Assembly (NCBI GenBank): GCA_965248925.1 | Contig: CBDFLE010000004.1 | Span: 220,748 to 284,747 of the forward strand | From: Candidatus Multivoradales bacterium | Lineage (GTDB): Bacteria; Acidobacteriota; Thermoanaerobaculia; Multivoradales; J023 | Length of the DNA stretch: 64,000 nucleotides | Reading direction: 5' to 3' | In this document: one piece after another, positions 1 through 64,000 of the stretch | Layout: every line of letters begins with the position of its first letter | How positions within the stretch are numbered: position 1 is the first letter of the stretch | The notes under the pieces: generated by a model | Seen by the model: only the letters and a program-made list of their open reading frames with translations | Databases searched by the model: none | What the model was told of the DNA's origin: nothing | Made by a program: the position numbers and the translations under genes

Positions 1-413
1 TCCACCTCGGCGGCCCTCGTCTCGTAGTCACGCCGCTCCTTCGCCGCCGCGATCCTGGCGGCGATCTCGCTGGCCAGGTGCTCTCCCTTGCCGGGTCGCG
101 TCGGCAAGGCTTCTCTGGCCACATCGCGGAGGACTTGCTCCACCAGCGCCCGGTCCTTCTTCTTCGGGTCGCTAGCGTGGTTGAGAAACCACAGGATCAG
201 CGCCGCGGGCTCGAGGAAGCGGTGGTTGACCGCGGCCAGGAAGGCCGCGGTCAGCTCTTCGATCGGTGCGCTGGCAGAAAGCTTAATCTCAGCCAGGCTG
301 TCGATGCTGGAATGATTGAGTCGCTGGTTGGCGCCGGTGATCTGAGCGGCGATCTGGCGTACTGTCTGGTGGATCTGTTCGGTGGTCATAGGCTTTCTGG
401 ACAGAGTGGCCAT
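1..413 (-). CDS. Hypothetical protein of the module (155-aa family), runs off the window's left edge
   Basis: ATG at 413 with AGGAGG RBS; near-identical to the complete copies at 20003-20470 and 50039-50506. Confidence 0.75.
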   Translation of the reverse strand, partial: MATLSRKPMTTEQIHQTVRQIAAQITGANQRLNHSSIDSLAEIKLSASAPIEELTAAFLAAVNHRFLEPAALILWFLNHASDPKKKDRALVEQVLRDVAREALPTRPGKGEHLASEIAARIAAAKERRDYETRAAEV

Positions 414-438
414 TCTGGTGTTCCTCCTAGGTGATCTA

Positions 439-744
439 TTATTGGCGGATATTGACGCCGAAGCCGATGGCCATGGTTTCGATGGCTTGGGCCAGGGCGA
501 TGTGTTGCTCGGTGAGTTCGGCCTCCGGCGTGGCGGGCAACTTGAGGGTCAGCAAAGTGCCTCGTAGATGAACTTCGATCGTTGCCCTCTGACACACCAC
601 GAAAGCCAGGAGCTGGCGCAGGAACCGGTAGGCGGCGGGGAAGTCGACGAACTCTAGCCGCTGGGCAATAACTTGTGGATTGTCTTCGCTCTGGCGCCAA
701 TGTACTAGCCGCCCTAGCCCGAGCTGAATTCGTTCGGGTTTCAT
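439..744 (-). CDS. PCD/DCoH (pterin-4a-carbinolamine dehydratase)-like protein 2, catalytic HHP motif absent
   Basis: 101 aa with AGGAG RBS; W...I.....F.DF..A..F pattern and C-terminal LTE.HIALA.AIE helix typical of the PCD fold. Confidence 0.65.
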   Translation of the reverse strand: MKPERIQLGLGRLVHWRQSEDNPQVIAQRLEFVDFPAAYRFLRQLLAFVVCQRATIEVHLRGTLLTLKLPATPEAELTEQHIALAQAIETMAIGFGVNIRQ

Positions 745-762
745 TCACAATACTCCTTGAGG

Positions 763-1125
763 TCACGGTTCAAGAAAAAGCACCCTCCGGGCAGCAGGGG
801 CTGATTCTGCCCGGAGGGGAGTCGCCGTGGTTGGGGAGGGACCACCACGGCCATCACAGGGACTCAGGGAGCGAGCGAGGTCGAAATCTTCCGGCCGCAG
901 ACGGGCCGGCGCCGCCGGCCCGATCCGTACCGAGACCCAGCGGCCGACCATCGCGGCTCTGGGTTCTAGGTTGGTGAGTTCACCGCGATAGAACACCCAC
1001 TCGACGAAGATCAGAGAATCGCGCCAAGAATCAAAGAGATATTTGCGGGTGATCTTTTGTTGCCCTTTGATTTGTCGCCAAACGGGTAGGGCACTCAGGG
1101 CCTGTTGGATCTCTTCGTCGGTCAT
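763..1125 (-). CDS. PCD/DCoH-like protein 1, catalytic HHP motif absent
   Basis: EEIQQALSALPVW...KITRKYLFDSW...EDFDLARSL matches the PCD family pattern; NLEP sits where the family has HHP. Confidence 0.75.
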   Translation of the reverse strand: MTDEEIQQALSALPVWRQIKGQQKITRKYLFDSWRDSLIFVEWVFYRGELTNLEPRAAMVGRWVSVRIGPAAPARLRPEDFDLARSLSPCDGRGGPSPTTATPLRAESAPAARRVLFLEP

Positions 1126-1263
1126 CGCTTGCTCCGTGGGTCTAGGAGGATGGTAGGCGAAGGAAGGAGGGATTGAGCAGACATCCTGCTTTTCAAGCGC
1201 TCACTCCGCGCGGCCCGTCCCGTGATCGCCGGACTACCTTGCGGCTGGTTGATTCTGAGGCTT

Positions 1264-1316
1264 GAGGACTGTGAGTCCTCTTCATTGAGTAAGAGAGAGG
1301 ACTGAGAGTCCTCTCT
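1264..1316. promoter_or_regulatory. Tandem palindromic operator pair GAGGACT-N3-AGTCCTC between divergent genes
   Basis: Copies at 1264-1280 and 1297-1313 (second extends to 10-bp arms, 1294-1316), 33 bp apart; conserved at 51178-51227. Confidence 0.6.
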
Positions 1317-1408
1317 GTCCAAAAACTCCGTCGTTCTTGCTGTCGAGGCCGCGGAGAGCCGTTGGTTGCGATACTCTTTGGGCCTAATCAATATCTCTGG
1401 AGGGAGCA

Positions 1409-2752
1409 ATGTTTGGCGAATCAGCGAGCGAGCAGCACCAGCGATGCCTAGAAACGCTGAAGGCCCATGTGCGACGGCATCCGATGTCGGTAAGGGAGAT
1501 CGAGCGGCGCCTGGGATATTCTCCGTCCTACTTGCACCGGATCCTTCGTGGCAAAGTAGGGTTGTCGTTTGAGGGCTTGTTGCAGCTGCTCGAAGTGGTG
1601 GATATGAGCTTCGAGGAGCTGGCGATCAAGACGGCGCGAGTGGATGCCGAGGGATTGTTGGAGAGAGCCTTACCTCCGGGCACGGTAGATCCGCCAGAAA
1701 TTGAGCAGTTGTCGTTAGTAGCAACTCAGCTCATCGAAGGTGATCTTGTTAGAACAGCACCCGATTCAGCATGTCAGGCGCTATTTCAGGCGGTGAGTGA
1801 AGCTGATGAGCAGCGCTACTCGGACCCCTGGTTAGCCGCTGAAAAGGCGTGGTCAATCGCAGCTTGTGTAGCGCCTAGAATAGCCGGCAGATCGGCGCTG
1901 GAACTCTGCTGTGGAGCGATCAGTGTTTACGGGTCTTGCTGCCGAATCGGCGGAGCTGCTCAGCACGCGATTCGCGCGTTGATTTCTGTTAGCCAGCTCG
2001 TTCGATCGTGCGGGCTGAGCCATCGGGCGGATTGGCTTCTTCGGGCCGCCTCGGCATTGAATAGTCACGGTGAGCATGAAGCTGGGCTGGAACTCGGCAT
2101 TGTGGCTGGAGAGATCTTCGAGAGGTTGGGGGACAGTGCGGGTGTAGGCTCGGCTCTCATCAGCAAGGCTATCTCGATGGTCTTCTTGAAGGACAATGAG
2201 CGAGCGGCGACGACCTTCCACTCTGCGCTTCTTCATATTCCGTCGAAGGGCTATTCTCGTCGGCTGATGGCAGCTCATCATGGTCTGGCGAAGTTGCTGG
2301 TCGAGCAAGGGGATTTGGAGGAGGCTAGATCACATATTGTGTCTGCATCGTCAGAGGTCCAAGCGTCGGACACCTACAGTCGAGGCATGCTGGCCCGGAC
2401 CATGGGCAACTGGCATTGGAAGAAAGGACATAGGGAAGAGGCAATAGAGGATTTGCGCTCAGCGGAGAAGTGCCTTGTGGAGATCAATCCCTTCGATACG
2501 GCTTTTGTCGTACTCGACCAGATCGGGTTCTGCCTGGAAATTGGCCGACTCCAGGAAGCGATCAAGGCTGCCGAGGAAACGTCCGACCTGATCGAGCTGT
2601 TCAAGTCCAATCCGATGGCAGGTGGCATTCTTTTGAGGCTTCGAGACGCTGCCCAGAGGGGAAGGCTGAGCATGCGTCTGATTGAGATCGCCCGGAGAAG
2701 GATGGCCGGCAGGCGGCCTTTCGGAATCCGCCCGCCGGCAACATTTAATTAG
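1409..2752 (+). CDS. XRE-type HTH + TPR regulator (receptor A)
   Basis: N-terminal HTH (SVREIERRLGYSPSYLHRILRGK), TPR-like helical repeats (AHHGLAKLLVEQGDLEEA), GGAGGG RBS. Confidence 0.85.
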   Translation: MFGESASEQHQRCLETLKAHVRRHPMSVREIERRLGYSPSYLHRILRGKVGLSFEGLLQLLEVVDMSFEELAIKTARVDAEGLLERALPPGTVDPPEIEQLSLVATQLIEGDLVRTAPDSACQALFQAVSEADEQRYSDPWLAAEKAWSIAACVAPRIAGRSALELCCGAISVYGSCCRIGGAAQHAIRALISVSQLVRSCGLSHRADWLLRAASALNSHGEHEAGLELGIVAGEIFERLGDSAGVGSALISKAISMVFLKDNERAATTFHSALLHIPSKGYSRRLMAAHHGLAKLLVEQGDLEEARSHIVSASSEVQASDTYSRGMLARTMGNWHWKKGHREEAIEDLRSAEKCLVEINPFDTAFVVLDQIGFCLEIGRLQEAIKAAEETSDLIELFKSNPMAGGILLRLRDAAQRGRLSMRLIEIARRRMAGRRPFGIRPPATFN

Positions 2753-2808
2753 CCGCTGGGATCGATGGATCCACCGTATTGCGGCCCTACTGGCTTGGTT
2801 TCTAACAT
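2749..2808 (-). CDS. Small peptide MLETKPVGPQYGGSIDPSG (19 aa), putative ligand of receptor A
   Basis: Hand-translated; AAGGGAG RBS upstream of ATG; stop overlaps the receptor stop (TTAG); homologues in the same position after the other two receptors. Confidence 0.8.
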   Translation of the reverse strand: MLETKPVGPQYGGSIDPSG

Positions 2809-3079
2809 CTGATTTCTCCCTTGAAGTGCGAGCAAGCTGGGCCACTTAATTGCGCCCGCTGCCCGCTACAGGCCCAAGCTACAGCGCTTCCCAAACAGAT
2901 CCTTTGGTTGAATGCTCATCAGAGGGCGATGGAGGCCGTGAACACGGCTTGAGTGCGAGTAGATTCAAAGCGCTCGTAGACTGTTTAGGGCTAGTGAGTA
3001 GCTCCGTGCGAGGCCCGCCGAAGGGTGCTTCTCTTGCGTTTTGGGCAGCAGAACCTCTGTCATTCAGTGATCTGAGGGG

Positions 3080-3143
3080 AAACGGTTCATTTCGAGCTTG
3101 CACAAATGAACCGTTTGGTCTCAGCGGTGGACTTGCCTACAGT
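3080..3143 (+). promoter_or_regulatory. 13-bp perfect inverted repeat followed by a putative sigma70-like promoter of rhs
   Basis: AAACGGTTCATTT-N11-AAATGAACCGTTT (3080-3116); TTGGTC(3115)-N17-TACAGT(3138), 6 nt before ATG 3150; identical at 52996-53059. Confidence 0.55.
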
Positions 3144-3149
3144 CTTCCG

Positions 3150-6100
3150 ATGCCAAAACAGCTATCTCTGCGCTCTCTCCTCGTCCTCCAAGCCTCTCTC
3201 GGTGCCCTCCTACTGTCGGCGAGCGCCGCTCAAGCGGCGCCTGCCTTTATCTCGGTAACCCCCGCCGACGGCACTCTGTCGAGCGCCGCGACGGTGACTC
3301 TGACTATCGAAGTGCAGGCCGCGACCAGCTTGCAGGTGGATGGCCAAGCGGTCACCACGGTTGATCCCTCGGGGACGGTGTGGACCGCTGGTCCTTACTC
3401 GTTGAGCGAGGGGGAGCGGGTGTTGGTGTTGATTGCCGAGGACGCTTCCGGGGTGCAGGCTCAGCAGCTGCACCGGGTGGTGCGGGACTCGCTGGCGCCG
3501 GTGCTGAGCCTGAGCCAGCCGGCGGCGGCGGCGATTGTCGCCAGCTCGCCGCTCACCGTGGCCGGCACGGCGGTGGATGCGCATCTGGCGGCGGTGCGGG
3601 TGGGGGGTCAGGTGGCGGCTCTCAGTGGTGCGAGTTTTTCGCACTCGCTGGTCTTGGTGGAGGGCGAGCAGACGTTCACCGTGGAGGCGAGCGACAGCCT
3701 GGGGCAGAGCGGGCAGCAGAGTGTGACGGTGACTCTCGATAGCCAGCCGCCGACGGTGGCGCTGTTGGAGGGAGCTCAGCCGTTGGCGGCGGATGCGCTG
3801 TTCAATCGCTCGGTGGTGCTGAGCTTCAGCGTCACGGATGCGACGGCTACGACGGTCGAAGCGCTGCTCGACGGCGCTTCTTTTGTCTCTGGCACGACGG
3901 TGAGCGGGGCGGGTTCGCATGTGTTCTCAGTGACCGCCACCGACGCGGCTGGCCAGCCGACTAGCGTCAGCCGGAGCTTTGAGATCGACCTGACGGCGCC
4001 GACTTTTCTCAGCTTCACGCCGAGCGATGGCACGCTCTTGGCAGGCTCGCAGGTGACCCTCAGCGGGGTGGTAGAGGGTGCGGCCGCGCTGAGTGTCGAG
4101 GGACAGGCGGCGAGCCTGGTGGGGCAGTCGTGGACGGCCGGGGCATTGCAGCTGATCGAGGGGGAGCGGGAGATTTCTATCGTCGCTACTGATCTGGCGG
4201 GCAATAGCGCCTCGTTCACCTTGCATTTGGAGCGCGACGCGACGGCGCCGCAGCTGATCGGCCTGGTGCCCAGTGTGGACTCGGTTTTGGCGACCTCGCC
4301 GGTGGCGATCAGCGGCACCGCGAGTGACGCCCACTTGCTGGAGGTGCGGGTGGGGGGCGAGCTGGCGAGCCTGACGGGCTCGCAGTTCAGCCAGCCGGCG
4401 GTGGCGCTGGTGGAGGGTGAGAATCTCCTGCCGATCGTGGCCACGGATCAGGTGGGCCATCAGGCGACGGCCGAGCTGCGGCTGGTGCTCGATACCCAAG
4501 CACCGACGCTGTCGCTGCTGGTGGCGGGGGTGCCGCTGCAGGGTGGCGCGGTGTTCGCCGGCCCGGTGACGCCTGAGATCTCGGCCAGCGACGCCACCGA
4601 GGTGGTGACGTCGGCGACTCTCGACGGCGCCACCTACTTGCCGGGCACGGTGATTGATGGCGATGGCTTGCATCAGCTGTCAGTGAGCGCCAGCGACGCG
4701 GCGGGCCATCAGGCGACGGTGCTGGTGAGCTTCAGCCTCGACCTGGCGGCGCCGGTGTTCGCGGATCTGGCGCCGGTGGCTGGCAGTGTGGACAGCGCTG
4801 CTCAGGTGACGCTGACCGGCCGCGCGCCGGGGGCGGTGTCGGTGTCGGTGGACGGGCAAGCGGCGACGCTGGCGGGGGATGGCTTTAGCGCCGGTCCCTT
4901 CAATTTGAGCGAAGGGGAGCGGGTGTTCTTGCTCGCCGCCACCGATAGCGGCGGCAACGTCACCCAGCTGACCCACCGCCTGACCCGCGACTCGACGGCG
5001 CCGCAGCTCACCCTCGGCCAGCCGGCGGCCGGATCCCTGCTGGGGAGTACCACGGTCGATGTCAGCGGCACGGCGAGTGATCCGCGTCTTGATCAGGTGA
5101 CGGTCAATGGGGTGCTGGCCGAAATCAGTGGCGGCGCTTTCCTGGCCCGTCAGGTGGCGCTTATTGAAGGTGACAATGTGCTCACGGTGGTGGCGGCGGA
5201 CACGGTGGGCAACGAGGTCCAAACGACCCGCTCGGTGACCGTTGATACGACGCCGCCGACGGTCGTCATCACCGACCCGGCCAGCGGCACGATCACCCCC
5301 GAGGCGGGGCTGACCCTGTCGGGCAGCGCCGCGGATCCTCATCTCGACCGGGTCGAGGTGGCGGGGGTGGGGGCGAGCCTGGTGGGTGAGCAATGGTCGT
5401 TGGCGGTGGATCTGCAAGAGGGCAGTAACACTTTCACCGTCGAAGCCTTCGACCCGCTCGGCCACAGCACCAGCGCCAGCGTCACGGTGACTCGCGACAG
5501 CTCGGCGCCTGAGATCCACATCGAGAGCCCGGCCGAGGGGCTTTACAGCCCAGCAGCGAATCTCACGGTCAGCGGCACGGTGGTCGCGGAGCCCGATTTG
5601 ACAGTGACGGTGGGCGGCGTGGCGGCGACGATTGCGGGCAGCAGCTGGAGCGCCGCCGCGGTGCCGCTAGTAGAGGGTGAGAACCGGCTGATCGCAAGGG
5701 TGACCGACGCCCTGGGCAACCAAGGCACTCACACGCGGGTGGTGTGGCGCGACAACCAAGCGCCGGAGTTTCTATCGTCGATCCCCGCCGCGGGGGCTCT
5801 CGAGCTGCCGGCCGGCAGCAGCTTCCGGCTGCGCTTCAGCGAGCCGTTGGCGGCGCCCAGCGGGGGCGCCTACAGCCTCAGCACCTTGGCCGGGCAAGCC
5901 CTGGCGAGCAGCGCCGAGATCGATGGCGACGACTTGGTGATCACCCCGCAGGCAGCACTGCCGTCGGCCACCGAGCTGCGCCTGGTGCTAGGGGCGGGGC
6001 TGGTCGATCGGGCGGGCAATGCTCTAGCGGCGGCTCATACTCTGGCTTTCACCGTGGTCGATGGCGGCTCCCCGGCGGCGCCGCAGCTCGACGCCTACGC

Positions 6101-9100
6101 TAGCTATCTCTGTGCGCCGGCTATCACCCTTGCCGGCAGTGCCGAGCCTGGTGCTTGGATCGAGGTAGATGGCGGGGCCTCAGTAGGAGCGGGGCAGGTG
6201 GCAGACGATGGCCGTTTCGCCATCAGCGTCGTGCTGCTGCCCGAGGGGCCGAATCACCTGACGGTGATCGCCGTCGACGCCGCGGGCAACCCCTCGCCCG
6301 CGACGAGCGCCGATATCGTCCACGATTGCACCGCGCCGGAGGTGCTGGGTGCCAGCCGGGAGGCGGCGGGATTCCGCATCGCCCTCAGCGAGACGGTCGA
6401 TCCGCTGACCTTGAGCGGCTCGGTGCGGGTGTACGACAGTGGCGTGGAGATCGCCGGCACGGTGAGCGCCGCGGTCAATGCTGGCGCTGGCGAGCTGATC
6501 TGGACGGCCACTGCGGCACTGCCATCCGTCGCTCTGCTGGTCGAGGTCGAAGGAGCTTTGGCGGACCTGGCCGGCAACCCGTTGGCTTTCCCCTACCGGC
6601 AACTCTTCGATATAGCGCTGGGCGGTAGCTTCTTCTCTGGCACCGCTATCGACGACGCCTCCGGCCGGCCGCTGGGCGGGGTGCGGGCGGTGGTGACGGC
6701 CAGCGACGGGGTGGCCCTGGCCGAGCCCTGGCCGGAGCAGACCAGCGGCGAGGACGGTCGCCTGGTGATCGCTCTGCCCGCCGGCACTCACGACGTGACC
6801 TTTGCCCGGCCGGGCTACACGCCGGTGTTTCGGGTGGTGACGACGGTCGACGGCCAAGGCACGGACGTTTTCGACCCTCGCCTGACGCCGGCCGCGGCGG
6901 CGGTGTCGATAGATGCATCGGGCGGCTTGGTGGAGGGCTCTTCCGAGGTCGGCACGGCGCCGCGTCTCACTCTTCCGCTCGCCGGCCTGGCGTCGGCTGC
7001 GGCGGTGCGCCTGACGGCGGTGGGCGGCCAGGGGCTGGCCGCCTTGCTGCCCTACGGCTGGGCACCGCGGGGTGCCGTCTGGGTGGATCTCTCGGCCGTG
7101 AATCTGGATAGTTCCGCGACCCTCGATCTGCCGGTGACCTCGGCCGACGGGACGGTCCTGGAAGCGGTGACTCTCGATCTCGCCACCCTGCAATGGCGTT
7201 CGCTGGGGGTGGTGACGGTGAGCGGCGGCGAGGTCACGATGACCGTCGACGGCGAAGGAGCCTGGGCGGCGGTGGAAGCCGACTCGGGAGCTTTGGCGCC
7301 GCCCCCGGCGGTCGCTGGCCAGATGCTGGGCTCCTCGGCCGCGCCGCCGTCCGGCGGGGTGACTAGCGCCAGCCTGAGCTTCGATCCCGAGGTGGTCTTG
7401 CCGACGCAGCGCAGCTGGGTACAGGTGCTCTACGGGCTGGCGGCGGAGGTGCCGAGCGGGGTGCCGCTGACTTTGTCGATCGAGGAGCGGCTGGAGCTAC
7501 TCGATGGCAGCGTGCGGCGGATCAGTCCCTACAGCGCCGATCTGGTGCTCTACCGCGATTCGCTGGGCGATCCGACCTCGAGGTTCCGCCTGCGGCCTTC
7601 GGCCGCGGCGCGCAGCCTGCCGGTGCGGCTAGGTGCCGAGCAAGTCAGCGTGCGGTCCTACGGTGATGAGACGGTGCGCGGCAACGTGCTCGGCCCCGAC
7701 GGCGGGGTGGTGTCGAGTGCCGAGGGCGATCAGGTGGTGTTGCCGACGGGAGCCCTCGAGGAGCCCACGGCGGTGACCCTGAGTCGCCGGACAGTGGCAG
7801 ATCTGCCGCTGGCTCCACCCGCTGGTGGCACGGTCGATGGCGTCTTGGAGCTGGACCTTGCCGGCCGCCGGCTGTTGCTGCCGGCTGAGTTGTCGTGGTC
7901 GCTGACCCCGGCACCGGCTGCTGGCACGCCGGGTTTGTTGCTAGGGGTGGTGGAAGTGGAAGGCGAGCCGCGCTATCGGGCGATTGCCGAGCTGGAAGCC
8001 ACCGCCACGGGCTGGAGGACCCAGGCGATTGACGCTGCCGATCTGGCCTGGCCGGGGGTGCTGGAAGGTGGTTTGTACGTTTTCTTGCGCCTCGATGCGG
8101 CACCGCGCTTTGTGCGGGGCATGGTGCTTGACCCAGGAGGTGCTCCGGTCGTGGGCGCGGTGGTCGAGTCGACGACGGTGCCTTGGCTCCAGATCTCAGC
8201 CGCCGAGGGTGGCTACGTGCTGCCGATTCTGCTGGATGCCGCCACTCTCAGCGCGCGGCGCGCGGTCACCGGCAACGCGGTGGCGGTGGCGCTGCCGGCC
8301 GGGGTGGCGGGGGAGCGGGTCGATCTCGATTTGCCGCTACAGATCGTGGCGCCGTGGGTCGAGCAGATCACTCCGTCAGCGGGCACCAGCGGAGTGTTGC
8401 TCGGGGTCAATCCAGTGGTGCGTTTCAGCGAGCCGGTGGATCGGGCCTCGCTCGATGGCGCTATCGAGCTGCGCCAGGGGGGCGTGGCGGTGGCGGTGGC
8501 ACTCGATCACCAGGGCGCCCTGGTCACCCTGCTACCGCAGGCGACGCTGGTGCCTGGCAGTGAGTACGAGGTCTGGGTGGGGGCGGCGGTGCGTGACTTG
8601 CAGGGCTATGGGCTGAGCGGCTCGGTGAGCGTGCTGTTTAGCACCGAGGTGGTGGCGACGCCGGCCGGGGTCGATCGCGGGCGGATCTTCCTGGTCGAGC
8701 CCGATGCCCAGGGGCTGGCGCGAGTGGAGGGCCTGGCGGGGGCGGCGCCGGCCGGCACGCTGGTCTTCGTTGAAAATCTGACGTCGTTCTCGACCACCGA
8801 GTCTGTACAGAGCGCGGGTGACGGTAGCTTCCTGCTGACGATCGGCGCCAGCCTCGAGGATCAGCTGCTGCTGCATGTGCTGATCGATGGGGGTAACGAG
8901 GTAGTGATCCTGCTGACTCCGTTCCTGGGCGCCGACCTGCGCACCGGCCTGGCGGGGACGGGGGCGGGGGAGTTTACGACCGCCGATGGAATCACCGTGC
9001 GTTACGCGGCTGGCACCTTCGCCGGGCCGTCCAGGGTGCAGGTGACGCCGATCGCCATGGGCACGCTCGCGGCGGCAGAAGACTTCAGCGAGCTGCTGAC

Positions 9101-12100
9101 CTTCCGGCTGGAGATCGCCGGCGCGCAGCCACTGAAGCCGCTGGAAGTGACGATGGCGGCGCCGGCTGGCACCGCACCAGCTGGCACCGCAGCGGGCAGC
9201 CTCTGGCTGCTGCGCCGGCAGCTCGAGATTGCCGATTTACCGTGGATGGTCCACGCCGAGCTGGCTCTCGATGGCGGTGAGCTGAGCACGATCCACACCG
9301 TGGGCGAAGCCCAATCCGCCAACTCCGGCGAGGTGGGTGGCACCAAGTCAGGCACGTTTGACGTGCCGGCCCCTCTGCGGGTACTGAGCCCGGCAGAAGC
9401 CGCCGCGCGGCTGCCGCGCTCGGGCTTCTTGAGCGCTCTGCCGCCTGCTGACCCAGCGGCTCTGGTCGAGGTCGAGCCGCCCCTGGCCGGCTTGGGAGCG
9501 GCCAAGGCGACCGTTGCCCCCGTCCTGGCGGACTACCTGGTCGGCGTCTCCCGCCCCGGCATCTACCAGGCAGCGAGGGCCGAGGTCGAGCTGGGTTGGA
9601 TCGCCTTCCCCTTCCGTGGCGCCCAAGATCTGGTGGTGCGCACCGCCGAGTTACCCGAGGTGGTGCTGGCGCTCGATGCCGTCAACCGCTCCTTCCTGCC
9701 GCTAGGCGCCGGTGCCTTGCCGGTTGAACTCAGCCCGACGCCATTGAACGCCGATCCCGCCGCGCCGGGGACGCCGGGGACGCCGGGGTCGAAGGCGCCG
9801 CCAGCGGGCGAGCCCAAGGCCGACTCGGTGGAGATCCAGGTGCTCGATTTCGCCGGTGTCGAGCTTTATCGGGTGGTGGTTGACGCCCCGACCCAGCAGG
9901 TGGTGCTGCTGAGCCCCAGCCAGCTACCCAACGCCGGGCCGCCCATGCCGCTGGGCGGTGGGCCGCTGCGCTTCCATGCTTTTAGCGCCGCTCCAGGCAC
10001 TAGCGAGATCGCCGCCGGCATCAGCGCCGAGCTGGAGGGTAACTCGCTCACCGTGCGCGGCGAGGCGGGCAGCGCCGGAGCCGGAGTGGCGGTGCGTCTG
10101 ATCGATCTAGAAAGCTCGAACGTGCTCAGCGCCACGGCGTCTCCAGGCGGTAGCTTCAGCGTCGTCGCCAGTCCGTCGCAGCTCGGCGATCAGCTGGTGC
10201 TGGCGATCTCGGCCAAGCTCACTCCGGGCCAGCCGCTGCGCCTCGACTTCTCAGAAGCCTTGCAAGAAGAGGCGCCAGGAATCCGGGTCGAGCACGACGG
10301 GATGGCCCTGCCCATCACCAAAGAGCCTCTGGGCAGCTGGGCACAGCTGCTGATCCACGGCGGCTGGCAGGCAGGCAAGACCTACAACTTGCGCCTGGAC
10401 TCCACCATGGCCGACGCCGCCGGCTTGCCTTGGGATACTGACCTGACTCTGCCTTTCGAAGTCGCCGAATCGAGCGCCGGCACTAGCTTCGCGCTCGACG
10501 CGGCGCACGACATCGCGCGCCTCGGCTCGTTGCTCTTCGTGGCGGCCGGAGCCGATGGCCTGGCGGTGCTCGACGCCAGCGACCCGCGCCAGCTGAAGAA
10601 CTGGCTGGCGGCTGAGACCTACGTTGATCTGGTCGCGGAGCCAGGTCTACCGGTGCGCGGGGTGGCGACCGACAGCCATGGCCGGGTGGTGGCAGTAGGG
10701 GGTGGCGTCGCCCGCCGGGGGGTGCTGCTGATCCTCGATCCGCAAGAGCTGCCCCAGGGTGCCGCGACGGTGCCCGCGGCGGCGATTCTCGGCCGCACCC
10801 TCCTCACCGAGCCCCAGCTGGCTGGCTCGGGTGCCCCGCCGCTGCTCATCGGGCGGCCGCTGGCGGTCGAGATCTTCAACCGCGATGAGAGCACGAGCTG
10901 GACGGTGGGGGAGGTGGTGCCGCCGGGCCTCACCCTGGCTCCGCCCAGCCCACCGAGCGGCACGGCGGCTGTCTCGCTCACCGTCAGTGGCATGGCGACG
11001 GCGGAGCGTCCGGTGACTCTGCGCAACCTCACCACCGGCGAGCGCGACAGCGCTCGCGTCGGCAGTGCTGGTGGCGGCGGTGCTGGCAGTTTCTCCCTGA
11101 GTCTCAGCGTGCGGCGCGGCGACCGCCTGGAGCTACTGCGCAACGAGCTGTCCTTGGCCTACGTGGCGGGTTACGACGCCGGGGTGGTGACGGTGGATCT
11201 GAACGCCGTCGAAGCGGCCGATGAGGAAGTCGACGATCCTTGGGATGCCTTCGATCTGCTGCGCTACAACACTCACTATTTTGTACCGACCGAGGTGCTG
11301 TGCTCGACGTTTGAGAACGATCAGCGCTTCGACGTGATCGACGCGCGGGTGCTGCCGGCGGCGTCGGAGGGCGAGCCTTGGAGCGTGCTGGCCCTGGTCG
11401 AGAATTATGGCTTGCTGTCGCTGGGTGCCTCGGTCGCTGCGCCGCTGGACAAGCTGGCCTACCGCGACGCTCTCTGCGGCGAGGTCGACGGCAACCGCAA
11501 GCTGGGGGGTCTCGATGTGCTGCCCGGCTACCGCTTCGACCGCAACGGCGACGGTGTGCTGGACGACGAGGAGCCCGAGCGTGACTACGCGCTGCTCACC
11601 AACACCGTCGGTGGCGGCGGTCTTGGCTGGCTGCTGATCGTCGATGTCACCAAGCGCGATGAGCTGCTTCTTGTGGGCCGCATCGAGCTGCCCGGCCCAG
11701 CGACGCGGGTGACTGCTGACCCGGTCGGCCGCCGCGCCCTGGTCTCAGGCCTCGGTGGCGGGGTCTACATCGTCGACCTCGACCGCTGGCCCGAGCTGGG
11801 TGGCGGCGGCGGAACCCCTCAGATCTGGTCGAGCGATCGGGTGGTCGAGCGCTTGAGCTTTGGCGAGGACGTGCGCGCCCCCACCCTGGTGGCTCCAGAA
11901 CTGGGCCTGGCCTTCGCCGGTGGCGTTGCCCGCGGCGTGACCCCCATCAGCACCGGCCTGCCGCGCCTGTCGCTGGTGACCAGCGGCCAGCAGGGACTGC
12001 GTCGGGTCGCCCGGCTGGCGCCATTTGGCGCGCCTACCGCGCCGGAGAGTGCCGAGGAGGGAGCGGAAGAAATACCCGGCGTGATCCGCGTGCAGGCGCA

Positions 12101-15100
12101 GCTTCCTGGTGGCCTGGCCGATGCCGAGGGCAAGATCCGTGTCGACCTCGCGGGCATCGGCCCCGCCGGTTTGCCGGTGCGCGGCCTCGGCGAGGGGCTG
12201 ATGGACGAGCCCATGGCCGAGCTGAAAGACGATAAGGCGCTGGTGCTACAACGGCAGTCGGACAACCCCCTGTCAGAGGGCTACAACGTCTTCCTCTCCG
12301 ACCCGGTGGTGCTGCTGGCTGACGTGCGCGCCTCGGCGCATTTCGAGCGCTCGGAGGCTGAGAAGAAGGTCTGCCGCCGCTGCGACCTGGTGGACGAGGG
12401 GGTCTACTCCGCGGCCGATCTACCTCCCAACGAGCTGCATGTCGAGCTGCTGTCGGGTCACCAGGTCCGCGCCAGCTACAGCGCCAGCTTCGCCACCAGC
12501 CTCAGCGGGCTTTACAACGCCGATCTGCTAGCGGGCTACGCCGTCATCGCCGACAGTGTGCCCTGGGATCTCAGCCCCTCGCCGCACCAGGAGCCGGTGC
12601 TCAATGCCGCCACTAGCGCGATGGCGGCGCCGGGCACCCTCCTGCACTCAGGAGAGATGACCCGCCAGGCGATCGACTTAAGCCTCCAAGGCCGGGGATT
12701 GGACCTCGCCTTGGTGCGCACCTACCGCAGCCAGACAATCAGCAACGGCCCCCTCGGCCCGGGCTGGGATCATGGCTACCGCCTGCGCCTGCGGCTCTTG
12801 CCCAATGGCGATATCGACTTCTTCGACGGCACTGGCCGCCGCGAGACCTTCACCTTGGAAGACGACGGCAAGCTTATGCCGCCCGTCGGCCGCTTCGTCC
12901 AGCTCAAGAAGTACGCCGAGGGCTACACCCTGATCGGCAGCGGCTACCAGCGCTGGCGTTTCGACCGCTGGGGTCGTTTAGTGTCGATGATCGACTCGGT
13001 GCGCACCAGCGAAGGGACCGGCAACGAGATCACCTTCCACTACGACTCCCACTCGCGCCTGGCGCGAATCCACGACGACCTCGACCGCAACACCTTCCTG
13101 CACTACGACGACGAAGGCCGCCTGGAGAAGATCGTCGACTTCAGTGATCGCGACTTCCTCTACCACTACGACGCCCAGGGAAGATTGACCAGTTTCGAGA
13201 CCCCAGACGTCGACCTCGGCAGCGGCAGCAGCCAGCGCCTGTCGACCACCTACGCCTACCATCCCCTTGGCACGGGCCTGGCCGGGCAGCTCACCCAGCG
13301 CGATGATCTGAAAAGCGAGACCGACGCCAAGAGCCAGACCTGGCTCACCCTGCGGTATCAGGACTCCGACGGCAACGGCCGCCCCGATGCGCTCAAAGAA
13401 CAAGACTGGGGAGCGGGGACAGTGCATTTGGCCTTCGATTTCGACGGCCAGCAGACCACCCTGACCGATCGCCGAGGCAAAGTCTGGACCTACCATCTCA
13501 ACGCTGCTGGGCAGGCCACCAGCCTGATCGATCCGAAGTCAGCCAACGGGTCGTGGCAATACGACGGCGAGGGTCTGCTGACCCGCGCCACCCGCCCCTT
13601 GGGTGGGGCTACCCAGATCGAGTATCCGGCGGACACCTCCGGCGACCGCCGCGGCAGAGGCGATGCCCAGCGGATGGTTAAGATCGCCGATGGCCGCGGC
13701 CCCAACGGCTCGCCCAGCGAGCTGGTGACCACCTGGGAATACCACTCACCGACCCACCAGCCCAGCCGAAAAACCGAGCCCGGTGGCGCGGTGACGGTGT
13801 GGGAACGGACGGATAATGGCCTGCCCGAGCAGATCGTGCGGGCCGCTGGCGCGGCGGAGCAGAGCATCACTGGGTTGAGCTACAACGCCCGCGGCCAGCT
13901 GCTGGAAGCCACCAATCCCAACGGCCACGTCACCCGCCACAGCTATTTCACCTCTGGCTCAGAAGAAGGCTACTTGAAGCAAACTGAAGTCGACCCTGGC
14001 GGTCTCAGCCTGGTCACCATTTACGAGCGCAACGATCGCGGCCAGCTGGAGGCGATCACCGATCCGCGAGGCGTGCGCCATGAGACCGAGCTGAACAGGC
14101 TGGATTGGCCGCTGGCCCAGGTAGCCGCCGCCAGCACCAGCGGTTTTCTGGCACCCCTCGGCTACCGCACGACCTGGCGCTACGACGCCAACGGCGACAT
14201 CACCGAAGTGGCCAGCCCCTTCGGCGACGGCTCGACGACGACGATCGAGGTCCGCACCTTCGGCGTGCTCGGCGAGCTGCTGTCGGCCGAGAGAGAGGTG
14301 GCTCCAGGAGGTCGGCGTATTGTAGAGACCTCGACCTATGACCCAAACCTGAACCTCTTGACTCACATCGACGGCGCCGGCCAGCGGGTCGAGCGTGAGT
14401 ACGACGACCGAGGCCAGTTGTCTCTGGTGCGCCGCGGCTTGGGTACCGGCGCATTGGCGACACCGATTGTCGAGCACCAGAGCTACGACCTGGACGGCCA
14501 TTTGAGCAGTCAGCGCGATGGCCGCGGCATGACCTGGGAGGCCGAGCGCGATGGCCATGGCCGGGTGCTGCGCAGCCGCACTCCGCTCGGCCACTACCGA
14601 GAGCAGAGTTACGGCGCGGCCGGCGATCTGGCGGCCACGCTGGCCTTTGACGCCGGTGGCCAGCTGCTGGCCGAGAGTGCTTTCACCCACGATCTGCTAC
14701 ACCGCCGCACCGAGACCACCGCCTGGCGCTGGACTCCCGATCCACAGCAGCCCGACCCCGCTCGGACTGCTGAGAAAACTCACCATCGGTGGGATGTCGC
14801 CAGCAACCTACTCGAAGTCGAAGATCCGCTGGGTCGCCTGACCCGGACCTTCTACGACGCTGCCGAGCGCCCCGAGCGAGTGGAGCTGCCCGAGGGCAAC
14901 GTGCGCCGCACGACCTACGATTCTGGTGGCTTGCCGATTACCGAGCATGCCGACGAGGTCGATCCGGCGGGCGGCTCGCACACCATCACCTATCAATCGA
15001 CTTTCGATGCCCTCGGCCGCCGCCTCAGCCGCCAAGACGGAATCTTCGCCAACCGCACCCTCTGGACGGTGGATGCTCGCGGCCAAGTGACCCTCGAAGT

Positions 15101-18100
15101 CGACCCGACCGGTAGTTTCACCCAGCGCAGCTACGATGGGCTCAACCGGATGACCCGCGAGATCCGTCCGGAAGGGATCTCGGTCGACTACAGTTGGGAC
15201 GACGCCTCGCGCCTCAGCACCTACACCGACGCCCGCGGTCAGGCCACCCGCTGGACCTACGACGCCGTGGGCCGGCGCACCAAAGTGGTCTACCCTGATC
15301 AGCAGCAGGAACGCTGGGTCTATGACCCCACCGGCAACGTTACCGAGCGCCACGATCCTCGCGGCTTGGTCGTGCATCAGAGCTGGGATGACGCTGGGCG
15401 GTTGCAATCACGTACTGTCACCCCGCCGCTGGGCGGCACCCTCGAAGGGCCGGGGGTCGAGGCTTTCACCTTCGACGGCCTCGACCGCCTGACCCGAGCC
15501 CAGTCGGGAAGCGTAGTTACCGAGCGAGTCTACAACTCCCTCTCCCACCTGGCCTCAGAGACGAATGCCGGACGCACCACCAGCTGGCAGCGCAACGCCC
15601 TTGGCGAGCCCACTCGCACTAGCTACCCCTCGGGCCGCCAGGTCGAGCGCGCCTTCGACAATCTCGGCCGAGCCAGCACGGTTGGCGAACCCGGCGCGCC
15701 AGCCTCGATTGCCAGCTACGGCTATCGCGGCCCGGCGATTGCCTACAAGGCTCTCGGCAATGGTCTCCTGGGCAACATAAGCTTCGATGGCTTGCGCCGG
15801 ATGGTGGACAGCAACTTCAGCCTGGCGGGGGAGTCCGCCACCTTCCAGGAGAGTCTGGCCTGGAGTCCCCGCAGCCTCAAGACCGGCCAATCGCGGGGCG
15901 ATCTGGGCGGCGCCGGCCGGGTCTTCGCCTACGATGGCGCGAAGCGCCTGATCGAATCCGCTCGCGTGCCCCCGGCTTTGGCTCAGCGCCCTGGCAACAC
16001 GCCCCCCGACGTGGCCCTGCTGGCCAGCTTGCCCGAACGCACAAGCTACCAGCACGACAACGCCATGAACCTGATTCGCAGCACCACCACCCAGCGTGGC
16101 ATCGAGCAGATCACCGATTTACCGCCGGACAATCGCAATCGTCCCAGCGCTGTCGGCGGCGTTGCCCTCGAATGGGACGCTGCCGGCAACATGAAGCGCA
16201 AGGGCGATATGCAGATGTACTATGATTTCAAGAGCCGACTGACGCGGGTCGCCCGCGCCGGTGTCGAAGTCGCCAAGTATCACTACGACGCCTTCAACCG
16301 CCGGGTGAAGGTCGAGACGCCGACCCACACTGAGGACAGCGTCTGGGACGGCTGGCAATCGTTAGAAACCTATCGCGATGGTGCCTTGGCCTCGCGGCGG
16401 GTCTACGGCAACGGTATCGACGAGATCCTGCAACAAGAGGCCGACCTCGATGGAGATGGCACGGTGGAGCAGACTTACTATCCGATCACCGACAGCACCG
16501 GCAACGTGGCGATGCTGACCGGAGCTGACGGCAAGCCCATCGAGCGCTACTTCTACACCCCGTTTGGCGGGCGCAAAGTGCTGGTCGACTCCACGCCCCC
16601 CGAGGTCGAACAGGTGCGGGTGCAAGACGGTGCACTGTGGATCGAGCTTTCTGAAGAAGTCTCCACCGAAGAACTACAAGCCAGCCTGGCCGACGGTCGC
16701 ATCCAGCTGACCCAGACCAGCGACGGAATGCCCCTGCCGCTGACTCTTGATCTGCCCGTCCAGGAAGGCCGTCAAGCTCGGCGAAGACTCGTGCTGACGC
16801 CGGCCACGCCGCCCACCGACGGCGACAGCCTGCGGCTAGAAGTCGCCGCCAGCGCGCTGAGCGACACCTTCCGCAACCTGGCCAATGCCGGCGTCGACCT
16901 CACCTGGACCTGGTCCGCGGCCCAAGAGGTGCTGCAAGACACCGCCGCGCCGCGGGTCGCCGAAGTCCTGTTGCGATCACGCATCGTCGAGATCCAGTTC
17001 AGCGAAGAAGCCGACCTCGCCGCGGCTGCCAGCGCGATCCTCTTAGACGGTCAGCCCACTAGCTGGACCCTGGCTGAAGACCGATACACCCTGGTCGCAA
17101 GCAATACTCTGGCAGCAGGCACTCACACCCTCGACATTGGTACAGACGCTCTCGACCTCGCCGGCAGCGGCCTGGCCGCTGCCTTCAGTCAAGCCCTCAA
17201 CGTGCCGGCCAGCGGCGACCAGCTGGCCTTCCAGGCCGCCGACCCGCGACTCAGCAGCACCAGTGCCGCCGGCAACGCTCATGGCTTCCATGGCCGGCCG
17301 GTGGATGAGGAAACCGGGCTGCTGTACTTTAGGAACCGTTATGTCGATCCGGAGATGGGGCGGTTTGTTAGCAGCGACCCGATGGGGTATGTGGATGGGC
17401 CTAGTGGGTATCAGTTTGCGGGGAGTTCGCCCGAGGGTTTTAGAGATCCGCTGGGGTTAGCTCTCGTGTTCGGAGGAGACAAGTCATTAGAACTAGCCGT
17501 CGGTCGTCTACGTATTCGTAGTCCACAAATCGATGCCACATTGGCGAAATACGAAGGGCCTGGGGAACCGGATCTGATCTTCCAGAGACAAGGAACGCTG
17601 GCTGCGGATCGCGACGGCGGCAAAGTATTGCAGCATTTCAAGCCGTCCTTCAATCAAAGCGAGTTTTTGCCGATAAACTTCGAAGCAATGGAAGAGGAGA
17701 CCCGCACATGGTTTGCTGATCACGCGAAGGCCAAGTCGGCTAGCGGGCCTAGATGGAAAGGAAATCCAACACTGGAAATTCCGCCAATTTTCTATAACGA
17801 CAGTACTGGCAATGGGAACTGCGATAGTGGGCGGTATATTGACCCGATGTCTGTTCGATTGGAAAGGGCGTATATAGTAGTGAGCGTTAAGGAAAACAGG
17901 GCCGGTAGTGTTGAAGAAGCGTTCAGCTTGATACACGAACTAGGCCATGCTGATCAAGCGGCAAACAATACATGGGACTTTTTATCGAAGACATGCAATG
18001 ATCAAATTTATAGGGAGTTCAGTCTTGAAACCGAATCGTGGATTGGCGTGATCCCTCACGATGAACGCAGCGTGGAAAAGTACGCAGACCAATATCGCAG

Positions 18101-18194
18101 GTCTGTAGGCATTGAACTTGGTGTGGTACCAACAGATTTGAGGAGCAAGAAAGCGTGGCTCAAGAGATTGAAAGAGATTGGATTTCGGAGATGA
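3150..18194 (+). CDS. Giant Rhs/YD-repeat toxin A (~5014 aa): signal peptide, many Ig-like repeats, propeller-like region, DUF6531-like domain, YD shell, Rhs core, HExxH C-terminal tip
   Basis: MPKQLSLRSLLVLQASLGALLLSASAAQA signal peptide; GEN..V.A.D.AGN and FSEP.D Ig repeats; GPLGPGWDHGY; YD repeats; GLLYFRNRYVDPEMGRFVSSDPMG...DPLG; tip from 17457 has lower GC and IHELGH. Confidence 0.92.
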   Translation: MPKQLSLRSLLVLQASLGALLLSASAAQAAPAFISVTPADGTLSSAATVTLTIEVQAATSLQVDGQAVTTVDPSGTVWTAGPYSLSEGERVLVLIAEDASGVQAQQLHRVVRDSLAPVLSLSQPAAAAIVASSPLTVAGTAVDAHLAAVRVGGQVAALSGASFSHSLVLVEGEQTFTVEASDSLGQSGQQSVTVTLDSQPPTVALLEGAQPLAADALFNRSVVLSFSVTDATATTVEALLDGASFVSGTTVSGAGSHVFSVTATDAAGQPTSVSRSFEIDLTAPTFLSFTPSDGTLLAGSQVTLSGVVEGAAALSVEGQAASLVGQSWTAGALQLIEGEREISIVATDLAGNSASFTLHLERDATAPQLIGLVPSVDSVLATSPVAISGTASDAHLLEVRVGGELASLTGSQFSQPAVALVEGENLLPIVATDQVGHQATAELRLVLDTQAPTLSLLVAGVPLQGGAVFAGPVTPEISASDATEVVTSATLDGATYLPGTVIDGDGLHQLSVSASDAAGHQATVLVSFSLDLAAPVFADLAPVAGSVDSAAQVTLTGRAPGAVSVSVDGQAATLAGDGFSAGPFNLSEGERVFLLAATDSGGNVTQLTHRLTRDSTAPQLTLGQPAAGSLLGSTTVDVSGTASDPRLDQVTVNGVLAEISGGAFLARQVALIEGDNVLTVVAADTVGNEVQTTRSVTVDTTPPTVVITDPASGTITPEAGLTLSGSAADPHLDRVEVAGVGASLVGEQWSLAVDLQEGSNTFTVEAFDPLGHSTSASVTVTRDSSAPEIHIESPAEGLYSPAANLTVSGTVVAEPDLTVTVGGVAATIAGSSWSAAAVPLVEGENRLIARVTDALGNQGTHTRVVWRDNQAPEFLSSIPAAGALELPAGSSFRLRFSEPLAAPSGGAYSLSTLAGQALASSAEIDGDDLVITPQAALPSATELRLVLGAGLVDRAGNALAAAHTLAFTVVDGGSPAAPQLDAYASYLCAPAITLAGSAEPGAWIEVDGGASVGAGQVADDGRFAISVVLLPEGPNHLTVIAVDAAGNPSPATSADIVHDCTAPEVLGASREAAGFRIALSETVDPLTLSGSVRVYDSGVEIAGTVSAAVNAGAGELIWTATAALPSVALLVEVEGALADLAGNPLAFPYRQLFDIALGGSFFSGTAIDDASGRPLGGVRAVVTASDGVALAEPWPEQTSGEDGRLVIALPAGTHDVTFARPGYTPVFRVVTTVDGQGTDVFDPRLTPAAAAVSIDASGGLVEGSSEVGTAPRLTLPLAGLASAAAVRLTAVGGQGLAALLPYGWAPRGAVWVDLSAVNLDSSATLDLPVTSADGTVLEAVTLDLATLQWRSLGVVTVSGGEVTMTVDGEGAWAAVEADSGALAPPPAVAGQMLGSSAAPPSGGVTSASLSFDPEVVLPTQRSWVQVLYGLAAEVPSGVPLTLSIEERLELLDGSVRRISPYSADLVLYRDSLGDPTSRFRLRPSAAARSLPVRLGAEQVSVRSYGDETVRGNVLGPDGGVVSSAEGDQVVLPTGALEEPTAVTLSRRTVADLPLAPPAGGTVDGVLELDLAGRRLLLPAELSWSLTPAPAAGTPGLLLGVVEVEGEPRYRAIAELEATATGWRTQAIDAADLAWPGVLEGGLYVFLRLDAAPRFVRGMVLDPGGAPVVGAVVESTTVPWLQISAAEGGYVLPILLDAATLSARRAVTGNAVAVALPAGVAGERVDLDLPLQIVAPWVEQITPSAGTSGVLLGVNPVVRFSEPVDRASLDGAIELRQGGVAVAVALDHQGALVTLLPQATLVPGSEYEVWVGAAVRDLQGYGLSGSVSVLFSTEVVATPAGVDRGRIFLVEPDAQGLARVEGLAGAAPAGTLVFVENLTSFSTTESVQSAGDGSFLLTIGASLEDQLLLHVLIDGGNEVVILLTPFLGADLRTGLAGTGAGEFTTADGITVRYAAGTFAGPSRVQVTPIAMGTLAAAEDFSELLTFRLEIAGAQPLKPLEVTMAAPAGTAPAGTAAGSLWLLRRQLEIADLPWMVHAELALDGGELSTIHTVGEAQSANSGEVGGTKSGTFDVPAPLRVLSPAEAAARLPRSGFLSALPPADPAALVEVEPPLAGLGAAKATVAPVLADYLVGVSRPGIYQAARAEVELGWIAFPFRGAQDLVVRTAELPEVVLALDAVNRSFLPLGAGALPVELSPTPLNADPAAPGTPGTPGSKAPPAGEPKADSVEIQVLDFAGVELYRVVVDAPTQQVVLLSPSQLPNAGPPMPLGGGPLRFHAFSAAPGTSEIAAGISAELEGNSLTVRGEAGSAGAGVAVRLIDLESSNVLSATASPGGSFSVVASPSQLGDQLVLAISAKLTPGQPLRLDFSEALQEEAPGIRVEHDGMALPITKEPLGSWAQLLIHGGWQAGKTYNLRLDSTMADAAGLPWDTDLTLPFEVAESSAGTSFALDAAHDIARLGSLLFVAAGADGLAVLDASDPRQLKNWLAAETYVDLVAEPGLPVRGVATDSHGRVVAVGGGVARRGVLLILDPQELPQGAATVPAAAILGRTLLTEPQLAGSGAPPLLIGRPLAVEIFNRDESTSWTVGEVVPPGLTLAPPSPPSGTAAVSLTVSGMATAERPVTLRNLTTGERDSARVGSAGGGGAGSFSLSLSVRRGDRLELLRNELSLAYVAGYDAGVVTVDLNAVEAADEEVDDPWDAFDLLRYNTHYFVPTEVLCSTFENDQRFDVIDARVLPAASEGEPWSVLALVENYGLLSLGASVAAPLDKLAYRDALCGEVDGNRKLGGLDVLPGYRFDRNGDGVLDDEEPERDYALLTNTVGGGGLGWLLIVDVTKRDELLLVGRIELPGPATRVTADPVGRRALVSGLGGGVYIVDLDRWPELGGGGGTPQIWSSDRVVERLSFGEDVRAPTLVAPELGLAFAGGVARGVTPISTGLPRLSLVTSGQQGLRRVARLAPFGAPTAPESAEEGAEEIPGVIRVQAQLPGGLADAEGKIRVDLAGIGPAGLPVRGLGEGLMDEPMAELKDDKALVLQRQSDNPLSEGYNVFLSDPVVLLADVRASAHFERSEAEKKVCRRCDLVDEGVYSAADLPPNELHVELLSGHQVRASYSASFATSLSGLYNADLLAGYAVIADSVPWDLSPSPHQEPVLNAATSAMAAPGTLLHSGEMTRQAIDLSLQGRGLDLALVRTYRSQTISNGPLGPGWDHGYRLRLRLLPNGDIDFFDGTGRRETFTLEDDGKLMPPVGRFVQLKKYAEGYTLIGSGYQRWRFDRWGRLVSMIDSVRTSEGTGNEITFHYDSHSRLARIHDDLDRNTFLHYDDEGRLEKIVDFSDRDFLYHYDAQGRLTSFETPDVDLGSGSSQRLSTTYAYHPLGTGLAGQLTQRDDLKSETDAKSQTWLTLRYQDSDGNGRPDALKEQDWGAGTVHLAFDFDGQQTTLTDRRGKVWTYHLNAAGQATSLIDPKSANGSWQYDGEGLLTRATRPLGGATQIEYPADTSGDRRGRGDAQRMVKIADGRGPNGSPSELVTTWEYHSPTHQPSRKTEPGGAVTVWERTDNGLPEQIVRAAGAAEQSITGLSYNARGQLLEATNPNGHVTRHSYFTSGSEEGYLKQTEVDPGGLSLVTIYERNDRGQLEAITDPRGVRHETELNRLDWPLAQVAAASTSGFLAPLGYRTTWRYDANGDITEVASPFGDGSTTTIEVRTFGVLGELLSAEREVAPGGRRIVETSTYDPNLNLLTHIDGAGQRVEREYDDRGQLSLVRRGLGTGALATPIVEHQSYDLDGHLSSQRDGRGMTWEAERDGHGRVLRSRTPLGHYREQSYGAAGDLAATLAFDAGGQLLAESAFTHDLLHRRTETTAWRWTPDPQQPDPARTAEKTHHRWDVASNLLEVEDPLGRLTRTFYDAAERPERVELPEGNVRRTTYDSGGLPITEHADEVDPAGGSHTITYQSTFDALGRRLSRQDGIFANRTLWTVDARGQVTLEVDPTGSFTQRSYDGLNRMTREIRPEGISVDYSWDDASRLSTYTDARGQATRWTYDAVGRRTKVVYPDQQQERWVYDPTGNVTERHDPRGLVVHQSWDDAGRLQSRTVTPPLGGTLEGPGVEAFTFDGLDRLTRAQSGSVVTERVYNSLSHLASETNAGRTTSWQRNALGEPTRTSYPSGRQVERAFDNLGRASTVGEPGAPASIASYGYRGPAIAYKALGNGLLGNISFDGLRRMVDSNFSLAGESATFQESLAWSPRSLKTGQSRGDLGGAGRVFAYDGAKRLIESARVPPALAQRPGNTPPDVALLASLPERTSYQHDNAMNLIRSTTTQRGIEQITDLPPDNRNRPSAVGGVALEWDAAGNMKRKGDMQMYYDFKSRLTRVARAGVEVAKYHYDAFNRRVKVETPTHTEDSVWDGWQSLETYRDGALASRRVYGNGIDEILQQEADLDGDGTVEQTYYPITDSTGNVAMLTGADGKPIERYFYTPFGGRKVLVDSTPPEVEQVRVQDGALWIELSEEVSTEELQASLADGRIQLTQTSDGMPLPLTLDLPVQEGRQARRRLVLTPATPPTDGDSLRLEVAASALSDTFRNLANAGVDLTWTWSAAQEVLQDTAAPRVAEVLLRSRIVEIQFSEEADLAAAASAILLDGQPTSWTLAEDRYTLVASNTLAAGTHTLDIGTDALDLAGSGLAAAFSQALNVPASGDQLAFQAADPRLSSTSAAGNAHGFHGRPVDEETGLLYFRNRYVDPEMGRFVSSDPMGYVDGPSGYQFAGSSPEGFRDPLGLALVFGGDKSLELAVGRLRIRSPQIDATLAKYEGPGEPDLIFQRQGTLAADRDGGKVLQHFKPSFNQSEFLPINFEAMEEETRTWFADHAKAKSASGPRWKGNPTLEIPPIFYNDSTGNGNCDSGRYIDPMSVRLERAYIVVSVKENRAGSVEEAFSLIHELGHADQAANNTWDFLSKTCNDQIYREFSLETESWIGVIPHDERSVEKYADQYRRSVGIELGVVPTDLRSKKAWLKRLKEIGFRR

Positions 18195-18778
18195 AGATGG
18201 TTTCTTATACTTGGAAGCACTGTTGGCTTTTTGTCCTCTTGGTTCTTCTTTTGGCAATGATGCCTGATATCCATGCGTCGGAGCTTCTTCCTACGCAGGT
18301 AGCTGGCACGGAAGAAGTCTATCTGTCTCTACGAGTTGATCTTGCTTTTGAGGAGAAGTGGCCAGGAATTAGTAGTTCTCTCGAACAGCGAGCGCGTGAG
18401 CTGCTGGCAGAAGGAGGCATCGCCATCGCTCCACCCTTCCGGGTTGTCGAACGGGCAGGACTTCCCGGCCGAACTCTCGTTATCGAGATTAGTTTCATTG
18501 TACTTGATCGAAGGCAGGGTTGTGATATGGCAGCGATCCTCTTTGAGCTTGATCTCAAGGAGTGGGTAGAGCTGAGTCGACCTCCAGAAGTGAAGGCGAA
18601 AGGGGGCGGGAAGGCTTGGGTTTCGGTATGGGGAGACCGCGATAGCGCTTGGCTAAAGATGGATGATATCAGAGCTGAAGTTGAAGAAGATTTGGAGTTT
18701 TATATCAACTATTTCGTAAAGCAAGTCGAACTCGCAAATGGGGTCGTGGCCCGTCCCCCACGTCCACAATCAGACTAG
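18191..18778 (+). CDS. Putative immunity protein 1 with signal peptide
   Basis: ATGA overlap with the rhs stop; lower GC; hydrophobic N-terminus ending IHA. Confidence 0.75.
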   Translation: MKMVSYTWKHCWLFVLLVLLLAMMPDIHASELLPTQVAGTEEVYLSLRVDLAFEEKWPGISSSLEQRARELLAEGGIAIAPPFRVVERAGLPGRTLVIEISFIVLDRRQGCDMAAILFELDLKEWVELSRPPEVKAKGGGKAWVSVWGDRDSAWLKMDDIRAEVEEDLEFYINYFVKQVELANGVVARPPRPQSD

Positions 18779-18830
18779 CCCTACTTAGTCAGATTGTCCG
18801 CCCTCAGAAAGCGTCCCGTCCGCCGCGTCC
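18747..18830 (+). repeat. End-motif cluster 1 (degenerate copy at 18747, fragment at 18795, full copy at 18813)
   Basis: TGGCCCGTCCCCCACGTCCACAATCA and GTCCCGTCCGCCGCGTCCGCGATCAAAATCG. Confidence 0.75.
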
Positions 18831-19038
18831 GCGATCAAAATCGTAGCCAAACGGCCACTTTATTGGTCGCCTGCCTTCGTTGATGGACCCGCTCCTTGTC
18901 GCTCCTCTTCAGCTCACGCCGAGAATTTCCCAGACCGACGGCGATCTTCGCTAGCTGCCGAGAATCCGAGGCGCCTGAGCGAGCCTCACCGTGGACAGCG
19001 CGTCGCAGCAGCCCATCAACTCGCCAGCCTGAGCCGCT

Positions 19039-19952
19039 CTACTTGGGCGCATAGAAGCCAGAGAGCACTCCTTGCCAGGCGGTCATGAATCGTAGGTGCC
19101 CCCGTGAGGGCTTGCGGCCGGTCCAGATCTCGGCTGGCGTGTAGCCATCGAGGCTTTGGTGCGGGCGCAGTTCGTTGTACCAAAACCGGAAGACATCCAG
19201 CTGCCGCTGGGCCTTGCGGCCCGCTGGCAGCGGCTCGCGCCGCCGCCGCAGGCGCTCTTTGAAGGTACCGAAGAACCGTTCGACGCGGCCGTTCTGCCAG
19301 GGCGAGGCCACCTGAGTTCGCTGGTGGCGAATACCCAGTATGGCCAGCGAAAGCCGGAAGATCCAAGATGTAAAGACTGGCTCGTTGTCAGTGCGCAAGC
19401 ACTTTGGCTTGCCGCATAGCTCGATCGCGTTGAGCAGCTGGCGAACCAGCTCAATGGAGGCTTTGGTCTTCACCGTCTGAAGGCACAAGCAGAGCCGAGT
19501 GCCGTGATCCAGCAGGCCGAGAATCATCTCTTTCTTGCTGGCGGTGTTGTCAGCGTAGGTGAGATCGGCGGCCCAGATCAGCCGCTTGCCGATGATTCCA
19601 GGTTTTCTCCTGCGATCTTCCGGCGCCAAGCGAGAATCTCCAGCTGGTGCTCGTTGAAGATCTTCGCAACGTAGCTCTTGCCCACCGTCATTCGGCGATG
19701 GCGGTAGTTGCGATTGAAGGCTGCCGCGATGGCGCGGCAGCCATCGTCGGGCTGCAACGCCTTGAGCCGAATCACCGCTTGGCGCACCCACTTGGGCTTG
19801 GGCCGGCAGAAGCCGCGATAGGTCGTTGGGCCGCGTGGACACCCAGCTCGGCGGCGGTGCTTCGCCCTGGGTTGCTGGGCGAGCGAAATGAGCGCAAGAA
19901 TCAGAACCAACACGAAGGCACAGAGCAGGATGCCGGCAAGGTCGGGAGTCAT
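19039..19952 (-). pseudogene. rve/DDE integrase-core protein with a 1-nt frameshift near 19613
   Basis: Split into two ORFs; TGCGATC here versus TGCGGATC in the intact copy at 49074-49988; could be a sequencing error. Confidence 0.8.
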
Positions 19953-20002
19953 TCCTTGAGAATACAGATCTAACGCAGCCTAGCCAGAGGTGCCGCGCTT
20001 CC

Positions 20003-20470
20003 TCACGTATCACCTCCCGAATGCCAGAAGCCCGGCTTGTGTAGCTCCAGCACGAAGTCCACCTTGGCGGCCCTCCTCTCGTAGTCACGCCGCTCCTTCG
20101 CCGCCGCGATCCTGGCGGCGATCTCGCTGGCCAGGTGCTCTCCCTTGCCGGGTCGCGTGGGCAGGGCTTCCCTGGCCACATCGCGGAGGACTTGCTCCAC
20201 CAGCGCCCGGTCCTTCTTCTTCGGGTCGCTAGCGTGGTTGAGAAACCACAGGATCAGCGCCGCGGGCTCGAGGAAGCGGTGGTTGACCGCGGCCAGGAAG
20301 GCCGCGGTCAGCTCTTCGATCGGCGCGCCGGCAGAAAGCTTTATCTCGGCCAGGCTGTCGATGCTGGAGTGATTGAGTCGCTGGTTGGCGCCGGTGATCT
20401 GAGCGGCGATCTGGCGTGCTGCCTGGTGGATCTGTTCGGCGGTCATCGGCTTTCTGGACAGGGTGGCCAT
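20003..20470 (-). CDS. Hypothetical protein (155 aa) of the module
   Basis: GAGGAG RBS; conserved in all module copies directly upstream of the integrase. Confidence 0.75.
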   Translation of the reverse strand: MATLSRKPMTAEQIHQAARQIAAQITGANQRLNHSSIDSLAEIKLSAGAPIEELTAAFLAAVNHRFLEPAALILWFLNHASDPKKKDRALVEQVLRDVAREALPTRPGKGEHLASEIAARIAAAKERRDYERRAAKVDFVLELHKPGFWHSGGDT

Positions 20471-20492
20471 TCTGGTGCTCCTCCTCGGTAAT

Positions 20493-20630
20493 CTATTGTT
20501 GGCGGATATTGACGCCGAAGCCGATGGCCATGGTTTCGATGGCTTGGGCCAGGGCGATGTGTTGCTCGGTGAGTTCGGTCTCCGGAGCGCCTGGCAGCTT
20601 GAGGGTCAGCAAAGTGCCTCGTAGATGAAT
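20493..20630 (-). pseudogene. 3' remnant of PCD-like protein 2
   Basis: About 180 bp (equivalent to ~576-756), including the start codon, is missing relative to module A. Confidence 0.65.
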
Positions 20631-20639
20631 TCCTTAAGG

Positions 20640-21005
20640 TCATGGTTCAAGAAAAAGCACCCTCCGGGCAGCAGGGACTGATTCTGCCCGGAGGGGTGGA
20701 GTTGCCGTGGTTGGGGAGGGACCACCACGGCCATCACAGGGACTCAGGGAGCGAGCGAGGTCGAAATCTTCCGGCCGCAGACGGGCCGGCGCCGCCGGCC
20801 CGATCCGTACCGAGACCCAGCGGCCGACCATCGCGGCTCTGGGTTCTAGGTTGGTGAGTTCACCGCGATAGAACACCCACTCGACGAAGATCAGGGAATC
20901 GCGCCAAGAGTCAAAGAGATATTTGCGGGTGATCTTTTGTTGCCCCTTGATTTGTCGCCAAACGGGTAGGGCACTCAGGGCCTGTTGGATCTCTTCGTCG
21001 GTCAT
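20640..21005 (-). CDS. PCD/DCoH-like protein 1 (module B)
   Basis: Nearly identical to 763-1125; AGGAG RBS before MTDEEIQQ. Confidence 0.75.
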   Translation of the reverse strand: MTDEEIQQALSALPVWRQIKGQQKITRKYLFDSWRDSLIFVEWVFYRGELTNLEPRAAMVGRWVSVRIGPAAPARLRPEDFDLARSLSPCDGRGGPSPTTATPPLRAESVPAARRVLFLEP

Positions 21006-21286
21006 CGCTCTCTCCTTGGGTCTAGGAGATCGTAGGTCCAATGTGTCAGATCTGCGCAAACAGTCCGGGCTTCGCTATAGCCTGAAGCGGGGCACCTGAG
21101 AATCCCTCCTTTCTGGTCTGCTTGGGTGTTAAAGAACTCGGTTTCGGACAATAGGCGCGCACTGTGCTGACATGGGTGCTGATTCTCGTGCAGCTTTGAT
21201 GTTTTTCGCGCCAAAATCTCGGCGAAAGCTCTGCGTGGGCTATACTTTGCTCCTGAGCCAACTATCTGGAGGGGTGTATGTCAGAA

Positions 21287-22559
21287 CACTGCTGTCCCGT
21301 TAACTTCCGACGATTACCAGTTGTCTTTCGTCTAGTCCTGGGATCGGCGGCGGCTCTCGTTTCAAGAGGGCCATGAGGTCGCGGCGCTCAAAGAGGTTCA
21401 ATTGAAGGAGGCGCAAGGCCTCCCGTAAACTACTGGAAAGACGGTGCTTGTGCTTGATGAAAGCGAGCAATAGGTAGACGCACATGGCGATCCAAAGCTG
21501 AGTCAGCACGGCGTTGCGGCTGGTGCCGACGAAAGTCTTGATCTTCAGATTCTGCTTGATCCACTTGAAGAAGAGTTCAATTTGCCAACGTTCGTGGTAG
21601 ATATCGGCAATGGTCTGAGGTGACAGGCGGAACAGGTTCGTCAAGAAATAGTAGATCTTGCCGGTCTCAGGGTCGCGATAGCCTACTCTCCGCAGAGGCA
21701 TCGGGCAGTCACGACACGCCTTCACACCGGTCCATTCGATCGTTTGGTCGCTCATCAAACCCTTGGAACGATTGACTCTTCGACGTTCGGTCACGCGGTA
21801 CTTGGCCCCGCGCTTCAGACGGGTCACAAAGAAAAGACCCTTCTCGCTCAGCTGACGAAACCAGCTGTAGCTGTTGTAACCACGATCACAAGCTACGATG
21901 CTTCCTCGTGGCAGCGTCAGGCTCTTGCAGCCCGCGATGTCACCTGTTTTTCCATCCGAGATCGCAACGAAGGCAGGCAAGTAGCCACCGTGATCCAACC
22001 CCACATGCAGCTTGATCGCTCCCTTGGTCGTACGAAACTTCGCCCATGGGAATATCGACAGACAGAGGTCTATCACCGAGGCGTCAAGCGAGAACAAGCG
22101 GTTCTTGAACCGGAACGTATGCTTGGGCGCCACTGCCTGAGCATGCCCCAGAAGTCTCCCAAATAGCTCTTCAAAAAGGAGATAGGGCTTCTCTTCGTTG
22201 ATCCGTGCCAAGTTAGATCGCGACAGGACTCGGCAGCCGAGATGGTAGAGCTTGTGCCGCTGCGCTCGTAGATTGTCAACGATGTCGCGCAAGCTAGAAC
22301 GCCCGGACAGCTGGGCCATCATCAGAGCCACCAGCTGCGACCAGCGGCTCGCAGTGCGGAACTGGCGACCGGCGTGGTGGCGTTTTGCGAGGGCCTCGAA
22401 TTCATGTCTCGAAATCAGTTGCAGTAGCTGGGCGAAGACGGTGCTATGATGTGCCAAGGCTCAGATCTCCCTTTGATTCAGCCGTTTAGCGATGACTGAT
22501 TCTATCAAGACCAGGGAGGTTTGAGCCTATTTTTCTGCGAAGTTAACGGGACAGCAGTG
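21287..22559 (-). mobile_element. IS4-family insertion sequence, 1273 bp
   Basis: Perfect 21-bp terminal IR CACTGCTGTCCCGTTAACTTC; 9-bp target duplication ATGTCAGAA at 21278-21286 and 22560-22568. Confidence 0.93.
21300..22457 (-). CDS. IS4-family DDE transposase (DUF4372-type N-terminus)
   Basis: SLDASVIDL, IKLHVGLD, ACDRGY and Y..RWQIELFFKWIKQNL (YREK) motifs. Confidence 0.93.
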   Translation of the reverse strand: MAHHSTVFAQLLQLISRHEFEALAKRHHAGRQFRTASRWSQLVALMMAQLSGRSSLRDIVDNLRAQRHKLYHLGCRVLSRSNLARINEEKPYLLFEELFGRLLGHAQAVAPKHTFRFKNRLFSLDASVIDLCLSIFPWAKFRTTKGAIKLHVGLDHGGYLPAFVAISDGKTGDIAGCKSLTLPRGSIVACDRGYNSYSWFRQLSEKGLFFVTRLKRGAKYRVTERRRVNRSKGLMSDQTIEWTGVKACRDCPMPLRRVGYRDPETGKIYYFLTNLFRLSPQTIADIYHERWQIELFFKWIKQNLKIKTFVGTSRNAVLTQLWIAMCVYLLLAFIKHKHRLSSSLREALRLLQLNLFERRDLMALLKREPPPIPGLDERQLVIVGS

Positions 22560-23900
22560 ATGTCAGAAGCTCTATTTCTATCCGACTATCAGCAGCTTCT
22601 AACCACGCTGAGAGTGCATGTGCGGCGCCATCCGAGGTCACTTCAAGCTATTGAGAGGCAGCTTGGGTGGTCGCGCTCCTACCTTTCTCGAAAACTGGCT
22701 GGTGCAATTAGCCTCTCTACAGAGCAGCTGCTAAAGATCCTGAAGATCGTCGACCTGAATCTTAGCGAGCTAGAAGCGAAGGCATCCTGGGTTGATGTCG
22801 AGGGCCTCCTTGAGGGTCTGCTGCCTGAAGGAAGTCGAAATCCAGCTCCGATTGTAGAGTTGCGGCGAGTGGCACGGAAGCTGACCGAGCGGGATTGCAC
22901 TTCAGAGCAGCTGAGGGGGCCAGCAGGGTCACTTATCGAAGTGCTGCATAGGATCGATCGACAGCGCTACAGGGATCCTTGGGCTTCAGCTGGACAGGCA
23001 TTCGCCCTTGCGGTGAAAGTAGCTCCTACTCTCGAAGGGTTGGGAGGCTCTGAGATCTTCTGCAGGGCGGCAAGTGTCTATGCCGCTTCCTGCCGATTGG
23101 GTGGTGCTCCCGAGTACTCAATCCGTGTTCTCTTGGTAGCTCTCTGTTCTTCAGGCCGGCTTCGATCGCGACTGCGGATTTGTCTTCTTCGACAAGCGAG
23201 CTACCTCCTGATGTCGCATGACAGGACTTCAGATGCTCTATTGGTTCTGGATCTGGCTGAAGTTCATTGCCTCAGGTCCGAAGACAGATGGTGCCGCGGG
23301 CGAACCGCTGTTGCAAGAGGCGCTGCTTTGGTCTATCTGGGAGAGTTCGAGGCTGCAGAGCGGTCATTCAGGATAGTGCTGTCGGAGCTTGAAGGGCGGA
23401 TCAACCGCAGGTTTCTTGGCTCTGCGCACCAGGGGCTCGCAAGGATCCATCTTGAGACGGATGATCTTGGGAACGCTGCTCGCGAGCTTGAACGAGCTGG
23501 TAGATTCTTTTCTCAAAGTGATCTCTATAGCCAAGGGAAGTTGGATTGGACTGTCGGTCGTTGGGCTCGCCAATGCGGCCAGAGAGATTTGGCGGAACAG
23601 AAGTTCCGAAGCGCCGTTGGACACCTCTCGTCGATCAATCCGTTCGATTCGGCACTGGCGAGTCTGGACTGGATCGATCTCCTCGTTGAAGTAGGGGAGA
23701 CTGCGGAGGCTGTAGTGATCGCTAGGAACCTGGCGGAGCTTATGGAGCCTCTCAAATCGAACACGATAGCGAGTAATACGATCGTTGCTCTTCGAAGAAA
23801 GGCCAACGCTGGTAGGTTGACGCTGAAGCTGATCGAGATTGCCCGTAAGAGGATCTCTGGTGGGCGGCTCAAAGGCATCCGCCCACCAGAGATATCCTAG
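22560..23900 (+). CDS. XRE-type HTH + TPR regulator (receptor B), separated from its RBS/promoter by the IS4
   Basis: Paralogue of receptor A (HVRRHP, QRY.DPW, INPFD, GIRPP); native GGAGGG RBS is left behind at ~21268. Confidence 0.8.
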   Translation: MSEALFLSDYQQLLTTLRVHVRRHPRSLQAIERQLGWSRSYLSRKLAGAISLSTEQLLKILKIVDLNLSELEAKASWVDVEGLLEGLLPEGSRNPAPIVELRRVARKLTERDCTSEQLRGPAGSLIEVLHRIDRQRYRDPWASAGQAFALAVKVAPTLEGLGGSEIFCRAASVYAASCRLGGAPEYSIRVLLVALCSSGRLRSRLRICLLRQASYLLMSHDRTSDALLVLDLAEVHCLRSEDRWCRGRTAVARGAALVYLGEFEAAERSFRIVLSELEGRINRRFLGSAHQGLARIHLETDDLGNAARELERAGRFFSQSDLYSQGKLDWTVGRWARQCGQRDLAEQKFRSAVGHLSSINPFDSALASLDWIDLLVEVGETAEAVVIARNLAELMEPLKSNTIASNTIVALRRKANAGRLTLKLIEIARKRISGGRLKGIRPPEIS

Positions 23901-23959
23901 CCCTCCGGAGAAATCAGCATCCCGTAGCTCATTTGGTTTTCACGAGATTTAGTTTTCAT
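23897..23959 (-). CDS. Small peptide MKTKSRENQMSYGMLISPEG (20 aa), putative ligand of receptor B
   Basis: Hand-translated; AAGGAGG RBS 6 nt before ATG; stop overlaps the receptor stop (CTAG). Confidence 0.8.
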   Translation of the reverse strand: MKTKSRENQMSYGMLISPEG

Positions 23960-24036
23960 CAGTGACCTCCTTCGCAACGAGCCAAGAGTCGCTGAATTGC
24001 TCTTCTTGGTCCGAAGTCCCGCCCAAACTATATCGA

Positions 24037-27000
24037 CGCAGCTCGGCGATCAGCTGGTGCTGGCGATCTCGGCCAAGCTCACTCCGGGCCAGCCGCTGCG
24101 CCTCGACTTCTCAGAAGCCTTGCAAGAAGAGGCGCCAGGTATCCGGGTCGAGCACGACGGGATGGCGCTGCCGATCACCAAAGAGCCTCTGGGCAGCTGG
24201 GCACAGCTGCGGATCCATGGCGGCTGGCAGGCTGGCAAGACCTACAACTTGCGCCTGGACTCCACCATGGCCGACGCCGCCGGCTTGCCTTGGGATACTG
24301 ACCTGACTCTGCCTTTCGAAGTCGCCGAATCGAGCGCCGGCACTAGCTTCGCGCTCGACGCGGCGCACGACATCGCGCGCCTCGGCTCGTTGCTCTTCGT
24401 GGCCGCCGGCGCCGATGGCCTGGCGGTGCTCGACGCCAGCGACCCGCGCCAGCTGAAGAACTGGCTGGCGGCTGAGACCTACGTCGATCTGGTCTCGGAG
24501 CCAGGTCTACCGGTGCGCGGGGTGGCGACCGACAGCCATGGCCGGGTGGTGGCAGTAGGGGGTGGCGTCGCCCGCCGGGGGGTGCTGCTGATCCTCGATC
24601 CGCAAGAGCTGCCCCAGGGTGCCGCGACGGTGCCCGCGGCGGCGATTCTCGGCCGCACCCTCCTCACCGAGCCCCAGCTGGCTGGCTCGGGTGCCCCGCC
24701 GCTGCTCATCGGGCGGCCGCTGGCGGTCGAGATCTTCAACCGCGATGAGAGCACGAGCTGGACGGTGGGGGAGGTGGTGCCGCCGGGCCTCACCCTGGCT
24801 CCGCCCAGCCCACCGAGCGGCACGGCGGCTGTCTCGCTCACCGTCAGTGGCATGGCGACGGCGGAGCGTCCGGTGACTCTGCGCAACCTCACCACCGGCG
24901 AGCGCGACAGCGCTCGCGTCGGCAGTGCTGGTGGCGGCGGTGCTGGCAGTTTCTCCCTGAGTCTCAGCGTGCGGCGCGGCGACCGCCTGGAGCTACTGCG
25001 CAACGAGCTGTCCTTGGCCTACGTGGCGGGTTACGACGCCGGGGTGGTGACGGTGGATCTGAACGCCGTCGAAGCGGCCGATGAGGAAGTCGACGATCCT
25101 TGGGATGCCTTCGATCTGCTGCGCTACAACACTCACTATTTTGTACCGACCGAGGTGCTGTGCTCGACGTTTGAGAACGATCAGCGCTTCGACGTGATCG
25201 ACGCGCGGGTGCTGCCGGCGGCGTCGGAGGGCGAGCCTTGGAGCGTGCTGGCCCTGGTCGAGAATTATGGCTTGCTGTCGCTGGGTGCCTCGGTCGCTGC
25301 GCCGCTGGACAAGCTGGCCTACCGCGACGCTCTCTGCGGCGAGGTCGACGGCAACCGCAAGCTGGGGGGTCTCGATGTGCTGCCCGGCTACCGCTTCGAC
25401 CGCAACGGCGACGGTGTGCTGGACGACACTGAGCCCGAGCGTGACTACGCGCTGCTCACCAACACCGTCGGTGGCGGCGGTCTTGGCTGGCTGCTGATCG
25501 TCGATGTCACCAAGCGCGATGAGCTGCTTCTTGTGGGCCGCATCGAGCTGCCCGGCCCAGCGACGCGGGTGACTGCTGACCCGGTCGGCCGCCGCGCCCT
25601 GGTCTCAGGCCTCGGTGGCGGGGTCTACATCGTCGACCTCGACCGCTGGCCCGAGCTGGGTGGCGGCGGCGGAACCCCTCAGATCTGGTCGAGCGATCGG
25701 GTGGTCGAGCGCTTGAGCTTTGGCGAGGACGTGCGCGCCCCCACCTTGGTGGCGCCGGAGCTGGGCCTGGCCTTCGCCGGTGGCGTTGCCCGCGGCGTGA
25801 CCCCCATCAGCACCGGCCTGCCGCGCCTGTCGCTGGTGACCAGCGGCCAGCAGGGACTGCGTCGGGTCGCCCGGCTGGCGCCATTTGGCGCGCCTACCGC
25901 GCCGGAGAGTGCCGAGGAGGGAGCGGAAGAAATACCCGGCGTGATCCGCGTGCAGGCGCAGCTTCCTGGTGGCCTGGCCGATGCCGAGGGCAAGATCCGT
26001 GTCGACCTCGCGGGCATCGGCCCCGCCGGTTTGCCGGTGCGCGGCCTCGGCGAGGGGCTGATGGACGAGCCCATGGCCGAGCTGAAAGACGATAAGGCGC
26101 TGGTGCTACAACGGCAGTCGGACAACCCCCTGTCAGAGGGCTACAACGTCTTCCTCTCCGACCCGGTGGTGCTGCTGGCTGACGTGCGCGCCTCGGCGCA
26201 TTTCGAGCGCTCGGAGGCTGAGAAGAAGGTCTGCCGCCGCTGCGACCTGGTGGACGAGGGGGTCTACTCCGCGGCCGATCTACCTCCCAACGAGCTGCAT
26301 GTCGAGCTGCTGTCGGGTCACCAGGTCCGCGCCAGCTACAGCGCCAGCTTCGCCACCAGCCTCAGCGGGCTTTACAACGCCGATCTGCTAGCGGGCTACG
26401 CCGTCATCGCCGACAGTGTGCCCTGGGATCTCAGCCCCTCGCCGCACCAGGAGCCGGTGCTCAATGCCGCCACTAGCGCGATGGCGGCGCCGGGCACCCT
26501 CCTGCACTCAGGAGAGATGACCCGCCAGGCGATCGACCTCAGCCTCCAAGGCCGGGGTTTAGATGTGGCCTTGGTGCGCACCTACCGCAGCCAAACGATC
26601 AGCAACGGCCCCCTCGGCCCGGGCTGGGATCATGGCTACCGCCTGCGCTTGCGGCTCTTGCCCAATGGCGATATCGACTTCTTCGACGGCACTGGCCGCC
26701 GCGAGACCTTCACCTTGGAAGACGACCGCGAGCTGAAGCCGCCAGCCGGCCGTTTCGTCCAGCTCAAGAAGTACGCCGAGGGCTACACCCTGATCGGCAG
26801 CGGCTACCAGCGCTGGCGTTTCGATCGCTGGGGTCGTTTAGTGTCGATGATCGACTCGGTGCGCACCAGCGAAGAGACCGGCAACGAGATCACCTTCCAC
26901 TACGACTCCCACTCGCGCCTGGCGCGAATCCACGACGATCTCGACCGCAACACCTTCCTGCACTACGACGAAGGCCGCCTGGAGAAGATCGTCGACTTCA

Positions 27001-30000
27001 GTGATCGCGACTTCCTCTACCACTACGACGCCCAGGGAAGATTGACCAGTTTCGAGACTCCAGTCGTCGACCTCGGCAGCGGCAGCAGCCAGCGCCTGTC
27101 GACCACCTACGCCTACCACGCCGCCGGCACCGGCCTGGCTGGCCAGCTCAGCCAACGCGATGATCTGAAAAGCGAGACCGACGCCAAGAGCCAGACCTGG
27201 CTCACCCTGCGGTATCAGGACTCCGACGGCAACGGCCGCCCCGATGCGCTCAAAGAACAAGACTGGGGAGCGGGGACAGTGCATTTGGCCTTCGATTTCG
27301 ACGGCCAGCAGACCACCCTGACCGATCGGCGGGGCAAAGTCTGGACCTACCATCTCAACGCCGCTGGGCAGATGCTCAGCGAGCGCGACCCGGCGTCTCA
27401 TCAGTCGAACTGGTCCTACGAGCCGAGTGGTGCATTGGCACAGGCCACCGAGGCGGGGGGAATCACCACCGGTCTGACCTACGGCTCGGACTCTCCGCGC
27501 CAGCGGGGCAATGTGTCGAGCGTGACGACGACGCCTTCCCCTGGCCACCCCAACCCCGTCTCGCCGGTGGTGGTGCAGGTGCTAGAGAGGGTTAAGAAAA
27601 CCAATCGGGTGGCCAGTTGGAACGATAAGCACGGTGCTCAGCACCTGATCATTTCCTATCCCAACGAGCTGCCCAAGGTGCGTCAAGACGCCTATGGCAC
27701 ACCGCTCAACGCCACCTCGTCGATGAAGTACGACCTTTTCGGTCGGATCACCGAGCAGATTGCCCCCAACCAGAGCGTCACCAGTTTTACCTACGGCGAG
27801 GATGGCTACCTGACTCAGGTGGTCGCCGACGCCCAGAACCTGGCTCTGAGCACCGACTTTCTGGCGCGCGACGCCCGTGGCAATCCGCTGCGCTGGCGCG
27901 ACCCGCGCGGGGTGATCCACGAAGCTGAGTACAACGCCCTTGGCTGGCTGCTGCGTCAGCGGCAAGCGATCTCGGGCGGCGGCGCCCCGATCGACCTGGT
28001 GAGTGAATTCGACTACGACGCCAACGGTCAGGTCACGGAGACCCGCCTCTCCTACAGTGGCGGCGGGATGACCGCGACTCGCTTCACTTACGGAATTCTC
28101 GGCGAGCTACTGCGCAGCGAGCGCGAGGTCGAGACCGGCGGGGTGGCGATCCTCGAGACCGTAGCGTACGACTCCCATCTCAACCCGACTCGCATCGTCG
28201 ATGGTGTCGGTGGGGTCACCTTGCTGCAGTACGACGCCCGCAGCCTACCGCTCCGCAAGACCAGCGGGGCGGGTACGGCGGCGGAGATCTCAGAGGAGTA
28301 CTACTACGACGCCGACGGCCGGCTGGTGGTCTACACCGATGCTCGCCAACAAGTTTGGCGTACTGAGTACGACGGCTTGGGACGCCCCGCGGCGCAGATC
28401 AATCCGCTGGGAGAGCGCACCGAGACCGAGTACACCCCAGGTAACCTGCCAATCCGCAAACGCCGCTTGAGTGCCTCGGGCGTCTTGAAGAGCGAGCAGC
28501 AATGGCAGTGGGACGTGCGTGCTCGGCAGACCCGCGGATTTGCTCATCTGTGGGCCTACGGCGAGGGTGGCGGCGATGGCGAAGCTCATCAGCAGCTGAC
28601 GACAGAGTTAACTTACGATGCCATCTCGAATCTGCTCACCGTCGAGGGTCCTGGCATCTCGTTGGAGCATCGCTACGACTCGGCGGGGCGGCGGACCTTC
28701 TCGCAAGACCAGGCCGGCAACATCGTCGAGCTGGACCTCGACCCGCTAGGTCTGGTCACCACCCAACGCCACATCGAGCAGCTCGCCGAGGGGGGCACCG
28801 CGACCGTCGAGAACACCTTCACCCACGACGCTTTGGGCCGTCCGCTGAGCGAGAGTCTGCCGCACGGTGGCAGCCGCAGCTGGCAATATGACGTCCGTGG
28901 CAACCTGACTCGTTTTGCCGACGCCGACGGCCGCGTCTGGACCTGGCAATACGACGGCCTCGACCGCCGGCTCGCCGAGCAGGCTCCGGGAGGTGTTGAC
29001 CTCAGCCACACCTATGACCAGGCTTCGCGGCCGCTGACCTACACCGACGCTCTCGGTAACCAGACCCGCTGGGTCTACGACATTCTGGGTCGGCGCACCG
29101 ACTGGCTGCTCAACGGCGTCGGAGTAGAGATCTACGGCCACGACGAGAGCGGCAACCCAACCTCCATCCTGCGCGCCGACGGCAGCCGCATCGACCAGAG
29201 TTTCGATGCCGCCGGCCGGCTGATCAGCCGCCAGATCAACCTCCCTGACGGCACCCTGGGCGAGGCCGAGAGCTACTCCCATGACGCCCTGGGCGGATCA
29301 CTCAGCAAACCGCGGGCGGCATCTCCACCCAGCACAGCTTCGACTCGTTGTCGCGGCTGACCGCCGAGACCACCGCTGATCTCACCGTCGGTTACCAGCA
29401 CGATGCCGCCGGCAACCTGATTCAGATCAGCTACCCCTCGGGTCGCCGGGTCGACATCGTGCCCGACGGGCTCAATCGCCCCTCCACGGTCGCCTGGGCG
29501 GCGCCCGGCCCGCCCGAAGTCAAGGTGCGCTACGGCTATCGCGGCGGCAATCTGATGTCCTCCCGCAGCCTGGCCCAGCTCACCGGGGTGAAGACTTTTG
29601 ATGCCGGCCGGCGCACCGCCGGCTGGCAAGTCCAGGATGCTGGCAACCAGTTGCTGCTCGGCGAAAGCCTGACCTGGACCCCCGGCTCGCGGCTGGCCAC
29701 CGCCACCCGCACCGATTTGGGTGGCCTCACCCGTCGTTACGGCTACCAGGACGGTCGCTTGATCTCGGCCATCCAGACTGGCGGCCCGGCCTCCAGCGCC
29801 CCGGCCGCCACCGGCTGGGCCGACGTGCCCGCGAGCTTCACCTACAGCTACGACCGAGCCCAGAATCTGCTGGGGATGGACTTCGCACAAAGCTGCGCAG
29901 CCACCCAGGTCGCCCTGCCGCTGGATGGCAGCGGCTGGAACCGCCCGGCTTCAGTAGCCGGCGAAGCGCTCCAGTGGACCCCACGCCAGGAGCTGGCGAG

Positions 30001-32125
30001 CAAAGGAAATCTCAACTTCACTTACAGCTGGGACCACCGTCCCATCGAACTTCGGCGCAATGGGGTGACGATCGCCAGCTACAAATACGACTCCCAAGGT
30101 CGCCGAGTCGAGCGCCAAGTCGGCGCCGACACCTACACCACCGTCTGGTCCGGCTGGCAGCCGATCGAAGAATACAAAAACGGTCTATTGCACAGCCGCC
30201 GCACCTACGGCGTTGGCCTCGACGAACTTATTCGCCTCGAAAGCGACCTCGACGGCGACGGTGTTCTAGAGCAAGAATACCTGCCCTTCTACGACACGAT
30301 CGGCAACCTCGTCCTACTCACCAACGAAGCCGGCAAGCCCATCGAACGCTATGCCTACGGCCCCTATGGCCGGCAGTGGATCGTCGCCGACTCGACAGCG
30401 CCGGTAGTCGAGCAGATCCGCATGAAAAGTGACGAGCTGTGGATCGAGTTTTCCGAAGAAGTGCGTCTCGATCGCCTGCAAGCCGTCGCCAGCGCCGGCA
30501 CGCTGACGCTAGTCAACGCCCTCGGCGATGAGATCAGCTTGCAGATCGAGCAGCCCGTCGACAACGGCCGCGCCGCCCGGCGGCGCGTGGTGCTGAGCGA
30601 GGCGCCGAGCCAGAATCCCCCACGCTGGCCAGCGGCGGGCGAGACTGCCACCCTGACTATCCCAGCCGGAGCCCTGGTCGACCTCTTCGAAAACAAAGGC
30701 GCGGCCGTGGCCGAAGCTATGACCTGGCCGGCCACCGCGGACGAGATCCACAGCGACACAGCCCCTCCCCAGCTGCTCCACGCTTGCGTCACACCGCAGA
30801 GAAAAGTCGAGCTGGAATTCAGCGAGCCCCTCGACGAAGCGACCCTCGACACCATCCAGCTCAACAGCGCAGCAACCACCTGGACCGTCTCGGCCGATGG
30901 CTATCGCCTGACCAGCGGCGCCCTCGCGGTCGGCTCCAACACCCTGCTGGTAGACGGCGAACTGAAAGACCTCGCCGGCACCTCTCTAGCCGGCACCGTG
31001 AGCGAGAGCTTCATCGTCAGCCAGGGTCAGGGCACGATCATCCACAGCGCCCCCTACGCCGGGCAGATCACTGCCTCGGCTACCGGTAACCCGTTTGGCT
31101 TCAAAGGCTTGCCGAGAGACCCGGAGAGTGGGCTGATCTATGTCAGGCACCGCTACTACGATCCAGAAATAGGCCGGTGGATCACCTCCGATCCACTGGG
31201 ACTCGTCGATGGGTCGAACCGCTACCAGTTTGCCCTGAATGATCCGACTAACAACAGCGATCCCACCGGGGAGTTTGTGGTTGTTGGTTCGATCCTGATC
31301 GCAGCGGCGATCTACGGGGCTACTCACGAGATCGAACGAGCTACAGACCTTGATCCGTATGCAAGCGTCGGCGGTGCGGCGACCTTGGGAGCAGGGAAGG
31401 GTCTGGTGGTTGGTGGTCTTGCCCTAGCCTCGGGAGGATTTGGTGGAGGACTAGCTGCTGGGCTTGGGGGTGGTGCAGTTACCCAGGGTGCTACGGCGGG
31501 TGTCTTTGCGGGTGTTGGTGGCGTCTTTGCGGAGGATGTGATCGATGTTGGGGTGCTGCATCATCGGGAGAGCTTCAGCTCTATCGGGCGGTATGCTGGG
31601 GCAGCGGCGATTGGTGGTGTTGGTGGGGCGGTTCTGGGGCGGATTGGCCAAGCCGGGACTCGGGCAAATAGACTAGCGCTCCAGGGGCGTGTCCAAGGTC
31701 GATTACGGTCGGCAAGCACGCCGCGAATCAACTTAGCTCCCAAGATTCGGTATCACTACGCCCCGGAAAGAACTATTTCTGCCATTAGAGCATCGAGAGT
31801 TCTCAAAGCAGCAGATCTGGGCGCTCCTCTGGTCAGCACTCCGAAAGCATGGGTTACTCCAATTGCTCCAGCACGACTCGCTGGCCCCTTTGGGTGGCTA
31901 CACCGGTTGCGCTTGGGCTTTAGCCCAACTCCGAGAATCCCAACCCCTCATTTGAGATCTGGTAAGTTTGTCATGCAGGCTGAAGATTCCTATATTGCTA
32001 TTGATGTTAGTGGACTCCAGCTTACTCGTGCGCCAGTTTGGAAAGCGCCGCTTGGAGGGCAACAATACATCGTTGGAGATATTTCCCTGCGAACCCGACT
32101 TCTTCACTCTGGAGGAATCCGATAG
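24037..32125 (+). pseudogene. 5'-truncated Rhs toxin B with a frameshift near 29291; tip has a Gly-rich hydrophobic region and a putative HYD1-like ADP-ribosyltransferase
   Basis: Begins abruptly at the equivalent of 10177 in Rhs A; CCCTGGGCGG versus CCCTGGGGCGG in the duplicate at ~39865; tip after DPTG (31271) has YHYAPERTISAI...AWVTPIAP. Confidence 0.8.
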
Positions 32126-32380
32126 GTGTATTCTCAGATTGCAGTAGTTTTTTTGGTGGGTCTAGTCCTGGGCGTTTTGCAATCGCTGTTGGTTGGTATC
32201 CGCATCGGCACCTGGGACGGTGGAACTGGTTGTCTCTGGGGACTCTTGGTTGGGATTGCGTCAGGACTGTGTGCGATCTGGATTGGTTGGTGGGGCAATG
32301 CTGTCGCAGTGTTGATGTCTTTGGTGTGTTTCATCGGTGCCGAAGTGTGGATTAGGAAGAACGGCGCGCCCCGCATGTAG
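32126..32380 (+). CDS. Putative immunity protein 2, small membrane protein
   Basis: Abuts the toxin stop; about three hydrophobic segments in 84 aa. Confidence 0.65.
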   Translation: MYSQIAVVFLVGLVLGVLQSLLVGIRIGTWDGGTGCLWGLLVGIASGLCAIWIGWWGNAVAVLMSLVCFIGAEVWIRKNGAPRM

Positions 32381-32394
32381 TGTCTTGCCTGCCG

Positions 32395-32416
32395 TGTCCC
32401 GTCCGCCGCGTCGTCC
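32395..32416 (+). repeat. End-motif copy at the left border of the primase/recombinase element
   Basis: TGTCCCGTCCGCCGCGTCGTCC, 14 nt after the immunity stop. Confidence 0.75.
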
Positions 32417-32509
32417 CTGAATAGGTGCCAGCCGATTCGCAATCCGCCTAGAATCAGCAGCTTGCCTTGACCAAAGCCCGGCTAGCGCCGGGCATTGCTG
32501 CATCCGCGG

Positions 32510-32863
32510 TCAGATACCAGCCTGTTGGAGGACGGTCTCGATCATCTGCGAGACGAATTTCTGCTGGCTCCTTGGCAGTTTGGCTAGCTGCTCAAGCTGA
32601 TGCTGTAGCTTGGAAGTAGGGCCCCGCTTGGCCTGCCGCGTTTCAACTCCGATCAGCTCAGCGATGGAGATCCCCAAAGCCTTGGAGAGGGTGGGGAGAT
32701 CGGTCACCGGAACCCGCCTTCGGCCCTTCTCTAGAGAGACGACCCGTTGCTGTGAGCAGCCGAGCATCTCGGCGAGCTGCACCTGGGTCATGCCCCGGCT
32801 CCTGCGGAGAGTGGCCATCCGTTTGCCAAGCTGCTGAAAGAAGTTCTTCTCGTCTGAGGTCAT
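32510..32863 (-). CDS. XRE-family HTH repressor
   Basis: LRRSRGMTQVQLAEMLGCSQQRVVSLEKGRRR; C-terminal KRGPTSKLQHQLEQL; divergent from the replication operon. Confidence 0.88.
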   Translation of the reverse strand: MTSDEKNFFQQLGKRMATLRRSRGMTQVQLAEMLGCSQQRVVSLEKGRRRVPVTDLPTLSKALGISIAELIGVETRQAKRGPTSKLQHQLEQLAKLPRSQQKFVSQMIETVLQQAGI

Positions 32864-32938
32864 CGCTCCATCCACCTTGTTCTAGGCGATAAGTGTATCC
32901 CTGGATTTCCATATTGGGGTTTTATATACTCCGAAACG

Positions 32939-32947
32939 TGTTATAAT
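32939..32947 (+). promoter_or_regulatory. Extended -10 promoter TGtTATAAT of the symE-primase-recombinase operon
   Basis: Consensus TGnTATAAT in an AT-rich intergenic patch 60 nt upstream of ATG 33007. Confidence 0.6.
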
Positions 32948-33006
32948 TCGTTTGAGTTTGAGACCCCAGAACGGCCTTGACAGGTTTTCAGCCGAAGGAG
33001 AGCCCC

Positions 33007-33219
33007 ATGATCGACCGCACTCTGACCGTCTCCAGCCTCTACCCTTCGTCGTCTTCGCCCTCGGGCTGGCGCTCGGTGCGCCAGGCCCGCCGCCAGCAGG
33101 CGGTGCCCTACTTGCGGCTGTCAGGCCACTGGCTGGAGTCGGCGGGTTTCGAGATCGGCTCGAAGGTGCGGGTGGTGGTCGAGTCGGACCGCCTGGTGGT
33201 GGAGCCGGCGGATGTGTGA
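33007..33219 (+). CDS. SymE-family protein 1
   Basis: PYLRLSGHWLESAGFEIGSKVRV signature; AAGGAG RBS. Confidence 0.8.
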   Translation: MIDRTLTVSSLYPSSSSPSGWRSVRQARRQQAVPYLRLSGHWLESAGFEIGSKVRVVVESDRLVVEPADV

Positions 33220-33433
33220 GCAGCAGCTCCGGGTGTCGGGCTTCTATCGTCCCGGTTGGCCGGCGGCGCCTGGGGTGGAGCGGCCGTCGCCGCTGCTGCT
33301 GCTGGTGGGCTCGTGGCTGGCGGAGGCGGGCTTTGCTCCTGGTGATGAGGTGCGGGTGTCGGGGCGGGACGGTCGTTTGCAGGTGGTGCGGCGGGAGCTG
33401 GAGGATGAGACGTCGGCTTGGGGAGGGGAGTAG
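33212..33433 (+). CDS. SymE-family protein 2
   Basis: PLLLLVGSWLAEAGFAPGDEVRV signature; overlaps the preceding gene. Confidence 0.75.
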   Translation: MCEQQLRVSGFYRPGWPAAPGVERPSPLLLLVGSWLAEAGFAPGDEVRVSGRDGRLQVVRRELEDETSAWGGE

Positions 33434-33435
33434 GG

Positions 33436-36400
33436 GTGAGCCGGATTCCGCAAGCGGAGGTGGAGCGGCTAAAGCGAGAGGTTGCCGTGGAGCGCCTGGC
33501 CTTGGCACGGGGGGTGAAGCTGAAGCGGCACGGGGCGGACCTGCTGGGGCTGTGCCCGTTCCACGACGATCGCGAGCCGTCACTGGTGATCTCGCCGAAG
33601 AAGAACCTCTGGCATTGCCTGGGTGCCTGCCAGGCGGGCGGGTCGGTGATCGATTGGGTGATGCGAGATCGTGGGGTGTCGTTTCGCCACGCGGTGGAGC
33701 TGCTGCGCTCGGATCTGCCGGCGGCGGTGGTGGCTGAGGCACAAACCTCGGCGCCGGCTTTACCGTCGCCGGTGGCGGCTGAGGCGGCGGACGCGGAGCT
33801 GCTCGGCCAGGTCGTCGGCTATTACCACGAGGCTTTGAAGGAGAGCCCGGAGGCGCTGGGGTATCTAGAGAGTCGGGGGCTGAAGCATCCGGAGATGATC
33901 GAGCATTTCCAGCTCGGTTTTGCCAACCGGACGCTGGGCTACCGGCTGCCGGATAAGTCGGTGAAGGCGGGGCGTGAGATTCGGGGAAGGCTTCAGCAGC
34001 TGGGGGTTCTGCGCCAGAGCGGTCACGAGCATTTCAATGGGTCGTTGGTGATCCCGGTTTTCGGTGGTGATGGCCAGGTGGTGGAGATCTACGGCCGCAA
34101 GGTCGGCGAGCGATTGCGCAAAGGGACGCCCTTGCATCTCTATCTGCCGGGTCCACACCGAGGGATCTTCAATGTGGAAGCTCTGGTGGCTTCGAGCGAG
34201 ATCATTCTGTGCGAGTCGCTGATCGACGCCTTGACCTTCTGGTGCGCTGGCTACCGCAACGTGAACTCGGCCTACGGAATCAACGGCTTTACGGACGAGA
34301 TGCTGGCAGCCTTCGGTGGCCACGGAGTCGAGCGGGTGTTGATCGCCTACGACCGGGATGGCGCGGGCGAGAAAGCTGCTGGGAAGCTAGCCGAGAAGTT
34401 AACAGGTGCCGGGATCGACTGCTACCGGATCCAGTTTCCACGCGGCATGGATGCCAACGAGTACGCGCTGAAGGTGACTCCGGCCGCGAAGTCGCTGGCG
34501 GTGGTGATCCGTAAAGCACAGTGGCTCGGCAAAGGCAAGGCGCCTGGCGTGGAACTGGGTCTTGGGCCAACAGCTGGCCCATTGGCCCCGCCGGACACCA
34601 CCGCAGAGGCTGTACTCGCCCCGCCGGCAAAGCCTTCGACACCGCCGAATACGGCCGGAGAGGCGGTATTGGAGCTGCCAGCCTCGACCGAAGCCTCTCC
34701 ACTGCCGGCTCCGCCACCGCCAGAAGTGCCAGCCGAGGTGCGTGAGCAGGAGGTGGTCTTGTCGCTCGGCGATCGCCGCTATCGGATTCGCGGACTGGCG
34801 AAGAACCTGGCCTACGACTTGCTGAAGATCAACCTCCTCGCAGGCCGGGGGGACGCCTTCCACGTCGACAATCTGGATCTCTACTCGGCGCGCCAGCGGG
34901 CTGTCTTCCAGAAGGCCGCAGCGGCCGAGCTGGGGGTGGATGCGGAGGTGGTGAAGACAGATCTTGGCAAGGTGCTGCTGAAGCTCGAGGAGCTGCAGGA
35001 CGAGCAGATCCGCGCGGCGCTGGAGCCGAAGAGCGAGGCGGTGGAGCTGTCGGATGTGGAGACGTCGGAGGCCCTGGCGCTGCTGCGCTCGCCGGATCTT
35101 CTGGTGCGGATTCTGAAGGATTTTGAAGCGTGTGGAGTGGTCGGCGAGGAGGTCAACAAGCTGATGGGCTACCTGGCGTCGACCTCGCGGCTCCTGGAGC
35201 GGCCGCTGGCGGTGGTGGTGCAGTCAAGCTCGGCGGCCGGCAAGTCATCGCTGATGGAAGCGATTCTGGCTTTGATGCCGGGCGAACGCCAGGTCAAGTA
35301 TTCGGCGATGACCGGGCAGAGCCTCTTCTACATGGGTGAGACGAACTTGCAGCACAAGATTCTGGCGATCGTCGAAGAGGAGGGCGCCGAACGAGTGAGC
35401 TATGCGCTCAAGCTCTTGCAGAGTGAGGGCGAGCTGACGATTGCCTCGACCGGGAAAGATCCTTCGAGCGGTCGGCTAGTGACCCACGAGTACCGGGTCG
35501 AGGGGCCAGTGATGATCTTTTTGACGACCACGGCGATCGACATCGACGAGGAGCTGCTGAATCGCTGCCTGGTCTTGAGCGTGGACGAGGCTCGGGAGCA
35601 GACGCGGGCAATCCACAAGCTGCAACGGGAGCGGCGCACTCTTGAAGGGCTGCTGAGGAGGAAGCGCCGGGAGGGGGTGGTGGCGCTGCATCAGAACGCG
35701 CAGCGGTTGCTACGGCCGCTAGCGGTGGTCAATCCCTTCGCTCCGGAGCTGACCTTTCTCGATACGCAGATCAGAACCCGTCGGGATCATGAGAAGTACC
35801 TGACGCTGATCGACGTAATTGCTCTCTTGCATCAGTACCAGCGAGAGGTGAAGCGGGCAGCGGTCGACGGGCGAGAGGTGGAGTACGTGGAGGTGGCGCT
35901 GTCGGACATCGAGACGGCCAATCGGCTGGCCCACGAGGTGTTGGGGCGGTCGCTCGATGAGCTGCCGCCGCAGACTCGGCGACTTCTGGAAAAGCTAGAT
36001 GAGCTGGTGTCGGCCGAGTGCGAGCGCTTGGAGATGGAGCGCAACCACTTCCGCTTCACGCGCCGGGAAGTGAGGGAGGCAACGGGCTGGTCTTATCCTC
36101 AAGTGCGGGTGCATCTCGCCCGCCTGGTGGAGCTGGAGTATGTGCTGGTGCATCACGGTGGCCGAGGCCAGAGCTTCGTCTACGAGCTGCTCCACGAAGG
36201 CGCCGGCGAGGCGGGGACACCGGTACTAGCAGGCTTGATCGATGTCGAAGCGCTTCGATCCGTTGGTACGACGGAAAGTTTGAGGGGCGAGAAGCCGAAG
36301 TTTGACCTCCCATTGACCCCCCATTGCTGCCCCATTGATCCCCCATTGCTGGGTGAGTTTTCCTCAACAGAATCAATAGCTTCGGCCGAAAATCAGCCCT

Positions 36401-36507
36401 TGTTCCCGAAGAATGCACTTAAGGGGGATAGAGAAGAGGCTACGTCGTGTCGTAACTCAGGGGGTCGCACCGGGGTCGGGCTGGGACTGTCGTTAGGGGC
36501 GCGCTGA
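33436..36507 (+). CDS. CHC2 zinc-finger/Toprim DNA primase fused to a P-loop ATPase
   Basis: CPFHDD...WHCLGAC; ILCESLIDAL and AYDRD Toprim motifs; Pro-rich linker; SSSAAGKS Walker A. Confidence 0.9.
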   Translation: MSRIPQAEVERLKREVAVERLALARGVKLKRHGADLLGLCPFHDDREPSLVISPKKNLWHCLGACQAGGSVIDWVMRDRGVSFRHAVELLRSDLPAAVVAEAQTSAPALPSPVAAEAADAELLGQVVGYYHEALKESPEALGYLESRGLKHPEMIEHFQLGFANRTLGYRLPDKSVKAGREIRGRLQQLGVLRQSGHEHFNGSLVIPVFGGDGQVVEIYGRKVGERLRKGTPLHLYLPGPHRGIFNVEALVASSEIILCESLIDALTFWCAGYRNVNSAYGINGFTDEMLAAFGGHGVERVLIAYDRDGAGEKAAGKLAEKLTGAGIDCYRIQFPRGMDANEYALKVTPAAKSLAVVIRKAQWLGKGKAPGVELGLGPTAGPLAPPDTTAEAVLAPPAKPSTPPNTAGEAVLELPASTEASPLPAPPPPEVPAEVREQEVVLSLGDRRYRIRGLAKNLAYDLLKINLLAGRGDAFHVDNLDLYSARQRAVFQKAAAAELGVDAEVVKTDLGKVLLKLEELQDEQIRAALEPKSEAVELSDVETSEALALLRSPDLLVRILKDFEACGVVGEEVNKLMGYLASTSRLLERPLAVVVQSSSAAGKSSLMEAILALMPGERQVKYSAMTGQSLFYMGETNLQHKILAIVEEEGAERVSYALKLLQSEGELTIASTGKDPSSGRLVTHEYRVEGPVMIFLTTTAIDIDEELLNRCLVLSVDEAREQTRAIHKLQRERRTLEGLLRRKRREGVVALHQNAQRLLRPLAVVNPFAPELTFLDTQIRTRRDHEKYLTLIDVIALLHQYQREVKRAAVDGREVEYVEVALSDIETANRLAHEVLGRSLDELPPQTRRLLEKLDELVSAECERLEMERNHFRFTRREVREATGWSYPQVRVHLARLVELEYVLVHHGGRGQSFVYELLHEGAGEAGTPVLAGLIDVEALRSVGTTESLRGEKPKFDLPLTPHCCPIDPPLLGEFSSTESIASAENQPLFPKNALKGDREEATSCRNSGGRTGVGLGLSLGAR

Positions 36508-37592
36508 TGCCACGCCGTGGCGACCGCAAGATCCGCCTCTTACCGGGCAATCAAGCCGATCCCAGGGGCTTCGCGGTGATGGCCGGTCAGTACCTGGAGT
36601 GGATGGCGATCAAGAACTACGCCTCGCGAACCATTGAGAACCGGCATCTATACATCTCGTTTTTCATCGCCTGGTGCGAGGAGCGAGGAGTGTCGCGGCC
36701 GTCGGAAGTCACCAAGCCAATTCTGGAGCGCTACGCCCGGTGGCTCTACCACTACCGCAAGCCAGAGGACGGGCGGCCGCTGTCTTTCCGAGCGCAGCAC
36801 TCGCGGCTGGTGCCGGTCCGTGCCTTCTTCAAGTGGGCGGCGCGAGCCAATCATCTGCTCTACAACCCGGCGTCCGAGCTGGAGCTACCGAAGCTGGAGC
36901 ACCGCCTGCCGGCGGCGGTGCTGACCGCCTCGGAAGCCGACCAGGTGCTCAACCAACCCAACCCTGTCGACCCGCTCGGGATGCGCGATCGGACGATCCT
37001 AGAGGTTTTCTACTCGACCGGCATGCGCCGGGCCGAGCTGATTGGCCTGGGCCGTTACGATCTCGACATCGAACGCGGGACGGTGATGGTGCGTCAGGGC
37101 AAGGGGCGCAAGGATCGAATGATCCCGATCGGCGAGCGGGCGCTGGCCTGGATCGATCGCTATGTCACTGAGGTACGGCCGTCGCTGGTGGTCGAGCCGG
37201 ACGGCGGAACGCTCTTCCTGACCAACGAGGGGACGCCGTTTGCTCCGTCGCGGATAACCCAGATGGTGCGCGGCTATGTGCTCGCCGCCGACCTCGGCAA
37301 GTCGGGCGCCTGTCACCTCTTTCGCCACACCATGGCGACGCTGATGCTCGAAGGTGGGGCGGATATCCGCTTCATCCAGCAAATGCTGGGCCACGCCAAG
37401 CTGGAGACGACGCAGATCTACACTCGGGTGTCGATCAGGAAGCTGAAGTCGATCCACTCGGCGACCCATCCGGGGGCGAAGCTGGGGCGGCGGGTGGCAC
37501 CGCCAGCGACGGAGGAAGACGAGCTGACGGCCGAGGAGCTGCTCGATGCCGTGGAGATCGACGCGGAAGAAGAAGGTGAAGAGCTAGAATGA
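36507..37592 (+). CDS. XerC-like tyrosine recombinase
   Basis: TGMRRAE (R), GKGRK (K), HLFRH, LGH, TTQIY catalytic set. Confidence 0.92.
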   Translation: MPRRGDRKIRLLPGNQADPRGFAVMAGQYLEWMAIKNYASRTIENRHLYISFFIAWCEERGVSRPSEVTKPILERYARWLYHYRKPEDGRPLSFRAQHSRLVPVRAFFKWAARANHLLYNPASELELPKLEHRLPAAVLTASEADQVLNQPNPVDPLGMRDRTILEVFYSTGMRRAELIGLGRYDLDIERGTVMVRQGKGRKDRMIPIGERALAWIDRYVTEVRPSLVVEPDGGTLFLTNEGTPFAPSRITQMVRGYVLAADLGKSGACHLFRHTMATLMLEGGADIRFIQQMLGHAKLETTQIYTRVSIRKLKSIHSATHPGAKLGRRVAPPATEEDELTAEELLDAVEIDAEEEGEELE

Positions 37593-37885
37593 GTCGTGTG
37601 GACTTACGATTCTTCCCCGACCCGGCCACCGGTGAGCCGCATATCTATGAGCACGGTGTCAGCGAGGAGGAGGTCGAAGAGGTGCTGGCCAAACCTGGCG
37701 AGGAGCGCCCCGGTCGAAAGACCTCGCGGATCGTGATCGGGGCGACCGAGGCAGGTCGAATCCTGCGGGTCGTTTACGCACCAGATCCAGATCCGCGCAG
37801 CGTGTTTGTGATTACGGCGTATGATCTACGCGGCAAGCCTCTGGCTGCCTACCGTCGCCGGCAACGGCGCAAGAGACGACGATGA
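37589..37885 (+). CDS. BrnT/DUF4258-like RNase-fold toxin of a type II TA pair
   Basis: HIYEHGVSEEEVEEVL...GATEAGRILRVVY...VITAY pattern. Confidence 0.65.
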   Translation: MSRVDLRFFPDPATGEPHIYEHGVSEEEVEEVLAKPGEERPGRKTSRIVIGATEAGRILRVVYAPDPDPRSVFVITAYDLRGKPLAAYRRRQRRKRRR

Positions 37886-38097
37886 AGAAGAAGAACGCGA
37901 AGAACCAGCTTCCCGAAGGATGGGACGAGGCGCGGGTGCTCGACGTGGTGGAGTACTACGAGAACCAGACCGAAGAGGAGGCGGTGGCCGAGGACGAAGC
38001 GGCCTTCGCAAACTCGACGATGATGGCGGTCCCGCCCTCTCTGGTGCCCGAAGTCCGTCAGCTGATCGCCAAGCACGAAGCAAAGCGGGCAAGCTGA
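37882..38097 (+). CDS. Putative antitoxin partner
   Basis: 71 aa, acidic core; ATGA-coupled to the toxin gene. Confidence 0.6.
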   Translation: MKKKNAKNQLPEGWDEARVLDVVEYYENQTEEEAVAEDEAAFANSTMMAVPPSLVPEVRQLIAKHEAKRAS

Positions 38098-39359
38098 GCC
38101 CCCGGTGAGCGGCGGACGCCTCTCGCCTCGACCACCACCCCCTCCCACCCAAGTGGTCCGGGTCTGCGCGTCCCGCGCTGCGGCCGGCTTCGCCGTCCTC
38201 CGCTCGCGGGCCACGCAGCCCTCGGCAGTGTTTGTTTTCGCACCCCTGCCCGCCCCGGCCCGAGCGTCTGCGATCCACCGCCCGTGCCCTCCGACCACCG
38301 GCCCGGCGCGGGGCTTTCAAATAGTCCAAGAAAGAGTCTTCGAAAAGCTCACCCCAAGCTCCGCCGGGGCGTGTGTCCCTCCGGTCGCTACGCTCCCTGC
38401 GGGCACGGGCCAGCCGCTCGGCAAGCCGCGCGCCACCTGGGCCCCTCCTCGGACCTCCCAGGTGTCACGCGGCTTGCATGGGTCGCTGTCCGATAGTGGC
38501 GCCACTATCCGACCTGGCCCTCACACGCCCCGGCTCCGGGCCTGCGGCCTTTCCATAACGCGTGCATTATGGAAACTTGGAGCGAGCACGCTGGTGGCCG
38601 TCAAAGGCCAGCGGCTTCGGCCCGCTTCGCTCCAGAAGCCCCGCTCCGGGCCTCCTCGCCAAGATCCACCGACTTGCACTGCGATGGCTCGGGCCGGTCC
38701 CGTCCGCCCCCTCAAGGGGGCTCCCCTCGCCTCCTCCCAAGACCCACCCGCGCGCCGGGTCCTCCGTACCCTGCGCGCGGCGCCCTGCGGTCGCCGTGCT
38801 CGGCTCCGGCCCCGCCGCCAGCCGCCCGAGAAGAAGACCCCCACCCACCCCGGCCACCAGCTACGCTCGTGGCCGGCCGCCACCACGCCCCCAACGTGCA
38901 GATTGGCTTGGCGGCTGCGCCGCCGGCACCAAACTGCCGGGAAGACCCGCACTCGCTCCGACGATCAGCCCGACGAAAACGACCGAAGAAAACACCCCCC
39001 AGCCGAGGAAAGCGGCCTAAGAAAACCGAACCCCACCCACCTACCCGCACCAACCACCCTCCCTCCTTTAGCCGCTGTCTTCGAGTGCCACCAGCGGCGT
39101 AGGATGGCCCGGCATGAGGCAGACAGCTAAAGGAAGAAGCATCTGGACGGCGGCGCTCGGCTTGGTCGTCGCGCGCTTGACGATCACGCTGCCGGCGACC
39201 GCGACCACCTCGGCGGCCGAGTCGAGCTACGCCGAAACTCGCCTCTGGGCCTCCGAGTACCAAAAACCCGCCGGCAGTAGGGCCGATCAAGGCTTAACTG
39301 CAACAGGCATAGAGGGTTAACGGCTCGCTAGCTGGGAACTTGCGTCGGGCTATCCCCTT

Positions 39360-41790
39360 TCGCCGAGGGGGGCACCGCGACCGTCGAGAACACCTTCACC
39401 CACGACGCTTTGGGCCGTCCGCTGAGCGAGAGTCTGCCGCACGGTGGCAGCCGCAGCTGGCAATATGACGTCCGTGGCAACCTGACTCGTTTTGCCGACG
39501 CCGACGGCCGCGTCTGGACCTGGCAATACGACGGCCTCGACCGCCGGCTCGCCGAGCAGGCTCCGGGAGGTGTTGACCTCAGCCACACCTATGACCAGGC
39601 TTCGCGGCCGCTGACCTACACCGACGCTCTCGGTAACCAGACCCGCTGGGTCTACGACATTCTGGGTCGGCGCACCGACTGGCTGCTCAACGGCGTCGGA
39701 GTAGAGATCTACGGCCACGACGAGAGCGGCAACCCAACCTCCATCCTGCGCGCCGACGGCAGCCGCATCGACCAGAGTTTCGATGCCGCCGGCCGGCTGA
39801 TCAGCCGCCAGATCAACCTCCCTGACGGCACCCTGGGCGAGGCCGAGAGCTACGCCCATGACGCCCTGGGGCGGATCACTCAGCAAACCGCGGGCGGCAT
39901 CTCCACCCAGCACAGCTTCGACTCGTTGTCGCGGCTGACCGCCGAGACCACCGCTGGCCTCACCGTCGGTTACCAGCACGATGCCGCCGGCAACTTGATT
40001 CAGATCACCTATCCCTCGGGTCGCCGGGTCGACATCGTGCCCGACGGGCTCAATCGCCCCTCCACGGTCGCCTGGGCGGCGCCTGGGCCGCCCGAAGTCA
40101 AGGTGCGCTACGGCTACCGCGGCGGCAACCTGATGTCCTCCCGCAGCTTGGCCCAGCTCACCGGAGTGAAGACTTTTGATGCCGGCCGGCGCACCGCCGG
40201 CTGGCAAGTCCAGGATGCCGGCAACCAGCTGTTGCTCGGCGAAAGCCTGACCTGGACCCCCGGCTCGCGGCTGGCCACCGCCACCCGCACCGATTTAGGT
40301 GGTCTCACCCGTCGTTACGGCTACCAGGACGGTCGCTTGATCTCGGCCATCCAGACTGGCGGCCCGGCCTCCAGCACCCCGGCCACCACCGGCTGGGCCG
40401 ACATTCCCGAGAGCTTCACCTACAGCTACGACCGAGCCCAGAATCTGCTGGGGATGGACTTCGCACAAAGCTGCGCAGCCACCCAGGTCGCCCTACCGCT
40501 GGATGCCAGCGGCTGGAACCGCCCGGCTTCAGTAGCCGGCGAAGCGCTCCAGTGGACCGCTCGCCAGGAGCTGGCGAGCAAAGGAAACTTCAACTTCACT
40601 TACAGCTGGGACCACCGTCCGATCGAACTCAGGCGCAACGGGGTGACGATCGCCTCCTACAAATACGACTCCCAGGGACGCCGGGTAGAGCGCAAAGTCG
40701 GCGCCGACACCTACACCACCGTCTGGTCCGGCTGGCAGCCGATCGAAGAGTACAAGAACGGTCTATTGCACAGCCGCCGCACCTACGGCGTCGGCCTCGA
40801 TGAACTCATTCGCCTCGAAAGCGACCTCGACGGCGACGGTGTTCTAGAGCAGGAATACCTGCCCTTCTACGACACGATCGGCAACCTCGTCCTACTCACC
40901 AACGAGGCCGGCAAGCCCATCGAACGCTACGCCTACGGCCCCTACGGTCGGCAGTGGATCGTCGCCGACTCGACAGCGCCGGTAGTCGAGCAGATCCGCA
41001 TGAAAGGCGACGAGCTGTGGCTCGAACTCTCAGAAGAAGTGCGGCTCGACCGCCTGCAAGCCGCCGCAAGTGCCGGCACGCTGACGCTGGTCAACGCCCT
41101 CGGCGAAGAGATCAGCTTGCAGATCGAGCAGCCCGTCGACAGCGGCCGCGCCGCCCGGCGGCGCGTGGTGCTCAGCGAGCTGCCGAGTCAGAACCCCTCA
41201 CGCTGGCCAGCGGCGGGAGAGATTGCCACCCTGACCATCCCAGCCGGAGCCCTGGTCGACCTCTTCGAAAACAAAGGCGCTGCCGTAGCCGAAGCCATGA
41301 CTTGGCCGGCCATCGCGGACGAGATCCACAGCGACACAGCCCCTCCCCAGCTGCTCCAGGCTTGCGTCACGCCGCAGAGAAAAGTCGAACTGGAATTCAG
41401 CGAGCCCCTCGACGAAGCGACCCTCAACACCATTCAGCTCAACAGCGTGGCAACCACCTGGACCGTCTCCGCCGATGGCTACCGCCTGACCAGCGGCGCC
41501 CTCGCGGTCGGCTCCAACACCCTGCTGGTAGACGGCGAACTGAAAGACCTCGCCGGCACCTCGCTAGCCGGCACCGTGAGCGAGAGCTTCATCGTCAGCC
41601 AGGGTCAGGGCTCGATCATCCACAGCGCCCCCTACCCTGGCCAGATCTCCACCTCGGCTACCGGTAACCCGTTTGGCTTCAAGGGCTTGCCGCGAGACCC
41701 GGAGAGTGGGCTGATCTATGTGCGCAACCGCTACTACGATCCAGAAATGGGCCGGTGGATTACCTCCGATCCTCTGGGACTCGTCGATGG
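39360..41790 (+). repeat. ~2.4 kb direct duplication of the Rhs B 3' core (28783-~31210)
   Basis: Near-identity starts at TCGCCGAGGGGGGCACCG (offset 10577) and ends just before the toxin tips. Confidence 0.9.
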
Positions 41791-42763
41791 GCCGGGGCAG
41801 TATGCCTTTGTCGGCGGGGATCCGGTGAATTTTGGCGACCCGATGGGACTCTTCAATGTCGGGTTGGGGCCGTGTGGTGCAGTTGTAGATGCCGAGAGGC
41901 GAGCAGAGTGCCTGGCGAAGTCTCGGTTGGGGGCTCAGCAGTTTGACCAGGCTGTCACTACCGCGTTAGCCAATCCCTATGTACAGGGCAGCCTTCAAGT
42001 CATCGGTGGTTGTACCGAAGCAATTGTCGGAGGTGCTGCCGTGCTTTCCGGTGTGGGTGCTCTGCCGGGTGGTCTCGCTCTTGCCCATGGCACCGACCTG
42101 TGCGGAACGGGGATCATCACGCTCATCGTGGGCGAGACTCAGGAGACTCTCTTCTACCAGGGTGCAACAGCTGGCTTGGTGGCAACCGGAGTCGATCCAT
42201 ACTATGCTGGTTGGGTTGCGGCAGGGCTCGATATCGGAGCAGGCGTTGGCGCTTCTTGGGCTGTTGGGCGCTCGTTTGCGCGAGCGGGTGGTCGCACAAA
42301 CAGGATTGTCGCTGAGACGGCAGGTAAGGCTCGTGCTAGGAAAAGCCATATTCCCAACCACAAAAGAGGCATTGTCGGAAATATTGAGCTTGACAAATAT
42401 ATAAATGCGCTTGGTATGTATGAGCATGGATCTCCAAATATCATCATTAACAGAGGAAAAATCGTTAGAGGGGCTCGTGCGTTCAACTTATCCCCGAGGG
42501 ATATTTTGTACGAGACCGTCTATCATGAATCTTTCCATAGGGGGCTCTTTCCGTTCAGAAAGAGAATCGGGTCAATATTGGGGACTCAAGATCCCTATTC
42601 CAGCAGCCGTGTTTATAGGCTTACAGAAGAGTGGCTTGCGGAGATGTACGGAGTTTCCCGTGCTTCGGTGCGAGCAGGAAAAGGACCGATAACGTCCTGG
42701 CAGTCATTGGTTCGAGCAAACAGGAAATGGTGGGATGAGACCAGACAATTCTACATGGACTAG
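39361..42763 (+). CDS. Orphan Rhs core + tip 3 (hydrophobic region and gluzincin-like HExxH domain); no convincing start codon
   Basis: YD repeats; GLIYVRNRYYDPEMGRWITSDPLG...DPMG (tip from 41849); YHESFH followed by EEWLAE. Confidence 0.82.
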
Positions 42764-42782
42764 GCTGTTTTGGCAGCGCAAG

Positions 42783-43337
42783 ATGCGGAGGGGCGGAGAC
42801 GTAATCGCTAGGCTTGGGCGACAGGCCGCTATTGAGCTAGGCCGCGAAACAGGCCGCGAGTGTGCGCTCTTGAGGTATGGTCTGTGTCGACGTTTCTTGG
42901 TTGTCGAGAGCGGTGGGGTTGTCCTCTTCTTGGTTGGGTTAGTTGATTGCATGCCTTTGGAGCGGCGGATGGTAGGAGTGTGTGAGAAGACTCTGGATGT
43001 TCTGCTGCCAACAGAGCGTTCAGAGGATCTTGAAAGAGTTCGGAAGGCGTTAGGAGTACCGGACGGTGACCAAGCACGCCTTGTGGAGATGCTCAGTTGG
43101 GAGATCTGTGCCATCCAGAAGAAGACACTTTCAGTTCGTGTCGAGAGCCAATCTCAGGCAGCGGCGATGGGTTTTGAAGATGCCTTTGTCAGAGCCCGTA
43201 GGGAATATGTGGACTGGGAGATTTGGTGGCAGAAGTGGGATGGACTTCTCTATGCGTTTAGTGTTGACAACGGGAGGGTCCAGAAAGTGCCTGTTGAAAA
43301 GTTTGTGGGTGAGTACGAAGTGATATTTTTGCGATAG
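42783..43337 (+). CDS. Putative immunity protein 3 (start uncertain, 42735 or 42783)
   Basis: Directly after tip 3; lower GC; the end motif follows 2 nt after its stop. Confidence 0.6.
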   Translation: MRRGGDVIARLGRQAAIELGRETGRECALLRYGLCRRFLVVESGGVVLFLVGLVDCMPLERRMVGVCEKTLDVLLPTERSEDLERVRKALGVPDGDQARLVEMLSWEICAIQKKTLSVRVESQSQAAAMGFEDAFVRARREYVDWEIWWQKWDGLLYAFSVDNGRVQKVPVEKFVGEYEVIFLR

Positions 43338-43339
43338 AT

Positions 43340-43352
43340 TGTCCCGTCCGCC
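43340..43352 (+). repeat. Partial end-motif copy
   Basis: TGTCCCGTCCGCC between immunity 3 and the IS3 left end. Confidence 0.7.
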
Positions 43353-43357
43353 CCCTC

Positions 43358-44666
43358 TGTGCCAATGTAAGTGAGACACTCCCGTACCGATAAATTAGTG
43401 AGGGCGTGGAGAGCAAACACCATGGCGAGTCCAAGCCACGAGCTGCGAGATATGAGTGCTGACCGACCAGATCCCGAGGTAACTGAGAAGGCGAAGCGGC
43501 GGCGGTACAGCGCGTCGTACAAGCTGAGCATCGTCCAGGCCGCCGACGCGTGTAGCAAGCCCGGCGAGATTGGCGCCCTGCTTCGCCGGGAGGGTCTGTA
43601 TTCATCTCTACTATCGAATTGGCGCCAACAACGCGATGCCAGTGCTCTGGCCGGTTTGTCGAAGAAGCGCGGTCGTAAGCGTCGGTCGGTCTCTGCTGAG
43701 GCCCGCCGCGTCGCGGAGCTTGAGCGTGAGATTGCCCGGCTCAAGCATCAGCTGTACAAAGCCGAGACGATCATCGATGTCCAAAAAAAACTTTCCCGAC
43801 TGCTAGGGATCGAGCCGAGCGAGAGCCAGTCATGAGCGCTGTGGCGCCGCTGGCATTGACGGTGGGGGTGCAAGCAGCCTGCGTCGCCTTGGCGGTCCCC
43901 AGAGCCACTTTCTATCGCCGCCGTCGGCAGCAGAGCGCAGGGCCGAGACTATTGACGCGGCGTCGACCGCCGCTGGCATTGACGCCCGCTGAACGCCAGG
44001 AGGTCCTCGATGTGTTGCACTCGGAGCGCTTCGTCGACCGCTCGCCGCGTCAAGTCTGGGCGGCGCTGCTGGACGAGGACCAGCGCCATATCTGCTCGGT
44101 GCGCACCATGTACCGGGTCCTGGAGTCTGAGGGCGAGCTGCGCGAGCGACGCCGTCAGCGGCGTCATCCCAACTACACCAAGCCCGAACTGCTGGCCACA
44201 GGGCCGAACGAGGTGTGGTCGTGGGACATCACCAAGCTCAAGGGCCCGGTGAAGTGGACCTACTACTACCTTTACGTAATTCTGGACGTCTTCAGCCGCT
44301 ACATCGTCGGCTGGATGCTCGCCTCCCGCGAGTCCGGAGGACTCGCGAAGCGGTTGATCGCCGACAGTGTTGAGAAGCAAGGTGTTGAGCGAGATCGACT
44401 TACCTTGCACTCGGACCGCGGTTCGAGCATGACATCCAAGCCAGTGGCTCTACTGCTGGCCGATCTCGGGATGACACGGTCGCTGAACCGGCCCTACACG
44501 AGCAACGACAATCCGTTCTCTGAGGCCCAGTTCAAGACGCTCAAGTACCATCCGAGCTTTCCCGACCGCTTCGGATCACTGGAAGATGCACGAGCGTTCT
44601 GCCGCTCGTTCATCGGCTGGTACAACACGCAGCACTACCACACAGGACTCGGTTTGTTGACGCCAG
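43358..44666 (+). mobile_element. IS3-family element, truncated at its right end
   Basis: Probable left IR TGTGCCAATGTAAGTGAGACAC; orfA/orfB in -1 phase with an A8 run at 43783-43790; no matching right IR seen. Confidence 0.8.
43422..43835 (+). CDS. IS3 OrfA (HTH)
   Basis: PDPEV.EKAKRRRYSASYKL...GALLRREGLYSS..W...IIDVQKK; exact start uncertain. Confidence 0.82.
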   Translation: MASPSHELRDMSADRPDPEVTEKAKRRRYSASYKLSIVQAADACSKPGEIGALLRREGLYSSLLSNWRQQRDASALAGLSKKRGRKRRSVSAEARRVAELEREIARLKHQLYKAETIIDVQKKLSRLLGIEPSESQS

Positions 44667-44701
44667 TGTCCCGTCCGCCGCGTCCACGATCAAAATCGTA
44701 G
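43832..44701 (+). pseudogene. IS3 OrfB DDE transposase, C-terminally truncated
   Basis: PNEVWSWDIT, LHSDRGS, NDNPFSEAQFKTLKY; ends GLLTP followed by motif-encoded VSRPPRPRSKS. Confidence 0.8.
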
Positions 44702-44893
44702 CCAAACGGCCACTTTATTGGTCGCCTGCCCTCGTTGATGGACCCGCTCCTTGTCGCTCCTCCTCAGCTCACGCCGAGAATCTGCCAAACCGACGGCGAT
44801 CTTCGCTTGCTGCCGAGAATCCGAGGCGCCTGAGCGAGCCTCACCGTGGACAGCGCGTCGCAGCAGCCCATCAACTCGCCAGCCTGAACCGCT
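44667..44893 (+). repeat. End motif plus conserved ~225-bp non-coding segment downstream of the integrase
   Basis: Near-identical to 18813-19038 and 48849-49073. Confidence 0.85.
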
Positions 44894-45808
44894 CTACTTG
44901 GGCGCATAGAAGCCAGAGAGCACTCCTTGCCAGGCGGTCATGAATCGTAGGTGCCCTCGTGAGGGCTGGCGGCCGGTCCAGATCTCTGCCGGTGTGCAGC
45001 CGTCGAGGTTCTGATGCGGGCGCAGTTCGTTATACCAAAACCGGAAGACATCCAACTGCCGCTGGGTCTTGTGGCCTTGCGCCAGCGGCTCGCGCCGCCG
45101 CCGCAGGCGCTCTTTGAAGGTGCCGAAGAACCGCTCGATGCGCCCGTTCTGCCACGGCGAGGCTACCTGAGTTCGCTGGTGGCGAATGCCGAGAAGAAAG
45201 AGTGAGAGCCGGAAGATCCAAGAGGTGAAGACGGGCTCGTTGTCGGTGCGCAAGCAATTTGGCTTGCCGCAAAGCTCGATCGCGTCGAGCAGCTGGCGTA
45301 CCAGCTCGACTGAGGCTTTGGTCTTGACAACCTGAAGGCACAAGCAGAGCCGAGCGCCGTGATCCAGCAGGCCGAGAATCATCTCTTTCTTGCTGGCGGT
45401 GTTGTCAGCGTAGGTGAGATCGGCGGCCCAGATCAGCCGCTTGCCGCCGAACCCAGGTTTCCTTCTGCGGACCTTCTGACGCCAAGCAAGAATCTCCAGC
45501 CGGTGCTCGTTGAAGATCATTGCAACGTAGCTCTTGCCCACCGTCGTTCGGCGATGGCGGTAGTTGCGATTGAAGGCTGCCGCGATCGCCCTACAGCCAT
45601 CGTCGGGCTGCAACGCTTTGAGCCGAATCACCGCTTGGCGCACCCACTTGGGCTTGGGCCGGCAGAAGCCGCGATAGGTCGTTGGGCCGCGTGGACACCC
45701 AGCTCGGCGGCGGTGCTTTGCCCTGGGTTGCGGGACGAGCGAAGTGAGTGCAAGAATCAGAACCAACACGAAGGCACAGAGCAGGATGCCGGCAAGGTCG
45801 GGAGTCAT
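44894..45808 (-). CDS. rve/DDE integrase-core protein (304 aa), intact
   Basis: WAADLT, RTDNEPVF, NGRIERFFGTFK DDE triad; WYNELRPHQ; hydrophobic N-terminus; AGGA RBS. Confidence 0.88.
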   Translation of the reverse strand: MTPDLAGILLCAFVLVLILALTSLVPQPRAKHRRRAGCPRGPTTYRGFCRPKPKWVRQAVIRLKALQPDDGCRAIAAAFNRNYRHRRTTVGKSYVAMIFNEHRLEILAWRQKVRRRKPGFGGKRLIWAADLTYADNTASKKEMILGLLDHGARLCLCLQVVKTKASVELVRQLLDAIELCGKPNCLRTDNEPVFTSWIFRLSLFLLGIRHQRTQVASPWQNGRIERFFGTFKERLRRRREPLAQGHKTQRQLDVFRFWYNELRPHQNLDGCTPAEIWTGRQPSRGHLRFMTAWQGVLSGFYAPK

Positions 45809-45858
45809 TCCTTGACAATACCGATCTCACGCAGCCTAGCCCGAGGTGCCGCGCTGCC

Positions 45859-45972
45859 TCACGTATCACCTCCCGAATGCTAGAAGCCCGGCTTGTGCAA
45901 CTCCAGCACGAACTCCACCTCGGCGGCCCTCGTCTCGTAGTCACGCCGCTCCTTCGCCGCCGCGATCCTGGC
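45859..45972 (-). pseudogene. 3' remnant of the 155-aa hypothetical gene
   Basis: Homology to the 50039 copy stops at CGCGATCCTGGC. Confidence 0.7.
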
Positions 45973-45997
45973 CACGTCGAGGCGGCATTACATCCAC

Positions 45998-46199
45998 GGT
46001 CGGATCACCGAGCAGATTACCCCCAACCAGAGCAAGACCACATTTACCAACTCCCTTGAGGACGGCTACTTGACTCAGGTGGTCGCCGACGCCCAGAACC
46101 TGGCTCTGAGCACCGACTTTCTGGAGCGCGATCCCCGTGGCAATCCGTTGCGCTGGCGTGACCCGCGCGGGGTGATTCAGGAAGCTGAGTACAACGCCC
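45998..46199 (+). pseudogene. Short fragment of a B-type Rhs shell
   Basis: Matches ~27741-27939 (TQVVADAQNLALSTDFL.RD.RGNPLRWRDPRGVI). Confidence 0.75.
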
Positions 46200-46220
46200 C
46201 CGGCGCTGGCCCAACGCCAA

Positions 46221-48314
46221 GGCAACACGCCCCCCGACGTGGCCCTGTTGGCTGACTTGCCCGAGCGCACTAGCTACCAGCACGACAACGCCATGAACCT
46301 GATTCGCAGCAGCACCACCCAGCGTGGCATCGAGCAGATCACCGATTTGCCGCCCGACAATCGCAATCGTCCCAGCGCCTTCGGCGGCGTTGCCCTCGAA
46401 TGGGATGCCGCCGGCAACATGAAGCGCAAAGGCGATATGCAGATGTACTATGATTTACACAACCGCCTGACGCGGGTCGCCCGCGCCGGTGTCGAAGTCG
46501 CCAAGTATCACTACGACGCCTTCAACCGCCGGGTGAAGGCCGAAACGCCGACACACACTGAGGACAGCGTCTGGGACGGCTGGCAATCGTTAGAAACCTA
46601 TCGCGATGGTGCCTTGGCCTCGCGGCGGGTCTACGGCAACGGTATCGACGAGATCCTGCAACAAGAGGCCGACCTCGATGGAGATGGCACGGTGGAGCAG
46701 ACTTACTATCCGATCACCGACAGCACCGGCAACGTGGCGATGCTGACCGGAGCTGACGGCAAGCCCATCGAGCGCTACTTCTACACCCCCTTCGGCGGGC
46801 GCAAAGTGCTGGTCGACTCCACGCCCCCCGAGGTCGAACAAGTGCGGGTGCAAGACGGTGCACTGTGGATCGAGCTTTCTGAAGAAGTCTCCACCGAAGA
46901 ACTACAAGCCAGCCTGGCCGACGGTCGCATCCAGCTGACCCAGACCAGCGACGGAATGCCCCTGCCGCTGACCCTCGATCTGCCCGTCCAGGAAGGCCGT
47001 CAAGCTCGGCGAAGACTCGTGCTCACGCCGGCCACGCCGCCGGCCGACGGTGACAGCCTGCGGCTAGAAGTCGCCGCCAGCGCGCTGAGCGATACCTTCC
47101 GCAACCTGGCCAATGCCGGCGTCGACCTCACCTGGACGTGGGCTGTGGCCGATGAGGTGCTGCAAGATACCGCCGCGCCACGGGTCGCCGAAGTCCTGTT
47201 GCGATCACGCGTCGTCGAGATCCAGTTCAGCGAAGAGGCCGACCTCGCCGCGGCGGCCAGCGCGATCCTCTTAGACGGTCAGCCAACCAGCTGGACCTTG
47301 GCTGAAGACCGATACACCCTGGTCGCAAGCAATACTCTGGCAGCAGGCACTCACACCCTCGACATTGGTACAGACGCTCTCGACCTCGCCGGCAGCGGCC
47401 TGGCCGCTGCCTTCAGTCAAGCCCTCAACGTGCCGGCCAGCGGCGACCAGCTGGCCTTCCAGGCCGCCGACCCACGACTCAGCAGCACCAGTGCCGCCGG
47501 CAACGCTCATGGCTTCCATGGCCGGCCGGTGGATGAGGAAACCGGGCTGCTGTACTTTAGGAACCGTTATGTCGATCCGGAGATGGGGCGGTTTGTTAGC
47601 AGCGACCCGATGGGGTATGTGGATGGGCCTAGTGGGTATCAGTTTGCTGGGTACTCGCCGGGGGACTACTCGGACCCGATGGGTATGGAGATCATGGTCA
47701 CGGGCACCTACCAGAGTGAATACCTGAAATATCTGCAGCGACTTCTCTCGTTCAACATTAAGATCGACAAGGGCAAGGTAGTGCTCGATGGAGTGGCCGA
47801 CAAAAAGAAACTGCGGAGATCGCTCAAGGGCGGCGAGCGTGCTCTCTTGGATGCCATCACTAGGAAGCAGCAGGTTACGATTGCGACGAGTGGAAAGGAT
47901 GCGACGATTGACTTTGGTCGTTTCGATGGGGGCGGCAAAAACTCTATCGATATCAGTGATTTGAAATTGCTTGAAGGACCGAAGAATGCTGGCGGCGCGT
48001 TCACGCCAGAGCAGGTAGTCGGTCACGAGACCCTGGAGGCTTTCGCGGCGTCCAAGGGAGCCAGCTTTGCCGAGGCGCACAAGTTTGCGAATCGATTCTT
48101 CGGGGGGCTGGGAAGTCCCATCATGTCCAGCGTGAAAGCAATGGGCAATCCGGACAAAGGTACCTTGCTGCGAGTGTCTTTCAACCTACCGATTCAAGGT
48201 AGTCCGGGTCACAGTATTCGTATAACGCGCGAATTCTTAACACCGATCCAGCTAAACGCTCCTCCAAGCGGACATATCCCTGCCCATATTGTAGATGTGG
48301 AGAAGAAGCCGTGA
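46221..48314 (+). CDS. Orphan A-type Rhs core + tip 4
   Basis: Near-identical to Rhs A ~15993-17419, then a different tip after DPMG (47685) with GHETLE...EAH. Confidence 0.82.
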   Translation, partial: GNTPPDVALLADLPERTSYQHDNAMNLIRSSTTQRGIEQITDLPPDNRNRPSAFGGVALEWDAAGNMKRKGDMQMYYDLHNRLTRVARAGVEVAKYHYDAFNRRVKAETPTHTEDSVWDGWQSLETYRDGALASRRVYGNGIDEILQQEADLDGDGTVEQTYYPITDSTGNVAMLTGADGKPIERYFYTPFGGRKVLVDSTPPEVEQVRVQDGALWIELSEEVSTEELQASLADGRIQLTQTSDGMPLPLTLDLPVQEGRQARRRLVLTPATPPADGDSLRLEVAASALSDTFRNLANAGVDLTWTWAVADEVLQDTAAPRVAEVLLRSRVVEIQFSEEADLAAAASAILLDGQPTSWTLAEDRYTLVASNTLAAGTHTLDIGTDALDLAGSGLAAAFSQALNVPASGDQLAFQAADPRLSSTSAAGNAHGFHGRPVDEETGLLYFRNRYVDPEMGRFVSSDPMGYVDGPSGYQFAGYSPGDYSDPMGMEIMVTGTYQSEYLKYLQRLLSFNIKIDKGKVVLDGVADKKKLRRSLKGGERALLDAITRKQQVTIATSGKDATIDFGRFDGGGKNSIDISDLKLLEGPKNAGGAFTPEQVVGHETLEAFAASKGASFAEAHKFANRFFGGLGSPIMSSVKAMGNPDKGTLLRVSFNLPIQGSPGHSIRITREFLTPIQLNAPPSGHIPAHIVDVEKKP

Positions 48315-48760
48315 TGACTCGAGTAGCCTTTTCAGTCACCCTGGTTGTGGCCTTGGCATGCGCGTCCGTTTCAGCGCCATGGAAGCGGACCATTCGAGGA
48401 TCAGTTGTAGCGTACGATCAGACGGCTACATTGACGAAGATCACATCTGCGCCGCAAGTGGATATTCTCATCGTCAAAGTGGAGGTAACCTCTCGGCCCG
48501 ATGCCGCAGGATCATTCAAGAAGGTCGTTCTCCACGGCTTCCATGGGGAACCACTTCCGCGCGAGTTGTTCGAGAAAGGCCACCGGTGGCGGTTCGCCGT
48601 CTCAGCAAGTCGAAGCATCGAAACTTGCACCGCACCACTTCCTTATCTGAAATGGCTAGACGAGCAAGCCAAGGTAAACGCGCCTGATCTGACTCGTGTC
48701 GAGTGTTTGGAGGCTAGGCGCTCTGGCGTGTCCCGTCCAAGCCGTCCACAGCCCGATTGA
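48314..48760 (+). CDS. Putative immunity protein 4, exported (signal peptide or lipoprotein)
   Basis: TGATG coupling to the toxin stop; MTRVAFSVTLVVALAC N-terminus. Confidence 0.7.
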   Translation: MTRVAFSVTLVVALACASVSAPWKRTIRGSVVAYDQTATLTKITSAPQVDILIVKVEVTSRPDAAGSFKKVVLHGFHGEPLPRELFEKGHRWRFAVSASRSIETCTAPLPYLKWLDEQAKVNAPDLTRVECLEARRSGVSRPSRPQPD

Positions 48761-48867
48761 TGTCCCGTCCGCCGCGTCCACGATCAAAAGTTGTCCCGTC
48801 CGCCGCGTCCGCGATCAAAATCGTAGCCAAACGGCCACTTTATTGGTCTGTCCCGTCCGCGGCGTCC
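48729..48867 (+). repeat. Four nested end-motif copies (48729, 48761, 48792, 48849)
   Basis: Each starts TGTCCCGTCC and carries progressively more of the same downstream sequence. Confidence 0.9.
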
Positions 48868-49073
48868 ACGATCAAAATCGTAGCCAAACGGCCACTTTAT
48901 TGGTCGCCTGCCTTCGTTGATGGACCCGCTCCTTGTCTCCTCTTCAGCTCACGCCGAGAATTTCCCAGACCGACGGCGATCTTCGCTAGTTGCCGAGAAT
49001 CCGAGGCGCCTGAGCGAGCCTTACCGTGGACAGCGCGTCGCAGCAGCCCATCAACTCGCCAGCCTGAGCCGCT

Positions 49074-49988
49074 CTACTTGGGCGCATAGAAGCCAGAGAG
49101 CACTCCTTGCCAGGCGGTCATGAATCGTAGGTGCCCCCGTGAGGGCTTGCGGCCGGTCCAGATCTCGGCTGGCGTGTAGCCATCGAGGCTTTGGTGCGGG
49201 CGCAGTTCGTTGTACCAAAACCGGAAGACATCCAGCTGCCGCTGGGCCTTGCGGCCCGCTGGCAGCGGCTCGCGCCGCCGCCGCAGGCGCTCTTTGAAGG
49301 TACCGAAGAACCGTTCGACGCGGCCGTTCTGCCAGGGCGAGGCCACCTGAGTTCGCTGGTGGCGAATACCCAGTATGGCCAGCGAAAGCCGGAAGATCCA
49401 AGATGTAAAGACTGGCTCGTTGTCAGTGCGCAAGCACTTTGGCTTGCCGCATAGCTCGATCGCGTTGAGCAGCTGGCGAACCAGCTCAATGGAGGCTTTG
49501 GTCTTCACCGTCTGAAGGCTCAAGCAGAGCCGAGTGCCGTGGTCGAGCAGGCCGAAGATGGTTTCTTTCTGGCCGGCGGTGTTATCAGCGTAGGTGAGAT
49601 CGGCGGCCCAGATCAGCCGCTTGCCGCCGATCCCAGGTTTTCTCCTGCGGATCTTCCGGCGCCAAGCGAGAATCTCCAGCTGGTGCTCGTTGAAGATCTT
49701 TGCAACGTAGCTCTTGCCCACCGTCATTCGGCGATGGCGGTAGTTGCGATTGAAGGCTGCCGCGATCGCCCTACAGCCATCGTCGGGCTGCAACGCCTTG
49801 AGCCGGATCACCGCTTGGCGCACCCACTTGGGCTTGCGCCGGCAGAAGCCGCGATAAGTCGTTGGGTCGGGTGGACACTTGGCTCGGCGGCGGTGCTTCG
49901 CCCTGGGTTGCAGGGCGAGCGAAGTGAGCGCAAGAATCAGAAGTAACATGAAGGCACAGAGTAGGGCGCCGCCAAGATCGGGAGTCAT
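49074..49988 (-). CDS. rve/DDE integrase-core protein (304 aa), intact
   Basis: Same DDE motifs as 44894-45808. Confidence 0.88.
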   Translation of the reverse strand: MTPDLGGALLCAFMLLLILALTSLALQPRAKHRRRAKCPPDPTTYRGFCRRKPKWVRQAVIRLKALQPDDGCRAIAAAFNRNYRHRRMTVGKSYVAKIFNEHQLEILAWRRKIRRRKPGIGGKRLIWAADLTYADNTAGQKETIFGLLDHGTRLCLSLQTVKTKASIELVRQLLNAIELCGKPKCLRTDNEPVFTSWIFRLSLAILGIRHQRTQVASPWQNGRVERFFGTFKERLRRRREPLPAGRKAQRQLDVFRFWYNELRPHQSLDGYTPAEIWTGRKPSRGHLRFMTAWQGVLSGFYAPK

Positions 49989-50038
49989 GCCCTGAGAATA
50001 CCGATCTCACGCAGCCTAGCCCGAGGTGCCGCGCTGCC

Positions 50039-50506
50039 TCACGTATCACCTCCCGAATGCCAGAAGCCCGGCTTGTGCAACTCCAGCACGAAGTCCACCT
50101 CGGCGGCCCTCGTCTCGTAGTCACGCCGCTCCTTCGCCGCCGCGATCCTGGCGGCGATCTCGCTGGCCAGGTGCTCTCCCTTGCCGGGTCGCGTCGGCAA
50201 AGCTTCTCTGGCCACATCGCGGAGGACTTGCTCCACCAGCGCCCGGTCCTTCTTCTTCGGGTCGCTAGCGTGGTTGAGAAACCACAGGATCAGCGCCGCG
50301 GGCTCGAGGAAGCGGTGGTTGACCGCGGCCAGGAAGGCCGCGGTCAGCTCTTCGATCGGTACGCTGGCAGAAAGCTTAATCTCAGCCAGGCTGTCGATGC
50401 TGGAATGATTGAGTCGCTGGTTGGCGCCGGTGACCTGAGCGGCGATCTGGCGTACTGTCTGGTGGATCTGTTCGGTGGTCATAGGCTTTCTGGACAGAGT
50501 GGCCAT
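50039..50506 (-). CDS. Hypothetical protein (155 aa) of the module
   Basis: AGGAGG RBS; conserved across copies. Confidence 0.75.
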   Translation of the reverse strand: MATLSRKPMTTEQIHQTVRQIAAQVTGANQRLNHSSIDSLAEIKLSASVPIEELTAAFLAAVNHRFLEPAALILWFLNHASDPKKKDRALVEQVLRDVAREALPTRPGKGEHLASEIAARIAAAKERRDYETRAAEVDFVLELHKPGFWHSGGDT

Positions 50507-50531
50507 TCTGGTGTTCCTCCTAGGTGATCTA

Positions 50532-50670
50532 TTATTGGCGGATATTGACGCCGAAGCCGATGGCCATGGTTTCGATGGCTTGGGCCAGGGCGATGTGTTG
50601 CTCGGTGAGTTCGGCCTCCGGCGTGGCGGGCAGCTTGAGGGTCAGCAAAGTGCCTCGTAGATGAACTTCT
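50532..50670 (-). pseudogene. 3' remnant of PCD-like protein 2
   Basis: Same ~180-bp deletion as in module B. Confidence 0.65.
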
Positions 50671-50767
50671 TTGAGGTCACGGTTCAAGAAAAAGCACCCT
50701 CCGGGCAGAAGGGACCGGTCCTGCCCGGAGGGGAGTCGCCGTGGTTGGGGAGGGACCACCACGGCTA

Positions 50768-51040
50768 TCACAGGGGACTCAGGGAGCGAGCGAGGTCGAA
50801 ATATTCCGGCCGCAGACGGGCCGGCGCCACCGGCCCGATCCGCACCGAGACCCAGCGGCCGACCATCGCGGCTCTGGGTTCTAGGTCGGTGAGTTCACCG
50901 CGATAAAACACCCACTCGACGAAGATCAGTGAATCGCGCCAGGAATCAAAGAGATATTTGCGGGTGACCTTCTGTTGCCCCTTGATTTGTCGCCAATCGG
51001 GTAAGGTGTTTAGTGCCTGTTGGATCTCTTCGTCGGTCAT
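50768..51040 (-). CDS. PCD/DCoH-like protein 1 (90 aa, module C)
   Basis: MTDEEIQQALNTLPDW...; one extra G gives a stop right after the domain. Confidence 0.75.
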   Translation of the reverse strand: MTDEEIQQALNTLPDWRQIKGQQKVTRKYLFDSWRDSLIFVEWVFYRGELTDLEPRAAMVGRWVSVRIGPVAPARLRPEYFDLARSLSPL

Positions 51041-51177
51041 CGCTCTCTCCTTGGGTCTGGGAGATCGTAGGCGAAGGCAGGAGGGATTGAGCAGACGTCC
51101 TGCCTTTCGAGCGCTCACTCCGCGCGGCCCGCTCCGTGATCGAGGGACTACCTGGCAGCTGGTTGATTCTGAGGCTT

Positions 51178-51227
51178 GAGGACTGTGAGTCCTCTTCATT
51201 GAGTAACAGAGAGGACTGAGAGTCCTT
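51178..51227. promoter_or_regulatory. Tandem palindromic operator pair (module C copy)
   Basis: GAGGACTgtgAGTCCTC and GAGGACTgagAGTCCTT, 33 bp apart. Confidence 0.6.
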
Positions 51228-51322
51228 TCTGTCCAAAAACTCCGTCGTTTTTGCTGTCGAGGCCCCGGAGAGCCGTTGGTTGCGATACTCTTTGGGCCTA
51301 GTCAATATCTCTGGAGGGAGCA

Positions 51323-52669
51323 ATGTTTGGCGAATCAGCGAGCGAGCAGCACCAGCGATGCCTACAAACGCTGAAGGCCCATGTGCGACGGCATCCGATG
51401 TCGGTAAGGGAGATCGAGCGCCGCCTGGGATATTCTCCGTCCTACTTGCACCGGATCCTTCGTGGCAAAGTAGGGTTGTCGTTTGAGGGCTTGTTGCAGA
51501 TGCTCGAAGTGGTGGATATGAGCTTCGAGGAGCTGGCGATCAAGACGGCGCGAGTGGATGCTGAGGGATTGTTGGAGAGAGCCTTACCTATGGGCACGGT
51601 AGATCCGCCAGAAATTAAGCAGCTGGCGTTAGTAGCAACTCAGCTCATCGAAGGTGATCTTATTGAAGCAGCATCCGATTCAGCATGTCAGGCGCTATTT
51701 CAGGCGGTGAGTGAAGCTGATGAGCAGCGCTACTCGGACCCCTGGTTAGCCGCTGAAAAGGCGTGGTCAATCGCAGCTTGTGTAGCGCCTAGAATAGCCG
51801 GCAGATCGGCGCTGGAACTCTGCTGTGGAGCGATCAGCGTATACGGGTCTTGCTGCCGAATTGGCGGAGCTGCTCAGCACGCGATTCGCGCGTTGATCAC
51901 CGTCAGCCAGCTCGTTCGCTCGTGCGGGCTGAGCCATCGGGCGGACTGGCTTCTTCGGGCCTCGGCGGCCTTGAATAGTCATGGTGAGCACGATGCAGGG
52001 CTGGAACTTGCTATTGTAGCTGGGGAGATCTACGAGAGATCCGGAGACAGTGCGGGTATGGGTTCGGCTTGTATCAGCAAGGCTCAGGCCTTGACACTTC
52101 TGCCGGACTTCGAGCGTGCAGAGATCGCGTTGCGACTTGCTATTCTCCAGATTCCGTCGCTAGGCTATGAGCGTCAGATATGCGCGGCACATCACGGTCT
52201 TGCAAAGATTCTGATCTTCCGAGGGGACTTAGGGGAGGCGAGTTCACATCTCAAGCTTGCATTGTCGATAACCCACAGTTCGGACACATACTGCCGGGGC
52301 ATGCTGGCCCGAACCATGGGCAATTGGCATTCGAAGAAAGGACATAGGGAAGCAGCGATAGAGAGTTTTCGCCTGGCGGAAAGCTGCCTTTCTGGGATTA
52401 ACCCTTTCGACACGACATTCGTCGTACTCGATCAGATCGAGTTTTGTTTGGAAGATGGCCGACCCCATGAGGCGATCAAGGCTGCCGAAGACACGTCCGA
52501 GCTGATCGAGCTTTTCAAGTCTAATCCGATCGCGGGTGGCATTCTCTTGAGGCTTCGAGATGCTGCCCAGAAGGGGCGGCTGACTGTGCGTTTGATTGAG
52601 GTTGCCCGGAAGAAGATGGCCGGCAGGCGGTGTTGCGGAATCCGCCCACCGGCAGTTCTAGAAATCTAG
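51323..52669 (+). CDS. XRE-type HTH + TPR regulator (receptor C)
   Basis: HTH essentially identical to receptor A; TPR half diverged. Confidence 0.85.
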   Translation: MFGESASEQHQRCLQTLKAHVRRHPMSVREIERRLGYSPSYLHRILRGKVGLSFEGLLQMLEVVDMSFEELAIKTARVDAEGLLERALPMGTVDPPEIKQLALVATQLIEGDLIEAASDSACQALFQAVSEADEQRYSDPWLAAEKAWSIAACVAPRIAGRSALELCCGAISVYGSCCRIGGAAQHAIRALITVSQLVRSCGLSHRADWLLRASAALNSHGEHDAGLELAIVAGEIYERSGDSAGMGSACISKAQALTLLPDFERAEIALRLAILQIPSLGYERQICAAHHGLAKILIFRGDLGEASSHLKLALSITHSSDTYCRGMLARTMGNWHSKKGHREAAIESFRLAESCLSGINPFDTTFVVLDQIEFCLEDGRPHEAIKAAEDTSELIELFKSNPIAGGILLRLRDAAQKGRLTVRLIEVARKKMAGRRCCGIRPPAVLEI

Positions 52670-52725
52670 CCGTTTGGCTCGATGAACCCACCATAGTGCG
52701 ATTCGGCTGGTTTGGACTTGAGCAT
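52666..52725 (-). CDS. Small peptide MLKSKPAESHYGGFIEPNG (19 aa), putative ligand of receptor C
   Basis: Hand-translated; GAGGGAG RBS; stop overlaps the receptor stop (CTAG). Confidence 0.8.
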   Translation of the reverse strand: MLKSKPAESHYGGFIEPNG

Positions 52726-52995
52726 TCGTTTCTCCCTCGAACCGAGCTAGACTGGCCACGTAATTGCGTCCGCTGCTCGCTACAGATGCCAAAGCTACCG
52801 TGCTTCTCAAGGCAGATCCTTCGATTGAATGCCCACCGGAGGGGTGGCCGAGGCCGTGTCCGCGGTTGAGTGCCAGCGGAACTCGATTGCTCATAAATCA
52901 CCGAAGGCTAGCTATTAGCTCCGAGTGAGGCCGCCAATAGGCGGGCCTCGTGCATCCAGCGCAGCAGAACCTCTGTCATTCAGTGATCTGAGGGG

Positions 52996-53059
52996 AAACG
53001 GTTCATTTCGAGCTTGCACAAATGAACCGTTTGGTCTCAGCGGTGGACTTGCCTACAGT
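52996..53059 (+). promoter_or_regulatory. 13-bp inverted repeat and putative rhs promoter (module C copy)
   Basis: Identical to 3080-3143. Confidence 0.55.
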
Positions 53060-53065
53060 CTTCCG

Positions 53066-56000
53066 ATGCCAAAACAGCTATCTCTGCGCTCTCTCCTCGT
53101 CCTCCAAGCCTCTCTCGGTGCCCTCCTACTGTCGGCGAGCGCCGCTCAAGCGGCGCCTGCCTTTATCTCGGTAACCCCCGCCGACGGCACTCTGTCGAGC
53201 GCCGCGACGGTGACTCTGACTATCGAAGTGCAGGCCGCGACCAGCTTGCAGGTGGATGGCCAAGCGGTCACCACGGTTGATCCCTCGGGGACGGTGTGGA
53301 CCGCTGGTCCTTACTCGTTGAGCGAGGGGGAGCGGGTGTTGGTGTTGATTGCCGAGGACGCTTCCGGGGTGCAGGCTCAGCAGCTGCACCGGGTGGTGCG
53401 GGACTCGCTGGCGCCGGTGCTGAGCCTGAGCCAGCCGGCGGCGGCGGCGATTGTCGCCAGCTCGCCGCTGACCGTGGCCGGCACGGCGGTGGATGCGCAT
53501 CTGGCGGTGGTGCGGGTGGGGGGGCAGGTGGCGGCTCTCAGTGGTGCGAGTTTTTCGCACTCGCTGGTCTTGGTGGAGGGCGAGCAGACGTTCACCGTGG
53601 AGGCGAGCGACAGCCTGGGGCAGAGCGGGCAGCAGAGTGTGACGGTGACTCTCGATAGCCAGCCGCCGACGGTGGCGCTGTTGGAGGGAGCTCAGCCGCT
53701 GGCGGCGGGTGCGCTGTTCAATCGCTCGGTGGTGCTGAGCTTCAGCGTCACGGATGCGACGGCTACGACGGTCGAAGCGCTGCTCGACGGCGCTTCGACC
53801 GTCTCTGGCACGATGGTGAGCGGGGCGGGCTCGCATGTGTTCTCAGTGACCGCCACCGACGCGGCGGGCCATCCGACTAGCGTCAGCCGGAGCTTTGAGA
53901 TCGACCTGACGGCGCCGACTTTTCTCAGCTTCACGCCGAGCGATGGCACCCTCTTGGCAGACTCGCAGGTGACCCTCAGCGGGGTGGTGGAGGGTGCGGC
54001 CGCGCTGAGTGTCGAGGGACAGGCGGCGAGCCTGGTGGGGCAGTCGTGGACGGCCGGGGCATTGCAGCTGATCGAGGGGGAGCGGGAGATTTCTATCCTC
54101 GCTACTGATCTGGCGGGCAATAGCGCCTCGTTCACCTTGCATTTGGAGCGCGACGCGACGGCGCCGCAGCTGATCGGCCTGGTGCCCAGCCTGGACACGG
54201 TTCTGGCGACCTCGCCGGTGGCCGTAAGCGGCACCGCGAGTGACGCCCACTTGCTGGAGGTGCGGGTGGGGGGCGAGCTGGCGAGCCTGACGGGCTCGCA
54301 GTTCAGCCAGCCGGCGGTGGCGCTGGTGGAGGGTGAGAATCTCCTGCCGATCGTCGCCACGGATCAGGTGGGCCATCAGGCGACGGCCGAGCTGCGGCTG
54401 GTGCTCGATACCCAGGCACCGACGCTGTCGCTGCTGGTGGCGGGGGTGCCGCTGCAGGGTGGCGCGGTGTTCGCCGGCCCGGTGACGCCTGAGATCTCGG
54501 CCAGCGACGCCACCGAGGTGGTGACGTCGGCGACTCTCGACGGCGCCACCTACTTGCCGGGCACGGTGATTGATGGCGATGGCTTGCATCAGCTGTCAGT
54601 GAGCGCCAGCGACGCGGCGGGCCATCAGGCGACGGTGCTGGTGAGCTTCAGCCTCGACCTGGCGCCGCCGGTGTTCGCGGATCTGGCGCCGGTGGCTGGC
54701 AGTGTGGACAGCGCTTCTCAGGTGACGCTGACCGGCCGCGCGCCGGGGGCGGTGTCGGTGTCGGTGGACGGGCAGGCGGCGACGCTGGCGGGGGATGGCT
54801 TCAGCGCCGGTCCCTTCAATTTGAGCGAAGGGGAGCGAGTGTTTCTGCTCGCCGCCATCGATGGCGGCGGCAACGTCACCCAGCTGACCCACCGCTTGAC
54901 CCGCGACTCGACGGCGCCGCAGCTCACCCTCGGCCAGCCGGCGGCCGGATCCCTGCTGGGGAGTACCACGGTCGATGTCAGCGGCACGGCGAGTGATCCG
55001 CGTCTTGATCAGGTGACGGTCAATGGGGTGCTGGCCGAAATCAGTGGCGGCGCTTTCCTGGCCCGTCAGGTGGCGCTTATTGAAGGTGACAATGTGCTCA
55101 CCGTGGTGGCGGCGGACACGGTGGGCAACGAGGTCCAAACGACCCGCTCGGTGACCGTTGATACGACGCCGCCGACGGTCGTCATCACCGACCCGGCCAG
55201 CGGCACGATCACCCCCGAGGCGGGGCTGACCCTGTCGGGCAGCGCCGCGGATCCTCATCTCGACCGGGTCGAGGTGGCGGGGGTGGGGGCGAGCCTGGTG
55301 GGTGAGCAATGGTCGTTGGCGGTGGATCTGCAAGAGGGCAGTAACACTTTCACCGTCGAAGCCTTCGACCCGCTCGGCCACAGCACCAGCGCCAGCGTCA
55401 CGGTGACTCGCGACAGCTCGGCGCCTGAGATCCACATCGAGAGCCCGGCCGAGGGGCTTTACAGCCCAGCAGCGAATCTCACGGTCAGCGGCACGGTGGT
55501 CGCGGAGCCCGATTTGACAGTGACGGTGGGCGGCGTGGCGGCGACGATTGCGGGCAGCAGCTGGAGCGCCGCCGCGGTGCCGCTAGTAGAGGGTGAGAAC
55601 CGGCTGATCGCAAGGGTGACCGACGCCCTGGGCAACCAAGGCACTCACACGCGGGTGGTGTGGCGCGACAACCAAGCGCCGGAGTTTCTATCGTCGATCC
55701 CCGCCGCGGGGGCTCTCGAGCTGCCGGCCGGCAGCAGCTTCCGGCTGCGCTTCAGCGAGCCGTTGGCGGCGCCCAGCGGGGGCGCCTACAGCCTCAGCAC
55801 ATTGGCTGGGCAAGCCCTGGCGAGCAGTGCCGAGATCGATGGCGACGACTTGGTGATCACCCCGCAGGCAGCACTGCCGTCGGCCACCGAGCTGCGCCTG
55901 GTGCTAGGGGCGGGGCTGGTCGATCGGGCGGGCAATGCTCTAGCGGCGGCTCATACTCTGGCTTTCACCGTGGTCGATGGCGGCTCCCCGGCGGCGCCGC

Positions 56001-59000
56001 AGCTCGACGCCTACGCTAGCTATCTCTGTGCGCCGGCTATCACCCTTGCCGGCAGTGCCGAGCCTGGTGCTTGGATCGAGGTAGATGGCGGGGCCTCAGT
56101 AGGAGCGGGGCAGGTGGCAGACGATGGCCGTTTCGCCATCAGCGTCGTGCTGCTGCCCGAGGGGCCGAATCACCTGACGGTGATCGCCGTCGACGCCGCG
56201 GGCAACCCCTCGCCCGCGACGAGCGCCGATATCGTCCACGATTGCACCGCGCCGGAGGTGCTGGGTGCCAGCCGGGAGGCGGCGGGATTCCGCATCGCCC
56301 TCAGCGAGACGGTCGACCCTCTGAGCTTGAGCGGCTCGGTGCGGGTGTACGACGGCGGGATGGAAATCGCCGGCACAGAGAGTGCGACTGCCAGCGAGCT
56401 GATCTGGACCGCCAGCGGAGCGTTGCCAGCAGTCGCTCTGCTGGTCGAAGTCGAGGGAGCTTTGGCGGACCTGGCCGGCAACCCGTTGGCTTTCCCCTAC
56501 CGGCAACTCTTCGATATAGCCCTGGGCGGTAGCTTCTTCTCTGGCACCGCTATCGACGACGCCTCCGGCCGGCCGCTGGGCGGGGTGCGGGCGGTGGTGA
56601 CGGCGAGCGATGGGGTGGCCCTGGCCGAGCCCTGGCCGGAGCAGACCAGCGGCGAGGACGGTCGCCTGGTGATCGCTCTGCCCGCCGGCACTCACGACGT
56701 GACCTTTGCCCGGCCGGGCTACACGCCGGTGTTTCGGGTGGTGACGACGGTCGACGGCCAAGGCACGGACGTTTTCGACCCTCGCCTGACGCCGGCCGCG
56801 GCGGCGGTGTCGATAGATGCATCGGGCGGCTTGGTGGAGGGCTCTTCCGAGGTCGGCACGGCGCCGCGTCTCACTCTTCCGCCCGCCGGCCTGGCGTCGG
56901 CTGCGGCGGTGCGCCTGACGGCGGTGGGCGGCCAGGGGCTGGCCGCCTTGCTGCCCTACGGCTGGGCACCGCGGGGTGCCGTCTGGGTGGATCTCTCGGC
57001 CGTGAATCTGGATAGTTCCGCGACCCTCGATCTGCCGGTGACCTCGGCCGACGGGACGGTCCTGGAAGCGGTGACTCTCGATCTCGCCACCCTGCAATGG
57101 CGTTCGCTGGGGGTGGTGACGGTGAGCGGCGGCGAGGTCACGATGACCGTCGACGGCGAAGGAGCCTGGGCGGCGGTGGAAGCCGACTCGGGAGCTTTGG
57201 CGCCGCCCCCGGCGGTCGCTGGCCAGATGCTGGGCTCCTCGGCCGCGCCGCCGTCCGGCGGGGTGACTAGCGCCAGCCTGAGCTTCGATCCCGAGGTGGT
57301 CTTGCCGACGCAGCGCAGCTGGGTACAGGTGCTCTACGGGCTGGCGGCGGAGGTGCCGAGCGGGGTGCCGCTGACTTTGTCGATCGAGGAGCGGCTGGAG
57401 CTACTCGATGGCAGCGTGCGGCGGATCAGTCCCTACAGCGCCGATCTGGTGCTCTACCGCGATTCGCTGGGCGATCCGACCTCGAGGTTCCGCCTGCGGC
57501 CTTCGGCCGCGGCGCGCAGCCTGCCGGTGCGGCTAGGTGCCGAGCAAGTCAGCGTGCGGTCCTACGGTGATGAGACGGTGCGCGGCAACGTGCTCGGCCC
57601 CGACGGCGGGGTGGTGTCGAGTGCCGAGGGCGATCAGGTGGTGTTGCCGACGGGAGCCCTCGAGGAGCCCACGGCGGTGACCCTGAGTCGCCGGACAGTG
57701 GCAGATCTGCCGCTGGCTCCACCCGCTGGTGGCACGGTCGATGGCGTCTTGGAGCTGGACCTTGCCGGCCGCCGGCTGTTGCTGCCGGCTGAGTTGTCGT
57801 GGTCGCTGACCCCGGCACCGGCTGCTGGCACGCCGGGTTTGTTGCTAGGGGTGGTGGAAGTGGAAGGCGAGCCGCGCTATCGGGCGATTGCCGAGCTGGA
57901 AGCCACCGGCACGGGCTGGAGGACCCAGGCGATTGACGCTGCCGATCTGGCCTGGCCGGGGGTGCTGGAAGGTGGTTTGTACGTTTTCTTGCGCCTCGAT
58001 GCGGCACCGCGCTTTGTGCGGGGCATGGTGCTTGACCCAGGAGGTGCTCCGGTCGTGGGCGCGGTGGTCGAGTCGACGACGGTGCCTTGGCTCCAGATCT
58101 CAGCCGCCGAGGGTGGCTACGTGCTGCCGATTCTGCTGGATGCCGCCACTCTCAGCGCGCGGCGCGCGGTCACCGGCAACGCGGTGGCGGTGGCGCTGCC
58201 GGCCGGGGTTGCGGCGGAGCGGGTCGATCTCGATTTGCCGCTACAGATCGTGGCGCCGTGGGTCGAGCAGATCACTCCGTCAGCGGGCACCAGCGGAGTG
58301 CTGCTCGGCTTCAATCCAGTGGTGCGTTTCAGCGAGCCGGTGGATCGGGCCTCGCTCGATGGCGCTATCGAGCTGCGCCAGGGGGGCGTGGCGGTGGCGG
58401 TGGCACTCGATCACCAGGGCGCCCTGGTCACCCTGCTACCGCAGGCGACGCTGGTGCCCGGCAGCGAGTACGAGGTCTGGGTGGGGGCGGCGGTGCGTGA
58501 CTTGCAGGGCTATGGGCTGAGCGGCTCGGTGAGCGTGCTGTTTAGCACCGAGGTGGTGGCGACGCCAGCCGGGGTCGATCGCGGGCGGATCTTCCTGGTC
58601 GAGCCCGATGCCCAGGGGCTGGCGCGAGTGGAGGGCCTGGCGGGGGCGGCGCCGGCCGGCACGCTGGTCTTCGTCGAAAACCTGACATCGTTCTCGACCA
58701 CCGAATCTGTACAGAGCGCGGGTGACGGCAGCTTCCTACTGACAATCGGCGCCAGCCTCGACGATCAGCTGCTGCTGCATGTGCTGATCGACGGCGGTAA
58801 CGAGGTAGTGATCCTGCTGACTCCGTTCCTGGGCGCCGACCTGCGCACCGGCCTGGCGGGGACGGGGGCGGGGGAGTTTACGACCGCCGATGGAATCACC
58901 GTGCGTTACGCGGCTGGCACCTTCGCCGGGCCGTCCAGGGTGCAGGTGACGCCGATCGCCATGGGCACGCTGGCGGCGGCAGAAGACTTCAGCGAGCTGG

Positions 59001-62000
59001 TGACCTTCCGGCTGGAGATCGCCGGCGCGCAGCCACTGAAGCCGCTGGAAGTGACGATGGCGGCGCCGGCTGGCACCGCACCAGCTGGCACCGCAGCGGG
59101 CAGCCTCTGGCTGCTGCGCCGGCAGCTCGAGATTGCCGATTTACCGTGGATGGTCCACGCCGAGCTGGCTCTCGATGGCGGTGAGCTGAGCACGATCCAC
59201 ACCGTGGGCGAAGCCCAATCCGCCAACTCCGGCGAGGTGGGTGGCACCAAGTCAGGCACGTTTGACGTGCCGGCCCCTCTGCGGGTACTGAGCCCGGCAG
59301 AAGCCGCCGCGCGGCTGCCGCGCTCGGGCTTCTTGAGCGCTCTGCCGCCTGCTGACCCAGCGGCTCTGGTCGAGGTCGAGCCGCCCCTGGCCGGCTTGGG
59401 ACCGGCCAAGGCGACCGTTGTCCCCGTCCTGGCGGACTACCTGGTCGGCGTCTCCCGCCCCGGCATCTACCAGGCAGCGAGGGCCGAGGTCGAGCTGGGT
59501 TGGATCGCCTTCCCCTTCCGTGGCGCCCAAGATCTGGTGGTGCGCACCGCCGAGTTACCCGAGGTGGTGCTGGCGCTCGATGCCGTCAACCGCTCCTTCC
59601 TGCCGCTAGGCGCCGGTGCCTTGCCGGTTGAACTCAGCCCGACGCCATTGAACGCCGATCCAGCCGCGCCGGGGACCAAGGCGCCGCCAGCGGGCGAGCC
59701 CAAGGCCGACTCGGTGGAGATCCAGGTGCTCGATTTCGCCGGTGTCGAGCTTTACCGGCTGGTGGTCGACGCCCCGACCCAGCAGCTGGTGCTGCTGACC
59801 CCCAGCCAGCTACCCAACGCCGGGCCGCCCATGCCGGTGGGTGGTGGGCCGCTGCGCTTCCATGCATTCGACGTCGCTGAAGGCACCGCTGAGATCGCCG
59901 CCGGCATCAGCGCCGAGCTGGAGGGTAACTCGCTCACCGTGCGCGGCGAGGCCGGCAGTGCCGGAGCTGGAGTGGCGGTGCGTTTGATCGATCTAGAAAG
60001 CTCGAACGTGCTCAGCGCTACGGCTTCTCCAGGCGGTAGCTTCAGCGTCGTCGCCAGTCCGTCGCAGCTCGGCGATCAGCTGGTGCTGGCGATCTCGGCC
60101 AAGCTCACTCCCGGCCAGCCGCTGCGCCTCGACTTCTCAGAAGCCTTGCAAGAAGAGGCGCCAGGTATCCGGGTCGAGCACGACGGGATGGCGCTGCCGA
60201 TCACCAAAGAGCCTCTGGGCAGCTGGGCACAGCTGCGGATCCATGGCGGCTGGCAGGCTGGCAAGACCTACAACTTGCGCCTGGACTCCACCATGGCCGA
60301 CGCCGCCGGCTTGCCTTGGGATACTGACCTGACTCTGCCTTTCGAAGTCGCCGAATCGAGCGCCGGCACTAGCTTCGCGCTCGACGCGGCGCACGACATC
60401 GCGCGCCTCGGCTCGTTGCTCTTCGTGGCCGCCGGCGCCGATGGCCTGGCGGTGCTCGACGCCAGCGACCCGCGCCAGCTGAAGAACTGGCTGGCGGCTG
60501 AGACCTACGTCGATCTGGTCTCGGAGCCAGGTCTACCGGTGCGCGGGGTGGCGACCGACAGCCATGGCCGGGTGGTGGCAGTAGGGGGTGGCGTCGCCCG
60601 CCGGGGGGTGCTGCTGATCCTCGATCCGCAAGAGCTGCCCCAGGGTGCCGCGACGGTGCCCGCGGCGGCGATTCTCGGCCGCACCCTCCTCACCGAGCCC
60701 CAGCTGGCTGGCTCGGGTGCCCCGCCGCTGCTCATCGGTCGGCCGCTGGAGGTCGAAATCTTCAACCGCGACCAGAGCACGACTTGGACGCTGGGGGAGG
60801 CGGTGCCGCCGGGCCTCACCCTGGCCCCGCCCAGTCCACCGAGCGGCACGGCGGCCGTCTCGCTCACGGTCAGCGGCATGGCGACGGCGGAGCGTCCGGT
60901 GACCTTGCGCAATCTCACCACCGGCGAGCGCGACAGCGCTCGCGTCGGCAGTGCTGGTGGCGGCGGTGCTGGCAGTTTCTCCCTGAGTCTCAGCGTGCAG
61001 CGCGGCGACCGCCTGGAGCTACTGCGCAACGAGCTGTCCCTGGCCTACGTGGCAGGTTACGACGCCGGGGTGGTGACGGTGGATCTGAACGCCGTCGAAG
61101 CGGCCGATGAGGAAGTCGACGATCCCTGGGATGCTTTCGATCTGCTGCGCTACAACACCCATTATTTTGTACCGACCGAGGTGCTGTGCTCGACGTTTGA
61201 GAACGACCAGCGCTTCGACGTGATCGAGGCGCGGGTGCTGCCGGCGGCGTCGGAGGGCGAGCCTTGGAGCGTGCTGGCTCTGGTTGAGAACTATGGCTTG
61301 CTGTCGCTGGGTGCCTCGGTCGCTGCGCCGCTGGACAAGCTGGCCTACCGCGACGCTCTGTGCGGCGAGGTCGATGACAACCGCAAGCTGGGCGGTCTCG
61401 ACGTGCTGCCCGGCTACCGTTTCGACCGTAACGGCGACGGTGTGCTGGACGACGATGAGCCCGAGCGTGACTACGCGCTGCTCACCAACACCGTCGGTGG
61501 CGGCGGTCGTGGCTGGCTGCTGATTGTCGATGTCACCGAGCGCGATGAGCTTCGCCGGGTGGGCCGCATCGAGCTGCCCGGCCCGGCGACGCGGGTGACT
61601 GCTGATCCGGTCGGCCGCCGCGCCCTGGTCTCAGGCCTCGGTGGCGGGGTCTACATCGTCGACCTCGACCGCTGGCCCGAGCTGGGTGGCGGCGGCGGAA
61701 CCCCTCAGATCTGGTCGAGCGATCGGGTGGTCGAGCGCTTGAGCTTTGGCGAGGACGTGCGCGCCCCCACCTTGGTGGCGCCGGAGCTGGGCCTGGCCTT
61801 CGCCGGTGGCGTTGCCCGCGGCGTGACCCCCATCAGCACCGGCCTGCCGCGCCTGTCGCTGGTGACCAGCGGCCAGCAGGGACTGCGTCGGGTCGCCCGG
61901 CTGGCGCCATTTGGCGCGCCTACCGCGCCGGAGAGTGCCGAGGAGGGAGCGGAAGAAATACCCGGCGTGATCCGCGTGCAGGCGCAGCTTCCTGGTGGCC

Positions 62001-64000
62001 TGGCCGATGCCGAGGGCAAGATCCGTGTCGACCTCGCGGGCATCGGCCCCGCCGGTTTGCCGGTGCGCGGCCTCGGCGAGGGGCTGATGGACGAGCCCAT
62101 GGCCGAGCTGAAAGACGATAAGGCGCTGGTGCTACAACGGCAGTCGGACAACCCCCTGTCAGAGGGCTACAACGTCTTCCTCTCCGACCCGGTGGTGCTG
62201 CTGGCTGACGTGCGCGCCTCGGCGCATTTCGAGCGCTCGGAGGCTGAGAAGAAGGTCTGCCGCCGCTGCGACCTGGTGGACGAGGGGGTCTACTCCGCGG
62301 CCGATCTACCTCCCAACGAGCTGCATGTCGAGCTGCTGTCGGGTCACCAGGTCCGCGCCAGCTACAGCGCCAGCTTCGCCACCAGCCTCAGCGGGCTTTA
62401 CAACGCCGATCTGCTAGCGGGCTACGCCGTCATCGCCGACAGTGTGCCCTGGGATCTCAGCCCCTCGCCGCACCAGGAGCCGGTGCTCAATGCCGCCACT
62501 AGCGCGATGGCGGCGCCGGGCACCCTCCTGCACTCAGGAGAGATGACCCGCCAGGCGATCGACTTAAGCCTCCAAGGCCGGGGATTGGACCTCGCCTTGG
62601 TGCGCACCTACCGCAGCCAGACAAATCAGCAACGGCCCCCTCGGCCCGGGCTGGGATCATGGCTACCGCCTGCGCCTGCGGCTCTTGCCCAATGGCGATA
62701 TCGACTTCTTCGACGGCACTGGCCGCCGCGAGACCTTCACCTTGGAAGACGACCGCGAGCTGAAGCCGCCCGTCGGCCGCTTCGTCCAGCTCAAGAAGTA
62801 CGCCGAGGGCTACACCCTGATCGGCAGCGGCTACCAGCGCTGGCGTTTCGACCGCTGGGGTCGTTTAGTGTCGATGATCGACTCGGTGCGCACCAGCGAA
62901 GGGACCGGCAACGAGATCACCTTCCACTACGACTCCCACTCGCGCCTGGCGCGAATCCACGACGACCTCGACCGCAACACCTTCCTGCACTACGACGACG
63001 AAGGCCGCCTGGAGAAGATCGTCGACTTCAGTGATCGCGACTTCCTCTACCACTACGACGCCCAGGGAAGATTGACCAGTTTCGAGACCCCAGACGTCGA
63101 CCTCGGCAGCGGCAGCAGCCAGCGCCTGTCGACCACCTACGCCTACCACATCCCCTTGGCACGGGCCTGGCCGGGCAGCTCACCCAGCGCGATGATCTGA
63201 AAAGCGAGACCGACGCCAAGAGCCAGACCTGGCTCACCCTGCGGTATCAGGACTCCGACGGCAACGGCCGCCCCGATGCGCTCAAAGAACAAGACTGGGG
63301 AGCGGGGACAGTGCATTTGGCCTTCGATTTCGACGGCCAGCAGACCACCCTCACCGATCGCCGAGGCAAAGTCTGGACCTACCATCACAACGCTGCTGGG
63401 CAGGCCACCAGCCTGGTCGATCCGAAGTCAGCCAACGGGTCGTGGCAATACGACGGCGAGGGTCTACTGACCCGCGCCACCCGCCCCCTGGGTGGGGCTA
63501 CCGAGATCGAGTATCCGGCGGACACCTCCGGCGACCGCCGCGGCAGAGGCGATGCTCTGCGGATGGTTAAGATCGCCGACAGCCGCGGCCCCAACGGCTC
63601 GCCCAGCGAGCTGGTGACCACCTGGGAATACCACTCGCCGACCCACCAGCCCAGCCGAAAGACCGAGCCCGGTGGCGCGGTGACGGTGTGGGTACGGACG
63701 GACAATGGCCTGCCCCAGCAAATCGTGCGGGCGGCTGGCGCGGCGGAGCAGAGCATCACCGGATTGACCTACAACGCCCGCGGCCAGCTGCTGGAAGCCA
63801 CTAATCCCAACGGTCACGTCACCCGCCACAGCTATTTCGCCTCTGGCGGGCAGAAAGGCTATCTGCAGCAAACAGAAGTCGACCCTGGCGGTCTCAGTCT
63901 GGTCACCACCTACGAGCGCAATGATCGCGGCCAGCTGGAGGCGATCACCGATCCGCGGGGTGTGCGCCATGAGACCGAGCTGAACAATCTGGATTGGCCG
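53066..64000 (+). CDS. Giant Rhs toxin C (paralogue of A), incomplete at the window edge, with apparent frameshifts at ~62623 and ~63148
   Basis: Near-identical to Rhs A; +A (ACAAATC vs ACAATC) and +CA (TACCACATCC vs TACCATCC), either sequencing errors or real lesions. Confidence 0.85.

Follow-up and report, generated by a model that had tools for sequence, protein, structure and literature searches.

RRNPP systems are characterized, in the description of Bernard et al. 2023 (PMC10075063), by five features: (i) a small propeptide of 10-100 aa, (ii) its secretion via Sec or PptAB, (iii) a receptor of 250-500 aa, (iv) TPRs in the receptor, and (v) receptor and propeptide genes that are direct neighbors. 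SHP and PrgQ are described as leaderless RRNPP peptides exported by PptAB (PMC10075063), and propeptides carrying several pheromones in tandem have been described among RRNPPA systems (PMC9765709, PMC11343458). The family is described as specific for Bacillota, including their phages and plasmids (PMC10075063, PMC12700828, PMC11343458), and the tool of a large RRNPP survey is described as applied to Firmicutes and viruses only (PMC10075063). A full-text literature search for papers that mention RRNPP or RRNPPA along with Acidobacteria found none.

Here we analyzed a window of 64,000 nt, positions 220,748 to 284,747 of the forward strand of contig CBDFLE010000004.1 (GCA_965248925.1), for which a first-pass annotation had proposed an RRNPP-like switch in a host probably outside the Bacillota. 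The host is indeed a soil-type Gram-negative member of the Acidobacteriota, a phylum that is abundant in soil and poorly understood and whose members have an outer membrane; it lies outside the range described for RRNPPA systems (Bacillota and their mobile elements).

Receptor and peptide modules of the window

Receptor 1 (1409..2752, plus strand, 447 aa) has an XRE-type HTH domain at approximately residues 16-72, with an HTH_31 match of 30.3 bits that is above the Pfam cut-off, followed by an all-helical TPR solenoid at approximately residues 119-433 with matches to TPR_12, TPR_2, and TPR_MalT. Its AF2 model (pLDDT 88.7) contains 24 helices arranged as a helical solenoid. Peptide gene 1 (2749..2808, minus strand) is convergent with the receptor gene, overlaps it by 4 nt (2749-2752), and encodes 19 aa ending in YGGSIDPSG-stop; its ATG is preceded by a Shine-Dalgarno (SD)-like AGGGAG at approximately 2816-2821. 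This ORF translates exactly as the first-pass annotation had written it. The same convergent arrangement, with the 4-nt overlap and an SD site, was observed in two other modules of the window. Receptor 2 (22560..23900, plus strand) has 446 aa from the first ATG, in an ORF that opens at TTG 22521, and is 37-40% identical to receptor 1; its partner, peptide gene 2 (23897..23959, minus strand), encodes 20 aa ending in YGMLISPEG-stop behind the SD site GGAGG. Receptor 3 (51323..52669, plus strand, 448 aa) is 82% identical to receptor 1, and peptide gene 3 (52666..52725, minus strand) encodes 19 aa ending in YGGFIEPNG-stop behind GGGAG. Both paralogous peptides quoted earlier were thus located.

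A GC-rich hairpin predicted at 2705..2738, within the last ~15 codons of receptor 1, probably terminates transcription of the two convergent genes in both directions. Its folding z-score, weak in module 1 (-0.6/-0.75), is strong for the hairpin of paralogue 2 (-4.5). Between paralogues, the stems vary in a compensatory manner. On its other side, peptide gene 1 is divergent from an Rhs gene, and the region between them (2809..3149), viewed in an alignment of five modules, contains a long palindrome (3074-3124; folding z-score -2.6). This region is presumed to hold both promoters and the operator of the regulator; a search for a sigma-70 consensus within it found none.

The Rhs gene itself (3150..18194, plus strand) encodes a giant secreted protein with a signal peptide, Ig-like/Glucodextran_B domains, DUF6531, and RHS repeats; the gene had been correctly reported beside module 1, except that its start codon is at 3150 and not after it. 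An N-terminally truncated copy downstream of module 2 (23997..29360, plus strand) matches the C-terminal part of the giant protein and shares sequence with the 52925-63034 ORF, whereas the copy downstream of module 3 (53066..63034, plus strand) shares its leader region and palindrome with copy 1. Apart from Rhs genes, the neighbors of the pairs in the window are IS elements.

Conservation of the pairing in the genome and across the order

To describe the family genome-wide, we collected its members by a six-frame scan with the family HMM (E<1e-30, intact C-terminus, n=28) and searched for a convergent ORF ending in [ILVMFY]xPxG, with 0-3 further aa, whose stop codon lies within -45 to +60 nt of the receptor stop codon; 4256 other frames of at least 300 aa served as controls. 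Such an ORF accompanies 27/28 members, which are therefore direct neighbors of their propeptide genes as in RRNPP systems, compared with 50/4256 controls. For the strict motif the respective counts are 26/28 and 17/4256, and for the aromatic-strict motif 20/28 and 0/4256; the paralogues behind these counts are not independent, because some of them are recent duplicates. Conversely, [FYWH][GA]xx[ILVM]xPxG-stop terminates only 28 of 270,333 frames in the genome, and 22 of these 28 abut a family member.

The window genome encodes 23 distinct peptides of 11-38 aa with start codons behind SD-like motifs, a start signal found in nearly all copies, and in most loci the two genes abut or overlap within -20 to +7 nt. 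The core is located at the extreme C-terminus in 26/28 pairs. The 26 cores have F/Y/H/W at position -8 in 22 cases, G at -7 in 20, I at -4 in 21, and G/N/S at -1 in 20. The core previously given as YGxxIxPxG is better written as [F/Y/W/H]-G-x-x-I-x-P-x-G, and the three pairs first noted understate the scale, which amounts to ~30 pairs in this genome and a family found throughout the order.

Receptor homologs were found in 40/41 genomes of the same family or order, with 8-34 per genome in family f1. The antisense scan at receptor 3' ends, which the first-pass annotation had suggested as a check, gave a positive result both in the window genome and in the relatives, where 57/89 receptor ends carry a convergent, SD-preceded ORF with the core; the other 32 of the 89 ends examined showed no such ORF, and seven loci examined at the class level showed no ORF with this core. 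The evidence supports the small ORFs as real conserved genes tightly linked to the HTH-TPR regulator, and as judged from sequence the pairing is conserved across a bacterial order.

The product of the partner gene in most other genera is a pre-pro-peptide of 60-150 aa, in which a Sec-type signal peptide, a Trp-rich helix, and an acidic linker are combined with one to seven xGPxIEPxG cores in tandem. The peptides of relatives are mostly 15-123 aa long, and a few reach as much as 151 aa. Of the 57, 22 have a Sec-type signal according to a crude regular expression for signal peptides; these are concentrated in genera g10 (9/9), g7 (6/6), and g2 (3/3), and none was assigned among the 26 peptides of sister genus g5. 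The tandem arrangements include 5 x GLGIGPLIEPNG in locus L075, seven cores in L064, and five 15-aa repeats in L046; Cys pairs flank some cores (L167, L168, and L060). In other families of the order, a propeptide with a signal peptide is encoded upstream on the same strand in 6/7 loci and has IDPNG, IDPLG, MDPNG, or VDPNG cores, so the linkage has outlived a rearrangement. In an orthologous pair with 84% identity, the upstream propeptide ORF stays in frame despite several indels.

Four close paralogues display a mosaic pattern of divergence. Their upstream 300 nt are 93-97% identical and their HTH domains have dS of 0.03-0.13, compared with dS of 0.44-0.95 (dN/dS 0.18-0.35) for the TPR domains and 0.5-1.3 (dN/dS 0.2-0.8) for the peptides. 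Thus, TPR domains and peptides have diverged together beside a near-identical promoter and HTH.

Comparison with described peptide receptors

The pairs of relatives display all five features of RRNPP systems as described in PMC10075063. With the Sec-dependent systems Rap-Phr, NprR-NprX, PlcR-PapR, and AimR-AimP they have in common an adjacent gene for a small propeptide and a cytoplasmic TPR receptor of 250-500 aa, and PlcR, NprR, and AimR also have the N-terminal HTH domain of the Acidobacteriota receptors. The predicted organization of the relatives' propeptides (signal peptide, pro-region, C-terminal mature part) is likewise that of the Sec-dependent RRNPPA propeptides, and their tandem-core precursors resemble the tandem-pheromone propeptides described in PMC9765709 and PMC11343458. 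The window receptors (447, 446, and 448 aa) fall within the RRNPP size range, some paralogues in the genome reach 500-536 aa, and both TPR matches and a modelled helical solenoid are present; the window peptides (19-20 aa) are within the 10-100 aa range. However, the described RRNPPA systems belong to Bacillota and their phages, whereas in a diderm acidobacterium the peptides would need to cross an outer membrane. Moreover, unlike Sec-dependent propeptides, the window peptides contain no signal peptide or hydrophobic segment, which bears out the earlier caution that their export is unproven; the leader is missing in the genus of the window and in one sister genus.

In this respect the window peptides are closer to Rgg-SHP, ComR-XIP, and PrgX-PrgQ, where short (~20 aa), unannotated, leaderless peptides with a C-terminal active part are also encoded next to an HTH-TPR regulator that usually controls the neighboring operon. 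Some shp genes are convergent with rgg and overlap it. The SHPs have a basic N-terminus and are hydrophobic; by contrast, the peptides of the window genome are hydrophilic (mean hydropathy of their N-terminal parts -0.73), and no PptAB-type exporter was identified. The large paralogous expansion within one genome recalls the Alo systems described in Paenibacillus, with more than 25 pairs per genome (PMC7425212); these belong to a different phylum, no homology to them was seen, and many of the copies in the window genome adjoin Rhs toxin genes.

Neither sequence nor structure placed the receptor closer to Rap, Rgg, NprR, PlcR, PrgX, or AimR than to unrelated TPR proteins. The best Foldseek matches are the TPR domains of LGN, OGT, and APC, with NprR and Rap at ranks 25-40 (E ~1e-3); in the profile search NprR appears at 1.9e-8, together with dozens of TPR proteins that are unrelated; and none of the NCBIfam RRNPP models comes near its cut-off, with the Rgg model giving no match. 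Because the similarity is limited to generic TPR and HTH features, the receptor is not a demonstrable member of the RRNPP family. Its best named sequence matches, TPR_MalT (33.6 bits), NsdA_fam (23 bits), and AfsR (1e-14), are all below curated cut-offs, and MalT domain III, the NsdA family, and the AfsR C-terminal TPRs differ in their effector domains or ligands and lack a cognate peptide gene next to them. The peptides match no Pfam or NCBIfam family and constitute a new family with its own xGPxIEPxG core. The RRNPP analogy is strongly supported by the Sec-signal pre-pro-peptides, often with tandem cores, that most related genera encode, but not by homology beyond generic TPR/HTH.

Proposed mechanism and alternative explanations

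Taken as a whole, the modules would in our reading form a new peptide/receptor signaling family that is RRNPP-like in operation, and we consider it fairly probable that each of them is a cognate regulatory pair of this kind. For this reading we infer that the peptides are bound, processed, exported, and imported and that Rhs is a target, as follows. The small gene would yield a peptide or propeptide whose C-terminal core is recognized as a ligand by the TPR solenoid of the adjacent regulator, and binding would switch the activity of the regulator at promoters in the neighboring intergenic region: that of the peptide gene itself and, in the window genome, also that of the divergent Rhs toxin operon. 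In most genera, a pre-pro-peptide that often contains several cores in tandem would be exported via Sec and cut outside the cytoplasm to short peptides, to be sensed after re-uptake as a cell-density or kin signal. In the genus of the window, the signal peptide and pro-region would have been lost, and the 19-aa product would leave the cell by a non-Sec route or act inside its producer. The quorum-sensing reading is thus weakest for the window peptides, since they lack a signal peptide and fit no known export route. The window genome does encode two OppA-type SBP_bac_5 proteins, which are weak evidence because this family is common. The numerous paralogues, with conserved HTH and co-diverged TPR domains and peptides, would represent orthogonal channels.

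For the leaderless clade there is a sub-variant of this explanation, on balance unlikely, in which the peptide acts only inside the cell, as a co-factor or anti-regulator of the HTH-TPR protein, and convergent, abutting transcription creates a cell-autonomous bistable switch for each Rhs cassette, without signaling between cells. It agrees with the absence of signal peptides from 23/23 peptides of the window genome and 26/26 of g5, with their hydrophilic N-terminal parts, and with the close abutment of the two genes and the hairpin that they have in common. However, the homologous peptides of most other genera are clearly designed for export via Sec, which argues for an extracellular ancestral mode, and the leaderless SHP and PrgQ are described as exported all the same, by PptAB (PMC10075063). 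The Sec-type precursors also bear on the idea, which we regard as improbable, that the small genes give rise to secreted peptides with a bioactive or structural role of their own (antimicrobial, adhesive, or RiPP-like) and that the HTH-TPR protein is a local transcription factor that responds to another ligand and binds no peptide. Tandem cores with a signal peptide and pro-region are typical of multi-core RiPP or secreted-peptide precursors, and the Cys pairs beside some cores point in the same direction; nevertheless, ten neighbors from nine loci of relatives include no recurring modifying enzyme, peptidase, or transporter/exporter, as a RiPP cluster would have. With a cargo peptide, it is difficult to account for approximately 30 divergent copies per genome that each have a regulator of their own; these copies fit ligand-receptor specificity, which also predicts the co-divergence of TPR domains and peptides beside a conserved HTH, and the core lies at the extreme C-terminus as in RRNPP propeptides.

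The conserved hairpin at the junction, together with the abundance of short ORFs in GC-rich DNA, might instead suggest that the small ORFs are untranslated and that what is conserved at the 3' end of the receptor gene acts as DNA or RNA, e.g. as a terminator, an antisense RNA, or a promoter. This we hold to be very improbable: the ORF lies outside the hairpin, its amino acid motif is kept while the DNA diverges, as reflected in the dS and dN/dS values of the peptides, and nearly all copies have an SD site and a start codon. Furthermore, the homologs include signal-peptide ORFs of 60-150 aa that remain in frame across indels, other families hold homologs at another position and orientation, and the aromatic-strict motif is enriched at 20/28 versus 0/4256.

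Returning to the cognate-pair reading, the giant Rhs protein is by its position a candidate target of the switch. In 16 of 32 loci of the genome, an Rhs gene is divergently oriented to the peptide gene, as confirmed with Pfam for three representatives, although these 16 loci correspond to few independent events because whole-module duplications are involved. This association is confined to the window genome, whereas the pairs of relatives adjoin unrelated genes, e.g. those for PFK, PGI, a P-type ATPase, a VWA protein, and a sigma-54 activator. For module mobility, which the first-pass annotation had named as another controlled output, no evidence was found.

A more far-reaching and tentative version, which we consider possible but doubtful, is that an order of Acidobacteriota has true cytoplasmic-receptor peptide communication, independent of RRNPP or very anciently related to it, with dozens of orthogonal 'pherotype' channels per genome whose signals derive from Sec-exported multi-core propeptides. 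The channels of the window lineage would then have been captured by polymorphic Rhs toxin cassettes, and the leaderless 19-mers would reflect a secondary change, either to a new route of export or to self-sensing. If true, this would be the first cytoplasmic-receptor peptide communication system in a diderm phylum, and each Rhs toxin would be fired only on its own peptide code, resulting in kin- or density-gated contact warfare. Such a family would widen the known range of peptide signaling via cytoplasmic HTH-TPR receptors, supply the remote outgroup that a structural-phylogeny paper states to be missing, and suggest a mode of regulation for Rhs toxin arsenals. The analysis also flags dozens of unannotated genes per genome, and their 9-mer cores provide a concrete, synthesizable ligand hypothesis.

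Convergent peptide genes beside the receptors

Receptor 1, the first of the three HTH-TPR genes of the window (1409-2752, + strand), has a translation of 447 aa with Pfam matches to HTH_31 at the N-terminus (30.3 bits vs a cut-off of 27) and to TPR_12, TPR_2, and TPR_MalT. Its AlphaFold2 model, for which 13 paralogues served as the alignment input, is confident (mean pLDDT 88.7, pTM 0.87); in it, a solenoid of ~17 helices (residues 119-433) follows a small, helical HTH head. Receptors 2 (22521/22560-23900) and 3 (51323-52669) are paralogues of receptor 1. The 19-aa peptide quoted in the first-pass annotation is identical to the translation of peptide gene 1 (2749-2808), which lies on the strand opposite to receptor 1, overlaps it by 4 nt, and is preceded by AGGGAG 6-7 nt ahead of its ATG. 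The two other peptides quoted there correspond to ORFs of 20 aa (peptide gene 2, 23897-23959) and 19 aa (peptide gene 3, 52666-52725), both with an SD site and with the same 4-nt overlap with receptors 2 and 3, respectively. The host had been supposed to lie outside the Bacillota, and this assignment holds: the ESM-Atlas clusters closest to the receptor are HTH_3/HTH_31+TPR_12 proteins, with Acidobacteriota as the most frequent source, and a peptide from a genome of the same taxonomic family has the same sequence as a protein listed by NCBI as 'hypothetical protein [Acidobacteriota bacterium]'; thus, the host is a diderm.

A word-based homologue search with P0001 retrieved no homologue beyond its own three paralogues, whereas a profile search reached further and returned 244 representatives at E<=1e-30. 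The window genome (8.0 Mb, 62% GC, 6 contigs), for which four sequencing runs of DNA or unknown type, all from one sample, and none of RNA are listed, gave 39 matches in a tblastn search with the receptor, and an HMM built from 13 paralogues matched 73 frames of its six-frame translation. Identity among these paralogous receptors falls to about 25%.

For the enrichment analysis, family members (HMM matches at E<1e-30 with the C-terminal end present) were compared with control frames of at least 300 aa from the same genome. A convergent ORF ending in [ILVMFY]xPxG, with 0-3 further residues and with its stop within -45 to +60 nt, was found at 27/28 family members and 50/4256 controls; the corresponding counts were 26/28 and 17/4256 for the strict motif, and 20/28 and 0/4256 for the aromatic-strict motif, the paralogues in all these counts being not independent and three of them near-identical duplicates. 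Of the 270,333 frames of the genome, only 28 have the aromatic motif at their end, and 22 of these 28 adjoin a family member. Peptides with a start behind an SD-like motif number 23 distinct sequences of 11-38 aa, several with two or three tandem cores. Across 26 cores, F, Y, H, or W occupies position -8 in 22, G position -7 in 20, I position -4 in 21, and G, N, or S position -1 in 20. We consider it very probable that these are genuine genes with a functional tie to the receptors. The sole full-length family member without a detectable convergent core ORF, a receptor frame ending at 1762372 on the minus strand of contig C5 (E 2e-55), is possibly an orphan receptor.

Four close paralogues on contig C4 were compared for divergence. 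Their upstream 300 nt are 93-97% identical and their HTH parts (residues 1-110) have dS of 0.03-0.13, while dS reaches 0.44-0.95 in the TPR part (dN/dS 0.18-0.35) and 0.5-1.3 in the peptide ORF (dN/dS 0.2-0.8); residues 241-360 form the most variable receptor stretch. A conserved DNA-binding head combined with a co-diverged sensor and peptide would be the pattern expected of orthogonal ligand-receptor specificities.

Peptide genes in related genomes

Of 41 genomes from the same family and order, 40 contain matches to the receptor HMM; in family f1, each genome has 8-34 of them. The first-pass annotation predicted a short ORF antisense to the 3' ends of receptor homologues. Among 89 receptor 3' ends inspected in relatives (29 loci of the HMM search and 60 further stretches), 57 face a convergent ORF that has an SD site before it and the core inside its last 25 residues, and 32 do not. 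The ORFs occur in two forms. The leaderless form, observed in genus g5 (26/29 loci), is also that of the window genome, in agreement with the earlier remark that the window peptides have no Sec signal. The secreted form encodes products of 60-150 aa with an n-h-c signal peptide ending in AxA, then an amphipathic helix rich in Trp, a linker that is acidic or proline-rich, and at least one C-terminal core. ORFs with the core were found at 9/18 loci of genus g10, 6/7 of g7, and 3/5 of g2, and all 9, 6, and 3 of them, respectively, have the leader; the secreted form is also partly present in g6 and g9. Tandem cores are common in relatives, as in the loci L075 (5 x GLGIGPLIEPNG), L064 (seven cores), L046 (five 15-aa repeats), L114 (4-5 x YMIMMEPSG), and L110 (5 x ATPSADPNG).

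In other families of the order, 6/7 loci have a same-strand propeptide with a signal peptide upstream of the receptor, with the cores IDPNG, IDPLG, MDPNG, or VDPNG; thus, the gene pair is kept despite changed order and orientation. At two orthologous loci with 84% identical receptors, the propeptide ORF stays open across several in-frame indels, and its signal peptide, helix, and C-VDPNG-xPxPC core are retained in both. Pairs of Cys residues flank the cores in L167 (2167-2499), L168 (2166-2483), and L060 (682-1014), in the forms C-VDPNG-xPxP-C and C-x-MDPNG-x-x-C, which hints at disulfide-cyclised mature peptides. Neither Pfam nor NCBIfam has a family matched by the peptides, which are hypothetical proteins where annotated at all.

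Beyond the order, a few class-level genomes contain receptors of the full-length type, and elsewhere in the phylum the receptor search gives only partial TPR matches. Seven class-level receptors were inspected for a neighbouring ORF with the xIxPxG core, and none was seen. Small ORFs that lack this core and encode a signal peptide, a basic amphipathic helix, and a C-terminus rich in Pro lie by distant class-level receptors (L147, 2776-2958; L160, 2677-2892 and 2924-3139; L165, 1281-1457), one being convergent and abutting and two in tandem at one locus. They may represent a sister peptide family, which we regard as a lead only.

Likeness to RRNPP systems

The pairs of relatives show all five features of the RRNPP signature, as PMC10075063 sets it out, whereas the window pairs lack the secretion feature. 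Multi-pheromone propeptides (PMC9765709; PMC11343458) and many pairs per genome (PMC7425212) are known features of RRNPP systems. A profile search of PDB sequences returned NprR (1.9e-8) amid many generic TPR proteins. In the Foldseek search, with E-values of 1e-4 to 1e-3 throughout, NprR and Rap rank below the TPR domains of LGN, OGT, and APC, and none of the NCBIfam RRNPP models comes near its cut-off for the receptor. Homology to RRNPP proteins is not demonstrable, and therefore we file the pairs as a separate new family that works like RRNPP systems, in a phylum without described systems of this kind. Our literature search found no paper on RRNPP or RRNPPA in Acidobacteria; the RRNPP_detector survey (PMC10075063) covered only Firmicutes and viruses, and its supplementary tables might list non-Firmicutes matches.

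On balance, we favour the peptide core as the ligand of the receptor. Co-folding of the 35-aa cognate peptide of paralogue L011 with the TPR part of that receptor (residues 150-527, supplied as an alignment), run with no controls, scored 0.03 and 0.05, and we count it neither for nor against binding. Extracellular signalling has about an even chance in the lineages with signal peptides and is rather doubtful in the leaderless lineage of the window.

Rhs neighbours and possible control elements

Each peptide gene of the window has a divergent Rhs gene on the side far from the receptor: copy 1 (3150-18194), with a signal peptide, Ig-like domains, DUF6531, and RHS repeats; the truncated copy 2 (23997-29360); and copy 3 (53066-63034). 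At 16/32 loci of the window genome, a Rhs gene lies within 9 kb; these genes belong to three families and are divergent from the peptide gene in 14 of the 16 loci, three representatives being confirmed by Pfam and the rest assigned by common N-termini only. Since whole modules were duplicated, the Rhs-linked loci represent few independent events. The neighbours in relatives are different (among them phosphofructokinase, PGI, a P-type ATPase, a VWA protein, and a sigma-54 activator), so the Rhs link is lineage-specific; no modifying enzyme, protease, or exporter accompanying the pair was found among them. Control of the adjacent Rhs genes by the system in the window genome is a tentative proposal, somewhat short of an even chance.

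A long interrupted palindrome with the core AAACGGTTCATTT / AAATGAACCGTTT is located at 3074-3124 and 52990-53040, 26 nt 5' of the Rhs start codon (RNA fold z-score -2.6), and may act as an operator or as a hairpin of the 5'-UTR. Five Rhs modules share it, one of which has a receptor of just 33% identity to receptor 1, and for this reason it is not assignable to receptor specificity. A search of 1200-3300 for a sigma-70-like promoter gave no match.

A GC-rich hairpin lies within the final ~15 codons of each receptor gene of the window, just past the peptide gene stop (2705-2738, 23856-23892, and 52619-52650), with a z-score of -4.5 in paralogue 2 and weak values in the other two. Its stems vary among the paralogues in a compensatory manner, and it is probably a bidirectional terminator. 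This hairpin explains the conserved receptor tail R..GIRPP. The tail might also be read as a pseudo-ligand mimicking the peptide; that reading was dropped as the main explanation, since these codons form the hairpin and relatives do not conserve the tail.

A 207-aa ORF without a Pfam match (18155-18778, + strand) overlaps the giant Rhs gene at its end, a position that suggests a cognate immunity protein. Two IS-type transposase genes, one with an rve/rve_3 integrase core (19039-20181, minus strand) and one with DUF4372 and DDE_Tnp_1 (21300-22457, minus strand), lie between Rhs modules 1 and 2, and module 2 is fused to the Rhs copy truncated at its N-terminus. Pairs are also present on the small contigs C1 (29.5 kb; receptors ending at 9793 and 28533) and C3 (48.9 kb; receptor ending at 3841), where genes resembling ParA and DnaB were recognized by N-terminal sequence; these contigs may be plasmids or phage-like elements.

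Follow-up and report, generated by a model that had tools for sequence, protein, structure and literature searches.

New toxin tips and orphan arrays in Rhs and CDI loci are usually explained by homologous recombination and, to our knowledge, transposase genes within orphan arrays have been mentioned only in passing. Compact units closed by a conserved site and lying in one orientation are found in integron arrays, which are built on attC sites and the IntI tyrosine recombinase, and compact units also accumulate at one locus in the recombinase-associated immunity-gene islands of the Bacteroidales. Among insertion sequences, the IS26 translocatable unit consists of one IS and its adjacent DNA and is inserted beside a resident IS copy. 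One-ended transposition is known from the Tn3 family and from the ISEcp1-type mobilisation of adjacent genes, where two inverted repeats are normal and the one-ended events are a side reaction.

Orphan cdiA-CT/cdiI and rhs-CT/immunity pairs, displaced downstream of the main gene and in the same orientation, are described in the available text of Ruhe et al. (2016; PMC4927057), which cites Poole et al. (2011) and which, in that text, names no enzyme family, end sequence or junction structure for the arrays. According to the available text of Ocasio and Cotter (2019; PMC6350997), an IS2-like 'megacircle' of Burkholderia thailandensis carries bcpAIOB, a contact-dependent toxin system, and the circle inserts beside a pre-existing IS copy. 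Among the papers covered by a literature search, none was found on the rve family and terminus described below or on their placement relative to immunity genes.

The window (the whole stretch of 64 kb analysed here) contains a short motif which is probably the terminus of a compact, one-ended rve (DDE) module specialised for polymorphic-toxin loci, separating toxin-tip/immunity units. The module probably helps to stack and reshuffle Rhs/CdiA toxin cassettes. Compared with the orphan arrays as given in the available text of PMC4927057, the present analysis adds a single rve family with a defined terminus and a defined place relative to the immunity gene across phyla. As far as the available accounts go, the arrangement shares with IS26 units and the megacircle an array in which IS copies in direct orientation alternate with cargo segments, and the link to contact-dependent toxins, but the unit here is a single toxin-tip/immunity cassette, and the IS of those systems possess two inverted repeats as well as an activity shown by experiment, whereas the module has one recognisable end and is known from sequence. 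It differs from integrons and the Bacteroidales islands in having a DDE rve enzyme with its own gene in each unit, and from integrons in that the site is a transposon-like terminus and not a folded attC hairpin. One precise end, variable partners and the mobilisation or deletion of neighbouring DNA are shared with one-ended transposition; unlike Tn3 or ISEcp1, a second repeat was present in none of 75 loci. The module would be an unusual DDE element because this second inverted repeat is absent.

The motif and the module in the window

A pattern search of the window for TGTCCCGTCC-N5-GTCC, allowing up to two mismatches, gave nine matches, all on the + strand (18747, 18812, 32395, 43340, 44667, 48729, 48761, 48792 and 48849). 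Five of these are exact, three have one mismatch and one (43340) has two. The mean in 100 shuffles was 0.96 and the maximum five, with no shuffle reaching nine, and the nine copies in a single orientation of the original prediction were therefore borne out, except that the copy placed at 18813 starts at 18812, its first base being C and not T. When both strands of the 8 Mb genome were scanned, a check which had been proposed at the outset, the exact motif was found 24 times and on the + strand every time, with 23 copies in one Rhs array (on C4 past 140 kb or in the first 70 kb of C5) and the remaining one (C5:2329574) beside another Rhs gene. Allowing two mismatches genome-wide gave a chance background on both strands (22 matches outside the array). 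The motif was not found in inverted orientation in the window, nor in the genome at up to one mismatch on both strands.

The motif represents the first 19 nt of a module of about 1.2 kb (range about 1.15–1.25 kb), and all module copies detected by BLAST of 18700–21300 begin at it. From the tip inward the module comprises the terminus, about 230 nt, and an rve (DDE) gene of 304 aa, which lies on the minus strand and reads towards the tip. The terminal 10-mer TGTCCCGTCC is followed by the inner GTCC half-site, about 150 nt, an inverted half-site and the rve stop codon. A conserved 310-codon frame occupies element positions 231–1160, with a single frame of 304–310 codons in the nine intact copies. 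On the side beyond the rve start the module stops 40–80 nt upstream of the start codon, with unrelated sequence there. The features of the window are as follows:

18155–18778: putative immunity ORF, stopping 31 nt inside the end copy at 18747
18747..18811, + strand: outer, diverged and truncated end copy of 65 nt, motif TGGCCCGTCC-N5-GTCC
18812..20004, + strand: full rve module, copy 1, terminus 18812–18830
18990–19002: inverted inner half-site of copy 1
From stop codon at 19039, minus strand: rve gene of copy 1, frameshifted
32395..32413, + strand: 19-nt end remnant, 14 nt past the putative immunity ORF 32126–32380
After 32413: unrelated DNA with a terminator-like hairpin, an HTH gene (32510–32875, minus strand) and then a primase/XerC-like element
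43340..43352, + strand: 13-nt end remnant, 2 nt past the putative immunity ORF 42735–43337, cut by an IS3-family element
43353..44666, + strand: IS3-family element, outside the module, with orfA 43371–43835 and orfB 43832–44701
44667..45972, + strand: rve module, copy 2, terminus 44667–44685, joined inside the IS3 orfB
44845–44857: inverted half-site of copy 2
44894–45808, minus strand: intact rve gene of copy 2
48311–48760: putative immunity ORF, ending inside the first nested terminus, 31 nt into the 48729 copy
48729..48848, + strand: three nested truncated termini of 32, 31 and 57 nt, starting at 48729, 48761 and 48792
48849..50038, + strand: full rve module, copy 3, terminus 48849–48867
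49025–49037: inverted half-site of copy 3
49074–49988, minus strand: intact 304-aa rve gene of copy 3

Due to the frameshift in copy 1, with rve residues 114–304 encoded at 19042–19614 and residues 1–113 in another frame at 19614–19952, the ORF list contains a fused ORF of 380 aa (19039–20181). The right limit of copy 1 was set just before the stop of orf155 (20003–20470, minus strand), and 53 nt lie between the rve gene of copy 3 and the stop of a further orf155 (50039–50506, minus strand). Copy 2 breaks off at element position 1305, where it continues into an Rhs fragment, and the same fusion occurs at C5:62424.

The putative immunity ORFs behind the four Rhs C-termini belong to no Pfam family and are named for their position. 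Their coordinates agree with the claim that a copy of the motif lies within about 15 nt of, or inside, each of the four immunity gene ends, and the motif is supported as a boundary mark for all toxin-tip/immunity units in the array. The copies thought to close cassettes are not all alike, with 32395 being only a 19-nt remnant and 43340 only a 13-nt remnant, while 44667 follows no immunity gene.

The rve protein and its residence in toxin loci

All 12 aligned members contain the Pfam domain rve_3, and 11 of them also rve, with residues D130, D189 and E225 invariant in all 12 aligned homologues. The protein has the rve core and the D, D, E triad of a DDE transposase, and among solved structures its closest relatives are cores of retroviral integrases (E = 7e-11). 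The IS481 model NF033577 was the best NCBIfam model for all 12 members (best E-value of 3.8e-34), followed by IS3. The module further resembles IS481 and IS3 elements (e.g., ISPa57) in its TGT start, its length of about 1.2 kb and the distance of about 230 nt from stop codon to terminus, and the inverted repeat of ISPa57 (IS3 family), as printed in a table of PMC7378034, begins with the module's terminal 10-mer.

The suggested membership of IS481 fails at the curated score, with the intact copy at 49074–49988 scoring 113.9 bits where 224 are required and the frameshifted copy 1 giving 102.9 bits, and the IS3 model NF033516 is likewise not reached (98.5 bits against 160). The protein also differs from IS481 and IS3 in a hydrophobic N-terminal stretch, and no inverted repeat is present 5′ of the gene. 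The overlapping orfA and orfB with programmed frameshift of IS3 elements were not found in the nine intact copies, which have a single frame. A Tn7-like origin, which had also been suggested, does not fit a protein of 304 aa with one rve core in a module with a single end, and no TnsA or TnsC families were found among the neighbours of the module, these being orf155, DCoH-like and HTH/TPR genes. The upstream ORF, orf155, is also present at other places in the genome where rve is missing. The nine intact rve paralogues show dN/dS values of 0.14–0.37 with dS up to 0.28 and, judged from sequence, the modules are kept functional.

Homologues of rve with 45–56% identity in genomes of the same family have the same terminus, which is also nested there. 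At least 352 rve relatives were found, and the terminus count was taken over 80 loci. In 63 of these, from several phyla and with rve homologues of 38–51% identity, the terminus lies 150–900 nt 3′ of rve, and six of the 17 loci lacking it have less than 450 nt of sequence 3′ of rve. The assignment of the motif to the DDE protein is thus strengthened, as modules start at the motif and the terminus travels with rve in other phyla.

Every strong rve match in the source genome lies in the Rhs arrays or next to the Rhs gene at C5:2.33 Mb, apart from one truncated copy at a contig end, and in a Nitrincola genome four of four module copies are in one cdiBAI-orphan array. An ORF of at least 500 aa beyond the tip was found on the converging strand in 33 of 57 loci and on the other strand in 10. 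As the module is convergent with the toxin gene, one module comes to lie behind each toxin-tip/immunity unit. Pfam scans identified 15 of 26 large neighbouring ORFs as Rhs, filamentous-haemagglutinin/DUF637 or ShlB; these scans replaced an Rhs core-end peptide motif which, as a toxin detector, was too narrow (4 of 56 loci, converging strand). About 11 of the 26 have no recognisable toxin scaffold, with two being housekeeping genes (Lon and SelB). The association of the module with polymorphic toxins is strong, though not exclusive, and wider than the original prediction had claimed, since the terminus and an rve homologue adjoin Rhs/CdiA in other phyla. It should also be noted that only one of 72,556 plasmid records has an rve match at E ≤ 1e-30.

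Junctions at the terminus and the search for a second end

The terminus is a precise junction, and joints with different DNA have formed at it many times. The outermost end copies adjoin unrelated DNA, with few exceptions the 3′ end of a putative immunity gene. For 11 of the 13 outermost junctions in the genome the left 400 nt had no match elsewhere, the other two representing one duplicated cassette, and the unrelated left flanks and sharp boundary that had been described were thus borne out. Truncated termini of 8–175 nt are stacked outside full modules, and in 49 pairs of nested truncated termini from 16 sources the spacings cluster at 8, 13–17 and 31–33 nt. Ectopic joints were found as well. 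Terminus 44667 joins the IS3-family element, of which 25 other near-full-length copies in both orientations are present, and the 3′ part of the element is removed where the terminus joins; the element at 43353 dates two separate events at TGT ends. Terminus C5:37106 is joined 495 nt inside another module, within its rve copy. These nested termini and ectopic joints support the claim of a real recombination or transposon end with a sharp outer boundary.

The original prediction also had the end joining to DNA just past an immunity gene. Against this stands a cassette that is identical at C4:196669–197068 and C5:60721–61120, where the terminus follows immunity codon 94 in C4 and codon 42 in C5, so that a single cassette has two joint positions, with one falling inside the immunity gene. 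The joints inside the IS3 element and inside rve are further points against targeting of gene ends. On this one informative junction pair, loosely chosen joining sites filtered by selection fit better than gene-end targeting. The two copies of the cassette adjoin different rve variants.

Modules clearly undergo homologous recombination and gene conversion with one another, and one fusion junction is common to modules whose rve identity to the copy at 49074–49988 is 88% and 100%. Much of the array could therefore arise without transposase activity. In Logan contigs of four runs from one sample (rare circles are not visible in contigs), five joints were found over 45700–50600. Their matchable letters equal the flanks of the paralogous copies at C4:163134, C4:197222 and C5:2329574, so these joints represent cross-mapping and not excision products. 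The contigs showed no free end, excised circle or newly formed joint.

Terminal inverted repeats at both ends, as in IS481, were not found in the window or in two sets of loci. In 75 loci the 3 kb upstream of rve contained no inverted terminus, and local alignment for a second end in 56 loci gave a score of 14.4, equal to that of shuffles (14.4). The absence of an inverted partner, claimed from the sequence of the window, holds for the terminal 10-mer but not for the inner half, which is inverted about 178 nt inside each full end. An inverted inner half-site was detected at 160–215 nt from the tip in 49 of 65 ends, compared with 12 of 65 for the direct orientation and a mean of 9.6 (maximum 16) in 100 shuffles at the same distance. 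All three flanking bases agree between half-site and inverted copy in 12 of 61 ends, where 4.9 are expected from permuted pairing; this covariation is only suggestive, as the sequences are related. In the copy of genome G034 the inverted half-site is present and the terminus is absent, the copy being truncated or diverged. A MITE, with terminus and inverted half-site bounding a mini-element of 200 bp, was considered and rejected, as solo copies (from Nitrincola and the source genome) break off at differing positions short of the inverted site and are not bounded by it, and the inverted site is without the terminal 10-mer.

The right boundary is fairly sharp, to within a few nt in four of four Nitrincola copies and in two of three copies in genome G009. 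This is the expectation for an ordinary two-ended IS, and a second end sharing only 2–3 terminal bases may exist. The left and right flanks of modules were never contiguous pieces of one target, and for the 4.4 kb around the single module of the complete genome L053 a search of 25 relatives matched neither flank and gave no empty site. No target duplication was identified.

Proposed role of the module and alternative explanations

Under the favoured explanation of a one-ended module, the terminus would be the site recognised and cut by the rve enzyme, and the module's own DDE enzyme would make the joints by single-ended strand transfer, with the terminus pairing with the internal inverted half-site in place of a second end. 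The unit added would consist of the module, a toxin fragment, a C-terminal toxin domain and the immunity gene. Arrays could grow by joining of this unit beside a resident module, or by crossing of the unit into the main toxin gene via shared toxin-core sequence, and all modules would therefore lie in one orientation. Older toxin tips would be displaced and become orphans. Cassette assembly by the rve enzyme is plausible, and the architecture of the arrays is compatible with an IS26-type translocatable unit or an IS2-like megacircle. One enzyme family and one DNA end at the cassette boundary of Rhs/CdiA loci in distant phyla would constitute a testable molecular candidate, whose parts are one 304-aa protein, one 20-nt terminus and an internal half-site.

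A bolder version, which we hold only tentatively, is that the rve module is no selfish IS but the machinery of a cassette system for polymorphic toxins, built on a DDE enzyme and comparable to the integron, with a transposase as its driving enzyme. Each toxin-tip/immunity cassette would then travel with its own single-ended integrase gene, new cassettes would be stacked behind the toxin gene by one-ended strand transfer at or inside the resident terminus, and old cassettes would be excised or trimmed by the same enzyme. If true, Rhs/CdiA loci of several phyla would share a dedicated mechanism for tip acquisition and switching.

The module might instead be an ordinary IS481/IS3-like IS whose second end has diverged beyond recognition, which accumulated in arrays by tandem duplication and homologous recombination and is merely tolerated at toxin cassettes. 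This is the most serious of the competing explanations, although we consider it rather unlikely. The match of the catalytic core to the IS481 and IS3 models in all 12 members, the first 10 nt shared with the printed start of the ISPa57 inverted repeat, the discrete right boundary 40–80 nt upstream of the start codon and the evident gene conversion between copies would all be expected of such an IS. It is less easily reconciled with scores below both curated cut-offs, with the lack of an inverted partner in the 75 and 56 loci and with flanks that are never contiguous parts of one target. Copies are also not dispersed as those of an ordinary IS, lying instead in one orientation in toxin loci of the source genome, Nitrincola and many other taxa. 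The paralogues are old (dS up to 0.28) and intact under purifying selection, unlike those of a recent spread, and the family is nearly absent from plasmids. Even as an ordinary IS accumulating in toxin loci, the module would be a useful marker of cassette boundaries and of unannotated toxin/immunity pairs.

The three large units of the window are direct repeats which each start at the motif and share everything to the right of it, as would be seen if the motif were the mere edge of a homology block in tandemly duplicated Rhs units, with no breakage or joining there. The nested truncated termini, the joints inside the IS3 element and rve, and the two joint positions of one cassette contradict this, as does an exact boundary sequence that is conserved across phyla while the rest of the module is at 38–51% protein identity, making such an origin very improbable. 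An even slighter chance is given to the XerC-like tyrosine recombinase (36507–37592), one of the enzymes originally proposed, assembling cassettes at the motif in the manner of an integron integrase. Compact cassettes each closed by a site in the same orientation do recall integron arrays, and remnant 32395 lies 19 nt before the DNA leading into the primase/XerC-like element. That element is, in fact, an independent multi-copy one. Its integrase segment occurs at 13 further places in the genome, tandem sets included, none of them at a motif match, and in other phyla the motif accompanies rve and not a tyrosine recombinase. No tyrosine recombinase of the IntI type was found that would act on the repeated site.

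For the one-ended module, the tight fit to immunity genes would result from selection and not from recognition of gene ends, because the loss of a needed immunity gene, through a joint or a deletion next to the end, is proposed to be lethal. Seven of seven immunity ORFs reading into the end share one frame, including the truncated one; selection seems to account for six of these and does not obviously do so for the seventh.

Distribution of the motif and the module that it ends

A search of the window for TGTCCCGTCC-N5-GTCC with up to two mismatches returned nine matches, all on the plus strand; dinucleotide shuffles of the window gave a mean of 0.96 matches and never reached nine. The original prediction had listed nine copies in one orientation, and a single position required correction (from 18813 to 18812). 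In the whole genome (7.98 Mb, 6 contigs, with the window as the final 64 kb of contig C4) 24 exact copies were found, again all on the plus strand, with background on both strands appearing only at two mismatches. Scatter irrespective of toxin loci was not seen, as 23 of these copies lie in the array (contig C4 past the 140 kb mark, or contig C5 within its first 70 kb) and the remaining one (C5:2329574) lies beside another Rhs gene. The observation is confirmed and is wider than originally stated. The two bases outside the terminus were also found to be biased: at 82 outermost junctions, from a set of 131 junctions over all loci, position −2 was G in 41, and position −1 was G in 39 and A in only 5. 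This could represent a weak target preference or a true terminus 1-2 nt further out.

In every case the full motif copies form the first 19 nt of a rightward-running repeat, with the stop codon of a minus-strand rve gene ~230 nt inside the end. The motif is very probably the terminus of this rve module, and its role as a transposase end is supported by ISPa57 (IS3 family), whose listed inverted repeat begins with the same 10 letters (PMC7378034). The start codon of rve lies only 53 nt from where a 155-aa ORF (orf155) stops. Next come DCoH-like genes, then an HTH/TPR gene of ~447 aa in divergent orientation and finally the following giant Rhs gene. Each Rhs gene is preceded by a trio made up of orf155, a gene resembling DCoH/pterin-4a-dehydratase and the HTH/TPR regulator (window 50039-52669 and 20003-23900). 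An IS4-family transposase gene at 21300-22457 (DUF4372 and DDE_Tnp_1; 287.6 bits, cut-off 115), missing from the other units, splits one unit between the DCoH-like and HTH/TPR genes. The trio was also present at five further sites of the genome, each without rve or an Rhs N-terminus:

C5:1076682-1079064
C6:2414487-2416186
C6:3277579-3280078
C6:4661696-4664304
C6:4910582-4913130

Since the trio occurs elsewhere without rve, the module proper is limited to ~1.2 kb, and the trio may act as a module that regulates other large secreted proteins.

The rve frame is open over 310 codons in nine copies and encodes a protein of 304 aa with rve and rve_3 integrase core domains (Pfam); the copy at 19039-20181 carries a frameshift in rve. 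Among the curated models IS481 scored best, at 113.9 bits against a cut-off of 224, and IS3 came next, at 98.5 bits against a cut-off of 160; by NCBI thresholds the protein is a member of neither. Residues D130, D189 and E225 were invariant among 12 aligned homologues, and retroviral integrase cores are the nearest solved relatives. In every aligned homologue with an N-terminus the first residues form a hydrophobic stretch that resembles a membrane helix, and a basic patch comes after it (residues 1-30 of the copy at 49074-49988), an unusual feature for a transposase. The nine intact paralogues show dS of up to 0.28 and dN/dS of 0.14-0.37; they are old and distinct and have been kept functional, which sets them apart from an IS that expanded recently.

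Junctions with the putative immunity genes

Four motif copies were located at the 3' ends of small ORFs behind four Rhs C-termini, in agreement with the predicted position at immunity-gene ends:

18155-18778, small ORF reading 31 nt into the motif
48311-48760, small ORF reading 31 nt into the motif
32126-32380, small ORF ending 14 nt before the motif
42735-43337, small ORF ending 2 nt before the motif

The large genes ahead of them encode Rhs-repeat proteins (Pfam). No Pfam family was matched in the four small ORFs, which are named putative immunity genes from their position. Tblastn and ORF maps gave the same order throughout C4:147-285 kb and C5:1-65 kb, namely giant Rhs ORF, small ORF, motif and rve on the opposite strand. 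Within the giant Rhs ORFs of the window (2850-18194, 5,114 aa; 52925-63034, at least 3,369 aa), families of 86-nt repeats recur with spacings of 750 and 1,008 nt, and G+C falls from ~0.68 to 0.52-0.56 across each C-terminal tip and small ORF.

Thirteen distinct outermost junctions were counted in the genome. Eleven lie between 14 nt after and 34 nt before the end of a small ORF, one falls within a small ORF that is itself a truncated copy, and one is 11 nt from the start codon of the HTH gene that follows an immunity gene. All seven ORFs that read across a junction (window 18747 and 48729; C4:162997 and C4:197222; C5:36610, C5:49301 and C5:61121) enter the TGT end in one frame and stop after 10-11 codons, with tails such as SRPPRPRSKS, the other two frames being unused. 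Selection against long tails would explain the common frame in six cases, but not obviously in the truncated immunity gene at C5:61121.

Relatives and residence at toxin loci

The terminus was recovered at homologous rve loci in relatives and in other phyla, a check proposed with the original prediction. Among 40 relatives and the source genome, 27 of 41 genomes had an rve match (E ≤ 0.001), and strong matches (45-56% identity) carried the same terminus 3' of the gene, again nested, with five or six termini in one contig of the same-family relative G017 and several in a second, G009. One G009 contig (C126) holds three ~4.7 kb units in the order terminus, rve, Rhs fragment and small ORF; its module measures ~1,150 bp, with a right boundary ~37 nt upstream of the start codon and unrelated in sequence to the terminus. 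The protein family comprised 1,080 proteins (E ≤ 0.001), named at source only as "integrase core domain-containing protein" or "transposase InsO family". A literature search turned up no account of the family, of its terminus or of how the terminus joins immunity genes.

A scan with one genome per species gave 352 relatives, of which the best 80 loci (38-51% identity) belong to Acidobacteriota, Nitrospirota, Gamma- and Betaproteobacteria, Campylobacteraceae, Fibrobacteria and others. A terminus (up to two mismatches in the 10-mer and GTYC within 12 nt, 150-900 nt past the gene) was called in 63 of these 80, and six of the 17 misses have less than 450 nt of sequence there. In 56 of the 63, the distance from the end of the protein match to the innermost terminus is 213-304 nt. 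Sequence beyond the tip was long enough in 57 loci, and 33 of these had an ORF of 500 aa or more on the converging strand, against 10 on the other strand. Such an ORF lay within 2.5 kb in 27 loci, and Pfam analysis of 26 of them gave seven Rhs-repeat, seven filamentous-haemagglutinin/DUF637 (CdiA-type) and one ShlB-type transporter, with six in no family and five others (Laminin_G_3, LysM twice, Lon and SelB). The association with toxins is not exclusive. Judged from these loci, the family and its tip are conserved in distant phyla, with enrichment where Rhs and CdiA cassettes end 3'.

Four rve copies are present in a complete Nitrincola genome, all of them in one locus with five nested 8-nt termini, in the order cdiB, cdiA (3,788 aa), cdiI, terminus, rve, orphan cdiA fragment, small ORF, terminus and onward. 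The orphans start at differing points of the cdiA core, and the right boundary of the module agrees within a few nt in the four copies. Past the last orphan (12431-15707 of this locus, L100), TGT ends that are truncated and lack rve precede toxin-antitoxin genes of the nucleotidyltransferase type (DUF6036; AbiEii with DUF6088). Only one of 72,556 plasmid records had a family match at E ≤ 1e-30, namely Undibacterium plasmid pUYM01 (locus L101, 9097-18687). Here rve converges with a gene for a hypothetical 363-aa protein and with a gene of ~38.8 kb for a "tandem-95 repeat protein"; a diverged terminus of the GTTC variant (TGCCCTGTTCACCGTTC) lies 15 nt after the stop codon and CTGAACAG lies inverted ~175 nt inside the end.

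Joining at the tip and the candidate enzyme

Truncated termini are stacked outside full modules in the window (65 nt at 18747; 32, 31 and 57 nt at 48729-48848) and elsewhere in the genome (13-76 nt, and one of 495 nt ending inside rve). A 13-nt remnant at 43340 is cut by an IS3-family element (orfA/orfB, 43353-44666) with 25 other near-full-length copies genome-wide on both strands, and this element is itself cut at 44667 by another TGT terminus, with loss of its 3' part. A cassette duplicated at 100% identity (C4:196669-197068 and C5:60721-61120) has the terminus at two positions, following codon 94 of the immunity gene in C4 and codon 42 in C5, beside differing rve variants, and the broken immunity gene is present alongside an intact one. 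This would be expected if joints were loosely chosen and selection removed those destroying a needed immunity gene. The tip is a precise, repeatedly used joint and part of the rve module. No circle or new joint was seen in the assembled contigs of the available sequencing runs, where the joints represented cross-mapping of paralogues, and a search of 25 relatives of one host genome for an empty site, as used in a target-duplication test, found none.

The 3 kb upstream of rve yielded no inverted terminus in any of 75 loci, two-mismatch matches there being scattered and lacking a following GTCC, and local alignment of the first 30 nt against 600 nt upstream scored 14.4 in 56 loci, equal to shuffled sequence. 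Under these searches a second terminus appears to be absent. The inner half-site does recur inverted without the terminal 10-mer (e.g., GCGGACAG or CGTGGACAG); 49 of 65 ends have it at 160-215 nt from the tip, against 12 of 65 for the direct-orientation control and a mean of 9.6 (maximum 16) in 100 shuffles. In the window it is found at:

18990-19002, inverted half-site
44845-44857, inverted half-site
49025-49037, inverted half-site

The half-site was considered as the far end of a mini-element and rejected because truncated solo ends are not bounded by it, so it is regarded as internal. Counting against a one-ended reading, the right boundary of the module is fairly sharp, as that of a two-ended IS would be.

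The enzyme had originally been proposed to be either the DDE protein or the XerC-like recombinase of a neighbouring multi-copy element, which has the following features:

32414-39359, the whole element
32510-32875, minus strand, HTH gene
33418-36507, DnaG-type primase gene
36507-37592, XerC-like tyrosine recombinase gene
37589-37885, DUF4258 toxin-like gene
a 341-aa ORF

The right end of this element overlaps the start of an Rhs fragment (39360) by ~12-15 nt. Its integrase segment has 13 other copies (81-88% identity), including seven in tandem at C5:921-982 kb and three at C6:3498-3518 kb, and none of the 13 lies at a motif; the XerC-like recombinase was rejected on this ground, and the DDE protein with a transposon end at cassette boundaries was retained. 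The original interpretation is upheld in part. A reading of the motif as a passive duplication boundary is contradicted by the nested and ectopic joints.

Under the preferred reading, the DDE enzyme of the module would make joints at the tip, with the internal inverted half-site used in place of a second end. A unit made up of a module, a toxin fragment, a toxin tip and an immunity gene would be added beside a resident module, or alternatively crossed into the main gene where the toxin cores are homologous. Both routes would account for the displaced orphans and for the single orientation, and selection would produce the close fit to immunity genes. This full mechanism is proposed tentatively; combined with the identification of the terminus, the reading is considered fairly probable overall. 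The nearest experimentally described behaviour is that of IS26 translocatable units and of an IS2-like circle of B. thailandensis. The B. thailandensis circle carries a CDI locus and re-inserts beside a resident IS copy (PMC6350997). One fusion junction (element position 1305 to Rhs fragment) is common to two modules, although the rve gene of one has 88% identity to the reference copy at 49074-49988 and that of the other 100%, indicating that gene conversion or recombination between modules also occurs.

Follow-up and report, generated by a model that had tools for sequence, protein, structure and literature searches.

Putative RRNPP-like receptor–peptide pairs, often beside Rhs-type genes, with diverged alleles in near-identical flanks

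Genes and features of the modules

The window, i.e., the whole 64,000-nucleotide stretch of DNA analyzed in this work, carries modules in which a regulator gene converges on a very short peptide gene. In module C, the plus-strand gene at 51323..52669 encodes a 448-residue regulator with an N-terminal XRE-type HTH followed by approximately nine TPR-like helical hairpins, as seen from Pfam and AF2; its TPR domain comprises residues ~90–448. Regulator A (447 residues; 1409..2752, plus strand) is 82% identical to C overall, and regulator B (22560..23900, plus strand) has its own HTH sequence and is 39% identical to A. Modules D and E are two further copies located elsewhere on the contig, beyond the window. 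The modules are repeated and recombining, with IS elements interspersed.

Pfam HTH_31 is matched above the cut-off in regulators A and C (5.3e-7 and 1.3e-6, respectively) and HTH_3 is matched too, as are TPR_12, TPR_2 and TPR_MalT. The AF2 model of regulator C (pLDDT 94.4, pTM 0.91) contains 24 helices, 18 of them after the HTH, and its fold matches are TPR superhelices. Structural matches to RRNPPA proteins, with their Z values (VIA), include Rap–peptide (21.4), NprR–NprX (19.4), RapH (17.2), PlcR–PapR (17.1) and AimR (14.6). Generic TPR proteins match as well or better (APPBP2, Z 26.4; APC subunits and LGN, Z ~20), and the structural matches do not set the RRNPPA receptors apart from them. 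A profile search of the PDB found NprR (PDB entry 5dbk) at E 3e-9 amid many generic TPR proteins and gave no sequence-level evidence of RRNPP(A) membership beyond generic TPR similarity.

The peptide gene of module C (52666..52725, minus strand) encodes 19 residues, MLKSKPAESHYGGFIEPNG. It has an AGGGAGA Shine-Dalgarno sequence upstream, and its stop codon overlaps that of the regulator (CTAG). The corresponding genes of modules A (2749..2808, minus strand; MLETKPVGPQYGGSIDPSG, 19 residues) and B (23897..23959, minus strand; MKTKSRENQMSYGMLISPEG, 20 residues) also have Shine-Dalgarno sites, that of B being GGAGG. The peptide ends given in the preliminary description, YGGSIDPSG for A and YGGFIEPNG for C, are indeed those of the minus-strand genes in the two modules, and the strings it quoted, AISMVFLKDNERAATTFHSALLH and AQALTLLPDFERAEIALRLAILQ, were located in regulators A and C, respectively. 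A promoter and terminator scan of region 52500–53200 gave no promoter-like and no terminator-like sites.

Downstream lies a giant Rhs-type gene. The copy in module C (53066..64000, plus strand) extends past the end of the window; compared with A, it carries indels of +1 and +2, at 62623 and 63147. The copy in module A (3150..18194, plus strand), which is near-identical to that of C and was the one scanned against Pfam, contains Ig-like repeats, DUF6531 and RHS repeats (Glucodextran_B, Big_5, DUF6531 at 5.5e-13, and RHS_repeat at 5e-49 and 2e-23). Read directly, its N-terminus resembles a signal peptide. The C-terminal toxin domain and the 207-residue ORF that follows have no Pfam match.

A palindrome, CTGAGGGGAAACGGTTCATTT-N11-AAATGAACCGTTTGGTCTCAG, occupies 52988..53040 in module C (no strand assigned), 26 nt before the ATG of the giant gene, and recurs at 3072..3124 in module A. 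Its 13-nt arm occurs at 16 sites genome-wide on either strand, comprising ten full palindromes and six one-strand arms; five of the full palindromes lie on contig C4, ahead of the ATG of the giant gene in modules A, C, D and E. The earlier claim that candidate operators are unchanged between A and C stands as far as this sequence is concerned. The proposal that the palindrome is the operator of the module HTH was rejected as unproven because the sequence is found also beside another regulator clade and at regulator-free sites, and so is not tied to this type of HTH.

A diverged block within near-identical modules

Modules A and C had been described as almost identical except for one block of ~1.1 kb that covers the C-terminal TPR half of the regulator, the peptide and the region upstream of the peptide. 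Self-BLAST of the window and identities in 100-nt windows bear this out, with 97–100% identity on either side of the block, and the same pattern extends to D and E. By self-BLAST, A 1–576 pairs with C 50094–50669 at 99.3%, and A 754–14111 pairs with C 50668–64000 at 95.6% over 13,375 columns, the block counted in. Outside the block, 242 of 11,080 aligned bases differ. In 100-nt windows, the identity is 93–100% up to A ~1950/C ~51864, drops beyond this point from 87 to 80, 70 and 61%, stays at 60–88% as far as A ~2993/C ~52910, and returns to 99–100% at A 3043/C 52959; the palindrome lies just outside. Judged by identity to A, by dS and by six module pairs, the block in C spans ~51900..52960 (~1.1 kb), and its counterpart in A, delimited by identity to C, spans ~1980..3044 (~1.1 kb); neither is assigned to a strand. 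In module C it contains regulator codons ~190–448, the peptide gene, which is a real small gene, and the ~235 nt that precede the start of the peptide. The HTH is essentially unchanged, as had been noted, with two differing positions between A and C within residues 1–80.

An equivalent block is present in all six pairwise comparisons of A, C, D and E. Its 5′ edge is not uniform, lying at approximately +250 in E and at +500–600 in the other modules, and in its peptide and intergenic part D and E are 84–88% alike compared with 57–79% for the remaining pairs. This makes the block a mosaic in its own right.

Among A, C, D and E, dS is ~0.035 in codons 1–80 (the HTH part) and 0.63–0.97 in codons 191 to the end, where dN/dS is 0.17–0.32. 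Because synonymous sites differ approximately 20-fold between the HTH part and the block, constraint alone cannot be the cause. The high dS of the block together with its low dN/dS instead suggests old alleles in recently homogenized flanks rather than recent positive selection. Over all sub-regions dN/dS is ~0.11–0.47, i.e., below 1 everywhere, and the comparison suggested in the preliminary description thus reached a maximum of ~0.43–0.47, which gives no sign of diversifying selection. Positive selection on the block was accordingly set aside as a candidate, since no window exceeded dN/dS ~0.43–0.47 in what is a weak test, with dS near saturation. The mosaic structure and the deep synonymous divergence in the block are direct observations.

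Analysis of per-helix variability places the peak of variable positions among the four regulators at helices H15–H19 (residues 263–356), which is where the Pfam TPR matches fall; stretches 263–319 and 348–358 differ between modules. In the nonapeptides of A, C, D and E, positions 1, 3, 4, 6 and 8 vary and G2, I5, P7 and G9 are fixed. Besides YGGSIDPSG and YGGFIEPNG, the set comprises FGPFIDPNG and FGTSIDPSG. The D and E peptides have nearly identical leaders and differ at three residues of the nonapeptide. In 11 of 12 peptide-gene comparisons pS exceeds pN; this includes the peptide gene of module C, in which codons for the conserved Pro and Gly have changed synonymously.

Regulator–peptide pairs in the genome, its relatives and metagenomes

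The association of regulator and peptide is not confined to the modules of the window. Among 65 profile-matched regulator ORFs in the source genome, 30 have a convergent small ORF with the C-terminal motif at −4 to +42 nt from the stop, a count that is a lower bound (at least 30 pairs). In most pairs the two stops overlap or directly adjoin each other (offsets −4 to +7). A six-frame search of the genome with a strict form of the motif gave 28 matches, of which 21 lie within 80 nt of a family stop in convergent orientation (~0.04 expected) and a 22nd adjoins a truncated regulator copy. Nearly all of the small genes start with ATG or GTG, are preceded by a Shine-Dalgarno site and terminate in aromatic-G-x-x-[ILV]-x-P-x-G-stop. 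The small gene is therefore real, and the peptide genes are conserved and linked to the HTH-TPR receptor family.

The precursors comprise 11–43 residues with hydrophilic, basic N-termini that, read directly, contain no Sec signal and leave no room for one. At least four pairs of the source genome have two motif copies in one precursor, and metagenome loci have up to three. RRNPPA systems are described as including multi-peptide propeptides (PMC9765709), which the tandem motif units match.

Of 27 family ORFs in genomes from the same taxonomic family, 13 are accompanied by a peptide (ten by pattern and three by eye); no peptide was seen alongside 18 family-like ORFs that belong to other families within the phylum. 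Metagenomes scanned for the peptide first yielded 33 loci, seven with an adjacent family regulator: one convergent, five on the same strand, and one in which the regulator spans the peptide on the peptide's strand. Of the five, the closest three regulators start 76–82 nt after the peptide stop and one regulator lies upstream of the peptide. No family regulator was found within the available surrounding sequence of the other 26 loci, four of which adjoin an ABC-ATPase protein instead. Judged from these arrangements, the regulator–peptide linkage survives rearrangement. A word-index protein search returned five proteins, every one from the source genome; tblastn of the regulator against plasmids gave no match; and a pattern built from seven paralogues gave 117 pattern matches and no relatives in the genome contigs searched.

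Besides the modules on contig C4, giant genes with RHS_repeat or Ig-like domains adjoin 6 of 20 further pairs, and in all ~13 of the at least 30 pairs adjoin Rhs or other giant surface-protein genes. No exporter, processing protease or modifying enzyme was seen in 20 pair neighborhoods. The source genome encodes two Opp-type peptide-binding proteins, which are weak and non-specific evidence for peptide uptake.

Interpretation and comparison with known systems

We favor, with a probability of roughly 0.6, the explanation that these are RRNPP-like receptor–peptide pairs, often adjoining Rhs toxin genes, and that A, C, D and E carry four old alleles in homogenized flanks. Each module would consist of a cytoplasmic HTH-TPR receptor and a convergent precursor peptide of 19–20 residues, whose C-terminal nonapeptide, aromatic-G-x-x-I-x-P-x-G, is the candidate receptor ligand. 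Recent homogenization through recombination or gene conversion would explain why the DNA-binding head and the toxin gene downstream match almost to the base in the four modules, and the ligand-binding half of the receptor and the peptide gene would persist as four old, functional alleles. The peptide is predicted to bind the receptor, the precursor would be processed to its C-terminal unit, and export followed by re-import of the peptide may provide for quorum sensing. The pair may control the Rhs gene, and the four alleles may be orthogonal, as the preliminary description proposed; its interpretation is supported in part, as regards the make-up of the block, the unchanged HTH part and palindrome, and the likeness to hypervariable pherotype loci.

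Persistence of the block could also have a neutral origin. If modules were copied or converted via the long identical Rhs and upstream sequence, conversion tracts would end where homology falls and an already diverged core would persist without specificity selection, leaving four pairs that may cross-talk or be partly redundant; a divergence-caused barrier to gene conversion could by itself keep the block distinct without selection for orthogonality. Such an origin is consistent with a block dS near saturation and dN/dS of ~0.11–0.47 in all sub-regions, with 5′ edges that differ among modules as independent conversion tracts would, and with the internal mosaicism that sets the D/E pair apart in the peptide and intergenic part. 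However, the receptor half and the peptide gene are both intact in all four blocks, each block has a different nonapeptide, and D and E differ at three nonapeptide residues despite nearly identical leaders. We regard a neutral origin as a serious but minority possibility.

Two other alternatives concern the peptide itself. It may not be exported at all, acting instead in the producing cell, for example as a co-factor or antagonist of the regulator or by giving rise to a product that enzymes encoded elsewhere modify. The lack of a signal peptide and of an exporter adjoining the pairs points in this direction, as does the probably diderm host, in which a free peptide would have two membranes to cross each way. 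The tandem C-terminal units, on the other hand, suggest that the precursor is cut into several identical short peptides, like those of secreted RRNPPA propeptides (PMC9765709); no modifying enzyme was seen in the 20 neighborhoods, and the Opp-type proteins argue weakly in the same sense. On this evidence a purely intracellular role seems unlikely. Less probable by far is a cis-acting role for the small ORF, for instance as a leader peptide, as a ribosome-arrest peptide or as a source of convergent antisense transcription, with P-x-G-stop serving stalling rather than binding. Overlapping or abutting stops in most pairs would suit such an element, and the ORF 76–82 nt upstream of the regulator in some metagenome loci is leader-like. 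Orientation nevertheless varies by lineage (convergent here and mostly co-directional in metagenomes) with adjacency kept, which a cis mechanism would not tolerate, and two or three tandem motif copies per ORF are hard to square with stalling at a stop codon.

The host of these receptor–peptide pairs is probably a member of the Acidobacteriota rather than of the Firmicutes, its RecA being closest to Acidobacteriota MAGs (79–84%) and one homologue carrying an Acidobacteriota label; it is probably diderm. Where PMC10075063, PMC9765709 and PMC12700828 deal with HTH-TPR cytoplasmic peptide signaling, they treat it as a trait of Firmicutes and mobile elements, and our literature search combining RRNPP with Acidobacteria and related topics found no comparable description. 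If the receptor–peptide explanation is correct, RRNPP-type signaling logic would reach into a soil phylum of diderm bacteria through a family marked by its clear peptide signature, its dozens of pairs per genome and its Rhs link; the modules would offer a natural receptor–peptide set with one common DNA-binding head; and kin-specific peptide switching of interbacterial toxins would become testable. The mosaic itself provides a single-genome view of recombination that spares a specificity cassette while homogenizing its surroundings. A broader proposal, which we put forward only tentatively and consider rather doubtful, is a large new family of peptide-based cell–cell signaling in the diderm phylum Acidobacteriota, in which leaderless precursors of 19–43 residues would be cut to aromatic-G-x-x-I-x-P-x-G nonapeptides and read by cytoplasmic HTH-TPR receptors. 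One genome would then have dozens of private channels, several sharing one head with swapped ligand cassettes, that gate Rhs toxin genes according to the kin peptides present.

Several known systems share parts of this organization. The giant gene resembles Rhs/YD-repeat polymorphic toxin loci in its DUF6531, RHS repeats and variable C-terminus; no Rhs locus preceded by a dedicated peptide–receptor pair was found in the literature search. The best structural match of the regulator, APPBP2 (PDB entry 8jal; rmsd 3.5, 286 residues aligned), is likewise a TPR superhelix and recognizes a short motif with Gly and Pro at the C-terminus of its targets (RxxGP degrons), but it is a eukaryotic ubiquitin-ligase adaptor without an HTH, and its 12% identity implies a shared fold only.

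The RRNPP(A) systems of Firmicutes and their phages and plasmids (Rap–Phr, NprR–NprX, PlcR–PapR, PrgX, Rgg–SHP, ComR–ComS and AimR–AimP) have in common with the modules a cytoplasmic HTH-TPR receptor (PMC10075063, PMC9765709). Further similarities are the N-terminal HTH, as in Rgg, NprR, PlcR, PrgX and AimR; a short peptide gene directly adjacent to the receptor gene; a conserved, presumably active peptide C-terminus, with some multi-copy propeptides; and the presence of Rap, NprR, PlcR and AimR among the structural matches. The modules differ in their probably acidobacterial host, in precursors with neither a Sec signal nor the hydrophobicity of SHP, in the motif aromatic-G-x-x-I-x-P-x-G, which is peculiar to their peptide family, and in the number of pairs in one genome (at least 30, many Rhs-linked). 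The genes of Rgg/SHP group III are also convergent and overlapping, and PlcR–PapR exists as pherotypes.

Staphylococcal agr and Bacillus comQXP are hypervariable pherotype loci whose variants are alleles of one locus across strains, whereas the module alleles are paralogous copies within one genome. The module receptor is an HTH-TPR protein, with no protein of the AgrB/D/C or ComQ/X/P type, and no kinase or AgrB-like match was found among the scanned module ORFs. The likeness to agr drawn in the preliminary description therefore does not extend to agr-type components; it does hold for the population-genetic pattern, in which a sharply bounded diverged block unites a signal gene with the ligand-sensing part of its receptor as old alleles between conserved, here near-identical, flanks.

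Extent, content and age of the diverged block

Modules A, B and C lie in the window and D and E elsewhere on the same contig; each carries an HTH-TPR regulator, a small convergent peptide gene and a giant gene downstream. In a self-comparison of the window, module A (1–14111) aligns to module C (50094–64000). Measured in 100-nt windows, identity is 93–100% as far as A ~1950/C ~51864, falls stepwise to 61%, stays at 61–88% until A ~2993/C ~52910 and returns abruptly to 99–100% at A 3043/C 52959. Outside this ~1.1-kb block, 242 of 11,080 aligned bases mismatch. The preliminary description, read by eye, had reported such a block between A and C: its coordinates agree with the window-wise identities, and its protein and peptide strings are correct. 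The observation extends beyond A and C, since D and E follow the same pattern. Across all six pairs of A, C, D and E, identity is 94–100% in the giant gene and in the HTH part, which had been described as unchanged between A and C, and 57–88% in the block.

The block runs from ~+550 to +1640 relative to the regulator start (in E the 5' edge is at +250), and its 3' edge is sharp. It comprises codons ~190–448 of the 447/448-aa regulator, a minus-strand ORF of 19 codons and ~235 nt upstream of that ORF. It is also internally mosaic: D and E resemble each other over the peptide gene and the intergenic stretch, but their TPR parts are not close. The C-terminal nonapeptides of A, C, D and E are all different (YGGSIDPSG, YGGFIEPNG, FGPFIDPNG and FGTSIDPSG).

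Among these four regulators, dS (Nei–Gojobori) is ~0.035 in codons 1–80 versus 0.63–0.97 from codon 191 to the end, where dN/dS is 0.17–0.32. Amino-acid divergence peaks at residues 256–315, with dN up to 0.35. The block had been interpreted as orthogonal, agr-like pherotypes with the same DNA output. That the TPR half, the peptide gene and its upstream region differ together beside the same HTH part gives this reading partial support, but we found no positive selection along the regulator, where dN/dS nowhere exceeds 0.43. Such low ratios, together with the high dS, argue against a burst of positive selection as the cause of the block. Because dS is low in the HTH part and high in the block, and dN/dS is low, we interpret the block as old alleles, subject to purifying selection, between flanks that recombination or gene conversion has recently homogenised.

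The peptide gene and its association with the regulator

The stop codon of the 19-codon minus-strand ORF overlaps that of the regulator, and the ORF has a Shine-Dalgarno site, AGGGAGA. Regulator B (22560–23900; 39% identity to A) is laid out alike, with a 20-aa peptide preceded by a GGAGG site. In the 7.98-Mb genome (six contigs, the window being on the 285-kb contig C4), tblastn with regulator C gave 39 matches and an iterated profile gave 65 regulator ORFs of at least 250 aa. A small convergent ORF ending in [ILVMYFA]-x-P-x-G lies −4 to +42 nt from the regulator stop in 30 of the 65, and two further peptide ORFs were recognised by eye. The six-frame genome contains 28 instances of the stricter motif [YFWH][GA]xx[ILV]xPxG-stop; 21 are convergent to a family stop within 80 nt, versus ~0.04 expected. 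One of the other seven is beside a truncated copy, and six seem to be chance.

Nearly all peptide genes begin with ATG or GTG after a Shine-Dalgarno-like site. The precursors are 11–43 aa long, with hydrophilic, often basic N-termini, and, read directly, their sequences leave no room for a signal peptide; at least four have two tandem C-terminal units. Among A, C, D and E, pS exceeds pN in the peptide ORF in 11 of 12 comparisons, and synonymous changes occur in the invariant Pro and Gly codons. Nonapeptide positions 1, 3, 4, 6 and 8 vary, and G2, I5, P7 and G9 are fixed. On these sequence grounds, the small ORF is a real gene family.

One regulator–peptide pair, with peptide end LYGPAIMPGG, is present in three identical copies on two contigs, C4 and C5 (C4:188008, C5:39734 and C5:52060), which shows that whole modules have recently been duplicated between contigs. 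The copy at C5:52060, the only one examined for this, stands in front of an Rhs gene.

Within the same taxonomic family, 21 of the 23 other genomes have a regulator match (E ≤ 1e-5); of 17 genomes representing the order's other families, 2 do. In the relatives' loci, the peptide stands at the stop of 13 of 27 family ORFs (10 by pattern, 3 by eye), but at none of the 18 ORFs taken from the phylum's other families. A search of 1.84 billion proteins with a 15-paralogue profile matched 317 cluster representatives (E ≤ 1e-30); one named member, annotated as hypothetical, comes from an Acidobacteriota MAG. By RecA, whose closest matches (79–84%) are in Acidobacteriota MAGs, the host is placed approximately, at phylum level only.

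A peptide-first scan of metagenome contigs, using a degenerate pattern for G-P-[FLIM]-[IV]-[DE]-P-N-G-stop, returned 33 loci, many with 19-aa peptides and some with two or three tandem units. A family regulator adjoins the peptide in seven. One of these is convergent and five are on the peptide strand, with the regulator frame opening 76–82 nt past the peptide stop in three and 633 nt past it in one, and the regulator upstream of the peptide in one; in the seventh, a same-strand regulator frame spans the peptide position. Adjacency is thus kept as orientation changes, which argues for a regulator–peptide pair working in trans and against a cis-acting element. Four of the 33 loci adjoin an ABC-ATPase protein, and the remainder have no common neighbor within the contig DNA at each locus.

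Ten metagenome loci (L194, L198, L203, L208, L209, L212, L213, L214, L219 and L222) encode ~19-aa peptides of the form M-x-x-K/R-T-x-I/V-K-A-G-x-G-P-I/L-M/I-D-P-N-G, with no recognisable HTH-TPR regulator within the contig DNA there. Four loci of this peptide group have a protein with an ABC-ATPase upstream of the peptide, on its strand. As a class, the peptides may extend beyond the receptor family.

The giant gene, the palindrome and neighboring genes

Beyond each module's regulator–peptide pair lies a giant gene; that of A encodes DUF6531 and RHS repeats as well as Ig-like domains. A palindrome, AAACGGTTCATTT-N11-AAATGAACCGTTT (52988–53040 in C, 3072–3124 in A; conserved 21-nt arms, variable spacer), stands 26 nt ahead of the giant-gene ATG, immediately beyond the block, and does not differ among A, C, D and E. 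Its 13-nt arm has 16 matches genome-wide on either strand, comprising ten full palindromes (five on C4) and six one-strand sites. Some of these sites lack a nearby HTH-TPR regulator and one adjoins a different regulator clade; the palindrome therefore travels with the giant gene and is only a putative operator. It may act as a protein site or as a 5'-UTR hairpin. Among 20 further pairs, five adjoin RHS-repeat genes and one an Ig-domain giant gene, the rest lying by transposases or unrelated genes.

Relative to A, giant gene C has insertions of +1 at 62623 and +2 at 63147, which put ~524 nt out of frame and end the long ORF at 63034; either the copy is broken or the assembly is in error here. 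Giant gene B (23997–29360) is 5'-truncated, its alignment to A beginning only at A 10174. Giant gene A overlaps at its end with a 207-aa ORF (18155–18778, plus strand) that has no Pfam match and whose position fits an immunity gene. IS transposases lie between the modules on the minus strand at 21300–22457 (Pfam DDE_Tnp_1/DUF4372), 49074–49988 (rve integrase core) and 44894–45808 (a 304-aa ORF with ~92% DNA identity to the preceding one). At both 50768–51199 (minus strand) and L143:2385–2864, a small ORF encoding a PF01329 domain (pterin-4a-carbinolamine dehydratase-like) lies divergently upstream of a regulator; the two regulators belong to different clades.

Predicted fold, proposed mechanism and known systems

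The regulator of the block modules combines an XRE-type HTH (Pfam HTH_31, above cut-off) with TPR repeats. An AlphaFold2 model of regulator C, from an alignment of 90 sequences (pLDDT 94.4, pTM 0.91), has six N-terminal helices and 18 more, and it is in helices H15–H19 that A, C, D and E vary most densely. Foldseek against the PDB ranked generic TPR proteins at the top; its 47 matches with E ≤ 0.001 included Rap and NprR. A wider structural search gave APPBP2 with a bound C-terminal RxxGP degron (Z 26.4), phage Rap with its peptide (21.4), NprR–NprX (19.4), RapH (17.2), PlcR–PapR (17.1) and AimR (14.6), with APC subunits and LGN at ~20. The predicted fold fits a peptide-binding TPR receptor. 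RRNPPA receptors are among the matches, but generic TPR proteins score equally high or higher, and the likeness does not establish clade membership.

From the genetic architecture, which is what the data establish, we infer a model in which the peptide would be processed, exported and imported, and its C-terminal unit would be the ligand of the adjacent receptor. Binding would alter the action of the HTH head on nearby promoters, including those of the Rhs gene and possibly of the peptide gene. With the same head and different cassettes, the modules would respond orthogonally to different peptides. The genome encodes two Opp-type binding proteins, which are not specific evidence for these steps.

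The literature searched describes RRNPP(A) systems for Firmicutes and their mobile elements (PMC10075063, PMC9765709, PMC12700828). Our literature search found no account of RRNPP in Acidobacteria, and nothing relevant on Acidobacteria peptide quorum sensing with tetratricopeptide receptors or on Rhs with a peptide pheromone. The modules are best described as a candidate RRNPP-type signalling system of a diderm phylum, its cassette structure built by recombination. They may be compared with the convergent, overlapping genes of Rgg/SHP, with the pherotypes of PlcR–PapR, and with agr and comQXP.
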